64,000 bases of DNA from Phoronis australis (lineage: Eukaryota; Animalia; Phoronida). A program made the translations under genes and the position numbers. The DNA lies in assembly GCA_002633005.1 (NCBI GenBank), contig NMRA01000264.1, positions 62,001-126,000 on the forward strand. Reading direction: 5' to 3'. This document shows positions 1 to 64,000 of this stretch, in pieces. Within the stretch, counting starts at the first letter, position 1. Every line of letters begins with the position of its first letter. The notes beneath the pieces are model-generated. The model was given only the letters and a program-made list of their open reading frames with translations, ran no database searches and was not told where the DNA came from.

Positions 1-3000
1 TCGTGTAACGAATAGTCTTAACCCTGTGAGAGTGTTTACTGGGTCCTAGCGTTAATCAATTTAGTGAAAATGTATTCCCAAATGGTGGTCTTTCAAAATG
101 CACGTTTTTAAAGGAAAAAATAAAAAGCATCCAAATATACACCAAAGATGAATCTTTAAGAATTTAAAAATAGTGTTTACAGAAAAGGTAAATGCTTGCA
201 GGTTTGCAATTTTCAACTGTATTGAGAAATTTCGTATTTGCTGAGTGCAACTGAAAGACGCACAGATTCGAATCATCCCGGGCTACCAATGACTAGCTTT
301 TGCATTTTTGAATTAAAGTGAATTTGTTGTTTAAAAGCTTATAGCTTTAAATCAATAGACTTATATAGCTATTTTTGAAAACGGTTGCTTTTTCCAGAAA
401 TTTCCATAAAATCAACAGTTTAAAATAGACATGACGTCTGTTAGGAATATCCGGCATTGGTGTATGTCAATATCACGGTTTTCCAGAATGGCACCAAGTA
501 GTCTTTATTCACATCAGTGTACAAACAGTCAAAGGAAATATTTGTTGCAATCGTTGTTCATTACTTTTCGTGATGATGACGATTGATATCTGGGACACCA
601 GTGAAGGATTATTTGAAAACTGACGGAAATACGTAACCTGCTCACATTTACCCAAAATGTGTTTTTGCGATGGCAACATCAGGTTGAATTCGATACATCC
701 AGATTCACGTGTCATGTCCTTGTAGAAGTGCAAAGAACTTTTACGAATACCTTGCATCAAAATCGCAATTACGGGGAAGTTACCTGAAGAGTTTGTTGTC
801 ATCCATATCGTTCTGATCCTGTGTCACTAAAAGAAAGAAAACCATTAAAGTTTTGTGAATTTGTAGGTTTTTGTGAGTCTAAGTTTTTGTGTTATTAGGA
901 TTCGGGAAAGTCAAGAACTACGCTAAAACCTGTTAGAAGGCAATCCACGCGCTTGGTGGAAATTCCGTTACAAACAAGAACATCGACACCATCGGCTACT
1001 CAAGACAACGTTTCAGAATTTATTGGGGTTGCCAATTGTTGAACTCGAAAATGACGCATTTATGCATTGACTCTGACTTGAGTTCGTAAGGGTAATGGAA
1101 TCCTATCACTGTAAAGAATATCATGAGTTCGATTACATGAAATATGATTTTTTTGGTTTTTTGCCAGCTAATCAGGACGACAAGTAACCTTAAGTATTCT
1201 ACACGGTAAACAAAGCCATGGACACGCGTGTTGATAATGAGTTTAGAAGGCTTGCTAATGGGTATTTAATTCTCTTTAAGTACGGAGCTAGTGTTCTTTT
1301 TGACAAAGAGCACCGAGCTGCGTTAGGCTTAACTCTAAGATTAGTGAAAGTTCAGATAACAACACATCTTAGTTCACGTTCGGTGTTGCCCACGCTGCTG
1401 ACGTAGATATTTCCATTTTCCGACTTACCAGCACAAGCGTAATTCAACAGGAGCCCAACGACAAGAATTACGTAGACCTTCTTCATTCTCGAGCTTGGAT
1501 TGACTTCCGCCTAAAGACAAATTTGAACTTTCAAAGTGATTACGGGGTGGGAAGATTATTTGATTGAATGCGTCCGCCTGCCCGTCTATCTGTCTGTCTG
1601 CTCAGTAATTCAAGTGCTCGATTATTAGTCTAGGCTGGACTTACAGTTAACTTTATTCTCCACTAGAGATAATTTCAGGCCGAATTCATACTTTAATGCT
1701 CCATGAAACCCGAGAGAATAATGCTGAAAGGATACTAAACCCTGTGTTGGTGAAGTTGTCCGAAATTGTTTCCGCCACCTGTTATATTTCCCTGGAAAAA
1801 TGAAAGCTAAAACTCAGTCCTTACTGAGTCACAAAAAGGATCCGGTGGAGGCGCAGACTCTCCCACAGTGGTCCAATTTAACCTATTTTGCAAGGAGTTG
1901 TCGTCGTCTGTATGGTACTTTTTTGTTTCAAACGTGCCTACGTGTTCAGACGTTATGTTTCACTGCGACGCAATGGTTTGCGTGAACAAATTCCTGGATG
2001 GGAAAGTATCCATCACCCGAATTATGCATTTTTCATGTGTTGACGGAGATAACTGAACTCTGTGCACAGTTCTTGTCCGAAATTTCGATACATTTAAATA
2101 TAAAATTAGCCTACCTTAATAATGCTTTGAAGTTGAATTTCAGTTTGAAGCCTGAAGTTGATTTTCACATATGAAAGGCCCGCTTTATATAGTCGCGCAA
2201 GTCTCTCTGGTTAATGAATTGAATTATTGAAAACGGGGTAATCAAGTAATACAGTCTAATGTTTGTTACTAAATTGTCCTCCCAAAACGTAAAATTACAC
2301 CCATTTCACTCTATTAGTGGTATTAGCTGTATGCGAATTTCGTTTGATCCTTTTGATTCCTGTTTGCAGAACAGTTAACCCTTAGCACAAGATTGCTTTG
2401 TTAGACTCTTATTTACAATTTGTAATTTTAGAAATACAGAAACGGTGCTAGATCGGGCAACGAACGGACAATAGCTATAGCGTGTAAATACGCAAATAAC
2501 GCTTTTGTTTGGATATCTAGAATTTACGTAATTTGATAACCACCGAGCTTGCAGAAATGACAGCGTTGGTGCGAAAGAAAACATGACACGAATATTTGTA
2601 TATCAGTTTCCTGTTAGCGCTTGTATGCATTTTAAGCCTCGGAGCTCTGGTCTAATAATTAAGTGAAACAAACTGCTTGTGTTACCATTGCTCTTGTAAG
2701 AAAACTTGCAAAATCACGCAAGCGAAAAGCGTGCTTCGGAAATGTCATGAGAATTGTTGTAAAATAAATTTGAAACGAAGTCGAGCGTAGGAATGCAATA
2801 AAATTTGAACTGAACATGCCCAGTAATGTCGTGGTTGGTCGGGGCTCGCCAGACAAGCGCTCGATTTCGTTCCCAAACACTTTCTAGAGAGGTTAGCTAC
2901 TCTTCTAATGAGACTCACTTCTTCAACTCTTTTTCTCAGTATGGCCCTTGGCCTTTTTCACACCGGGTTTCATTAGCCGACTACACACAGCACTCATCGT

Positions 3001-3150
3001 CAATTTTCACGGCTCCCAGAGGAGCTGATGATTTCGCTGCATCGATTTCAGCTAACATTTTTAGGAATCATCGGTTTCTAAAAATGACTTCAAAAAGTGA
3101 ATCCCATCCAAAACATTCCCCGCAATGCATTTTAACCTTTGAGAGAAAGT
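1..3150. repeat. Segmental duplication, copy A (copy B about 15818-18745; partial copy about 10350-11105)
   Basis: Long collinear similarity visible by eye, e.g. 1421-1490 vs 17081-17150, 2050-2300 vs 17790-18040, and 2820-3200 vs 10710-11105. Confidence 0.9.
784..1486 (-). CDS. Secreted knottin-type precursor, 5' part only (signal exon plus propeptide exon); the mature exon is predicted just outside the window start
   Basis: Exon 1486-1429 encodes MKKVYVILVVGLLLNYACA-G with a phase-1 GTAAGT donor. Exon 826-784 (TTTTAG acceptor, GTAAC donor, phase 1 to 2) encodes VTQDQNDMDDNKLFR. The paralog at 17147-16477 is followed by knottin exons, and by alignment the equivalent exon here lies about 0.1 kb before position 1. 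Confidence 0.7.
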
Positions 3151-3772
3151 ATACTGAAAGTGAAAACCAAATATAGCGCTCGTCAAGTTCAGACTTACCT
3201 GTCTATCGTCAATAAACTGAGTCGCTCTTTGCCGGATCCGACCTTATTCTCGCGTTAGTTAAATTCAGTCCGCATAGAAATAGTCACGTCACAAGATCAC
3301 AGGTTTTTTGGTCATGTGACCGATAATTTATGTACTTGAGACAAAAAACAGAAATGGAGATAATTGCAGTTTTGGCAGAGTATTTGCATCCAATCAATTA
3401 TTTTATACTATTTCCATACACATTGTTCAGACCCTTAGCTTCCGTCGTTTTAGCAATCATTATGTAAGTCGGCTGTCCAATGGCGATGTAGGCCTATAGC
3501 GTACTAGCTAACGTTGGATGCGAGACAAGTTGACACTGAACTGAGGACCACTTACTCAGTGTCCCTTCAAATGGGTTTAATGACTGCAATTACTTTGCCA
3601 ACTGCCTGTTTTTAGTGGAACTTCCAGCTTTTTGAATATTTGTTCCGCCACCCGCTTTAGCGTACATTCTGTTTTTTCCACACGAGAACCAATTCATGAG
3701 TATTCGTATAGTTTGTGCTTTTCCTCACAATACTCCCCAACGACGTACTGTTTGTAAAGCTTGCTTCTCGCA

Positions 3773-4051
3773 AAACCAACTTGCTGTAAACCTCTTACAT
3801 GCGTATTTGGTTAATGTAGGTTGTGTTGCGCCAACTACGGAGCGTCTTGCAGCGGCACATCTATCCTAAACTGCTGTTATCCGCACACATGGAGACCCGA
3901 CAACAACAGTGTGGGCTCGCGGTTGTACTGCGTTGAAGAATTCTGTGATGCTTGCGCCAAATCTGGACAAAAATATTCCACGAACGTACCGTGCTGTGGT
4001 GGTTTGACGTGTACTGCGAACACGGGAAGTGCCAACCAGTATTGTAAATAA
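3773..4051 (+). pseudogene. 5'-truncated, disabled paralog of the triple-knottin gene at 20086-22372
   Basis: Near-identical to 22095-22372 and its 3' flank (to about 4615 vs 23000). It has TAA at 3812-3814 where the paralog has AAA, and Cys-to-Tyr in knot 3 (QKYSTN vs QKCSTN). The start of knot 1, the acceptor and the upstream exons are missing. Confidence 0.85.
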
Positions 4052-4649
4052 ATTGTAATTTTGATTGTGGCTTTTATTTTTCTGTAGCTGTTCAGTGAAT
4101 AAAACAGTGTAATGATCTGCTTATGCATATTTGGAATTTTGATATGATAATTAAGTCTTATAAAGTATTAATCGTGTCATTAAAAGGATAGCACCCACTG
4201 TTTTAGCGATTTCCTCCAAAATCGATTCCGTCATGAGCCATTTTGCATAATCAGTGATTCCAGTTGATAGTTAGAATAATTAATGTTATTAATATTAATA
4301 GCATCTACTAATACCACTACCGCTTGATATACTACCACTGTTATTAATGTTATTACGATAACTACTAATTTATTTGCCACATAATTAAGTATAATAATTA
4401 TAGTCAATATCAATAGCTATTCACAATAATAATAAAAACTAAGTATGGTATTCTCCATATTAATTAAATTTAACACTAACATTAGCAGAAACAGTGAAAT
4501 TATCGATAATCACACAAGAAATAATGTTAGCATAATAAACAAAAATACCACTACGATAAATTACTACGGTAATTAAAATCATCTTTAATCTAGAATGAGC
4601 ATTCTGTTATCATTCAGTTATTTTCTGTGTTACATCAAGTGATGATGAC

Positions 4650-4870
4650 TTCGTGATGTAGTGGTTAAGGTGCTGGACTCGAATTATCTGTAGTTTCAGA
4701 AGATGCGGGTTCAAATCCTGCCCCGGACAAAAAATCACACCGTGAGTGTACCACATATCAGAGTTCGTTCTTCTAAGAACGCGGGAACACCTGACGATGG
4801 CCGGGAATAGACCGACCGAAACGTCGTGACAGTGTAAATAGACCAGAGATTTTAATAATAGTTGTAACAC
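4650..4870 (+). mobile_element. tRNA-headed SINE-like element carrying a hammerhead-like motif
   Basis: Pol III A-box-like TGTAGTGGTTAAG at about 4656 and B-box GGTTCAAATCC at about 4708. These are followed by CAC-CTGACGA-stem-GAAACGTC-GTG at 4788-4828. The element is absent at the matching point of the paralogous flank (about 23000). Confidence 0.55.
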
Positions 4871-5849
4871 GCCACGTCAGAGCGGTTTTAGAAAGTCATT
4901 ACATGAAGTGAAGGTAAGAAATACAGACCATATTCTATTTGTAAACTAAATGAGGCGAATAAACTTACAAAAATTCGTATGCAGTTGTTAATTAAGTACA
5001 TGTATGGGTAGTTTCTTCAAATTAGAGACAAGAAATTCGGTGCCGTTTTATGTTAAACTGATGTAACTGTTTTTCATTTAACGCATAAACGTTCCTCCAA
5101 TTCCTGTTGATTGTGCTGGGTTTTTGATAAAAAATGGTGGAATATGTTTTATAATTTTGAGAGGAGGCAGTGTAGTCTAGGGGATTGAGTATCTGCCCCT
5201 TGTTCACATGGTCGTAACTTCGAATCTCCCAGGAGTCCACTGCTCCTCGGCTAGGTCTCAATTTGTGTTTATATCGATGTGTTGTATGTGTGTATTAAAT
5301 ATAAAACTCCAAAATGGATTCGACTGTTTGGTGTAATGAGCGCAGCTGATGCAACGTGTATTGAACCACCTGTACTATTTTTTATAATTCTGTCTACGAT
5401 TTAATCATACTCTTAACATAACTTTTTTTAATTGTTCATTTGAATTCGAGACCATATTAGTACAATTGTTTACATTCAGTATAAATGAACAAAACATTAT
5501 AAGTAGACTGCAATAACAATGTATGAATTATTTAATGAAATGATAATATTTAGTATTGCAATTGAATACAAATGTGAATATACCTTGAAAGGAAAAATAC
5601 AATATTTACTCTCAGTACACCAATAAACAGACTGCAAAAGAGAAATGTATTCACGTTGGAAAACCGATATTTTGTTGACATTATGATCATTATTGTTATT
5701 ACCGTTATCATTGTCGTTATCGTTATTGTCGTTTTTATTATTATTTTTTATTATTAATAGTATTGTTGTTGTGGTTTGTTATTGTTATTATTGTTTTTTC
5801 ATTTCGATTTTGTTTTATTGAAAGTTTCACTTTTAGGAGTCTGGACAAC

Positions 5850-8400
5850 ATGAAAGCATCATTCGTTGCGTTAATCGCCTTGTCCAACTTTATTTTGGCT
5901 TTCGATCAACGGGAAGGTAACGATATTTCGTTTGAATGAGTTGGCTAAAAATAGAAAGTCCTTGTGAGTAAGATTGGTGATGTCCGTTTTTACTTACTTG
6001 CTATTAAACACGAATAAAAATTCTAGCTTAGGCCAAGTACGTGCTTGGCACGACACATATTACAATCTTCAATAGCAAACCTTAATTAGTATTCTAAGTA
6101 GAATGGGCAATTTCATTTACTCAGTTAAAACTGATTCAGTCGACAAAAGAGATTTTTCGTTTTGAACATATTCACTCGACAATAAAGTATAAAATGTGGT
6201 TGGATGTTTATATCTTAATAAAGCATATATTTGGTCAAAAAAACCTCGTTCTCCGTTGATGACTTTCTAAAGTAAAATCTCCTTTTTCCTGTCTGAGAAG
6301 TAGAAAGCGAGCGGTTACCACCAGTCAGGACCGTAGTCAGCATTGCTCGCCGGGTGGTTCGAATAGAACGGCGGACCTCTCCAAACGTCGCCACTGTCGA
6401 GTTTTCGGTAAGGCTTTGACACAGCTTAATTTGGAGGAAGGAAAATCTGTATACTCAACGATGACTCTTAGCTCTATGTTCCTGAGGTGAGACGGAATTC
6501 CTAATACCAGAAACGAGGATGCCGTGACGGTTGCTCGCAAAGACCGGGACTCAAATTTGAATGTAATGTGGTGCAGAAAGAGAACGTTCCAGCACTACCC
6601 CCTGCCAAACTTTCAAATCAGGCGTGATTAAATGAGTGATTTCACCTCATTACATATTCGGACGGAAATATTTAGTCGGAGAATGACTTGAAACTTTTAA
6701 TGTGGTTGTATTTTGTGTGTTACTTAAGTTGCTTACATTGATGAAAATGGGAACAGCCTACTACTCCGACGGTTCATTACTATCACAATATCTAAAATTT
6801 CGGTGTCTTGGGTGTAGTTATGACATTTTTAAACACAGAATTAAACCATACTTCGGTTACTAGATGCACTAAGTGGTGCAATTATAACCAAAACAACGCA
6901 AGGATTTCATGCACATGCCCGCATGTCTATCGAATACTGAAAATGAGTACGTACTTGCATTTTAATATTGATGAATTATCAACCACGATACATGCATCAA
7001 ATCCATGTCAAGATCGCACCATTTCACTGAAAAGTTTAGGGCCGCTGCGCCTCACCCTCACCTACCGGAATCACGCGCATGGCCGGGTCGAAAATAAGTG
7101 TTGATAGTAGGCTTCCCTGTCCCTGTCAATCTTTACGAAGAAGTCAAAGAGTCACATTCAGTCTTTTTGATTTTAAAACCCTGAACCGATGTTGTCCCTG
7201 CTTGAGAATGAGTCTTCACGATTGGCAGTGATTGGAACTGAGCTCGTTTCTTAACATTGCAATTAAAGTTTTGATAACTATTTAACAGTTGCACACCCTT
7301 TAAAAGGTTACTAATGGACACATATACAATACTTTATCCATATCAGTTACGACTCATTAGCAGACAATCAGAGCAATGAACTGTCGGAGTTCTGGTTTCG
7401 GAATTGTGGACATTCGAAGTAGTGAGCTTTCAAATGTAGCAAACCATTGGTGAATCAAACTTCGGAGTAGTGAAGTTTCGGAGCAGTGAAGTTTCGGAGT
7501 GGTGACATGTAACCCTGGAAGTCTTTGTGGCTGTGCACCATTGGCACGGATTGTCAAGAGTAAACTTTTTTCATTGACCAACGTTTTGCGAGCATGCTCG
7601 CCAGTGTTTTGTCAGAGCAAGAAAACACGGTAGCTAAATGTCTGTTTTTTGCCGGAGCAACGACGGGGGACTGCCTGTATTGAACTTACCGTCGGCGTGC
7701 ACTGAATTCAAAAGAATGAAATGGCACATCCGTGTACACACACGCATGCATGTCAATCCAACAATCCGCAGTCAAAGTGGACGCTGGAGGAACAACATAT
7801 TTGACGATCCCTTTCAGTTTCAAATTTGAAAATGCCTGCACTTTATCATACTATGTCAGCAAGTATACCACAATAGCGGATAACAAACCTTTTTTCTGCA
7901 GTTTTTTTCTTGGTCGACGTTAAAGCATTCACAACGCACTACTTTTATGAGCTCTGTCGCTGCTCTAGAGCCTAGCTAGGTTTAGACATTTACTGCTTGA
8001 CTCCCTCGTTACGCAGTGTCGTAGCCACCACGCGCGTCCAATGCCCGGCCTTCTCCTTAGTTATCAATTTAGTAGTAGTATCAGTAGTTGGAACAGTTTT
8101 GTTGTTGTTATCGATCTTTACCCATATCTTTAACGGATGGGCTAGGGCTGGATCTTTTCCGCGAATGGTAGGTTCGTTCGAACACCCCCCCCCCCGAAAC
8201 CTCCTGGCTACGTGCCTGCTGCATGCAAACGATTACATTACTGTTTCTGTTAGAAATGCACATTTGAACGTTTTATCATGTTGTTTTTGTTTTTCATTGC
8301 ATTGTTCAAGTATTGCGCAGGGTCCGGAGAGGGATTTTACACGGGTCCATGCTGCGGTCTAATGAAATGTAAATACGGCGATGCAACAAGTATATTACCA
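5850..8400 (+). pseudogene. Probable knottin pseudogene (signal exon 5850-5916; decayed knot exon about 8311-8400)
   Basis: MKASFVALIALSNFILAFDQRE-G with a phase-1 GTAAC donor. Downstream reads YCAGSGEGFYTGPCCGLMKCKYG, with Cys2 apparently replaced by Phe. A probable 1-nt deletion (TACGGCGATGC) shifts the expected G-R-C out of frame. The linking propeptide exon was not found, so joining the two parts is inferred. Confidence 0.55.
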
Positions 8401-9289
8401 CGTATGGTACAATTCGATCAAATATTATATACTGCCAGCGAGTATGCAATTGTAGTGAGAGTTGTGTTTAAATAAATCACCAAGAAATTATGCTGTTTCT
8501 AGATCATTTTTTAAGTTGAATAACTCTGATACCAAATAACAATCTGATAGCGTTGTCAACCTTTAAACATTGGAGGATATTTTTCAACTCCATGAGAAAT
8601 TTTGAAATCAACAAGTGTTGCTCCAAAAAAGTCTTGTTGTAACATCAAAGTAATGTTAAAACCCCCGGAGTCTCTTAGGGGACGTTTTAGTAGAGGGTTG
8701 TAGTTTGTTTTGTTCACTCGCTTTTTTATTTTATAGTGAAAATTAGATATCACGAAATTAATGCCGTCTAAAATCAATAATACTCAGTTTAAAGTCCTTA
8801 TCTCAAAGGGCATTCTAGTTCAAAAACTTAAAAATATATACCAAATTAAGTAATTAGTAACATGGCATGTTCACATCCTTTCTGTTAACAAACTAAAAGC
8901 CTTTTTAGCACAATTTTGTACCTCAGCCGAGATCGGGAAATCATCGACTATTCCCGTCTATTTCCGTGACCTGAGTTCCTGTGTGTCAGTTCAGGAACGA
9001 TTCCTGAATGCCAGCCATGTTGTCCTTGAAAACGTAGTGACATCACCGCGAGCGTAAATGCCTTGTTACTTTGTTTGGTTGTTTTTGGTTTCCAGTTTGG
9101 TTCTTTTTATACAAACTTTATTATTTATTATCCTAATTTTACCTGTTCTTTGCATAAGACGAATGGTATTTAATGCATAATCATAAGTTTGAAGTACCTT
9201 CGCAAAGTCTCCCGCGTAACCAACGCTCGGCTACTGAGTTCAGGCCTGACTCATCGCGAGGGTACGTCAAAATACCAGTACTCAGATCC

Positions 9290-10352
9290 ATCCCAAAATA
9301 ATCGTCGTTGTCAACATCATATCAACACACTTCTTAAATTTAGTAAAGATCCTACGAACGGCTTAGGAGATACAGCTATGGGCGAAAAAATGAAACTGCC
9401 ACTAGGAGGCGCCACAGTAGTCGAAGTCATCGGAAAATCATTGTCAGCCGTTCACTTCATAGTAAAAACATAAATGCTAATTTTCACAATTTTCCTGAAA
9501 GCGGTTTGGTTTATATAGGGATGGACGCCAAAAACAGACTCGAAAACAGTAAAAATGGCCACTAGGTGGCGCAAACTGAGTTGAATCCATCTGAAAATGG
9601 AAAGATAGCGTCAACTCGCTAACAGAAACCTGTACGCCAAATTTTATGAAAATACGTTGAGGAAAACGTAAAAAATAAAATTGCCACTAGGTGGCACACC
9701 AGCAGACAGATCTGTCCGAAAGTCATCGTAGTCCTTTGTCAACATCATATAAATGCACTTACTAAATTTAATAAAGATGCTGCAAAACGGATAAGGAGAT
9801 AAAGCCATAGGCGCAAAAAAACAAAAAAATGCCACTAGGAGGCGCCGCAGTAGTTGAAGTCGTCGGAAAATCATCGTCAATCTTCATCTTCATAGTAAAA
9901 ACAAACATGCCAATTTTCACAATAATGCTTAGAGCGGTTTGGTTGATAGAGGGGTGGACGTTAAGAAACAGACTCGACAAGATTAAAAATGGCCACTAGG
10001 TGGCGCAAACTACATCGAACCCATCCGAAAACGGGAGGATGTTGTCGTTTGACTAATAGATACCTAATACCCAATTTCATGAAAATACCTTGAGGACCTA
10101 TGAAGATACAGAGGTAAACGTAAAAAACTAAACTTGCCACTGGGGGGCACACTAGTAGTTGGATCCGTCCAAAAGTTCGCTCATGCCGTCCCATTTATAA
10201 AAGGAATACATGTGCAAAATTTCATGAGCATACCTCAATCGGTTTTGGAGATAGAGCAGCGGACGTCGGACGGACGCCGGACGGACACTGCCCGGACGGA
10301 CGGACGCAGATGACGGCATAATACGTCCACATATAAATACGTGGGCGCATAA
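9290..10352 (+). mobile_element. Non-autonomous element with internal tandem subrepeats (Helentron-associated/HINE-like architecture)
   Basis: Internal duplication with a period of about 433 bp, six GCCACTAGGTGGCGC-like motifs, a (CGGA)n-like tract at 10260-10310, and a 3' hairpin CGTCCAC..GTGGGCG followed by ATAAA. Family assignment is by architecture only. Confidence 0.55.
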
Positions 10353-11909
10353 AATGGAGCTAGATCGGTCACAGGACAGCCAATAGCCATAGTGTGTAAC
10401 GCATTTGTTTAGAAATCTAGTATTTATGTAGTTTGAGAACCACCGAGCTTGCATAAATGACATGACGTGAATATTGTATATCAGATTTCTTTCAGCGCTA
10501 TGCATTTTAAGCCTCGGAGCGCAGGTCTAATAATCAGATGAAGCAAACAGCTGGTGTTGCTGATGTAACAAAATAAAAAATGACCTAAGTAGCGTTTCGG
10601 GGGCCAATGTTCTTGCAAGAAAACTTACAAAATCACGCTGAGAAATTTGTAGAATAAATCTGAAACAAAGTCGAGCGTGGGACTGCTATAAATTGGAAAT
10701 GAACAATCTCAGTAATGTCGTGGTTGGAAGGGACTCGCCAGACAAGCGCTCCATTTCGTTCCCAAACACTTTCTAGAGAGGTTAGTTACTCTTCTAATGA
10801 GACTCACTTCTTCAACTCTTTTTCTCAGTATGGCCCTTGGCTTTTTTCACACCGGGTTTGATTAGCCGAATACACACCGCACTCATTGTCCATTTTTACT
10901 GCGCCCAGAACAAAAGAGCTGACGATATCGCTGCCTCGATTTTAGTTAATATTGCCTGGAAGCCTTTGTAAGGAATCATCGGTTTTTAATAACTTTAAGA
11001 TGTGATCCCATCCAAAATATTCCCCACAATGCATTTTAACCTTTGAGTGAAAATGTATTGAAAGCGAAAACCAAATAAAGAGCTCATCAAGTTCAGACTT
11101 ACCTGTTCGTTTTCAATTAACTGATGTTTTGTTGTTTTTTTTTACACACGAGAGCACATTTATGAGTGATCGCATAGTTTTGTGCTTCACAGCACAATAG
11201 GCTAGCACCGTCTTTCCCGATTTCGTTTTACTTAAAAGGATACCAATCCCGGTTTGGTCCATTAACAGAGATTGAAAACGACATTTCCATACAAGTCCCT
11301 GGAACAAAATGATGCTCTATAACCCTCTACAAGCCACAAAAGTTTGAAAAGAAATTAAAAATCTCCTTTCCAAGTCTGCATGACCTACCCGTTCAGCAAA
11401 TTACAGGGCAACTTCGGGGAAAATCACCCACCAAGAACCATAATTTCCAGTCTGTTATATAGGAAGTACTTTTTGATGATTTCTCTTTTTATCTTTCAAG
11501 ATTGACACCAATGACGCGTTAGCAAGTGACAGAACTGTGATTGGATGAAATGATGAAAAAACAGGGTTTAGAATCTTTTTAAAGAAGAAGGTTAATGCCG
11601 ACGTTGGAGTGTTTCTGGGCATCATTGCGACGGACACTTGTCCATCGTTAAAAGACCTAGCGAATCTAGATAGACATCTGCTAAATGCCGCAGCAAATAA
11701 TTAAACCTGCATTTCGCCTTGTTTTGTTGGTTAGAAAACGAAAATCAAATTATGCTTTATACTCGCATAAAATCAGTCTCATAACATTTCCTCACCCTGA
11801 TAAGATCCAATATCGCTGGTGGTTTCGATACTCCAGTCGATAATTGATATAGAATCTTATCATAATATAATATTGCGGAACAAGATGTTTGCACAATCAG
11901 TGTGATACC

Positions 11910-12085
11910 TCGTATTGCTTTGCATTGCATTGTGTTGTACTGTATCGTATTGTATTGTAGTACACTGTAGAGTACTGTATTACATTGTATTGTATTGTAT
12001 TGTAATGTATTGTATTGTAATGTATTGTATTGTAATGTATTGGATTGTATTGTATTGTATTGTATTGTATTGTATTGTATTGTGT
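11910..12085. repeat. (ATTGT)n pentanucleotide microsatellite; degenerate copies at about 13320-13400 and 14860-14960
   Basis: Directly visible tandem TATTG/TGTAT repeats, one per unit of the 1.5-kb triplication. Confidence 0.95.
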
Positions 12086-12533
12086 CTTGATTTATGGAAG
12101 AACTGATAGTTTCAATGTCGTTTGAGACCATGCATTAACGGAGCCTCATCTCAATCAATAAAGAGCCGCTAGATCTTCTCAAGCTCACGAATAGTCTCCA
12201 ATTCAAGTAAGGATCAAGTTAAAATCCGATCTATAGCAGTGAGTGTCAAAAGTTAGTTTTTGTACGGACGGAGGGTTCAGGGCAGTTTTAGGTAAATGAT
12301 CGAGAATGCGACACATATGAGCTAAAAAGAAAAATAATGAAAACAAGACATTTATATTTTGAACTGAGAGTCTTCCAATCAATTCAGATGTCTGTTCCGT
12401 AGACACAACAGAATCGCAAAAATTTAAGATCCATGTTTTCGTGAGATATCGACATGTATTTCAAGCAAAGCACGTGATCACAGTAACTTTACTCGCGAGA
12501 TTTTGGCGTCTACAGAACACAACCCGACAATCA

Positions 12534-12639
12534 TCAAGGTACCGGTATACATCTTCCATATCTGCATTTAAAAGTGCTGTTGAGGCAACAGTCCCAATCA
12601 AACCTGCACATTCCGCCGTACGGCGTACATCATCTCGCC
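12534..12639 (-). pseudogene. Single-knottin terminal exon with an in-frame TGA
   Basis: TTTTCTTCAG acceptor; read in phase 2 it gives (R)AR*CTPYGGMCRFDWDCCLNSTFKCRYGRCIPVP*, a complete C-C-CC-C-C framework. The TGA at 12632-12630 is CGA in the sister copies. Confidence 0.8.
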
Positions 12640-14011
12640 CTGAAGAAAAAAAAACGAGAGAGTTTAGATTTCTGCAAGTAATGATGCACAAAACGTGATA
12701 TGTAAACCATGTTAACTTAAAGAAATTACTTTGATTTCGGTTTAAAAAGTTCGCGTAACGACTCTTAACATTTACTAATTCAGTGAAAACGTGCTGCCTA
12801 ATGACGAGCCTTCAACTGATGCAGTCACACTGGCAGTTGTGTTCAAATGACTCTTCAAGAAATTGTACCGTAACTAGATCACTTTTGACTATCTGAGAGC
12901 CTTATCAACTTTTTGAGCATCAGATGATATCTTTTAACGGCGTACACAATTTTCCAAATCAACAAACGTTACTCACGTTTCCGCCCAATAAAGTCCCATT
13001 GTATCATCAAAATAATGGTAATAGCCCTGGCATGTCTTAGAGAAAGATTTGACAGGGAACTGTAGTTTACTTTAGTTGTTTATCTCGCTATTTCGGAGCA
13101 TTATATTTCACAGAACTAGTGCCGGCAAAAATCAACAGTACCCGGTTTAATACCTCACTGAAACTCATTAGCTGATGCATGAACCTGTCATCAACTTGGC
13201 ATAAGAATAAAATTAGGGATATTTCAATTGCCGGTGGATTTCATTCTCAGAGTCCGATACAATAAAACTGCTTAATCAATGTTATCTTCGTATAGCTTTG
13301 TATGAAATTGTAATATGTGGCGTTGTGTATTGTATCGTACCGTAATGTATTAGCCTATATCATAATGTTCTGTATATATTGTATTGCACCGTGTCTTGTG
13401 TTTAACTGCTGAATGCCCTTCATTATTTGTATGCCTTATTATTTTCTAAACACAGTTAACGTTGTATAACTAAAGTAACCGTTGTCCGATATATAACAAA
13501 CTTAACTAACTTATGATTTAGACCACTTTCCACCACAAAAATGGTATCAATTTTAGTTAGAAATGATTTTGGGCTCTGGGAGAACTGACAGTCTCGGCAG
13601 TGTTTGAGACAATCTTCGGTGCATAAAAGGACACGTCGTGAAAAAGCAGTAGCTTAACGGAGCCTGATTTAAAGGAATAATGAACTTTCAATTCTTCCCA
13701 AACCCACAAATTGTCTCTAATTTGAGTAATTGGTTCAAGTTGAATTCAGGTTTGTAGCGTTAAGTGTCCTACTGTAAGTATAGAATTAGTTTTTGTACGG
13801 ACGGAGGGTTTAGAGCAGTTTTAACTAAAGCACTGAGAATGTGACACACATGAGCTAAAAATAATGTAAATGAGAGATTTATATTATGAACTGAGAACGT
13901 CTCCCAACCAATTCAGGTCCTTGTTCAGTAGACTCAACAAACTAGCTAGAAAGTAAGGTCACGCAAGTCTTACTTGCGAGACACTTGCGACTGCGGAACT
14001 CAACCTGGTTT

Positions 14012-14117
14012 TCATCTAGTTCTGCATAGTCCAAATCTACATCTAAGTTAACTGTTGCAACAGCCCCAACTGAAGTGACACCTCTCGCCATATGGCCAAC
14101 ATCGTCGACGTCTCGAC
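14012..14117 (-). pseudogene. Single-knottin terminal exon with an in-frame TAA
   Basis: TTCTTCAG acceptor; read in phase 2 it gives (R)SRRRRCWPYGERCHFSWGCCNS*LRCRFGLCRTR*, with TAA at 14050-14048 and a polybasic site before Cys1. Confidence 0.8.
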
Positions 14118-15130
14118 CTGAAGAATTTGGGCTTCACCAATTTTGAAGAACAAAACATGATATGAAAAGCAAATGTATTTAAAGAAACTGTTTCTACTTC
14201 ATTTTAGCTAAAAGGTTCGTGTAATGTTAAAGAATTTAGTAAAAAGGTACTGTCAAATGGTGACCCTTTAAAACATGCAGTCATTTTCAAATAACCGAAA
14301 TTTATTTAAGCAACACCAAGTATGAAGAAACATCATTTTCATTAATTTGAAGATATTGTTTGCAGAAAAAGTAAATACATGCAGGTCTGCTACCAAACAA
14401 AGCCGGAATTCCTTGAATGTGACAAGGTTATGATTGATAAATCGGGTGTCACAACTGTATGTACTTCTAGTCGGAAGGACATTCAAACAACTTCTTAAAA
14501 GGACCCATCTTTGGAAACGAATTCTGACGTTTATTTGTTCCCAATAAAACTATTAACAAAAAGTAACTGAGTTTACTTCACATTGCGCAAGAGTGTTTTA
14601 CAGAAGTCACGTTATTTGGTTGAAAGTTTTAGACATGTCGAGATTTTTCGGCAACCAAGATCGTTTTTACGGTTCATGTGAGAAAGCAGGTTTGTAACAT
14701 GGGCAATTTTGTCAAAATACCTCGCAAATTTCGGGCTTTTGACGAAATTTCCAAGAGGTTTTGCCCATGTCATAAACCTGAGACGAGTGTAGATTCTCTT
14801 TAACTGTTACCTCAGTGGTGCTTCTTATTACTTTGTATCAACTAGTAATAAGCCTTATATTGTGTGGTATTGTGTTGTATTGTGTTTTATTGTATCGCAT
14901 TGTATTGTATTGTATCGTAATGTACTGTGTTACATTGTAATGCATCGTACTATGTCTTGTATCGTGAAGTGCTGCTGAATGTCGTTCACTGTTTTTATGT
15001 CACATTGTGGTTTTAAACACAGTCAACGTTGTACGACTTAAATGACCGTAATCGTACAAGTCAGACTTTGGCTAATTTGTAATTCGTTGTATATAATGTT
15101 CACTTACTTAGAGACGTGGTTGGTTGTTGG

Positions 15131-15240
15131 CAGACGTTTCGACCTGGTCCGCCAGGTCTTTGTCGATGAATGAGGGATTTCCCGCCTTACGCTCGTTAAG
15201 AATGCATTCTTAACGAGCGTAAGGCGGGAAATGCCTCTAC
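15131..15240 (-). mobile_element. Small insertion with a degenerate hammerhead-like motif and a perfect 56-bp palindrome (possible Penelope-like remnant)
   Basis: The minus strand reads TCGACAAA-GACCTGG-CGGA-CCAGGTC-GAAACGTC at 15166-15133. A perfect palindrome spans 15177-15232. Neither is present in the sister units. Confidence 0.45.
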
Positions 15241-15682
15241 AGACCAATGACGAACCTATTCTCCAGAACTTTTAATTCATACCATTTCCGCAATAAAATT
15301 GGCCTAAATTTTCCTTACTCAGATGAGAAATGATTTCTGACCTATGGACGAATTGACTTTTTGCAGTGTTTGAAACCATGCTCCGCCCATAAAAGGACAC
15401 GTCCTGTAAAAAATAACTCAACAGAGCCTGATCTTAAGCAATAAGAAGCAGCTGTCAGTTCTTCCCAATCCCACGAATCGTCTTGCTAATTCGAACAAGG
15501 AATCTTTAACTAAAACCGGACTTATGGCGGTTTTTGTGCGAAACGCGGGTTTAGAGCCGTCATTAAGTAAAATAAGTGAGAATGTGCCGTATATAAGCTA
15601 AAAAGAACTAAATCAAAATGAGACATTTATATTCAGAACCGAGAACATCTCTCAGCCAATTCAGGTGCCCATTCTGTAGACA

Positions 15683-15707
15683 GTATGGCGAACATCGTCG
15701 TCTCGCC
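15683..15707 (-). pseudogene. Deleted remnant of a third knottin terminal exon
   Basis: Reads ARRRCSPY and then jumps into sequence homologous to the 3' UTR of the sister copies. The acceptor is altered (CAA G GCG vs CAG G GCG). Confidence 0.6.
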
Positions 15708-16476
15708 TTGACAAAAACTCGAAGCCATTTAGGCTTCACCAAATTTTGATGCACAAAACATGATAAGTAAACTATGCTTAGTTAAAGAAATTGTTGCTGA
15801 TTCCTTTCAGCTAAAAATTCGTCTAACAAATAGTGTTAACCCTTAACTCCTATGACAGCGTTTGTTGGGTACTAGCGTTACCCATCGTAGTAAAAGAGTA
15901 TTCCCAAAAAGGTGGTCCTTCAACATGCACTTTTTAATGAAGAAAATAAGAAAAGCATCCAAATGTACAACAAAGATGAATTATTAGAAACTTTTTATAA
16001 ATTTAGAAAGTGTTTACAGAAGAAGTAAGTGCAATGATATGCAGGTCTGCAATATTCGAAATGTCTCGATTGTATTGACATATTTCGGGTTTGTTGAGTT
16101 TAACTGGAAGACGAACGGATATGCGTCCCGGATTGTAGAGTTACATATGACTAGCTTTTATATTTTGGGCTTTAACTGGATCTTGGTGTTTAAAAGCTTA
16201 TGGCTACAAATCAATAGACCTGTATAGCTATTTTTGGAAATGGTTGTTTTTCCAAACGTTTCCAAAAAATTAACATTTTAGGATATACATAACGTCTGTT
16301 TGGGATATCCGGCATTGGTGTGTGTCAATATGATGGTTTTCCAGAAAGGTACCAAGTAATCTTTACTATACAGTTACGGGCAGACATTTGTTACAATCGA
16401 TGTTCGTTAGTTTCCGTCCGTGTCATCGCGATGATGGTGACTGATGGTTGAATGATCGGGATTACGGGGAAGTTAC

Positions 16477-17147
16477 CTGGAGAGCGTGTTGTCGTCCATT
16501 TCGTTCCGATCTTGTGTCGCTAAAAGAAAAAGAAACTGTCATATGTTCGGGAATCAAGAACAACGCTACAACCTGTTAGAAGGCAATCCACACACTTGTT
16601 GGAATTTCGGTTATAAACAAGATATCAGCCCAAATCATCGTCTACCCAAGAAAACGCTTCAGAATTTATTGGGGTTGCCAACCTCAGAATTTTGAATTCG
16701 AAAATGGCGCATGTATGTATTGACTCTGACTTGAGTTCGTAACTGCAATGGGATCCTGTCACTGCAAAGAATATTATGAGTTCGATTACATGACATTAAA
16801 CGATTTTTGATTTTTTTAGCCAGCTAAACAGGACGACAAGTAATCTTAAGTATTCTGGTAGACAAAGCCGTGAACACATGTACTGACAATGAGTTTTGAA
16901 GGCTTGATGAATAGTGGACATAACATGCTTTTTTATGTACGGAGCTAGTGTTTTTTCTATAAAGAGCCACGAGCTGCGTCAGGCTTATCTGTAAGATTGC
17001 TAAATAGTTCAGATAACCCCGTTCCCATCTTAATTCCCGTTTGGTTTTGTCCACTCTGCTGACGTAGACATTTCCAGTTTCCGACTTACCAGCACAAGCG
17101 TAATTCAACAGAAGCACGACGACAAGAATTACGAAGACCTTCTCCAT
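16477..17147 (-). CDS. Signal-peptide and propeptide exons of a knottin precursor (its downstream mature exons all appear disabled)
   Basis: Exon 17147-17090 encodes MEKVFVILVVVLLLNYACA-G with a GTAAGT donor. Exon 16519-16477 encodes ATQDRNEMDDNTLSR and ends in phase 2, matching the acceptors at 14117 and 12639. Confidence 0.75.
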
Positions 17148-19816
17148 TGTCAAGCTTGGATCGCTTGGACCGCCTGAAGACAAATTTGACCTTTCAAAGT
17201 GATTACTACTACCAACGGGGTGGGAAGATTATGTGATGAAATGCGTCCGTCTGCCTGTCTATCTGTCTGTCTGTCTGTTCAGTGGTTCAAGTGCTCCATT
17301 ATTAGACTGGATTTTCAGTTAACTTTATTCTCCTCTAGAGATAATTTCAAGCCGAATTCATACTTTAACGCCCCATGTAACCCCCATAGAAAAATGCTTA
17401 AAAAGATACTAAACCCTGTCATGATGAAATTGCCCAAAACTGTTTCCGCCACCTGTTATATTTCCCTGGAAAGATGAAAGCTAAAACTCAGTCCTTATTG
17501 AGTCACAAAATGGATTCAATGGTTCAAAATGCGCGGCCTCTGCCACAGTCGTCCATCATATTGCTGTGTTAGTCGCGCTTGTCGGTTTAACATATTTCTC
17601 AAGGAGGATTTGCGAAGGTCTCCAAGATATTTTTTCGACGTTTATGTCGGTGAAAAGTAAAGCCACGTGTTAAAATACTGTTAGTTTTAGTTTCGCACAA
17701 AACGTTTGGGTGCAACGCAATGGTTTGCGTGAGCAATTCCTGGATAGGAAATCGTTGATTACGCGAATTACGTTTTTCATGTGCTGCCGGTTATAACTGA
17801 ACTCTGTGCACAGTTCTTGTCCGAAACTTTGATACATTTAAATATATAAGAATTGACCTACCCTTAATAATGCTTTGAAGATGAAGTTCACTTTAATGCC
17901 TGAAGTTGATTTTTACATATGAAGGGTCCGTTTTATATAGTTGCCAAGCGCCATAGTCTCCCTGGTTAATGAACTGAGTTTTTGAAAACGAGGTAATCAA
18001 GTAATACAGTCTAATTTTGTTACTAAATTGTCCTCCCAAAACTTAACAGACATAAAATTGCAGTCGTTTAATTCCATTAGGGGCATTAGCTGTCTGCGAT
18101 TTTCGTTTGATCCTTTTGAATTCTGCTTGCAGAACAGTGGACGCTAAGCACAAGATTGCCTTATTAGATTCCTGTTTACAATTTGTAAATTTAGAAATAC
18201 AAAAATTATGTTAGATCGGTCAAAGAACGGACAATAGCTATAGTGTGTAAATACGCAAATAACGCTTTTATTTAGATATCTAGTATTTACGTAATTTGAT
18301 GAGCGTCTCGTAGACCAATGTTCCTGCAAAAAACTTGCAAAATTACGCGAGCGAAAGGCGTGTTTCGCGAGTGTGCTGAAAATTTTGTAGAGCATATTGA
18401 TCTGCTATAAAAGTTGAAATGAACATGCCCAGTAATTTCGTGGTTGGTCGGGACTCGCCAGACAAGCGCTCAATTTCATTGCCAAACACTTATTCTAGAA
18501 ATTTTAGTTACTCCTCTAATGAGATTCGCTTCTTCAACTCTTTTTCTCAACATAGCCTTTGACTTGTTCACGCCGGCTTTGATTATACCGACTCATCGTC
18601 CATTTTCACGGCGCCCAGAACGAAGGAGCTGATGATATCGTTGCTTCGATTTCAGTTAACATTGACTGGAAGCCTTTGTTAGGATTCATCGGTTTATAGC
18701 TTTAAGAAGTGAATCCCATCCAAAAATATCCCCACAATCCATTTTGTAGGTCGAAAAAACGATTGTATCCATACGTATTGACTTAGCTTCAACAGGCTCA
18801 GTTATCAAGACAATTCGTCACTACTCAAATAATGGCTTTTTAAATCAACATTTTAGGTTGTTTATCCGTCTTGCTGATTCATAAATTTGTAGAGTTACAC
18901 TCAATTTAATGTCGACATGTATGCGTACAATATCGTGAACCTTGTGACGTAAGTCATTTAAGATATCTATCGTCTACTGCTTGAAATACTCTGCAGTATG
19001 GGCACATTCACAGCTCTTGGTGTCACAAACTGTAACACCAGTCTTTCATTGTTTTAGTGTAGAGAATTAAAATACGAACCATTTTTCTAATGCTTTCTTT
19101 AAAACTTGACGTGGTGACTTCTCTTCACCTTCTATAGCCAGTAAATGTTATTTGTTCTTTTAAAGTGACATTGTCGGGGCGAAAATGTTTTTCTGAGGTC
19201 ATCCTCAACACGAAATCGAACATGAATCCCTCGCATAACAGACAAACATTGCTGGCTGGTGAGCTAAAAGCCAGTCAGAATACTTTTAGTTTTTTAAACG
19301 TATTTAGCTGGTCAAGTCCGGCCTTGTTTTCAGAGAATGTTGCATACGACCGTGACATATAGCGATTTGTAATAAAACCACAAATACAACACATTTTTGT
19401 CTTTTTCTCTGGTCAAAACTAATAAATTCAAAAGTCTACCAACAACAATAATCACAAAGTAGAGTTTTGCTGCCGTAAAACAACGATAATGTGACCGTGA
19501 CAATAAGACCCTACTGCGCTCCGACAAGTGACTTTAATAGCGAAGACCTCGCAATCAACAGCCTGTGTGATCAGAAACATTGCGCCAGAGACATTAAAAA
19601 CCAAGCACTTTTAGCTTGTTTATTCATTTATGTAACCGAGGTGCATTATTTCAATGTAAAGGTCTAATTTCAGTCATAACTAACTTTTAAATCACGCATT
19701 GCAAACGAAGAAAGTGGCCGGATGTGTTTCGTATAGATTTGTTGCTTTGCCCAGCGACTCGTTTGCATTCCACGAAGGTTGAAGCCAGATTGTAAACAGG
19801 CACGGTATGTACAGGA

Positions 19817-19823
19817 TATAAAA
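19817..19823 (+). promoter_or_regulatory. Candidate TATA box of the triple-knottin gene
   Basis: TATAAAA lies about 270 bp before the ATG, followed by a possible 5'-UTR donor (GTAAGA, about 19925) and acceptor (TTTCAG, 20062). Confidence 0.35.
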
Positions 19824-20085
19824 CAACAGTTCCTGGAATTTGTTATTGCTATCTCGATAAGGAACTGACCTCTTGCCTATTTCGTCATACTACAGTCGCA
19901 TATATACCGTGTAATCTGAAGCATAGTAAGAGTTGTCGCCACTTTCATATTAAAGAAGGGTAGGCCTTCAGATATTGCATTTTGAACTGTGAATTGGTCC
20001 GTTTTTCTCAATCACTGACGTATATTGAACTCAGCTTCATTTCAAATATACGTATATTTCAGATTACTTCGTTCTCCATTGGAAG

Positions 20086-22372
20086 ATGAAATTTCTCGGA
20101 TTTACGCTTTCTGCTGTTCTGTGTGTGATATTCGTAAGTGGTAAGAGGCTGTTAAACGCGTGTTATGACATTCAAAGACCTGTTGCTTTTAGTTAATTAT
20201 CATTTAATTGTATTCACTTTTAATCTTAAAAAGGCGTGTTAATCAAAAGCCCGAATTATGACATACGATGCGTACTTTTGAGTCAATCTTGTTTTGTATA
20301 TTCTTTTAATGGAATAACATTTTTGAAACATTTTGCAATCCAATAGGTATGCGATTTGTTTTTCCACAAGAATATGTACTGAAATTTTATCGGTCAGATT
20401 TCCCAACAGTGTGATGCCCATTTGTTTGGACTAAAGATGGCCTCACTCTTACTTTTCACCAGTTAATAAGAAGAGCCTCATGGAAAATAAATAGAAATTA
20501 TTTAACTCATTTCACCACTGTGTGCATGCGCGCTATCAAGTCTTCAATTTCATAAAAAATTATTGTTAATCAACTGTGGCGGCCATTTTGTTTGTGCATC
20601 GTAAGAAATTAAAAATTTTAGAGATTTTGTATAAGAGACAGTAACTTTGAACACTTGCTGTCAGCTTGTATCACTTGGGAATATGTTTTGACTAAACGAG
20701 TTTGCGTCCAACATTCTTTTGTAAAATGCTTAAATGAATGAAGCTGACACAGCTTTTTCAATGTTACCCAATGTAGAAAATTTATTTAATCGAAAGAGCA
20801 GTTTTAGGTTAATTCAGACAAAAGACACTTTACAGCACATTTACACCAAAAAGATGCTCAAAGTGTTGGGACTTCTTCAGAAAACTGTATTGATTACCAA
20901 GATATTTTAAGTTTAGTTATATGAAGTGCTTTATTTTTGTGTCATAGTATTCGCTGATGACATGACCAAGAAAAGTGGTGGCAAAAGTCAAAGGTGAGTA
21001 GAATTTACATATTGCTTCTATCAAACTAATGTTCCTTTAGATTTTCTAAAATATTTCAAATTATAGGATTCTGTACAAGAATAAGTAAACTTATCCAAAG
21101 TCGTACGGTTTGCATTAGCAGAGTTTGCCTCCCCTAACACAAGCTGTGTCAATTGTGGCTGTTTAGAATCATTACCCTGTATGTGAACTTGCGCTTGTAT
21201 GTGAGCGAACTGCGGCCCACGCACCCATACGTGAATTAAATACTTGAGTAAAACTGAAGGACCAAAAGCTTAAATTAGCATTCGAGTAAAGGTTGAAGAA
21301 CAAAATGTTAGATATTGACGTGTTTTGGATTTACGATTAATCAGCTAAATTGAAAAGTACTAACGATTAACAAAAACACACAAAACAGTTAAAGACATGC
21401 ACAGATACAAGAGCCATTTGACTGCGCCTGCAAGTCTTATATGAAGTTTTGGTGCATGCACCTATGCGCGAAACACTTGAACTAAAACAATTTTTGTAAA
21501 CCTTACGTATTATTCCGGACTTTCGCGCATGGTTCTAAATACGCGCATCTACTGTAATTGCCGAACACAAAGTTTGAATCTGCGTGATATTTTTGAAACG
21601 ATAAATGGTTCATTTCACTAATTCAATGTTGCTGTCAATAAGCCAACACTAATTTCTGTCACTGTTTTATTATTTGCTTTATTTCCAATCTGTTTCACAA
21701 ATTTGGCATAATTATCTATGAGCTCGTTGAGTTGTTTATCACTGACAATATTCTAAAGCTGGAATGGAACATTTGATCTTATATCTGCAAATAGTTTAAC
21801 TATGCCAAAATCAATATTCGTATACTTTTGAATAACAATAATAATTCCAGAATTCGCCTCCAGGAAAACTAAAACTTGCAAATTTTACATATATTTACAA
21901 TAATCTGTGATCACCTTTTCAGTATTCGTTGAGGCATATACAAGTTTTTGGATTTTCCTTTCATTCATCTTGAAGTGGAGTCTTTCGGTGATGTTTAAAA
22001 AACGTTGCCAGGAAGTACACAAGTTGCTATCTTTGTTTCAGAGAAACTTGTGCTCTGGGTTACCAGCCGTGCAGCAGTTCCCCCGGAAGTGGGAAACCAA
22101 CTTGCTGCGAACCTCTTACATGCGTATTTGGTAAATGTATGTTGTGTCGCGCCAACTACGGAGCGTCTTGCAGCGGCACATCTATCCTGGATTGCTGTTA
22201 TCCGCCCACATGGAGGCCCGACAACAACCAAGTGGGGTCACGGTTGTACTGCGTTGAAGGATTCTGTGATGTTTGTGCCAAATCTGGACAAAAATGTTCC
22301 ACAAACGTTCCGTGCTGTGGTGGTTTGACGTGTACTGCAAACGCGGGAAGTGGCGACCAGTATTGCAGATGA
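20086..22372 (+). CDS. Secreted triple-ICK (knottin) toxin-like precursor, 3 coding exons
   Basis: join(20086-20140, 20948-20993, 22042-22372); all GT-AG with consistent phases 1 and 2. Product: MKFLGFTLSAVLCVIFVSVFA | DDMTKKSGGKSQR | ETCALGYQPCSSSPGSGKPTCCEPLTCVFGKC-ML-CRANYGASCSGTSILDCCYPPTWRPDNNQVGSRLYCVEGFC-DV-CAKSGQKCSTNVPCCGGLTCTANAGSGDQYCR*. AATAAA at 22419. Confidence 0.88.
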
Positions 22373-25118
22373 ACTGTAATTTTTATTGTGGCTTTTATTT
22401 TCCTGTGGCTGTTCAGTGAATAAAACAGTATAATGATCTGCTTATGCACACTTGGAATTTTGATATGATAATTAAGTCTTCTGGAAAATGTAACACAAAG
22501 ACACCTTTGGTGATAGAAAAGTCGTCTTAAGTATTCAAAAAAATTAAACGTGGCCTTAAAAGGATACCAAACCCCACTGTTTTGGCGACTTCCCCCAAAA
22601 CTGATACTGTCACGAGCTATTTTGCATAATAAGTGGTTCCAGTTGATACTTAGAATAATCAATGTTAGTAATATCAATAGCATCTTCCAATACCACTACC
22701 GCTTGAAGTACTGCTACCGTTTTTATTTTATGACAACTACTTATTTTATTTACTACATAATCAAAAAATATTATAGTCGATATCACTAGTTATTCACCGT
22801 AATAATAAATATATAAGGTAAGTACATTAATCACCATAATTGAAGAAATTTAACAATGACATTAGGCGAAACAGTAAAATTATCAATAATCACGCGAGAA
22901 ATAATGTTAATACCATGCATAAAAATATACCATTACAGTAAAATGCGGCTCTACGGTAATAATCTTTAATCTAGAATTAGCATTTTTGTTATCATTCAGT
23001 CTCCTATTTAACCTGAGTACAGATTATCACACCGAGAGTCAAAAATGTTAAAAAGTGGTTTTAGTTACCTTCATAACAAGGTAATGCTGAGGTCACGTCG
23101 CTATAAGTTGCTTCGAGTTAAAGACATTTTGTTGTGGAGGATGACATTTGCGACAACTACAACAATGAAATGAAAGAACCCGGCTCACTGTATAGCGTGC
23201 GGATCGTATAAAGTAATGCGATTTAATTTGAGCTTCTCATGCAAGTTTCATGAACTAAAATGAAGAGTTTAGGATATCAGTTACATCTAACAGAATTAAT
23301 GGTTAAAGCAAAACGTACAATCCTACAATGTCAAACGTTTGTTTTTTTCAAATCTGTCAAAAATGCTGACTGTCTCATTCCTGCTCTGGTGAGTTTTTCT
23401 CTTCTGAAGCTGAACTTAAAAACTATTTACTCTCTCTTAAAAATAAGTTTCAGAAATACCATGCACTTCATCTGAGATAACGTATGACTGTTCCCGCTGA
23501 CCACCTGTAACTTCGATCACGTGATAATTATCTTTGAACATTCTTCCACCAGGTAATAAATACGGGGGCTCGAGATCCACAAACCTCAAATTCTACTTGG
23601 CTTTATTTATCCCTCATTCAGTGTCAACATTTCCAAAACAAAAGATGCATAAATTTCGGTACTTATGTACATTTGCTTGTATGCTCTTATATTTTAATTG
23701 CTATACAACATTTGGCTTTTCCCATCATCTATCACTGTTTGACACTCTGGTTGGTTTGATCAAGCACAAATTTAAAGCGGCAATAAACCCGTGTTCCATC
23801 GAAGACGCGAACTTTTAATTTACACCACTTACCGCTATGAAGTTGGCTTCAAATTGCTTCTTACTTAAATGAAAAGTGACTTTTATGTTTTCGAGAACAG
23901 AATAAAAGACACTTAATTGAGTTTGCACAAAAGTATTTCAGAGAATGTCAAAAATAATTTCGAGTACGATAACGAATGGAAAGATCAAACCCCGGCACCA
24001 GGTATATTTTGTAACGACCGTGACGTTAGAGCAGTGCAGATTTCTTCCAAAACTCTGGTTGACAAATCGGTCAAACCGCAGTTGGCAGGCGCACAAACTC
24101 ATGTCTTCTGATTGAAAGCTTGGTGCTTTTTTAACATAACAACTGCAAAGATCACACGTTATTCACGACCGTAAACACGTCACTGTGATGACTCCGCGTG
24201 AATTCTTTTATTTCTGATCACGAACTGCGCGGGAAGATGGCGCTTTCGTGAAATAGGTGAATATAACATACGCTCAGCTCCCATCGATTCAGTTTGGTTT
24301 GTAGACGAATCACAAGGTAGGCCATGTTCGAATATCATTTGAAATAATTTAAAATAACCAGATCGTTTCAAACTTGAAACATTTCCGTCTTAAAACTAAT
24401 TTGATGAGACATTTCAAATGAGAAAGAGCTTCACTTTTGATGGGTTTTATTGTTTTCGACAGTGCATCAGATGTATTGTTCAAATCCTTGTTGCCTTTTT
24501 AGGACGTTTCAATTACTTGAGGCAAATGAATGGACTAAATTTAAATGACGACCATCTGGCACTCAACATAGACAAATAAGAGCTACGTAATTGTATAGAA
24601 ATTGCATTATTTTGTATGTTCATTGTACCAACGTTTTATTTCAACGATTTTGATTTGGAAATAAATATAAATTGCTGATATGCCAATTGTTTTGTTTCTG
24701 TGTCGTCAACAAAAAAATACATTTCGATCAACATGTGAACAACATTTAATATGATTATTTCAAGTTGCTCGCATCTGCAATGAAATGCACATGGGGTCAT
24801 TACTCATTCAATTTACTTTTATGAACATGACTCGCTTCACCTTCATCACTAAGTGAATTGTTCCAAAATAATTTAAGGTCATGTTCCAGACTTTGAAGCA
24901 AGCGAGTTTTAATTTTTGTCTGTCAAATTCTTTATTAAGAGGAGCCTCTTGCATTTAAATGTAAATTCTGAAAAAATTGACCTTTCTGGCAATTTTAAGT
25001 GTCTCAACCTGAAGAGGTTGTTCGATTAAATAAGCTTTATATAAGTTGAGTAAAAATCGTCACAAATTGTGTCAAGACAGGTGATTATAACAGACAATGG
25101 TAATCTATTTCAGTTAAA

Positions 25119-27602
25119 ATGAAGTTCCTGCTGCTTCTTACGCTACTTACGGTAGCAGTGGCCAACAAAGCACATGGTGAGTTAAGCTCGTGTATTTTTA
25201 CTTGAGTTTAATTTAAAGCCTACTTTGAACAGTAGCACGCGTGCATTTGGTTGCTACAATATGCTTTGCCCATCACCCTCAGTGCTCCTAAGCCATAAGC
25301 TTAGGCACATTGACTTGCATTCGTCTACGTCACTGAGAGAATCATTATATGGTGTTTCATTCAGTACAACTTTCGACCTTCCTTGACACAATGTGGCGCG
25401 AAAAGGCTAATAAGCGATTTTATTCAAAACACGATTTGAAAGTCGTGTTTGCTTACTAAACTATTGCAATGACCATTTGGTTAGTCCGTTCCAGAGGAAG
25501 TTTAAAAACCTCCTTGGTTTAGAGATACTCCTTCACCTTAATTTTTGTCGAAATTTGATCAAGGTAATATCAGTGCAAAACTATTCAATCGAAACTTATT
25601 ACCAAATGATGCTAGCTTGCCATTCATCAATCATATTTTCAAACATAAAGTTTAATATAGAATTGTTACGTTTGGGTTCTTGAATTTCTGATGATGCACC
25701 ATTAAAATGGCCGCCACTGTTAAATAACATTACTCATCATGGTTGCTTATCACGGCGGGTTAATGTCAATCGCCGAAGCAGTGCGGTCGTTGTCAGAATT
25801 TTAGGCATTTAATTGTTATAAATTTCAATAATATTCATACCAACGAAAAGAACACTAAGACGAGGCTTTGGAGGAATTCGTCCTTGAAGAAAGCCCCCGA
25901 AACCGGGACAAATACATTACGGACCAGGGGCTTGTATTACTTTACTTCCGTAATTTTACGACGTGTTTACTCAGAGTATAAACGAAGACTTTGGTCCAGA
26001 AGCTTTAAATATACATAATTTTCACTTCTAGTTCTATCGTGTTTGCAATATCAAACTAAATTTAACGACGAGACTCACTGATACTTTGGTGTTTTTTATT
26101 CATTTATTTGACAATTTCAGTTGGTTCTGTTGACGGCGCAGCTGAAAGAAGACATTTCGTAGAACGCGGGTAAGCTGTTGTAGAAAAACTAAATAAAAAC
26201 GTTCGCCTGCATCAATTTTAGCCGAATTTGAGTGTTTTTTTTTTTTGAAAAGTTGCGTCACAAATGCATTTAGCAAGGTTTGAAACGCCGCAATTTTCCA
26301 ATAAAACACAAATCTCGCATCTCTAGTGCTTGTCTGAGTGTATTTTCTTTTTTGTGTATCCACCTACCTCAACCTTCCCTGTTTACACTTAATTTTCACT
26401 GTCGCTGTCCCGGTGCTGTATCTTTCTAGTTCAACACGTGTGTATACCCTCATTGCTTCATTGGACCTCCCATACTGCTGTTCAGTTGTCCGGCAGATTG
26501 TCACCCACCTTTACAGCTCAACAAATTATATAACTTTTGTAATTATCGATATCTGTAGTAGTTTAGTTTGTCATTATATATATGACCTTTTATCTCACCT
26601 ACACGTGTTGTTTCACTGTGAACTAGCGTCGATATCGCTTCGCTTTTAGCGCATATAAATGCAGGTTGGCTGTTCACTGAACTTGCTGGCACACCATGGT
26701 ACAAATGCAGTGCCGCTTAATAACCAAACCATGTATCAAGTTTGTATTTACTTTACGAATTGTTTGTGTACTGGAACGTTCTGAAACTCGATGAAAAAAC
26801 ATCACACGTCATAAATAAACACATTTTTCATGTAATTATCATTTGATATTTATGCAAAATTTCTCCTAGCGATTTTTCGTTCATCTGTTTTTGATCGGTA
26901 GCGTTTAGTATTATTCTGACACCAAAAGTTTGCGTTTATTTCCAATTTGACAATAAAGGCAATTTCGCTGAACTAATTTATGTGATTGACTACGTATTAT
27001 CTAGTCAAATCATCAAAAAATGTGAATATTTGTAAAGCATCTAGTACTCTCCTCCCGTATTTACCTTTTTATAGATGTCCTTTTAAATGCCCCAAAGCCA
27101 ATCCCGAGGCTAACTTAAACGCGGAGAATAAACGTCTGAACGATAATACAGTTGCCTTGCACTGTTTTGACGAATAGGTTTCACTCATGCGTGTCTCCTT
27201 TAAACACGCCGAGAGGAGGCAGCACAGACGGGGGACCTGTCTACTTTTAACAAAACCCAACACCATCTCCATCTGGAGATTAGTAAAAACATGATCTTCC
27301 TTTCTTTCAGAATTTGCGGCTATTATGGAGAAAGGTGCAGCGCCCTTAAACCGTGTTGCAGGATGCTTCAATGCAATTCGTGGGGCCGTTGTGAAACCGC
27401 TTGTTCTAGTAGCGGTCAGTCTTGCAGCTCCACCGGCATAGTCAGCCCTCGTTGCTGCGGCTCGCTGCACTGCGTGTCTGGCCGCTGTGCCTCGTGCGCA
27501 CGTTCCTGGCAGGAGTGCTCCTACACTGTTCCATGCTGCTCGGGTTTGACTTGTAAATGGGGATCAGGTGGAGCCAGTTACAAATATTGTGATCCCAATT
27601 AA
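25119..27602 (+). CDS. Secreted triple-ICK (knottin) toxin-like precursor, 3 coding exons
   Basis: join(25119-25176, 26121-26169, 27311-27602) with consistent phases 1 and 2. Product: MKFLLLLTLLTVAVA | NKAHVGSVDGAAERRHFVER | GICGYYGERCSALKPCCRMLQCNSWGRC-ETA-CSSSGQSCSSTGIVSPRCCGSLHCVSGRC-AS-CARSWQECSYTVPCCSGLTCKWGSGGASYKYCDPN*. Confidence 0.88.
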
Positions 27603-28408
27603 TGTCTAATGAAAAATATTCCATGTCATTAATGTCTAGAGTTCTGATAGTACAGTTAGTTTCATTCATTCTGTTTTAATTAGGATGATTCCATAAGCGT
27701 TTTCATTCAATCACAGTTCAAGAGATGTTTACCCCGAATCCTTCTTCATTGACCATTTTCCACAAAGAATAAGGCTTCGTATATACGATGGAATTACGAA
27801 GCCATTCATTTCCTGCAGAATGAAACCAGGGAACGTATGTGCAGATTTCGATAATGAAAAATATCCCACAAAACTATTCGGGCATTCGTATGCATCAGAT
27901 TTCGCTATTCTAAACAATGTCATCTACATGCGACTTCGTGTTTTATTTACTCTCAAACAACGCAGGTATCAGTCCCTACAATTAACATTATCAATACGTT
28001 GACTTTCGTCTTTCCGAAAGCTTGTGATATTGTGGAAAATAGAATCACTGTCATATATCGTTAAAATTCCGACGATATTTTATGCAAATAACATAATGAT
28101 ATCATAATAACACACTAATATAAAATATTGCGTTCATAAATAAAACATTTCGTGAAACAATAGTATCCTTGGGAGGATCTGGATCGCCTTATTTAGTTTC
28201 AGATTTATTTTCTTCGTTAAATAAAACAACGTATTCAATTTCGGCATGTTTCAATGTACTCACACACATCATCAGGAAATATTGTCCATTCAATGAACAA
28301 GGCCCAAATAGAGGTACACATTGAAGTTTCGACATGTTTCGAAGTACATCATCATCACGAAATATTGTCCATTCAATGAACAAGGCCCAAATAGTGGTAC
28401 ACATTGAA

Positions 28409-28446
28409 GTTTCGACATGTTTCGATGTATATCATCATCAGGAAAC
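28409..28446 (-). ncRNA. Minimal type I hammerhead ribozyme (second copy with intact core)
   Basis: GTTTC-CTGATGA-TGATATACATC-GAAA-CATG-TC-GAAAC. The copy at 28326-28363 has a core C3-to-G change (GTGATGA). Confidence 0.72.
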
Positions 28447-28491
28447 ATTGACCATTCAATGAACAAGGCCCAAATAGTGGTACACATTGAA

Positions 28492-28529
28492 GTTTCGACA
28501 TGTTTCGATGTACATCGTCATCAGGAAAC
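28492..28529 (-). ncRNA. Minimal type I hammerhead ribozyme (best copy)
   Basis: The minus strand reads GTTTC-CTGATGA-C-GATGTACATC-GAAA-CATG-TC-GAAAC. This gives both conserved core boxes, stem I GTTTC/GAAAC, a palindromic stem II, a palindromic CATG loop 3 and a GUC cleavage triplet. Confidence 0.8.
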
Positions 28530-31500
28530 ATTGTCCATTCANATATCTGCGGAATAGCAGCGGACGTGCCCAGGCCACATAGCTCAGGCCCATCGTACAG
28601 AACACATGATTTAAAACTCATGAGAACCCTCTGATGTAAATACAGGCATTAGGCTCTTCCAGAGAGAGGTTATAGAAGTTTGTAGTCAAGTAGGCCACAT
28701 TCACTTGCTACGGATGCTTGGTATTTGAATCAAGTTATTGTCCATAGATGGCGTCCACAACCACAACTGCTTCCGTTTGTCTGGTCATTTCACTTAACCT
28801 TGTATCCACAATCATCAGTGATTCCCCAGAACAAGCCTGGTCATTTCACTTTCACTTCTGGCAAAGCACGAGAGAATCATGAGCTGTATATGTTTTAACA
28901 GCCTACAAACCACTGTTTTGAAATAAACGTATGAATCGGAAAACAATTATTTTGTGATAGCTGTGGTAAAACGCATGACCAATCTCACATCCAGTCATTA
29001 GCTGCCAAGTTCAAATTAAAAGATTATTGCACATTGACCATTCACTTTCTTTACAACGACAGGATATTATTTAAAAGGATACTAATCCCGGTTTTGGGCT
29101 ATTAACAGATATCAAAGATGGCGTTCCTATCTAGTCCTCTGAAACAAAATAATGCTCTACAACCCCCAAATATTTCTAACAAAATTTGAAACTTCCTTTG
29201 AAAGTTTGCTAAACGGGCAAGCGTGACCGACAGTTTCGGCGAGATACACGGCAACTGTAGGGAAAGACCGCCCACCAAGTACCATACCCGGTAATATCCT
29301 ATCTGTGACAACGAAAGCACGAGTTTTTAGTTGAATTCTGCTTTTATCACTCAAGTATGGCGTCAATTGTGCATTATTGGGTCGCAGAAAGAGGTTGAAA
29401 TCACCAAAACAATGTTTAGTAACCTTTTAAAAATAAGAATCATCCCTAATGAACCAATTTAGAAAATTCTACAACTGAAAGGTATTAATTCTTTTGCACG
29501 ATTGAACATGGTCCTCGAAGTTCACACAAGCTGGTATATTTGCGGCGAGAAGTCTCGGTTTGTGGAGCGGAAATTCTTGGTGTCGTGGCGTTGACATCTG
29601 CAGTGCTACCCTCGTCACATGGGAATGAAGAGGAACACGTATGCCTTACAACGTGACCACCAACTTGTCAGCAGCTTGGTTTACAAAACAACATATGTAG
29701 AACTGGGTGCATATTAGCTTGATCTCTTTTAATGCTCACTGTGAAAACAAATACTTCACTAGCCGAAGCTCTAGGTGATTGAGACTGAGAAGAAGAAGTG
29801 GAATGCCAACATGAAACGGTATTCAAAAGAGATCTTAAGAATACTGTAATTACATAAAATGCGATGACTCACGCTTTGGAGCTCCGACAATCACAGAAGA
29901 TGTGAAGGATAGAGGAAGAAACAGACGAAAATGATGAAGGATAGAGGAAGAAACAGACGAAAATGATAAAGAATAAAAGAAGAATGTGAAGTACAAGAGG
30001 TAGAAGAACAGCGACAAATCTGATAATCAAGGTGTTTAAAGCGATCTAGTAATGCATGTTGCAAAACATAAAGTGTAAAAAATAAAGAGAAATTAGCTAA
30101 AAGTGTTACAATAACGAAAAGTGTAACAAATGAAACTTCCAGATATGCGAGATACTTTTTTATAAAACTTGTATAGTCTAGGTTATGTGTACGCAACATG
30201 TTCTCAGTAACTCAACTGTTCTACATGGAACATGGCGCAAATATTAGCATGTTGAGATTTTGTATTAAAATACTAGTTAAATCTGACTTATGAAAATGAA
30301 AGGATTTTATATTACGTTGTTTGCACGGTTAGTAATAGCAGCGCTCCACGCGACACTGACGCATAAAACACGTGTCATTGACGCAAAGGCCAACAGGCGC
30401 GTTAAAACTGTCCCAATCACGTAAACTATAAATTTGTTTGAATAATACGTATTGCGTTCAGATTTTAAAACAAAATGTGAATGCAGAGCATCTGATCAAA
30501 ACTAATACCGGTGACCAAAACACCAACGTTAGGGATACGGGTCTAGCATGCTGTAAAAATACAGATCCCAATTGTATATTTTTATGTTTGATTAAACTGA
30601 AATGAAGTGAGTCTTTTAGAAACACTACTTATCGCCTCGTAACACAACGTGGTATCAGATGAAAATCATACTCGCTAAAAAGCTTTCCTCATCAAAATCG
30701 AATCTAGAAGGCACAGAAAATACTCACGTAACCCACAGGTCCTCCAAACTGGCCCGTAGATTCGAGGTACTGGGATTCAACTGACTTATGGCCACGTTTT
30801 TCTAGAATGACAACTCAATATGTAGTCAAGACTTCCAAAAATACTTACATTCACCAAAGGAAGTTAAAATAAAAAATATGAAAACGGTAAACAGGATGCA
30901 GAAGAGACGTGTGAAGTCGCAAGTTTGATAGACAAAACAAATATTTACTAAATAAATTATGAACAGATAATTAATAGATAATTCTTGCTATTGACCTCGT
31001 TCATTGCCGCCACACTGTTTACCGTGAAATGTTTGTTTCGGTAAACATGAACGCCATAAATAAGACGCAGTTGAAAAACATATACTGAGAGAAATTGATC
31101 ACTGTGAGTAGAACGTAAGTAAAATAAGAGGTATATTAATCCAATTTTGAAAGTGTGTGTTAATGAGCAAAACATCTAATTTGTAACCATAAATTAGCTT
31201 TGTTTAGCGTTAGTCAAGAACAATAATATCGCAACTTGAGGTATTTTCCTTAGTCTGTCGTTCTTTATGTTCCTAGACAATTCATGTTGGTAATAATATT
31301 AAGAACGATTCGGTTGAAAATTCGATTTTTAAATTGATACGACATGTGAACTGAAAAGCATTGCACAAAAAATATTGCGCCGAGTGCTGATTGGCTTGCG
31401 AGGCATTGATGGTCCTGCAGCACACAAGGTGACATTCATTTGGTCGAGTGATGTTTCAAATGACTGGTTTGTTCTATTCCAAAACAGTTGTAAAATCGAG

Positions 31501-31550
31501 AGACTTTTTAACAGATAATAATGGCTTGATTTGGTTTATAGGTTACCATC

Positions 31551-33143
31551 ATGCATCCTTTTCTTGTGGCGTATTCTGTCTTCGTTGTTGTCAACTGTCT
31601 TTGGTGCAGCCAAGTAGAAGGTAAAGAGATCTGTGTATTTATCCAACAATGATGTACAAAACTACAGATTATAACTCGGTAAAAGTGTTATTTTCTGAAA
31701 GTTGACAGCCTGTAGGATTTAATTTTTGACTTTATACCAATCTATTTTTAATTCTGTCACTGGTCAATATGTTTCGGTAGAATTTAACAAAAAGAAATGT
31801 AAATTCAGAACAAAACAACGGTATCATTAAATATCGAATTTTGTTTGTTATAAATGTCCAAGATGATATCCCATTGTCTGTCCTAAATATCATATAAGTC
31901 CTGTTCATTTCCTTGTGTAAAACCGGAACATTTTAAAAACAAGTCCTAAAAGGGTTTTGGAGAATAGCTATTAAAACATGGCTTCTGATAGTTTCCAACA
32001 AGTCCGACCAGCCATTTCTGAGATATGAAGTTCCGAAGTTAGCCAAATTTGGCGCCATTTTATGGGGTCCTACACAACCTTAAAAAAGAATGTGTGATCA
32101 GGAGGCCAGTATGTACCTAACGAGGGATGTGAGATGTGAAATATTAAAGAAATGTTTATTTCGACGAACAAAATATGAAACCAAAGGGTTAAAGATGGGA
32201 AACTTGAGCGAAAACTTGGAAAAACTCAGGACTTTTGGGACTTAAATCCGTCAATTTAGGGGCCGAAAAGCAGACCCATTCCAATAATTAAAAAGTAACC
32301 AAAACTAATGGTGGCTCCGTGGTCAGATGACCTCTCGGGTCCTTCACGGAGTCTCCATAAGCGTAAATCTGTGTCAACTGTATTTTTTGTTTTTGACTTA
32401 AAGTGAATAAAGTGTATTATTATTATTATTGCTATTTTTATTATTATTATTATAATATAATGTTTTGCTTACTTGAGGCATTGCTGACAGGGGTGGCGAC
32501 GGGGGGGGNGGTGGGGGGGATTTATACTCGACGAAGAACATCTTTCCTCTCAGGTGAGTGAGGGTCCTGTAAACTCTAGTAAACAGTTGTGGTTTAGAAT
32601 CAACTCAATGGTTACATTTTTTAAACAAACGTAACAAATTATACGGTGTACAGTGTGTAATAGAACAGAGATCTCGAAATCATTTGAGATCGATGAGATT
32701 GCTAGTACGAAAGGAAAGCGTGTTCTCTAATAGGTTAAAATTCATTGTCACTTTTTATTATTGTAGCGTGCGCTAGTAGTGGACAAACCTGCAGCGATTA
32801 CGGCGGCATATTTCCGAGATGCTGTCCACCACTGAAATGTGAAATAATGACGTGCAAACGTCCATGCGCAAACCAAGGCCAAAGTTGCAGTTCTTATGGA
32901 TCACTCTATCCCAGATGCTGTGGTTCGTTACAATGCCGGAGCGGCCGTTGCGAACTGAAGTGTGCAAACCGCGGACAGATGTGCAGCCAATACGGGAGTT
33001 CGATATTTCCTCGATGTTGCGGTTCGCTGGAATGTAAGCTGAGCACGTGTCAGGAACCTTGCGTTGACTACGGACGGTCATGCGGATATGGGTCAAACTG
33101 CTGTAGCCCTTACACGTGCAAAAATGGTCGCTGCACATGGTAG
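31551..33143 (+). CDS. Secreted quadruple-ICK (knottin) protein, 2 coding exons, no propeptide
   Basis: join(31551-31620, 32767-33143), phase 1. Product: MHPFLVAYSVFVVVNCLWCSQVEA | CASSGQTCSDYGGIFPRCCPPLKCEIMTC-KRP-CANQGQSCSSYGSLYPRCCGSLQCRSGRC-ELK-CANRGQMCSQYGSSIFPRCCGSLECKLSTC-QEP-CVDYGRSCGYGSNCCSPYTCKNGRCTW*, with 24 Cys in four C-C-CC-C-C units. Confidence 0.9.
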
Positions 33144-33449
33144 ATGTCAATGACACGGAAAAAAGAACCGAATTTTATGGTAGATGTGAAATACTAAACA
33201 AAATTTCTGTCATCACATTATTGTTGACTTTCAATATGGTCTGTCAAATGTTGCCTATTTCGGAAGTCTAATTTTGCTTTATTTTCGTGGTCCGTTTTGT
33301 CACATTAAACAAATAGGTCGTTCAGGTGACAAAATGATCCACATGTAACCCTGATCCGCATGTAACACTCTTGGCTACAGCTGCATCTTGCCATGTATAG
33401 TTGACTCAAATAAAAATCGAGTCTTTTACTTTCACGATATTGGTCTCAT

Positions 33450-33698
33450 CATGCGCGCACCCAGCCTTTAGTTTGGGGGGGCTCGAATTTCTGACCAAGC
33501 GGACCTTTTGTTAACAAAAAAGCTGGATGACTAAAAAAGGGGGTACCATCTTCAGTACCGTGAACTGTGCGTCTGCGACTTTTTAGTAGACTTTCGTCTC
33601 GTTTCCCTCGTACTTTTTGTTTCTCTGGGGCGGGCCTTTTTGCCCACTTCGCAAAAATGGGGGGCTCATGCGAGCCCCTCCCCCTGGGTGCGCGCATG
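33450..33698. mobile_element. MITE with CATGCGCGCACCCAG terminal inverted repeats and a 5-bp target-site duplication
   Basis: TIRs at both ends; flanking direct repeat CTCAT at 33445-33449 and 33699-33703. Confidence 0.85.
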
Positions 33699-35349
33699 CT
33701 CATAATTCTTTTGCCGTGATCGGACTATATTTCCGTTTCTAACTCAAGTCACACGCATTGCTTACATCTTTCAATTTACAATTTTAGGGTTGGTCAACCC
33801 CAACGAAGTCTGGTGATTTCGATGTTGTTGCTGGTAACGGAAAAGAATTCTACCACGATAAGGACTATAATTAAACCGATTTTATAACAGTAAAAGACTT
33901 AAAATTCGATTTTCGTTTTTTAGCCACTGAGCTAAACTGGCAGTTTTAAAAGAAAAATATCTGTGAGTTTATCTGACGTAGTACGATAACTTCCGTTATG
34001 AGATGATGTTGGCCGGTAAAATGTGGAATATCACTTTTCAATCATGTTGCTCGAACGCCAGATGTAGCTAGGCGAGATCTGACAAATTATAGGCTGCAGA
34101 AACCACAAGCCCTTGACCACGTAAACAAAGCGACTAGACGATGGCAGCTAGTACATTAAAACAGGTAAAAACATCTCAATTAAATAAGACACAAAAATAT
34201 CAGAGGAAAGAAGCATCAGTGAGCGTATAATAAAACAAATACAGACCGATCCCTCGGGTACATCACGTGATATGAACCTATGGAGAGCAATTTTTCCTTT
34301 GAGAGCAATATGACCCGATATGAGGTCAAGTCTCCCTCGAGATCGACCCATGTTTCTATAATAAATTATGTTTATAGCAAAACGATTCGAGTTTGTAGGC
34401 AAAAATTAAAAAAAGTCACACATTGGGCACGTGTACTTGAAACCATGGTAATGTTTTGAACGAAGTTTCAAATGAAGTGAGTGTATCTGCATGAATCTTT
34501 GGTTCTTCATAATTCCACAAAAGGCAGTCAACTTCTCACAGGTGTTCAAAATGGATATTTCTTTCAGACGATACATTTTATTTACAAGTGCGCTAAATAC
34601 ATTAATTCATTCACTGAGGTTCACCTTGTGGTGTCGAGAGGCGGGGGCCAGGAGAGCACAACCCCGCTACAAGGAGACGCGCCAGCGAAGCAAAATAAAC
34701 GGTGCAATAAAAAAACATCTTTTCCAAGGAATTCGTCACATTTGTCATCAATTGGGCCATGACGATAAACTCTGTTATCCCTCCAAGTTCAACACGAATT
34801 CAGAACAAGACCATATTTATGACATTGTTGTACTTGGCTTTTCACAATGGCACAAAAGTTTATACAATAGGCTACAAGAGCGGCGCACAAGGAGGAAGAT
34901 TATCACCTTCCTTCGCAGGATTCTTTAAAAACATAAGGAGTGCAGCTACGCACGCTTCAGTATTAATGGCAATAGTGGGCCAACGCGCCCGATAATCTCC
35001 TGACTGTCGGATGATATTATAATTGGTAGCTTGGAAACTCACTGGATTTGCGACTGAAGCTTTATCAGTGGTCGTCGCATAGGTTTACCGCTGTGGCGCA
35101 TGAGGAAAGAACTCAATCGGCAACCACACATTTATAGGAGAATGCCACCCGATTTAATTAGTCTTTTTTGCCGTGTTAATCGGTCTATATCCACATCGCC
35201 TCGCATACGGTCGACCTTACCTTGCCAAGAGGTGTCGCGTTAACCTGTGAGGAAGGTGAGAAACGACACTAGCGACGTCAGTGGTTCATATGCAGAGTGA
35301 ATGCCTCTATGTTGCGGTGCATCGTTCTCGCTTGTCCGAACTAAGCAGC

Positions 35350-35670
35350 TGCGAGGAAAGCGGGTACATCGTTTTTTTACTTTAATCCTCAAAAGTCCAA
35401 AATGCTTAGAACGTGGCCCATGGTAGTGAAGAATGAAATGTACGCTGTAAATACAAGTGTGAGGCCGTGAAACATCTCCGTGTCTGTGGCCTGCAGACGT
35501 CGACAATGCCTGACGAATGCCTTCTTACCAAATAACTCCATACGTTTCGTTGTCTGAGCTTGTTCACGGCTTCTCTCTCGAATTGATAGCCTGTAAAACT
35601 TAACGATCCACCTGCGAAGTCGGGACTGATGAGCTCTAGCTCGTCCTAAGTCGGGATTGCGAGTTGCCAT
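35350..35670 (-). mobile_element. Possible decayed THAP-domain transposon fragment
   Basis: Frameshifted pieces PHTCIYSVHF and NDVPAF loosely resemble the THAP C-S-x-HF and AVPT motifs. Weak evidence. Confidence 0.25.
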
Positions 35671-36942
35671 GTTGGCGTTTATTACTGATCATTATGTTTC
35701 AAAATGAATTATTCTCACCCTAACCAATACTTATATAAAACTGAAACAAAGTCTGTCTCATTCGATGCAATTTGTAATGCCTTTGCAGTGTTCGTGAGCG
35801 CAAATGATTTGAGAAGCCACCAATGAATAAATCACTGCGTTACCGGCTTTAGGTGCAATAAAACTAATTGACGGGACACCTAGGCAGTGTGAGCTCATAC
35901 TACGAATTTAGTGTTTGCTGGCAGAAACTGTTGTGAAACAACTCGATTTCCATCAAACGGCCAGGTGTTAGGGGAATCTTTGTTTACATTTACATTACTC
36001 AAATAATAATTGTCAATGCACAACTTCTGCCCTGACGGTGCTGTGGCCAAAGCGGAACCCGAGTTCGCGGCCCCCGACGACTAAGTAGATTTGCAGTTTC
36101 ATGACTAATTCACCAACATAATCAGGTGCACATTACTTTGGCTCACTAGTATAGTATTTTCTTGACTGGAAGTTTAGTTTCCACTGAATTTTGGCTGGTT
36201 TATGCTCGTGATGTCTGATCANNNNNNNNNNNNNNNNNNNNNNNNNNNNNNNNNNNNNNNGCGGGGACTATAACGAGTCAAGCCGGCCGCCGGGCCTGAT
36301 CGTGCTCCTAGCCACTGGCCAAGCTAACAAGCGTTTTGTGTTTAGAACTCAAAAAATCACAAGTCTAAACAACACTGATCTAGGTTCTCCTGTCTGTATC
36401 TCACGGAAAATACATCGAAATTATCTCCGAACAGACCCCAAACTCCTGCTACGGACCTTATTGGCCTGCCGAACTTTGTAGGCTGCGATGTGTCCAAATA
36501 CCAATAAATCCGTAAGAGCGAAATAAAACAACACGTTTTTAGAAAAATTCGGTGTATTTTTAAGGGTTTTACATCGAAGTTTGATGATTTATTGGTGTTA
36601 AACGATGACTTCAAGCGATAAGCTGACACCAGTAAACCCTGTTGTGAACTGCTGAACAGACTGCGTGTGAAACCGATGACGTCATTGGATAATTTCAACA
36701 CCTCCGTCTGCCGTCAGGTGTCAGGTAACGCAACCGTACGTGTTGTTATGGAGTAGAACTACTCGATTTAAATTGATACAAATTAGGTTGTTTTTGGGTG
36801 GCATGCTCCTTTAACGTTTTTGGATGAAACAACGAATTTCGTCATGCCATTTCTTCTCTAATCCTGATCAAGTTATTTAGAGAAGTCCCTATTAACAGTG
36901 TCTGTGAATAATGTATTTGCAGATGTAAGTCAACAATAACAG

Positions 36943-37578
36943 CTATTGCCATCGCCTATCTGCGCGTTCTTGGGGGATGTTGCTAGGGATGGGGCCGTCA
37001 GGGGATGTTGTCATGGCTGGAGTTTCAGGTGTGGTGTTGCGCGGTAACCCGATTGGGCTCTCGAAGCCAATGAGTTCACCCTCGGGAAGTACGTCATCAC
37101 ACGAAGTTTGGTTAGTATGGTGCATGTGACGATGAATCTCCTCTGTCAATGAGGTGTTGTTGGGAAAGGGGTCGTCGGGGGTTGTTGTGGCAGAGCGGCT
37201 CAGTGTTGTGTTGCCCGGGGGCCCATTTGGGCCGTCGACGCCACTGGGTTCACCCTCGGGAAATATATCATCACACAAAGCTTCGTTAGTATCGTGCAAG
37301 TGGCGATAAATCGCCTCTATCCGAATTCCCTGCTCGACAAGGTACCGCTCAGGTACATGAAGGCGTCCTATCAAAGCTTCGGGAACGTCAGGAAGTAGAA
37401 ATGTGTGCACAACAGCCACGCAAGGATTATCGTGTGCGTCGCTGACAAATCCTGGAGATCCAGAACTTCCACCGATGAACTTCTCGCTCGTATGATAGAG
37501 CGCCCTCCTTTGATCTTGAAGGCAATGGAATGCGTCAACACCCAAATGGTGGAGTGACCAGTTGCGCGCTTCGTTGTA
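36943..37578 (-). CDS. Terminal protease exon with the catalytic Ser and a duplicated 58-aa tail
   Basis: YHTSEKFIGGSSGSPGF...VAVVHT; CTCTTTCAG acceptor; 174-nt internal duplication. Confidence 0.88.
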   Translation of the reverse strand, partial: YNEARNWSLHHLGVDAFHCLQDQRRALYHTSEKFIGGSSGSPGFVSDAHDNPCVAVVHTFLLPDVPEALIGRLHVPERYLVEQGIRIEAIYRHLHDTNEALCDDIFPEGEPSGVDGPNGPPGNTTLSRSATTTPDDPFPNNTSLTEEIHRHMHHTNQTSCDDVLPEGELIGFESPIGLPRNTTPETPAMTTSPDGPIPSNIPQERADRRWQ

Positions 37579-40500
37579 CTGAAAGAGAGTAACGATGCTA
37601 AACCGTAAATGGCATTGTGACTACCAACCAACCAACACGTGAGATTTACAAGACACGAGAGAACTTTTTATAACGTATAACCATCAAACCTTAATTTTCC
37701 GAATGTGCGACTTTTGAAGTCGCTGTCCACCATTCTTATTCATATAACCCTATTTGAAGGGAGCTCACATGACACGTTCAACGAAGTGTCTAGGGATGAA
37801 AATCAAATAAGTTCATCATGTGTAACCTGAAAGCAATTTGGCTATTACTTTTATGTAAATACTTAGAAATTATCTCATTTGAGAATTTTTTAATATTGCA
37901 ATGTGTTCAGTTGTATGGGTATACGAATAAATACATACTGCTTGAGTTAGTTCCGCTGGGGTCATGTGTACTACTGCGCACTGTATGTCCGCAATCTTGG
38001 CGTGTCCAAGAGGATGGCCAGCAAAATGGACTTTGTTGTGCCTGTCCAACTTTTTGAACTTAGTTAATGCACCTGGAAGCGGACTTTCTGGGTCAACCAT
38101 CAACTCCAACACGGCATAATCGAGATCCACGTCGTAGATGACTATAGGGTTGGGAGCTATATTGAAGGACGTGTAACCTGCTTCGTCGCCACCTTGGTAG
38201 GGTCTGTCGAAATTGAACAAGCAAGATCGTTGGCTTCGTCGTCTCGTTTCTTCCGCTGAAACAAGCTCCAACACATAAAAAACCTTCACAATTAACCAAT
38301 CAGACACCGCCGAGACCCCATTAACACAAAGTATTATGGGATTACAGTCACCCAAAGAAACACCCTCAAAAGACGCAGATTCATTTTACATGCGTGCACC
38401 CAGGGTTAGGGGCTCGCGGGCTCGAAGTGGACAAAGGCCCGCCTCTGAGAAACAAAAACTCCGAAAAAATAGAAAACGAGACAAAAATGCACTAAAAAGA
38501 CAGGAACTATCAAAACTCGGCGAATGCACAATTCATAGCTCTGAACGTACCCCATGAATCTTAGCAAAAGGTCCAAATTCTCAAAAATTCGAGAAACCCA
38601 TTTTTAGGCTGGGTGCGCGCATGTTTTAACAGCATATCAAGCAACCAGAAACTCAGTTTATCGTACGTGCGAGTAGACAAGAGGCACGTGTCCAATATTT
38701 ACAGACACTTTACCGAGCAGACGACTGCCTCCGTGACGTTTCCTCGGTTCTTGATTGGCGACTCCTACTAATCTACGCTCGCTAGGAGGCGCACGGATTA
38801 ATTTCACCGCTACTGGCAAAAAGGTCAATGACAGAAAAGCAGGGAGACGTAAAGCGCAACACGAGAGAATCAACTGAAAAGCTCTAACACAGACAAAGTG
38901 CAAACAACACCAGCTGTCTATCCCTACTATCTTGGCTACAACCGACCACTGTCACCTAAACCTCTCAAAAAATCAGAAATAGGTGTTCAAATGCCAATGT
39001 TTGTGTCATTTCTCATTTTTAATTAAAATTGTAAAATGTTGCATGTCATCAGAAAGTTTATCTGTTACTCTTTCAAATAATAGCACGTACCTCGTTAAAT
39101 TGTTATACATGTACGATTGTAATTAGCTTACTGTTAAACAGGACATACGTGCGAAAGTGTAAGTTGCAAATGCTGTTTATCATGTTTCGTTAACACCGGT
39201 CATAATCTCGACAACACTATTCCGACACCTTCACACCCTCATGGATCTGTAACAAATTTGACCATAAACCGATGTATGTTATGACTCTTTCAGTACAATA
39301 TGCAGAAAATTATGAGCCGTTACTAAGCTTACTTGAGGTGAAAGGGCAACGCTTCGCCGGCGTCTGCTGGATTTTTCAAGCCTGTGCGATCTCTGTTGGA
39401 TTCGGTAGGAGCAGAGAAAATCGGCGGGAAATTTTAGTAGGATTCATCTGTGTCTTAGATGTTTGATAGGTTGAATCTCAAGCCTCTTCTTCGGTTCACA
39501 GACGGATTTTCAATTCTCACTACAGTTTTCCGCGGATTTTCTCAACTCCGACCGAATCCACCAGAGGGTGCACAGGTTTGAATAAGCCAGCAGACGATGG
39601 CGAAACGTTGCCCTTTCATCTCAAGTAAGTTCAGTAACTACTCATAATTTTCTGCAAATTAAATTTGACAATCATTGAAATCTGAGATTTATTAACACAG
39701 TTGTCCACCGACTCAGTCAGGGTTTACGGTTCCATTGCGCCTATGCAGGGTACACCGCATATCACCAGTTGGTAAGCAGCCAACTTGATTTATTAAGTTT
39801 GAGGTTTGCGACTTTAGCTTGGCCTAATAAGTACTACGTGAGACCTGAAACATCGAGTTATTTCCTTACTACGTTCCCAAGAGTTTTGAAACAACGGACG
39901 AAAACCGAGTGGGAAAGGAATAAACAGTAGGAACTCTTGTTACAAGCTGAACGGACGATGTCGCCTATAATGCATGTTTCTGGCCAAAGTTGCCCGTTTT
40001 GGTCCGTCCGCGGTACGATTCATCAAGATATTAAATCAGAATCGGACGTTCTGACAGGAGCTCCATTAGCTATGAAATGCTACACAACAGAATCGCATCG
40101 ACATGCTAATCTATAGCAAGCTTAGACGTATGCAAAGAAGGTGCTCAACTGTGAGAAGCGAATACTGAGTACCATCAACGAAGTACTGAGTTTGTTGTCT
40201 ACAGTTTACTGCCTTTCTGTAGAAAAAATGCGGACTAAACTGCGAATAAAGTCTGAAGACTACTGCTGAAATTCTATCCAGTGGTCAAAAGAAAACCGCC
40301 GTTCATAAGACGCTTGGTGAATAAACCACAAACTTGACTGCAACTTTTGAATCACACATACTGTAGCCGTCAGTGTTGATGAACATTTAGAAAGATTCAT
40401 AATGAAAATTTTGATTTTGAAAGAGAAATAAACAGTAATCTTTCATCACGCTTTCTGGCAGTATACAACACTACACGTCGATTTCCGAACTTTTTTGATA

Positions 40501-43500
40501 TGCTTGTAAGCAGTTGAGTATTTTTATTCACTCTCTGACCACTTGGTAGTCGAGCCTAAAACGGCATTATAACACGACACTCATACTTATGTCATTTGAA
40601 TGTCGTTATTCGTGACTGAACTGGTCAATCAGGCGCTCTATAAACCTGACCGTGTAAACAAAGCAATTAGACGATGACAGTTCATCAAAGCAGGTAAAAC
40701 ATGCCAATTTAATAAGGGCCGAAAAAATCAGATAAGAGAAACATCAGTGGCTGCGTGTAATGAAACAAATATAGAACAACCCCTCGTTGGAGCAATGTTG
40801 CAACATCGCTCTCCCTTGGTCCATGTGATCAGGGTACGGGGTCTAATCTTTATACTCTAAATATAACTCGAAATCATTTTTGGCATTTTCTGAACTATTT
40901 TTGAGATATGTGGCTATTGGTCTACGCTCGAGTACATTATGGCTTATCCGCACAAGTTTCTAGTCAAAGTTTTCATTTGATGACGCCTATATTCGTGCTA
41001 CAAACTCGAGTAAAAAGTCGAAATTTCGAGTTCAGTTTCGAACCTTTAGCCTAATAGTGGAGACATTAAGTGCTTGCTAACCAGGAATAGAAAGTTATCC
41101 ACGAAAGCCATTATGAACTCGAGCATAGAGTAATGGACACTTATTTTGAATTCGAACAAAAGTAAAATAAAGAATTCCAAAAACAATTTCGAGCTTGAGT
41201 TCGAGTAAAAAGATTGGATCCGAGGCTCTGATATTGCTCTGGGATCAGTCCCTATCAGTAAAATAATCATGAACCATAATGACGCTTGGCTACATTTTCT
41301 TGAGTACTAGTGTGACTGGAGCTGCAATGTTTTACTACCAGCTTACCAGGAGAGGGCGCATCGGCTTCTTTTACAACATGGTAGTTCGTCATTAGGTAAC
41401 GCGTACCCACACGAAATGCAGTACCATTCTGACCATTTGACCACGTCAACTTGGCTACAGACGAGAATGCATGCGTCAAGGACTTCATGAAATGACCAGA
41501 TAATGTGTCCTTGCCCAAGTGACGCGCTGGCCCAGAATCACGTGGTAAGGGTGCAAATCTTTTCTGAAAAAACAGAAAGACTGCCAGTATAGTAATTTTA
41601 GTTCCCAGGGCTCACAATGAGGTGTCAACAGGTCGTGTGAATACCTTTGTACTGGATACTGTGACTACTATCTCATTGGCAGTAATTAGTAAACTGCTTT
41701 TTCCCAATCATGACGTTAGTGTTGGACATGCTTGTCCCAAAATAATCAACTATGAAATGTACGTTGGTAATATCACACTGATTATTCTGCAGTTTTAGGG
41801 TTCACAGAACGGATATTCCACTTGCATGAGTGAATTAAAATCAGATATTTGATAGTTTTGCACATTAACAAAATTCATAGACTTTAGATGAACCAATAAA
41901 CCTCCGATCAGTAGACAGATAAGTTCATTAGTTTTCACGGGACGTTATCTTAAAAGTTCATGGTTTACAAGAAGAGCGAATTCTTCAAAAATTCTTATAC
42001 CGCATACGTCTTGATACNNNNNNNNNNNNNNNNNNNNNCCCCCGTACAACAACCGTGTCACGTGTAAGTCCAATACACACACAGACACATGCACACACGC
42101 ATACATACAGAGTAGTGGAGCAGTTAAGTGCAAAAATCAGAAGAATCATTAACTTCATGATACAAGCACCAAATATGGTCTGTGTATCCAACAGAGAGTG
42201 TTGTTTCATAAAAGAACGTGAGCCACACAAAAAAAATCAAAATGGCACCCATTTTCAAGATGGCCGTCATTTGCTAAGTTTAATCTCAAATGTTTTTGCA
42301 CAGAATGGGGTTTTAGCAATGTTTTTGATTTTGGTGTCAAAATATATGTAATTTTGCACGTGAAATCTAAAGTTCTATGCTTGAAATAAATATTATGAAC
42401 ATTAGTAACACGTTTTGCTCGTTTTATCTGGAAAGAGGGAAAATATACCCTCAACGTAGAGGAAAGTAACGTCCACCTGAAATACGCAGAGATCTGTTCA
42501 CCACTTCCGCTATGGATAATATCGATCACAATCCAACTTCTACAACGACCAGCACATCTTTTCACGGAACAAGCATTTCTCTATTTCAGCATCCCACTCA
42601 ATAAAATGATGGAGATAAGCTGCAGTTGACAGGCAGCAAGACAAAGATAGTTCCTGAACTTCCTACCTCTTATACGAACGTTCGACCTGCAACAATAGAC
42701 AACCACGTCCTTAAGCATTTGCCTTACCATTGCTCGACATCAACATGCTACAAGCACAGCGAGTCTAACATGGTCTGCCCATTATGCAGAGAAGAAAAAT
42801 AGTGCTACATATCAGGCCTGTATGTCTGCTATGATGCCTTTGCTGAGAGATGAAGCTCAGTCTGTAGCCACAGTTCGACGTGCAATGGATAAGATCAGAG
42901 ATGCAGTGAAAACTCTGGACAAGTGCTTGTGATCAATGCGGATCAACCAATTTACGTGATAGCAAAGCAGTGACAGTGGCAGTGGCCTGAAGAGTACGCT
43001 AAGCAGGGGTTTACACATCGAAATGACCGCGCTACGCTCTCTGGATTTCCTTCTTCAAGGCAGTGGGTGACAGGAGCTCTAACTGAAGCAGGCTCACCTG
43101 GCACAACTGATTCATTCCTGAGGACTGGTGCGAACGTCGCAAACCACAGAGCCCTAAGTCTCAGTACTGGCATCTTGAGCTGTCGATGGAGTTAGTCACT
43201 CTGATTTTCATCAGGTCTTTGAGAGAAGCTTATTTCAGTCTCTATCGCCTTTCTAGGGTGTGAGCTGATCCCACGCCTGTTCGCAAACAACAATGTGAAC
43301 TATGCACGGTGGCTTCCAGTTCACTGCTTGACATGATGACTTTGGACGAAACACATCCTAAGGTTGCAGCAGCTTTTAATGATGGGAAGTTCGTTGTCCA
43401 TAAGTCAGACAAAGCTTTTTCTGCAATGGTAATCGACCAAGCCCATGAACAGGCCAATACTGTCATCAAAAGTGATGGTGTAATGATTGGAATCACCGAA

Positions 43501-46500
43501 GACGCAATAGCCCTAAAAGATGGACAGTTGCTGGCCCTGTTGTCTGTCAGCTCATAGAGCAATTTGAGGAGTCATTAGTGTTGAGAGATGCGACCCACCA
43601 GACAAGCCACCACGAACAGAACGTGACCAATCAGAGAACATTCATGGAAAAGGTACAAAGATTGACCAGCACAATAGAGGGAATGGGCAATACATTTGAA
43701 GAAGAAACTGGAGATCTGCTGAGCCTGGACAATAAAGATTTTGCTCACCAAAACGGGACCGAAAGGGTGCTTACACAACTCTCAATTAGGAAGGCGTGCT
43801 TTGAGGAATTTATAGCCACACTAGAGAGTGAAGACACTGGCTCTTATGCTCCTATAAAAAAGGCAAAGAAGGATGACTGTAAGCTGATTTCTAGGCTATT
43901 CATCTCCTGTCGGAACAGAGAATGTGATGTACAAGTTTTTTTTTCTCCACGAGAATCAGCCATTCCCAGCAGCTCTCAGCAACGGCGGAATTCTGCAGGT
44001 CTGCCAGAATTCACAGCTAGCTGTCATTACTGAAGCCAAGGTTACACTGCCTGATGAAGAACCTGTGATTGATGCCATCATAATCGATGGCTCAGCTCTG
44101 GTCAGTGCCCTGCCTCAAAGAACTTCGAAGACATTTGTAGAGTATGCCCTGCTGGAAATTGTCCTAAAAGTTAAATCATGGGTCATGAAATATCAGAGAA
44201 CAGACATTGCATTTGACGTTTATATAGCATCCAGTCTGAAATCAAAACACGATCGAAACGTGGACATGGCGCCTGACGCTGGGTCACAGGGACTGGAAAG
44301 GTGCCACGAAGCTGGCTTACCTTCTTCTGTCATTCTGCCAACAAAATTGGGCTGTTTGAATTCCTGGCTCTGGTTTGTCAGCCCAGTGCGTGGAATGGGG
44401 ATGGAATCAAGAAGGAGACAACTGGACAGTTATCTGAGATGCACGGCTTTGTGTAGCTGTGTGTGCAATGAATGAAGCATTCATGACCAAAGCGATTTAC
44501 TGTTCATTATCTGTTCAGCAAGTTTTGCAAAAAAACAGTCGAAAATCGTAAAATAGTTGTTTTGCCTGAGTAAAATAATGTTTGTATTTGCAGCTATTTG
44601 TACATTATATTCTAAGATGTCTGAAATGCATGAAACGATGTTTAAATAAACAAAATTGAATAACTAGGTCGAGTGATATCTACAAAATGAAAAACCAAGG
44701 CCCCGATGGAGGCCATCCTGAAAATGGCCGCCATTTTGCTTTTTCACGTGTCTAACAGCTTTTTTAAATCTACACCCTATCAGAAATTTATGTGCCAAAT
44801 TTGGTACTTGTATCATAATTGAACGGTTCTTCAATTTTCTACTCCACTAATAAAAACGTACAAGATAATTTGCTAGTAGATAACATTTGTTGAACACGCA
44901 ACGAAGACACAGAGATCTCGGCGAATATCTTTGAAAATTATCAACAGTGAACATTGTTGTGTGTTCAAAAATACATAACTACAAACTTCCATATATTTAT
45001 ACATCAGAATAATGTGACAGCACCTCATGTGAGATTTATTGTTAGGCGTACAATTTTCCTGGAAGCAGATGTACTCCCCACCTTTTGAAGCCTTTATAGT
45101 ATACATGCTTACGCTATGATCCTTACACCATTGCTCTAACTCACCGCGGGAGGCACTGTGCTTTCCGTAAACACATCGTAAGCACGTTTCCTTTGAAATT
45201 CACGTGTCACAGAGAAGGAACATTCAGCAGACATGCCATAGGCCGTTCCTCTGTTTAGCCTTGATTCATGGTGGATATCAAAGGGGTGCTCCTTGCGTAG
45301 ATGGGACTTAGCATGATTCTGATCTGCATCGGAAAACATAGGATAGGATTGAATCTATTGAAAAGTGAAACCTAATTTGATGACGGATGACAGAAGGTTG
45401 ATAAACAAAAACACAACAGTCAAATATAACATTATAGATGATTTAATAAAAAGGAAATTCCACATGAAATGAAAGGCACCAGAAAATACAGACAGCATAT
45501 TATATGGTTCTCTTAAATGCGTTTTAGCATCGGAGATATGAAACACTAAATGAATGAACGATTAGGTTACGCAACACTGATGTGGACTATCTCAAGAACT
45601 AAGCATCCTCGAGCTAAATTTACATTGTGGAGATCTGGGCATTTTAGAGTGCAATCACTGAACTGGATAATGTTATCACGTGAAATTTGGACCGCTAACT
45701 CACCGAAAGCGTCAAAACCAAATGGATCGGTCCCAAAACAAGATACTAAAACATTGAATATCAAAGACGGGTCTGTGGGTCTGCATGGTGCTTTGAACAC
45801 CAGGGGATTCACAATGAAATATCAACGGGAACGTTTGTGTGCGAATTCCCTAAATGAGGCAATTAGTACAGTCCGTGCCATGTTTGAAAAACACACCATG
45901 AACGTAAGTCCTGAATGAAAATATTTTTAAGATCATAATTAAATCAACTATTGAAATGCGTTCACTGACAGACGATACCAAAATAGTATGGACATGAAAG
46001 CAGTTTTTACACGATTCACAAAAGCCTAAAAACGAATATTGTCTTGTGAAAGGAAAATCCTGATGATAATTTACATACGACAAAGAAACTCTAAATGTGA
46101 TACCTCTTGGTAGGACGACATCCACAGCTACCTTTCCGTTGGCGCTGTTCTCACATGGAAGATATTTTCCCAACTTTTCTCTCGCCTGCAGCAGCTTGTC
46201 AGCAAGAAAGAAAGACGGTGTCTCTTGATCACTGGTCAGACAATGAGGGCACAAGTACATTATGTCACAAGGAGCCCCGGGCCATTTTTTCATGAGGCTC
46301 CTTATACCAGTGTAGGCATGTTCAAGTTTCGACCACAACGACGAAACGTCATTCCCCCATAAAGCCAATGCGACAACTATGTCAGTGCCTTCACATTTTC
46401 TAGTGAACAATGCTTTGTCGTCGTCCTTTTCCAAATAGATGCCGTCTTTCCAGATCATGAAATCCAACAAAAAATCTTCAAACAGCTGACGCAAGAGGAC

Positions 46501-49500
46501 CATAGCAAGCTCAAAGAAGCCTTCAGGACACTGCATGGGAAAGCAAAAATTGAGCTGGTACTGATGTTCGTTTGACAGGCGAGACAACAATCGTTCTTCA
46601 AGAGCGGTAGGTTCATCATTGCTGAGAAACCAAGGAAAGAGCAGTGCTTCGACGCAGTCTTCTTCGCTTACAGTGAAGCACAGGAAAAACTTCTTTAGAA
46701 GGTGAATCATAGTTCTAAACATGTCCTCGTCTGTAACGATACGTTTCAGTAAGCAGTGTAGAAGTTTTGTCGAGATCTGGCCATGCTGCAAAAAATTCAC
46801 CTTTTCCAGTTTAAATGCTGCTTTACTGAAACATGTCGCAAAATCGGAATTACTGTGGTCTAGCAACCTGTCCATATCATGATGAAAGATGGTTTTCAGA
46901 AATTCTACAACAACATCACATCTGTGGAACACATATTGTCGAAGTCGAATGTCTTCTTTGAACCAAAGGAATATTCCACACTGGTGCTGATACTCGAGAA
47001 GAGCCTCTGCAGTCTCATGCGACTCTTCTATTGGGAAACCATTGTTGGTCAATCCTTGGCGTACAATTTCACAAAATTCATCATGCTTGATGAAACTTTT
47101 CCTCCTCACATCTTCTCTATCCATTCGGTCCTGTATGGTTAACCAGGACGCTGGAAGGGTCACGGCTTTACGCTTACAACAGCTGATCAGTTCAGACTCA
47201 AGTTCAGCGATACCCTGCAGGGACTTAGAACTTACTACAAACACGTGATCAGATTGAATCAAATTTGATTCGATTGACTACAATTCCCTGCCTTTTTTGT
47301 CTTCAATTTCCATGAGATATCTTGAGTAATTACGAAAATCAGCTCTGTCGTCTTCTTTGGAAGATTTTAACGCCAGCTCTATGTTGCGCAGTTGAGTTTT
47401 GATACATTCCACCATTCGCACTTGTTGTTGACAGATACGAGATGTTACGTCCGCTGTCGCGGTTTTGATTTCTTCATCAGCACAGTAGTCACTGTGAGTT
47501 CCAACAATAATCACAGTTGCCCTGGGCGACATGAACATAAGTGACTTCAACCAGCGGCCAATCATGTGGTCATATTTACCCTTAGAGTATTTGAACAAGT
47601 CAAAAACTAAGAAAGCTATAATGCCAGAGCATAGAAAGAAAGTGTGTGCTAGCTCATATATATGATGGCCCCCAAAGTCAGTGATATGAACTTTCAGCTC
47701 ATCATTCACATTCCAGATGTATTTCTCGAGAACATGTGTCTGTTCATCGACATCAGTTAGGTATGACTTTCGTTCTTTCATTGTTAGTGCTAGACTGGTT
47801 TTGCCTGCTCCAGTTTCTCCTAAAATAACGATTTGTTGCTTGGCGATGGCACATTCACTGTGTCGCAAATCTCTGAAATATTGAAATATCGGGCGTGTGC
47901 CACTTTTGCAGATTTCGACAGGCGGCCTTGTTAATGGGTTTCCATCTAGACCAATGTAATTCAGTGATTCGCATAGATCGATATAGAGCGGAAGCTGGTA
48001 CAGGCTGTTACCGCTAAGGTCCAGCTCCTCTAACTTCTTCAGTTGACTGACCTCATCAGGGAGCTCAGATATCTTGCAGTTTGTACACCCAAGAGAGTAT
48101 ATATTAACGCACTTGCAAATGGCTTTCAAATCAGTGATTTCGTTGCGGGATAAATCAACAATACTCAGGTCTCTAAGCTGCCTTATGTCATTTGGAATGC
48201 TCGTCAACTTGTTCCCACCCACTCGTAGCTCCTGCAAGTTTCTACACTCACAAAGTGCTCCGAGGTCACTTATCTTATTGTTGGAAAAATATACACGCTT
48301 CAACTCTTTTAAGTTCCCTATTTCAATGGGAATGTCCTTTAACTCATTTTGAGACACATGTATCTCTTGCAGGTGTCTACATTCACAGAGTGCTCGGAGG
48401 TCGCTAATCTTATTCTTAGATATATAAACACGCTTCAGTCCTTTTAAGTTCTTCATTTCCTTTGGAATTTCCATTAGTTCATTTCCAGACATATGAAGTA
48501 CCTGAAGGTTCACAGAAGCGCATAATGCCCTCATATCACTTATTTTGTTGTCGGTTAAACTAACAAATTCCAACTCTTCTAAGCTCATTATCTCGGTCGG
48601 AATATACGTTAATGTGTTGCCCGTCATGTACAAAGCTCGCAGCTTTAAGCATTGACAAAGTGGAGCCATGTCACTCAACTCATTGCCGGATAAGTCAACA
48701 ACCTCCAACTCTCTTAACATCTTCATCTCAATTGGAATATTCTTTAACACGTTGCCGCGCAGATAAAGCGCGCGCAGCTTTATGCAATGAGTAAGTGGCT
48801 TGATGTCATCGATTACGTTATTTGACAAATTCAGTTCGTTCAAATTTAACAACTGCTTCATATTGCTTGGAATGATCTTTAAGTTATTGTCGTGAGCAGC
48901 AAGAGTTTTCAGCTCTCTGCACTGGCATAGAGGCGTAATGTTGTCGATCTGATTGTTAGATATGTCAACGTCCTTCAACTCTCTTAACTTCCCTACGTCA
49001 GTTGGGATATCCTTTAGTTTATTGCTGTTCACGTACAATACTCGCAGTTGGGTACACTCGCTCACTGGGGTAAGGTCTGTGATCTCATTCCTGGATAAAT
49101 TTATTTCTTCCAATTTCGTTAGCATCTTGACACCACTCAGAATGAACTTTAAGTTATTCTCCTGAACATCGAGAATCTTAAGACTCAAAAGTAAAAATGT
49201 CACTTCAGGGATTGTTGTCAGACAATTACCTGATATGTTAAAGTGTACGAGATTCTGGCAATAAGCAAGACCTGCAGGAATTTGAGTGTCTTTTAAGTAC
49301 ATACAGCTAAATACTACGGATGTGCAATTTTCTAATTTTTGCAATATCCCCGTATGTTCCTCCCGATTAGTGTCAATTTTTGACAAGAACTCCAACGCTG
49401 CTCTTCCCTCCAACGATTCTTTCTTTCTACAAGAAATAATAAGACAAGGTTAATCAGTGTCAAAGTTAAAGCAAGACTACGCACGTTTTGAGTAGGCTTC

Positions 49501-50747
49501 AAACACATGCCACTGACTAGACATTTGAACTGACTTACAAAAAACTGCAAAATAACGTAGTTGCTATTCACGTAACGGACCGATGTGCATTAACACAGGC
49601 GTGACGGGGAATGTATAACATGGCCCGGATCACAGTATTTATTATTATTATATTTATTTATTATAGTGACATAAGGGTGCCAATAAATACAATATCAAAG
49701 ACAGAATATTCACCACACCCCACAGCCTCGATGGGCTTACTCAGTCACCTAATAATAATTAAATCATTACATAACATTTTGCACAAGCTCAAATATGACC
49801 ACTTCAGACCAGTTTATAAGCAAACAATTACTTCTAACCTGCAAAGCGTCTTGAATGAATTTCGCTAGACCTTTCAAGTTATTTTGGAATATTTGAGGTA
49901 GGGCAGAATCCCGTATAAAGTATGGTCGAATGTGAGTATATTTTTCACAGTCAAAAATGAAATGAACTTCATCTATTCCGTCTTTACAAACACGACAAAT
50001 TCGCTCATTCACAGGAATTCCGAAGTACCGCCCCACCTCAACCTCTAATGGTAAAATACCTGCTCTCAATCGAGCTATGACGGAACTCTGAGACACCGGC
50101 AGACGTAAATACTCTTCTACACAATAGTCATTCTTAACTGATTTATATAAGTACAGTTTTGGTTTCTCAGTGATTACTTTTAATCAGTTTAACTCTTCTA
50201 ACTGGAACCTGAATGTTTTGAAGTTTTCGAGAGACACAACTTGCTTGTTCCTGAAATTTTCTAAAAAGTCACACTTCTCCATAATTTTAAATATTGAACT
50301 TGACCAATTACAGGAGTTCCGATGTTTGAGGTCCCATAAAAAGACTTTTTTGCAATTCTGCTTTCATAGAACTAAAAAAAGCCTTTCCCAGTTGCCACTG
50401 ATCACTTCAGTTTTGTTCGTGATTCACTCACCTGTTCATCGCAAAAATCCTCCCGGTCGCCACTCATACCTCCATCGCCTACAAATTATCTTTACTCTCT
50501 CGAAGCATATTTGTGACTACATTTCATTAACCACGATCGATTCGGTGACTTGTGTTTGAGAGCAGAACGCGGGTGTTGATTCGATTTTATTGTTCGTGAT
50601 ATCCGACTACGTTGATTAGCAGCATGAGTTTATAAATATAACATTGGTTTAAAGACAATCAAACTTGCATTTATTTACTCACTGTTCGTCTTCATTTTCA
50701 ACGTCATTTTCATCCTCACCAGGATCAAAACTCTGGTTACAAGCCAT
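36943..50747 (-). CDS. Roco-family LRR-ROC-COR protein fused to a C-terminal FAM111-like trypsin-fold serine protease (6 coding exons, ~1578 codons, one in-frame TAG)
   Basis: complement join(50747-50683, 49426-46104, 45323-45145, 41563-41347, 38255-37939, 37578-36943) totals 4737 nt. All five introns are GT-AG and the phases match (2,1,0,1,0). The start context is ACAATGG. Internal TAG at 47280-47278. Confidence 0.72.
37939..38255 (-). CDS. Protease exon with the catalytic Asp
   Basis: DLDYAVLEL and HFAGHPLGHAK motifs. TTGTTTCAG acceptor and GTATGT donor. Confidence 0.88.
38389..38623. mobile_element. Second copy of the CATGCGCGCACCCAG MITE, in opposite orientation
   Basis: Same TIRs; 5-bp direct repeat TTTTA at 38384-38388 and 38624-38628. 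Confidence 0.85.
39301..39657. mobile_element. Foldback/MITE-like element with ~140-bp imperfect inverted arms
   Basis: TGCAGAAAATTATGAG...GAAAGGGCAACG at the left end is the reverse complement of CGTTGCCCTTTC...CTCATAATTTTCTGCA at the right end. Confidence 0.8.
41347..41563 (-). CDS. Protease exon with the catalytic His
   Basis: SVAKL...GTAFRVGTRYLMTNYHVV, the typical trypsin-like (Trypsin_2/FAM111-type) N-terminal motif. TTTTTTCAG acceptor and GTAAG donor. Confidence 0.88.
42113..44849 (+). mobile_element. Decayed, internally deleted DNA transposon, Academ-like, inside an intron of the Roco-protease gene
   Basis: Imperfect ~150-bp TIRs with TAGTGGAG...CTCCACTA termini. Frameshifted ORF pieces contain DQAHEQ, LISRLFISC, HENQPFP, IIDGSAL, DIAFDVY and a terminal C-x3-CSC-x-C. 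This fits my recollection of the Academ transposase/XPG-like nuclease/Cys-finger protein and its TAG termini. Confidence 0.7.
46104..47277 (-). CDS. End of ROC (G5 VVSSK) and COR domain of the Roco protein
   Basis: Same frame as the upstream ORF. VVSSKSLQGIAEL is followed by LPASW (COR start), LLFPWFL and a C-terminal CPHC...C motif. Donor GTATC after position 46104. Confidence 0.9.
47278..49426 (-). CDS. LRR array plus most of the ROC GTPase domain (Roco/MFHAS1-like)
   Basis: About 20 LxxLxLxxNxL repeats ending in LDGNPL, then the P-loop GETGAGKTS, G3 DFGGH and G4 VGTHSD. Confidence 0.95.
49640..50390 (-). mobile_element. 5'-truncated LINE (non-LTR retrotransposon) 3' end
   Basis: KPKLYLY...ARLRAGILPLEVEVGRY...ERICRVC...DEVHFIFDCEKY is the typical C-terminal Cys/His region of LINE ORF2. 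It contains stops and ends in an (AAT)-rich tail near 49640. Confidence 0.85.
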
Positions 50748-52781
50748 TGTCTCAGTATTTCACTCAGAACTCAGCGACAGCAAATAAAGCTCCTGCGGAA
50801 TACGAAAATGCAAAAGTAATATCTGCTGCAGAGCATGACTCCATCTGTCGGTTATGTCAATATCAATTATTTCAAATCTGGTCACTTATAATCATTCCAA
50901 ATCTTCATCAAATTTTATTTTTGTTACACAGCGAAAGTAAACTGTGCGACTGCTTCATGCAACCAAGCTCTGGGGACTGACTGTTGATATCAATCACTAT
51001 TTGTTTTTTGACTCGGTATCGATACAAACACGTTACTTTTGAGGAGTCATACAGGGAGGCCCCTCCGTGCCTAGACAACAAAAAACACTAAACTTCATGC
51101 CCTAGATGAGTTTTAAGCTTGTATTTCGTCAATCACTTCTGCTCATGCTCCGTAACAATTGTTAAAAATAGGTCAATATTTTTATGCCGTTGTTGTAATA
51201 CACAATACATCCCTATAATAGCTAAATGTTGCTCGGCTTTGGGACATTTTCTGGTTGTATGGGGACATCAATAAAGCCACCTATTATCCGTAGTATAACA
51301 AAACAGGAGAAACAAATACGAACAAGCTAGCTCACGACTTGGCCTACCATGATCCTAAAGGACAGAACCAGTGGTAATTTCATCAAATAAGTTGGTCTTC
51401 TCTGACACACTGTAAGGACATAAATCTTTGAAGTGTCTTTCCAAAATCCGCAATGCATAAAAATAGCAGCAATAACAGCAGGTCCACTTATTAGACATTT
51501 CGAACCTACATACCGAAGTCTAATTACCTTTTTCAATCTAATGATTTACCGGTATATAGGATTCTTAAACTAATGGAAGGGTATACAATACATACTTTCA
51601 AATCTGCCACAACGTTTAGAAACTTGACCTCGTGAAAAGCGTTTGTCAACGATTGCTCTGTGTGTTTCATCAGCAGACATTGGTAATCGATTTATGTCTG
51701 GCGTCATTTCTTACTTTTGACGATGGTCATGAGTCAGGGTATCTGCCAGCTCCACAGACGAGCACGGTTTTGAAATCTACGCTTAGTCCCATGTCTACTA
51801 CAACGGCGATGAACTAGGCAATCTACTACCCCCAGAATGGCAGTAAATATTTTGAGTTTATCCTGCCATTACAAAGTCAAGCGGCAGGTAAATTATGGCT
51901 GCTCATCATTACGAGGCTGCATAATATGTAAAGGCTACTACTGACATAGAAATGGAAAGTGTAGTGCTCCAGTCTAAATATTAAAATCTGAAGCCATTTA
52001 AAGTCTATTCAATTGACCTAAAGACCAAAGTAAGAAAGAGAAGAGAGTGAAATGTTTTCAGATAGTGATAGGAAGTTTTAAATTCAGAAAAGGTTACCAT
52101 GGTTGTTTCTTTGGATGCAGATGCAGCTTGACCTTGCTTGAAATGCGGAAGTTATCCTGTAGTCACATGACTGAGATTCGTATTTACTCAGTATTCGTCG
52201 CAGCTTTGCGGCTCTAACTGTTTACAACCAACTACTACGAAAAGAAAGCGTGGACAACGTTTGAGGTCAAAGGATGTCACGTGCTCCGAGCGCAACTTTC
52301 AAGGGGGCGCGAAAAATGAAAATTGTGGGTGACGACGAAAATTCTTGGCGAGGGACTAACTCCAATTTGACGGCGCTTGTCAAAATTGGTCAGTGACAAC
52401 CCGTAAGGAGGTAGTGCCGTAGGAAGCGGGGGGGCGGGGGGAGGCTCGTGCCCCCCAAAAATTTGTAGTCGTCAGGGTTAAACCATGGCAACCGACATAG
52501 GCTTGGGGTCGAGGACAGTCGAGAAAAGAAAGACTACGAATACGAATAAGAGAGAAAATTCAAGAGAATATTTGACAACTCAGTTTCAGTGCACGGTTTA
52601 CCCTTTGAAGTCCTTAGCCAGGACATTGTTGTTAGGCAGTGGCGGATCTAGGATATCACAAGGGGGGCCAATATTTTGTCTGTAAGCATTTGCGCAAAGC
52701 ACGGTTGTAGATGCGTATAGCATCGAATGGGGAAAAAACAAAAAAACACGGAGAACGTGTCCAACAGAAGACTCTGCATTT

Positions 52782-52843
52782 CCGCAGACTCGAACCCACT
52801 ACCTGGCGGATTGAGCGCGCGTAGTTTACCACTACACCACCAC
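52782..52843 (-). mobile_element. tRNA-derived SINE-like head
   Basis: The minus strand has TGGTGTAGTGGT (A box) and GGTTCGAGTC (B box), without a complete cloverleaf. Confidence 0.45.
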
Positions 52844-55800
52844 GATTTAACTCTTTATAGATTCACATAGACCTACTTGTTTATGGTCCACAACGTTTGC
52901 GCGGGAAACTTACTTCTTTTTGTAATGCGTATTACACCTTTTAAATTTTGTGCAATCAGTTCGTAACAAATTTTTTGTATTTAAAATTGTCTTCCATTGC
53001 CCAAAAGACCAAATCGTGTGGGCAATAATGACGCGATTGCGTTAGAAATCGTATTAAGTTAAGGTTTGACAAAGAGAGAATTATGTTTCTGAGTGATTCA
53101 CTAAGGCTTCGATTAAAATTCACATCTTACCAACAGCTTCTGTTTTTTCATCGTCACTCAGCTTCCATTTTCTTTAAAAAAATGAAGTAATTCTCTTCAT
53201 TGCACAGTGGAGCAGACGACGGAAACAGAGTCGTAGTGTGCAGCGCCACTGCCGGTCTCCTGGGATATCGCGGGAGAGCCTATACATAACCATAGTTCCG
53301 TTACGATTGCGCAGTGTTCCGACTTTGACACTTGAAAATTGGATCTGAGCCCCCCCCNTATGTTAGGGTCTCCGTTTTTGCTGCATATATGAGGGTCGTC
53401 TAGGCGCAATTGAAAACGTGCACTTTATCATTCATACATGTATTTAGAAAAATCGAGAAAATTCGTAAAGCGCAGCTTTTGCAGAGCATATTAATTCATT
53501 GGATTTTTACATTCAATAAGACAATTTTGCAAATGCAGAAATGCAAAATTATATTTTCCAGAGGCCTTTCTCTAGCAAAGGATAACAAAGACAACTGTCG
53601 CTCTATTTTTTCGTGTTTTTTTTTTTCTCTAAATTGTGTATCACTTGACAAAATTGATGGCCTGGCAGATTACCCCAATTGCTGCGCATTTCCTGACTTT
53701 TGAAAATATAGATCTTTTCATATTTATAGCCCAGTTCTTGAAGAGGACATTTGATGACATTCAAGTGGCCACCCTTTTTGTGTATTGATTGGCAAATTCT
53801 TAAGGGGCAGCGCACGAAGAGAGGGTGCAATGTTGGAATCGACTATCAACATTTTCCTGTTTTTTGTGAAATCGTACAACCGGCTTTCATGCCAAAGAAA
53901 GTCACTTCTTCCAAGGTCAACCGACAATGGAATGAACTGTCACTCTTTTCCAAGCTTTATGATGTGTAGCCTTTCATCTTAGGTGTCCCATTTCAGACGG
54001 GACCCCCTCTCGGTGGTGCGGTTCGGGTATCCCTCTATACATGTAAATCTGACACTGCCAAGTCGTCACGAGGGAAAGTTGAGATTCCACTGAAATTCAT
54101 CAAAAACACAGAGCAACCGTGAACAGCACAGCACTATCAAAACATTCGACCCACTCAACCAAAACTGTGAAAAATACAATAGGATTGACCACCATCAAAA
54201 AGTTGGAATTTTGAAGAACGTGAAGATCACTATTTGTGAATTACACAAAAAGGCTACTTCCGATGGTTAGTTATAAATAATAATATATTTTCCCAATAGT
54301 ATCACAAGAATAGTATTACTTTTAAAGTCGTTACTAGGACTTAAAAGTCGTATGTAGATTTTGATTTTTTTGTTTTATACCAATCTGCCTGTAATTGGGT
54401 CACGTTATCAGGACTTTTAAAAAAAAAGAAAGGTAAATTCATTGTACAACAAAGGTATCAATAACATTACCAAATTTCATTTGATATAATTGTTGAAGAT
54501 GAAATCTCAAAAACCCTCTTACAGTTTCCCGGCTAAAATATCGTTTGGTTTTCCTTTTATCCAACCGTTCTTTTTCACAAAACGTATGGAAGTCCTATTT
54601 TTGATATTCCTTGGCCTCGTACAAAACAATTCGTAACAATATTTTGGAGTTCAATGCTCAAAACACAGAATCTGAAAGTGTCATATCAATCGAGACTGCC
54701 ATTTCTGAGATATGACGTTTTGAGATAAGTCAAATTTGGACATTTTCTAATATATCCTTAAAGTATATCTCGTATCGATTGAAACATATCAAATATAGTC
54801 ATTTGTCCTCGATGTTCACATTCAGTTTAGAGCCTTTTAGAAATGATCCGGGGTCCTAACGTTGAAAACAACCCGGGGCCACGTTGAAAAATAATCCTTG
54901 GGGACATATTCAAGGAGTCAAAATCTAAAGCTACATCTAATTTATAGTCCTAGTTCGGGAGTACGGGATTTTCGCCATGATAGTCGAGTAATAACAAGGA
55001 AATCCGGGGATCAGACAGGACACCCGGGGACTGAAACACCACTCCTGCACTAATTTTCTGTCAAACATTGTTTATCTCAAGAAAATATTACCTTTAAAAT
55101 GCTTTGTGTTCATACGACATGTATTCATTTCACATTTTTAAATAGTTGTTGTGACATGTTCTTTTACTATGTGAGAATTTTAGACAAGAGTGTGTCGACA
55201 ATAAATTCCTGTCCTTACAGAGTCTTCATCAATAAGCCATATATCTCTTTGGTCTTCATCATGAAAGTAATCTTATTACCATTACAATCAATAGATGTCG
55301 GTAACAGTCTATGGCAAACTATCTCATTGGGCAAACAGTTGGTATGTGTTTGAAAAGGGATGCAGAAGTACTGTGAATTAAAAAAGGGTATTTTTACAAA
55401 ATGCAACAAAATGAAAACAAAAACTAAATTTCAAGAACAGTCACTTTATTATTATCACTTTATTATTAGCAGCCGTGCAGCGCTTCGGAGTGCTTACCTG
55501 GCTGCTGTGAGAGACATCTATGGATTGTTTTGGAAACCTACGTTGCATTATTCTATGAAAATGTTTCGTATCTGCTACACCCTCATCGGGATTTGGAATG
55601 AAACCAAGACGTAAATTTAATAGAATGTAAGTGTACGTTGACTTTCCTTTGCAGTAGATGCTGATATGTTTTTGATCTACGATACAACAATAACTTGTTA
55701 ATACAAAGAATATATAAAACGCTCATATTAACATATTCAAGAGAATCTCGTCTGCGCCTGTGGGCGAATTTCAGGCACATACTTGTCCTTTAAAAATACC

Positions 55801-56699
55801 GAAGCCGGATCTTGTAAAATTCCGCACACATTGCTGTTCTCTGTCCGATGTCGTAACGAGAACTGTCTATTTAAAAAATGAAATTTTAGTTGCTTGGAGG
55901 TTCTGTTTCTATTGTTTGATTTTGCACGTTTTTCCCTGGATGCCCCCGGCCTGCAGAAGCACTTTAGAAAATTCTTATATTTCTATGTGCTAGGTTTGTA
56001 TACTAAAAACCTCCGACACGTTTGCGTTTGGCTTGAGTACATGCCCCAGCGCAACAAAGACAGTGAATCTACCGACCATGCCCAATCTAACGCGCAAACC
56101 AAATGAGGCACTTACGACAGTAAGACACCCAGATGAGAAACGTTGTGTTTCAACTTAGACTACTAGCTAAATCTAGAGCGATTTAGATATAGGACGACTG
56201 CTTTTTTTTGCTAAATCTAGACCGATTTAGATGTAGGACGAATGTTTTTTAAAATGTCGCTCAACAATTAGATCCGCAAGAACAAGCCCATTACGCGACA
56301 GGCATTACATTAGGGAAATCGATTGCCATGAGCTGTGGGTTGTGATATGCGGTGAACGCACCACATCAAGAACTTTAAAATAATATGAATTAAGAAATTA
56401 ATTTCCTGGTGTATTTCTAGGCGTAACACGTCGATATTTCTGGGGCTCACTGTTTACCGTGTTGAAACTTTGACTCTGCTGGAACAAATACACCCAGGAT
56501 CCGCACTCTGCTACAACCAGTCTACCCTCGCTCGACTGAATAGGCTCAGTACAATCTTAAATACTTTCAGCTTTCAAACAGTCTTCAATTCCTTGTCTGC
56601 TGGCAACGTACTGAATTGATTTGCTCGTTTTTGGCTTTTCGCATTTAGAAAGGTAAATAACATGTAAAACGCCGTTTGCTTGTTATTTTGTTATTTTGT

Positions 56700-56968
56700 T
56701 AGTACTATTATCATCATCGTCATCATCATCATTATCATCATCATCCATTAGCATCATCATCAATCATCATCATCGTCGTCATCATCATCATCATCAGCAT
56801 CTTTATCATCATTATCGTCACCATAATCATCTTCTTCTTCATCATCATCATCGTCACCATCATCATTATCATCATCATCATCATAATAATCATCATCACC
56901 ATCATCATCATTATTATCAACATCACCATAACCTTCACTATCATCATCATCATCACCATCACCATCAC

Positions 56969-57004
<36 letters not shown>

Positions 57005-57060
57005 CATTATTATTGTCATTGTCGTTGTTGTTGCTGTTATTGTTGTTGTTGTTCTTCTTC
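56700..57060. repeat. Compound trinucleotide microsatellite (CAT)n/(TAT)n/(TGT)n
   Basis: Directly visible in the sequence. Confidence 0.97.
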
Positions 57061-60000
57061 TACAGTCAAATCAGTCCAAATCTAACAATTTCTTGGCGGT
57101 TCTAGTATGGACAAAAACGAATGTACAGTCTGCATGTTAACCGGACATAACTGTTGAATGGAATAGACGTCTAGCTTTGATGAGAGATATAAACAACACA
57201 GTCCGTTTGGTTTTGGAATTTTGTTACAGATTTTCCACCATATATTTAGTTACTGAAATTAAGGTATCAAAACAAATTATCATATAACTGAGGTGTTCAC
57301 TCTGTGCCCTTGCTAACGCGGAGGATTGGTCTTTGTGACTACGTTTTTGACTCCATTTTACTGACAAGTAAGGAAAGACTGGAATCAGAAATACTAGGAA
57401 TTGTATGACTGTCTAAACCGGCTTGAAGGGTCTTTGGGCAAAGCAGAGATTGTCTGTAAATGACGTTTGCTGACTTAAGGTTCTACGACAAGCAGAACTA
57501 GAGCATTCCATAGAAGCAAGACTCTCATGAAAGACCAAGATCACGCAAGATCATGCCGCATCGCGCAAAACCACGCCAATGAAAGGCAAGTGATTCAGGT
57601 GTACGTTCAAAACCTTGCACAATGGCGGCCAATGAAGTGATTGGTCGGCACGGAAAGAATTTTTTTCGTTGGAAGACAGTGTCCATGATCCTAGCAATAC
57701 CACAACATGTGATAAAGTTTCTTTGTGGGAATATGAAAATGCCAAGTTCTTGATTTCGTCTTCAACATTCAAACGCTTTGAACAGATGTACAAAAGTGTA
57801 GCGTGCACAATACGAAGACATTATATAAGTGTGGAGATTGGCATTTTATCGCTGTATCAATTTGCGTTAAACTCTTAGTTGAGAGAACTTGAAAGCATAT
57901 TAGAAAAGCGATTAAAAATTCACTACCGATCCAATATTCCACTATATTATTTTTCAAATTTCGTGCTCATGGCCTTCTGAAAAACGAAATCGACAATTTG
58001 CCATATGCAATTTACACCTGATATGCGTCTCACAAACAATGTGTATTGCAGTTCACATACCTTATACACTGGCGTCACACACTGGTGTGCAATACACAAG
58101 CGTATATTATAAAAAGTATTCGGATATTTTAGCAACAAATTAGTATGCTTAGTTATTCGATATTCCACTTTCACAATCAGGGTCTTGTTTTATTGTTGTC
58201 GGAGACCCGCGGTTACACAATTCAAATGCGCAATACAATAGACCCTGGGGGTGACTAGATGACGTTTTCGCAAAATACACAGTGAACTCGTATTACTTTA
58301 TACTCCGTTAATTTACTAGCTACCCACTCGCTGTAGGCAATATCAGTTATCGACTTAATGTTTTCCCTGTGGTCTGATGAGACGCACGTGATTGTGAAAC
58401 CTGTAGAGTGCAGCAGCGGATCCAGGATTTAGTTCAGAGGGTCCACAGGGACAGACATAGGGAGTGTTTGAGGATCCTCATTACAAAGCAGGGCAGTCCG
58501 AACCCCCAGACCTCCGTTGGAGCCGGGTCTGCAGGAGTAAAAATAAAATTTTACAATATTGTAGAGTTTAAATCGGCCCCCATAAGTATAAAATAGTAAA
58601 AAGTTTTAACACTTGAAAACGTTTTTCAAGGTCCTGTAGTTTTATTGAGTGATACAATTTGGACGCCGTATGAAAATAAAATTAGCATAATTAAGCCAGA
58701 AATTCATTAGCATTAAAGAAAGTTAACTGGCATATTTTTCAATCATTCACATAATGTGTGGCAAATTTCCAAGAGTAATTTCTGGGAAAACTTATCTTAC
58801 GGGAGTAACAAGATCGATAAAACCAATCGAAAAGGTAGGTTTCATGCCGAACTAAAAACAACTATTGTATTCCTTTCTTGAAAGTTTTCATTCTAGCGCT
58901 TCTTTTAAGTTCAATTTGCATTTCTCTCTTTTAACCAAAAGTATTGAAATTTCAGTAAGTGTTTCTTAGGTTTTGACATCAGAGTAAAGCGCGTAATGGT
59001 TTAAGACAGTGCTGTCATGAAGAGGATTATTAGGTTTTATAATTTTGATTTGATCAATCCGCTTACATTCATTCAGCGGTAGTAATCTTTAATACAAACA
59101 CGAATCCCTTTCTTTGTCTGATTCTAGCCAACTCATTTACACGTGTCTTAGCGCATACAGTCGGTCCGGATTGCTTCATGCAGCGGAACTCGGCTCGTTA
59201 TTACCTGAATACCGTTGTATACACCTGTCCTGTTTAATAACTACCTCGCATGCCGCCCTCCTTATAATCGCATTCACTTTGCCGTCTTTATGTGACACAC
59301 TATCTGTATAATTGAGAAATTTATGTATAATTCTAAATACGATTCATTATATACCAGTTAAACTAGAGAACGTCAAAATCCACAAAATATGCAGACGACA
59401 GCACAGGTTGCATTGTCCGCTGACAATCACCTGCTTTTCTGGCCAATCAGTACTCGACTAGTCACTGCTTATGCTCCGCCCCAATGCCCCACAAAAGGAA
59501 GGCGCGAAAATCCGACCAGCTGTTTCAAGGTTGATCATTCCAATAAAGAGAAGAAGAGATGGTTTTCTTTGTTATTGCTATTGTGTCCATAATTATGTGT
59601 TGATTATTGTCCACGTGGTGATTAAAGGAAAACGACACTAAAGCGCAAAATACTAGTGAAAGTCTCCACCGAAAATAGTACAGGAGCCCTATTGTGGATT
59701 GGCGTAATAGTTAGCTGAATTTACTTCTCGAAAACTTGCATTCTTACACCTACGTATATTGTTTATGAACAGTGCGCGCTGTACGACTTTTGTATTGCTC
59801 ACAATGTCGGCGATAAAAATCCTATCGTTTGCGCGAGTTCACGAAAAAAATGCATTCGGTGTGCTATCAATTACATTGTTGCCGATAAAAAAAATCGCGA
59901 GGCCTCCCGACAAAAAATCGTATCGTGTAGTCTGACATTTATGTAATAGTACTGGTTGCTTTATTATTTATTAAGTATACTTTCTGAAGAGCTGTTTCAA

Positions 60001-61615
60001 AATTTAGACAAGCACACGTTCAGTATAAGTGAATCTTGTAAGCTCAACACAGGTTATAATCGAACCCGGAATAAATACGACCAGGATATTTTTAGAAGCC
60101 TAGTTCATCAATTAGCCAGTGTAAATTGAAAACAACGGAGGCTCTAATATTAGCTTTCGCTTCCCTTTTCTTTCTTTCCACAAAACTACGCGAGAGTTGG
60201 AATCTCTCCTTGTTTTTACTGGCAAATATTGTTTCACCTTGCAGCAAATTATATCCATTTCGTCTGAAGCGTGTGTATAGTGCACGGTTACGTTGTTCGG
60301 TCTACAGCATTGTCACCACTGTGTTGTTACTAAGGATCTTTATGTAAACGACAAAATTCTTTAATAAAAGTGTTGGACAAAAACGGTTTATGCTGATTAT
60401 AGCTTACAGAGTCCTCTCATGAGTTCGGAATGACACATTCTGTTACATAGGTTCACAATGTTTGTCGTTCTAAGTTCTGAGGAAGCTAGAACTGGTAGAA
60501 GTCAGTGTTTTGCTCAACAGCACAGTTAAAGAAAATTTGTAGCCAATATAAACAAATTTTAAACAGTAAAGTAGCAAATTTTTACATTTTGATGTACTTG
60601 TCTGTTTGCCTTTACATCCAAATCTCAGATCTATCACAGAACGTGGGAATTTCTCACCCATACCATAAACGATGAGGACGGGTGACATTCGGCGACTGTA
60701 CGAAAAACAATAGGTCGAAAGGTCCTTAACGATAAAATGGTGATTCAGTATTGTTAAATTGGCTCTTATGAGCAAGCGGTGGATTGCCAGCTAAAGTGTC
60801 CACGTGCCACTGCTGCTCGTTGAGCTAAATCGGCGTATCGCACGAATACAATTAGGTTTACCCAGAAGACCGAATCAAAACCGGCATCGTCAAAAACACG
60901 CTGGTAAATCGGTAAACAGATACACACACTGTTCCTATTCACCGTGATTTTATGCTTTAATCATGTCTGGGCCACAATAGACTTACCAAGTTTATTTACT
61001 GTTCCTAGCTAAAGGCACGTGCCTTTTACTGTGTCACGCACCTGTATTGCTATCGATTGGTGAGACTTGGATTGTTTCGCGAGCTCCATATGTCAATTAA
61101 CTTGTAAATGCAGGGATTTATTGTCACGAAACCGACAGTCTGGCACACGACTGGCTGCGAGCTATGCAAACATGCATTACTAAGTCGAAGTAACCACGCC
61201 TTCTCATCGATATGCCGAAGACGGCAGTTTCGAAGTCAGTCGTAAATAAGAATATTCCGTAGGTAAAGGAATGACGTTTTGTCAGAATTACATCGTGGAG
61301 GAAAACCAGTGATAACGGTAGAATTGTGATTAAAGGTGAGACGGTCAATGTTCCGGGTACAAGCATTGTTCGATATATCTGTCAACAATCGATTTCATGA
61401 TAAGCAGACGTCAAATTCTGTCAACGATAGCAGGTACACTTACAGAGGGAGAGAGATAGAGAACACGAGCTGTATTTAACATTGAGCTAACTGCTCGGCT
61501 CCCAATATCACTGGGTTGTTTTCCACATATTTGAGATGTTCATCAATTTGTTTTACCAGGGAAGAGGATGAAAGAAGAGTGACCATTAACGAAGGGTTAC
61601 ACGCGTAGAGTGGAG

Positions 61616-61670
61616 ATGGGTCGCGTCGTGCAAGGAATAGTATTGGTGCTAGCAGTCAGCCTTACGAGAG
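61616..61670 (+). CDS. Probable first coding (signal-peptide) exon of another secreted or membrane protein gene, likely continuing beyond the window
   Basis: TTTTACCAG acceptor at 61559 and GAGATGG start context. Encodes MGRVVQGIVLVLAVSLTR-G with a phase-1 AG|GTACGT donor. No downstream exon was identified. Confidence 0.5.
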
Positions 61671-64000
61671 GTACGTGTTCACAGCGATGATAACGTCATT
61701 TATAATCACCTGTATAGTGTACAATGCAGTTGTAATATTCCGTTATTCGTTGCATTCCCCAGATCAACTGTACAGCATGTGTTGTAAATAAGACTAGTTC
61801 TTCTATGAACAATTGATTACAACTTGTTTTCGTTTTTGAGGCTTTCGTAATTGTATCAGAAAATCGAAGGGAAATAAACGTGCCCACTTCGGGATTCAAA
61901 TAACGTAAAATTGATAAATTTAGCCACGATGACTATGATTTAGTCGCCACGCTGTTTAGTTGAATTCTTTCTAACTCTGCATGAGATCTTCTTAAGGTAA
62001 GATTTTTATGGACACAGAACCTCAGTTCGAGTATTCAGAGAGCATTTTACTTGGGGTTAGTCGGTTGAATATAAGTGACATTCTGGAGAACAGTTATCAA
62101 ATTAATCAACTTTTGGATATTCAGGATGTTGTAGTTGGGCGGTTATGATAAGAAATTACATCTATTGACCTAATCACTCGACCCATTAATACAATGCTAC
62201 CTAACACAAAAGGCAAGACAATGCACTTATATAAAAGCAGTTTTTCTTCCGTTTTCGCGTCTTCATGTACGAAAATTACCCATAGACTCATTTACCGTGC
62301 TAGTTTTAACGCCACCCTCCCACAAACAGGCGAATTTGATACTCGAAGCTACACAGCCGACATTACGTTATAACACACCTTGCGATCTAGTAAAGTAACT
62401 TTTTATGGTTTGCTTTAATGCAGCTCGAGTTGACATCACTAATCTGCTTGTTTTTTAACTGTTTGTGCATCGTGGCATGTCGCTATTGGAATTCCCTGCG
62501 GGACCTTAGTCTCGATTTGTTACAATTCCTCGATTATTGCCTCCCCCATTGTAATTGAAGTCTATCGAGTATGACGGGTTCATTACTTCAACAAACACTG
62601 GAGTAAATCCTAAGAATTGACCTCATTTTCCTCGAGTTTCTAAGACCAGCGTGTGAAATTGACATGTGTATTTCTACGCCTGAGACATATGGTTATCGCT
62701 AGAGCAGTGTTGTTGTTACACAAGGTGATATTTTCCTAACGAGTGTCCAAACCCTTCTGTTTCCATCTCGCCATGAGTCGCCCTGAAACCTTGATAAACG
62801 TTCCTCGATTCCTGTCCATCACGAACTTGAAACGACGTGTCAAAATACTCTGCCACGCGCATCTGTGCTACGAGTACTCTTTGGCAAGTTAGTTTGAGTT
62901 TGTCTTATGAGCACATGTGTTTGTGTGTTTGTGAAACTGTTCGGCTGTCGTGTCAAGTGATAACAATGTCGTTCTCACGAGATTGTAAATCTTTCATGAA
63001 AACGTTCCAGTTCCAAACCTCACATTTCCAACACCCACCAGTCGTTCTGAACGCCACATACATGTACAATAATTTCATTGTCGCGCTTTATGAAATTGTT
63101 GTAAGACTCGAAAATTTATAAACATTTGATCTTCCGTTTGTTTTCTATTTCGCCTAATTCGAGAAGGTCAGTTTTCGCAGTTTAGCCGAATTTACTGTTC
63201 TTGACATTTGACTTGTATAAAACTAATTACATAGAATGTATACAAAACTCGCTTGCACACATTTCCAGAGAATTGCTGCAGAATACCCGAATGGCTGATA
63301 CACAGTGAAATACAGGCATGTTTTGCTTTGACATTGCCTCGGGCTTGTCGACTTTAGCTTTTTGATTAATCAACCAAGCATTCATTCAATGAGTATTTCA
63401 GTCGCATAGCTGGATATATCTTTTGTTTCTCTTTAGTGTCGCTTGATTGTCAAAGATGGTGCGCCTACCTTATGGTGCCATTCAGAATTTTCACTGAGTC
63501 AAACCTGCTCTTTATTAAAAACAGTGCAAATCACTTCTCAAACCATATTTGCAGAGAGTTGCTTGATAGCAAATTAAAGCCAATTCCCGTAAAACTTTCA
63601 TTCGTTCTATAAGTCACGTGAACATACGTCATACTCTGTCGCGTAATCATCGAGTTTTTTAAGACACTTTGTAGAATAATGTGAAACTTTAATACGGCTT
63701 AGTAAATTGCAAACATGAAGTACTATTCCCTGTAAATCAAGACTGTACCTTAATTAGTGAGTTCTTGATACTCAAATACTTTGGGGAGATCTCTTAAATA
63801 TTTCGTCATGAAACCTGCATGAACATTAGAAGTTCATTTAGAAATACAACAACACGTGCTTGCAACATGCGTCGACAAAACGACCGGACTACTTTTTGCC
63901 AACTGTGTTACGTAAAAGTATAATCTTTTGAGTATTGTAATTTTTAAGTCTTCGGGTTAGCCAATTTCAAGAAAACGTTTGTCGAGAGCGACAAATTTTG

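Follow-up and report, generated by a model that had tools for sequence, protein, structure and literature searches.

A predicted LRR-ROC-COR gene with a FAM111-like serine protease and an in-frame stop codon in Phoronis australis

Roco-peptidase fusions and the relatives of the predicted gene

Fusions of Roco proteins with peptidases are known already in brown algae and bacteria (PMC11378527, PMC8195603). The group 3 ROCOs of brown algae and other SAR ROCOs contain a C-terminal peptidase (IPR009003) in the order LRR-ROC-COR-trypsin-fold peptidase, and the brown-algal ROCO family was proposed to act as immune receptors (PMC11378527). The prokaryotic systems of LRR, AP-GTPase and COR combine a sensor, a GTPase switch and a swappable C-terminal effector; at least 24 effectors were reported, with trypsin named among them (PMC8195603). 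A word search in the Figure 6 source file of PMC8195603 found one AP-GTPase-COR-trypsin fusion among 17 places with the word "trypsin", and this fusion contained VWA, not LRRs. Among animals, MFHAS1/MASL1 and the invertebrate "MFHAS1 homolog" Rocos (Lingula, bivalves and cnidarians) share an LRR-ROC-COR core devoid of a kinase, and human MFHAS1 consists of LRR plus RocCOR only (PMC6337361).

In our study, the window (the whole stretch of 64,000 nucleotides that was analysed) was found to contain, on its minus strand, what we consider with modest confidence to be a single gene. It likely encodes a cytosolic LRR-ROC-COR protein with a FAM111-like serine protease, a predicted innate-immune sensor-switch-effector, and the assembled allele carries a stop in ROC that would make it null. 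The domain order was the same as in the brown-algal proteins, which belong to another kingdom and have their LRRs on separate shuffled exons, whereas the LRRs here were present on one exon. The sensor, switch and effector plan was shared with the prokaryotic systems, which are bacterial. The nearest COR relatives, at 30-33% identity, were mostly Lingula "MFHAS1 homolog" proteins; the Lingula relatives end in a CARD or in nothing recognised, and human MFHAS1 ends after RocCOR, whereas the gene here possesses a protease tail. A C-terminal tail was recognised in 33 of 150 COR relatives and none in the other 117. The tails were CARD (11), Death (10), GT4 with ZU5 (5), GT4 with OTU (2), OTU, ZU5 and caspase (1 each), and trypsin (2, one merely a truncated start).

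One search gave 13 matches, nine of which were amphioxus proteins listing Roc, COR-A and Trypsin_2, spread over several amphioxus species. Like the gene here, these proteins (XP_078688185.1, which is P0019; P0155, P0156 and P0159-P0164) have a FAM111-like protease with an intact triad at their end, behind ROC-COR, and LRR families were found ahead in five of the nine. With the nearer amphioxus group, the protease shared 27-31% identity and ROC-COR 28-30%. The ROC-COR of the window did not group with that of the amphioxus proteins (AU p 0.0499, borderline) and its place was not settled in a quick mixture tree; a split with a support of 95 came from a simpler model and was not relied on. The amphioxus models contained no stop, whereas the copy here contained a TAG. 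Word-based homologue searches with window queries gave no matches, and of the 96 pattern matches that COR produced in a metagenome scan, none was confirmed. The initial annotation had known of no characterised animal Roco with this effector. The amphioxus models show that the architecture is not unique. Publications on an animal Roco whose effector is FAM111-like were not found in the literature search, and neither was a characterised protein of the amphioxus group.

Exons and domains of the predicted gene

The gene was composed of six exons; all five introns were GT-AG, and their phases joined the exons into 1,578 codons, in agreement with the initial annotation. No second copy of the gene was found within the 64-kb window. 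Predicted exon 1 (50747-50683) contained the ATG and an acidic N-terminus. The 5' structure is uncertain, because an alternative model with a donor at 50719 and a mini-exon at 50478-50432 also kept the frame. The single 3.3-kb exon 2 (49426-46104) contained the LRR array, ROC, COR-A and COR-B. The 20 LRRs (amino acids 81-521; 47929..49251) were mostly built of a duplicated 135-bp two-repeat unit, a recent tandem duplication. The ROC GTPase (47167..47832) contained the G1 GETGAGKT, G3 DFGG and G4 GTHSD motifs, a helical hairpin insert and the G5 VSSK motif; all four G motifs were present at the DNA level, with G5 downstream of the TAG. The Pfam Roc match had an E-value of 1.4e-10 and the best PDB sequence match of ROC was LRRK2. 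COR-A and COR-B (46123..47154; Pfam E 6.9e-10 and 9.8e-9, respectively) followed ROC directly, as is characteristic of a Roco. The alignment-based fold of ROC-COR had a pLDDT of 90.6 and matched LRRK1 (E 2.4e-20), RocCOR of C. tepidum (1.1e-17) and LRRK2; it was used instead of the single-sequence fold, whose pLDDT was 35.9. The kinase domain of the LRRK1/LRRK2/DAPK1 Rocos was absent: no kinase family was found by Pfam in exons 2, 4, 5 and 6, and a kinase would not fit into exons 1 and 3. A STAND ATPase (NACHT or NB-ARC) was not found, the switch being a Ras-like ROC GTPase. The protein may function in an NLR-like manner, yet by domain content it is not an NLR/STAND receptor.

Predicted exon 3 (45323-45145), a 60-amino-acid linker running from phase 1 to phase 0, was the sole open phase-1-to-0 exon among 15 open candidates between exons 2 and 4 with strong splice sites. 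Homology support and RNA junction support were not found for this exon. Exons 3 and 4 had strong splice sites in the correct phases and the COR donor at 46104 scored moderately (88th percentile), the scoring matrices being approximate. Two stronger donors, at 46155 and 46132, were rejected because they would remove the end of COR to which the relatives align.

The protease started in exon 4 (41563-41347), which contained the catalytic His1251 (41380-41378, motif TNYH), and continued in exon 5 (38255-37939), with the catalytic Asp1307 (38121-38119, motif LDYAVL) and a GHP motif. Exon 6 (37578-36943) contained the catalytic Ser1406 (37464-37462, motif GSSGSP), the end of the protease near 37255, a tail and the stop codon. 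The tail was Pro/Thr-rich and contained a 174-bp duplication. The three catalytic residues aligned with the triad columns of the nine amphioxus proteases, and the joined protease was aligned over the whole domain to a profile of these Roco-linked proteases with an E-value of 5.9e-22 (one target sequence). With the 20 LRR motifs, the Pfam matches of Roc, COR-A and COR-B and a trypsin-fold protease with its triad, the LRR-ROC-COR-protease domain calls made earlier were borne out.

The protease likely resembles FAM111A more closely than it does HtrA or other S1 proteases, as judged from the amphioxus homologues and the match of exon 5, and the same evidence upheld the earlier label of FAM111-like. 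The best PDB match of exon 5 was FAM111A (E 0.12); exons 4 and 6 taken singly gave no meaningful PDB match, and the protease exons of the window alone matched Pfam Trypsin_2 below the cut-off (E 0.018 and 0.079). The amphioxus protease domain matched FAM111A with an E-value of 3.1e-10, against 7e-4 for the next protease, and in the Atlas the FAM111A cluster came first (0.97), tied with a bacterial trypsin cluster (0.97). FAM111A and FAM111B share with the predicted protein an intracellular trypsin fold, the LDYAVL and G-x-S-G-S-P motifs and a similar triad spacing (His-Asp 56 and Asp-Ser 99 here; 54 and 102 in FAM111A). In the protease tree, which was without an outgroup, the window was on a long branch. 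The PIP box and two UBL domains that mark FAM111A/B orthologues were absent. FAM111A and FAM111B carry both, whereas the N-terminal part here is LRR-ROC-COR; invertebrate FAM111-like proteins are likewise devoid of UBLs (PMC9798293).

The in-frame stop codon in ROC

The initial annotation had described one reading frame. The frame was not open: an in-frame TAG at codon 738 (47280-47278, minus strand) had been overlooked. It is present inside ROC between G4 and G5: the helical hairpin lies ahead of it, and the last strand of ROC, G5 and the last helix come behind it. ROC and COR of the assembled allele are thus not in one uninterrupted frame. The TAG was the only lesion across the 1,578 codons, with no frameshift; it precedes COR and the protease and would terminate the protein at 737 amino acids. 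In the alignment of relatives (49 rows), 41 rows had an amino acid in the TAG column and the other eight had a gap. No credible intron removing the TAG was seen on inspection of the sequence: the two nearest GT-AG pairs inspected shift the frame, and the relatives are colinear there. Programmed readthrough was also set aside, there being no evidence for it.

We consider it fairly probable that the stop is a recent real lesion, present either as a null allele that segregates or as a pseudogene of recent origin. The assembled copy likely cannot make the full protein and is probably a null allele; its product would be an LRR array of 737 amino acids in all with a broken GTPase, and its message would likely be a target of nonsense-mediated decay. 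It is possible, with a lesser probability, that the species possesses an intact gene, from which most animals make the 1,578-amino-acid protein; the TAG would then be an error of the consensus or an allele that only the sequenced animal carries. The single lesion, the intact G motifs and triad, the unbroken frame and the transcription in three RNA runs agree with an intact gene. Two RNA reads cover the TAG, each at least 99% alike, and are compatible with the stop or with a single difference there; for the gene to be intact, however, that change must be the sole difference in 151 bases. The very low RNA also speaks against an intact gene, as expected from premature-stop decay, although tissue specificity would explain it equally.

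Proposed function and transcript evidence

The product of an intact copy would likely sense a ligand through its LRRs, and the nucleotide cycle of ROC would shift the monomer-dimer balance of COR. In the dimer state, the proteases would be brought together and their active sites would become ordered, as happens in FAM111A, and the paired proteases would cleave viral or host proteins. We put this sequence of steps forward tentatively. In the reviewed Roco model, the proteins are monomeric with GTP and dimeric with GDP, so the polarity of the proposed switch is in doubt; under that model, the on state would be a GDP dimer formed after hydrolysis (PMC6337361). Autocleavage, suggested earlier as an assay, is no test of dimer gating, because the autocleavage of FAM111A is independent of dimerisation (PMC10920703). 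The sensor-switch-effector reading of the initial annotation fits a family with varying C-terminal death and defence domains (PMC8195603), whereas the TAG before COR and the protease, the non-unique design and the GTP-monomer/GDP-dimer polarity (PMC6337361) weaken it.

It is rather unlikely that the fusion is real without being a dimer-gated immune receptor, ROC-COR then being a scaffold and the protease perhaps cleaving the linker of its own protein or having a role in signalling or development. Such a role is in line with the dimer-independent autocleavage of FAM111A (PMC10920703) and the varied cellular roles of Roco proteins (PMC6337361). However, the relatives have CARD, Death, caspase, OTU and GT4 domains at that position, which belong to a set known from counter-invader systems (PMC8195603), and the LRR array has undergone the recent tandem duplication.

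Returning to the immune sensor, a wider proposal is speculative and perhaps doubtful. Invertebrate MFHAS1-like Rocos would be a GTPase-based parallel of NLRs with swappable effectors, and recruitment of the FAM111-type protease to the effector slot would have taken place two or more times in amphioxus and once more in the lineage here, since a protease activated by dimerisation can be gated by dimers that COR drives. FAM111-type proteases have antiviral and replication roles in mammals, and the fusion would link them to an invertebrate LRR sensor. If the proposal is true, the regulated immune effector would be the older job of these proteases, predating the replication-fork role. A Roco with a protease output would also offer a simple readout of the control that the nucleotide cycle of ROC-COR exerts on an enzyme at the C-terminus, which is still debated for LRRK2 (PMC6337361). 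The intact amphioxus models would be the better material, and the family merits more attention than the locus here, whose main contribution is a further, distant lineage and one case of turnover within such a family.

The COR and protease exons are probably spliced into one mRNA. About 18-19% of each RNA run was read, and the introns of the gene were bridged by neither a read nor a contig joint; since no splice junction was seen in RNA, the fusion is an inference. The junctions 46104/45323 and 45145/41563 of the initial annotation have phase-compatible GT-AG sites. Intron 3, which separates the linker exon from those of the protease, contained a 21-N assembly gap (42018-42038) and a DNA-transposon-like relic (42225..44751) with inverted arms around broken plus-strand ORF pieces. 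The relic is non-coding for the gene and received no Pfam or Atlas name; gap and relic were both absent from the earlier description of the locus. It is improbable that the locus holds two adjacent genes, the first an LRR-ROC-COR gene that terminates behind COR and the second a FAM111-like protease gene of its own, which came to lie there fortuitously or was joined on when the gap was scaffolded. The frame past COR continues until it meets a stop (45852-45850), and a single poly(A)-type hexamer is present near 45447; these, the gap and relic, the moderate COR donor, the lack of junction reads and the many relatives without a recognised domain after COR agree with two genes, but RNA depth was zero in all four runs at 45367-45917, where a 3' UTR would sit (about 11-19 reads in the neighbouring exon-2 bins), the splice sites of exons 3 and 4 are strong and in phase, and the equivalent fusion is present in amphioxus.

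For the single gene, both halves were found to be transcribed at a low level from the sense strand. The RNA of exon 2 was all first-mate-plus, with a summed depth of three runs of 0.8-5 per exonic base, and the summed depth of exon 6 was about 3 (sense-strand depth 0.26-1.59). Exons 3-5 showed one or two reads per bin only, and an RNA contig (X4) matched 37989-38137 in exon 5 with 0 differences.

Domain content of the Roco locus

The minus-strand Roco locus was found to contain six exons, at 50747-50683 (exon 1), 49426-46104 (exon 2), 45323-45145 (exon 3), 41563-41347 (exon 4), 38255-37939 (exon 5) and 37578-36943 (exon 6). As the initial annotation had described, all had GT-AG boundaries and compatible phases, and joining them gave 1,578 codons. 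The window DNA was of animal type, and its introns were spliceosomal. The parts of the locus were ordered as an acidic N-terminus, 20 LRRs, ROC, COR-A and COR-B, followed by a linker that leads into a trypsin-fold protease, and last a tail rich in Pro and Thr. The ROC, COR-A and COR-B domains matched Pfam at E 1.4e-10, 6.9e-10 and 9.8e-9, respectively. The alignment-based structure prediction of ROC-COR was confident (pLDDT 90.6, pTM 0.89), and its top structural matches were LRRK1, C. tepidum RocCOR and LRRK2.

The single protease exons were weak (Pfam Trypsin_2 E 0.018 and 0.079), and the top PDB match of exon 5 alone was FAM111A at E 0.12. The joined protease aligned over its full length to the profile of nine amphioxus (Branchiostoma) Roco-linked proteases (64 bits). 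His1251, Asp1307 and Ser1406 occupied the triad columns of the profile with a spacing of 56 and 99 residues; the triad of FAM111A (H385, D439, S541) is spaced by 54 and 102 (PMC10920703). One amphioxus protease domain matched the structure of FAM111A at E 3.1e-10, followed by the next structure at 7e-4, and another ranked the FAM111A cluster of the Atlas first. The FAM111-like label of the initial annotation is supported by these matches and the profile alignment, via homologues rather than a tree. The locus is a real Roco, most likely one gene, whose effector position is taken by a FAM111-like protease.

In-frame stop and transcript evidence

The single open reading frame claimed for the locus did not hold, as an in-frame TAG at codon 738 (47280-47278) had been overlooked; the locus is broken by this single stop in the present assembly. 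In the ROC-COR model, the TAG was located after an inserted helical hairpin and before the last strand, the GTPase motif G5 and the last helix. Relatives were colinear over this column in the alignment, with a residue in 41 of 49 and a gap in eight. The TAG was the sole lesion across the 1,578-codon gene model, which suggests that it arose recently. If used, it would give a product of 737 aa devoid of COR and protease, and since four introns sit downstream, the established rule makes decay of the message likely.

Four RNA runs of the same species label (X1-X4) were aligned to the window. Run X1 contained four reads at 47150-47410, each at least 99% alike, with a depth of two on the TAG codon; these fit the TAG being present or absent, since differences were listed only from three reads up and one mismatch in 151 bases leaves a read at 99%. 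The codon was without coverage in X2, X3 and X4. In the G4 region (47485-47508), reads differing from the window accumulated (15/16, 4/4 and 18/18), and the G5 region (about 47227-47269) was matched by partial reads. Both likely represent an expressed paralogue or diverged allele, and a likely paralogue contributes some of the exon 2 depth.

None of the 15 RNA joints listed, out of 26, spanned a locus intron. Exons 3-5 were covered by just one or two reads per bin, and intron 3 contained a transposon-like relic as well as an assembly gap of 21 N. Other results favour one gene, and the exons quite probably form a single transcript. The first mate was on plus in all exon 2 reads and nearly all exon 6 reads, the orientation expected of minus-strand RNA in most stranded libraries, and the depth of both exons was similar and low. 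The bin directly past COR (45367-45917), where a 3' UTR would lie, had zero depth in all four runs. By approximate scoring matrices, the splice sites of exons 3 and 4 were strong (97-99.6th percentile among the region's GT/AG sites), and exon 3 was the sole open phase-1-to-0 exon of 15 open candidates.

Relatives and origin of the probable fusion

With E 0.001 as the upper limit, the COR query matched 304 proteins, and the best 150 were taken. Among 20 of these that were looked up, the closest named relatives were mostly Lingula 'MFHAS1 homolog' proteins (30-33% identity), followed at lower ranks by amphioxus, bivalve, cnidarian and bryozoan proteins. By local exemplars, and with many records partial, a tail was recognised in 33 of the best 150 of 304 and none in 117: CARD (11), Death (10), GT4 with ZU5 (5), GT4 with OTU (2), trypsin (2), and OTU, ZU5 and caspase (one each). 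A complete protease was found in one of the 150, the amphioxus predicted protein P0019 (XP_078688185.1), which is LRR-Roc-COR-Trypsin_2 (E 7.7e-14). Its protease gave 13 matches, all from Branchiostoma, in a search that reaches close relatives only and so does not give the taxonomic range of the architecture. Roc, COR-A and Trypsin_2 were present together in nine of the 13, five of the nine also containing LRR families.

The amphioxus Roco-proteases formed two groups, P0019/P0155/P0156 and P0159-P0164. Between them, the proteases were 38-41% identical while the ROC-CORs barely aligned (E 4e-4 to 0.014), which points to the protease having been attached on separate occasions. The window protease showed 27-31% identity to both groups, and the window ROC-COR was about equally like the first group and the Lingula CARD-Rocos. 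In trees of 50, 34 and 23 rows, drawn from the 108 candidates that covered ROC-COR in full and leaving out the second group as too distant, the window ROC-COR was placed outside the first group; forcing the two together was rejected just marginally (AU p 0.0499). These comparisons suggest that the window lineage may have recruited its protease independently.

Known designs, possible mechanism and other elements

The general Roco-protease design is already known. Bacterial LRR-AP-GTPase-COR proteins carry at least 24 effectors, trypsin included; one AP-GTPase-COR-trypsin fusion was found by word search in the Figure 6 source file, and the AP-GTPase-COR proteins of animals in the Figure 4 file carried a caspase or a Death domain (PMC8195603). 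A C-terminal peptidase is present in three ROCOs of brown algae and in further SAR ROCOs, and a figure of the same paper gives up to forty domain combinations for animal ROCOs, which may cover the ROC-COR-FAM111-like design (PMC11378527). Aplysia has Roco-TIR proteins (PMC9334734). Invertebrate FAM111-like proteins without UBLs are listed in PMC9798293, with no mention of Roc or LRR in the parts covered, and word finds in the covered parts of PMC2575513 and PMC7159879 gave no Roco-FAM111-type fusion. No literature combining Roco, COR domain and FAM111 was found, nor any animal Roco-protease paper, as judged by listings and abstract starts, with most subscription papers outside coverage. The FAM111-type Roco in animals is present in databases, uncharacterised.

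COR mediates Roco dimers, and in the reviewed model the GTP-bound form is a monomer and the GDP-bound form a dimer (PMC6337361). In FAM111A, helix-1 dimers are required for substrate cleavage and not for autocleavage (PMC10920703). An intact locus protein could couple LRR sensing via the nucleotide cycle to protease pairing, and the dimer would be its on state. We infer a possible immune role from the relatives, whose tails of death and defence domains are interchangeable, and from the bacterial parallel.

Intron 1 contained a repeat with an ORF piece (49718-50367), which had no Pfam match and presumably resembles a LINE 3' end; related copies were transcribed. The relic in intron 3 (42225-44751) was DNA-transposon-like, with inverted arms (126 nt, 71%) flanking broken plus-strand ORF pieces, and no Pfam or Atlas match gave it a name. 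Intron 4 contained a palindromic 364-bp MITE-like element (39297-39660; 142-nt arms, 84%). A long trinucleotide-type low-complexity tract was present at 56657-57137. On the plus strand, the ORFs at 3770-4048, 21992-22369, 27204-27599 and 32739-33140 were rich in cysteine and related to each other (37-84% identity), and all four had knottin-like repeats in tandem. The three scanned gave weak, sub-cut-off Pfam matches to Toxin_7 or Toxin_12 (E 0.008-0.03), and the four may encode a cluster of secreted peptides with a defence or venom-like character.
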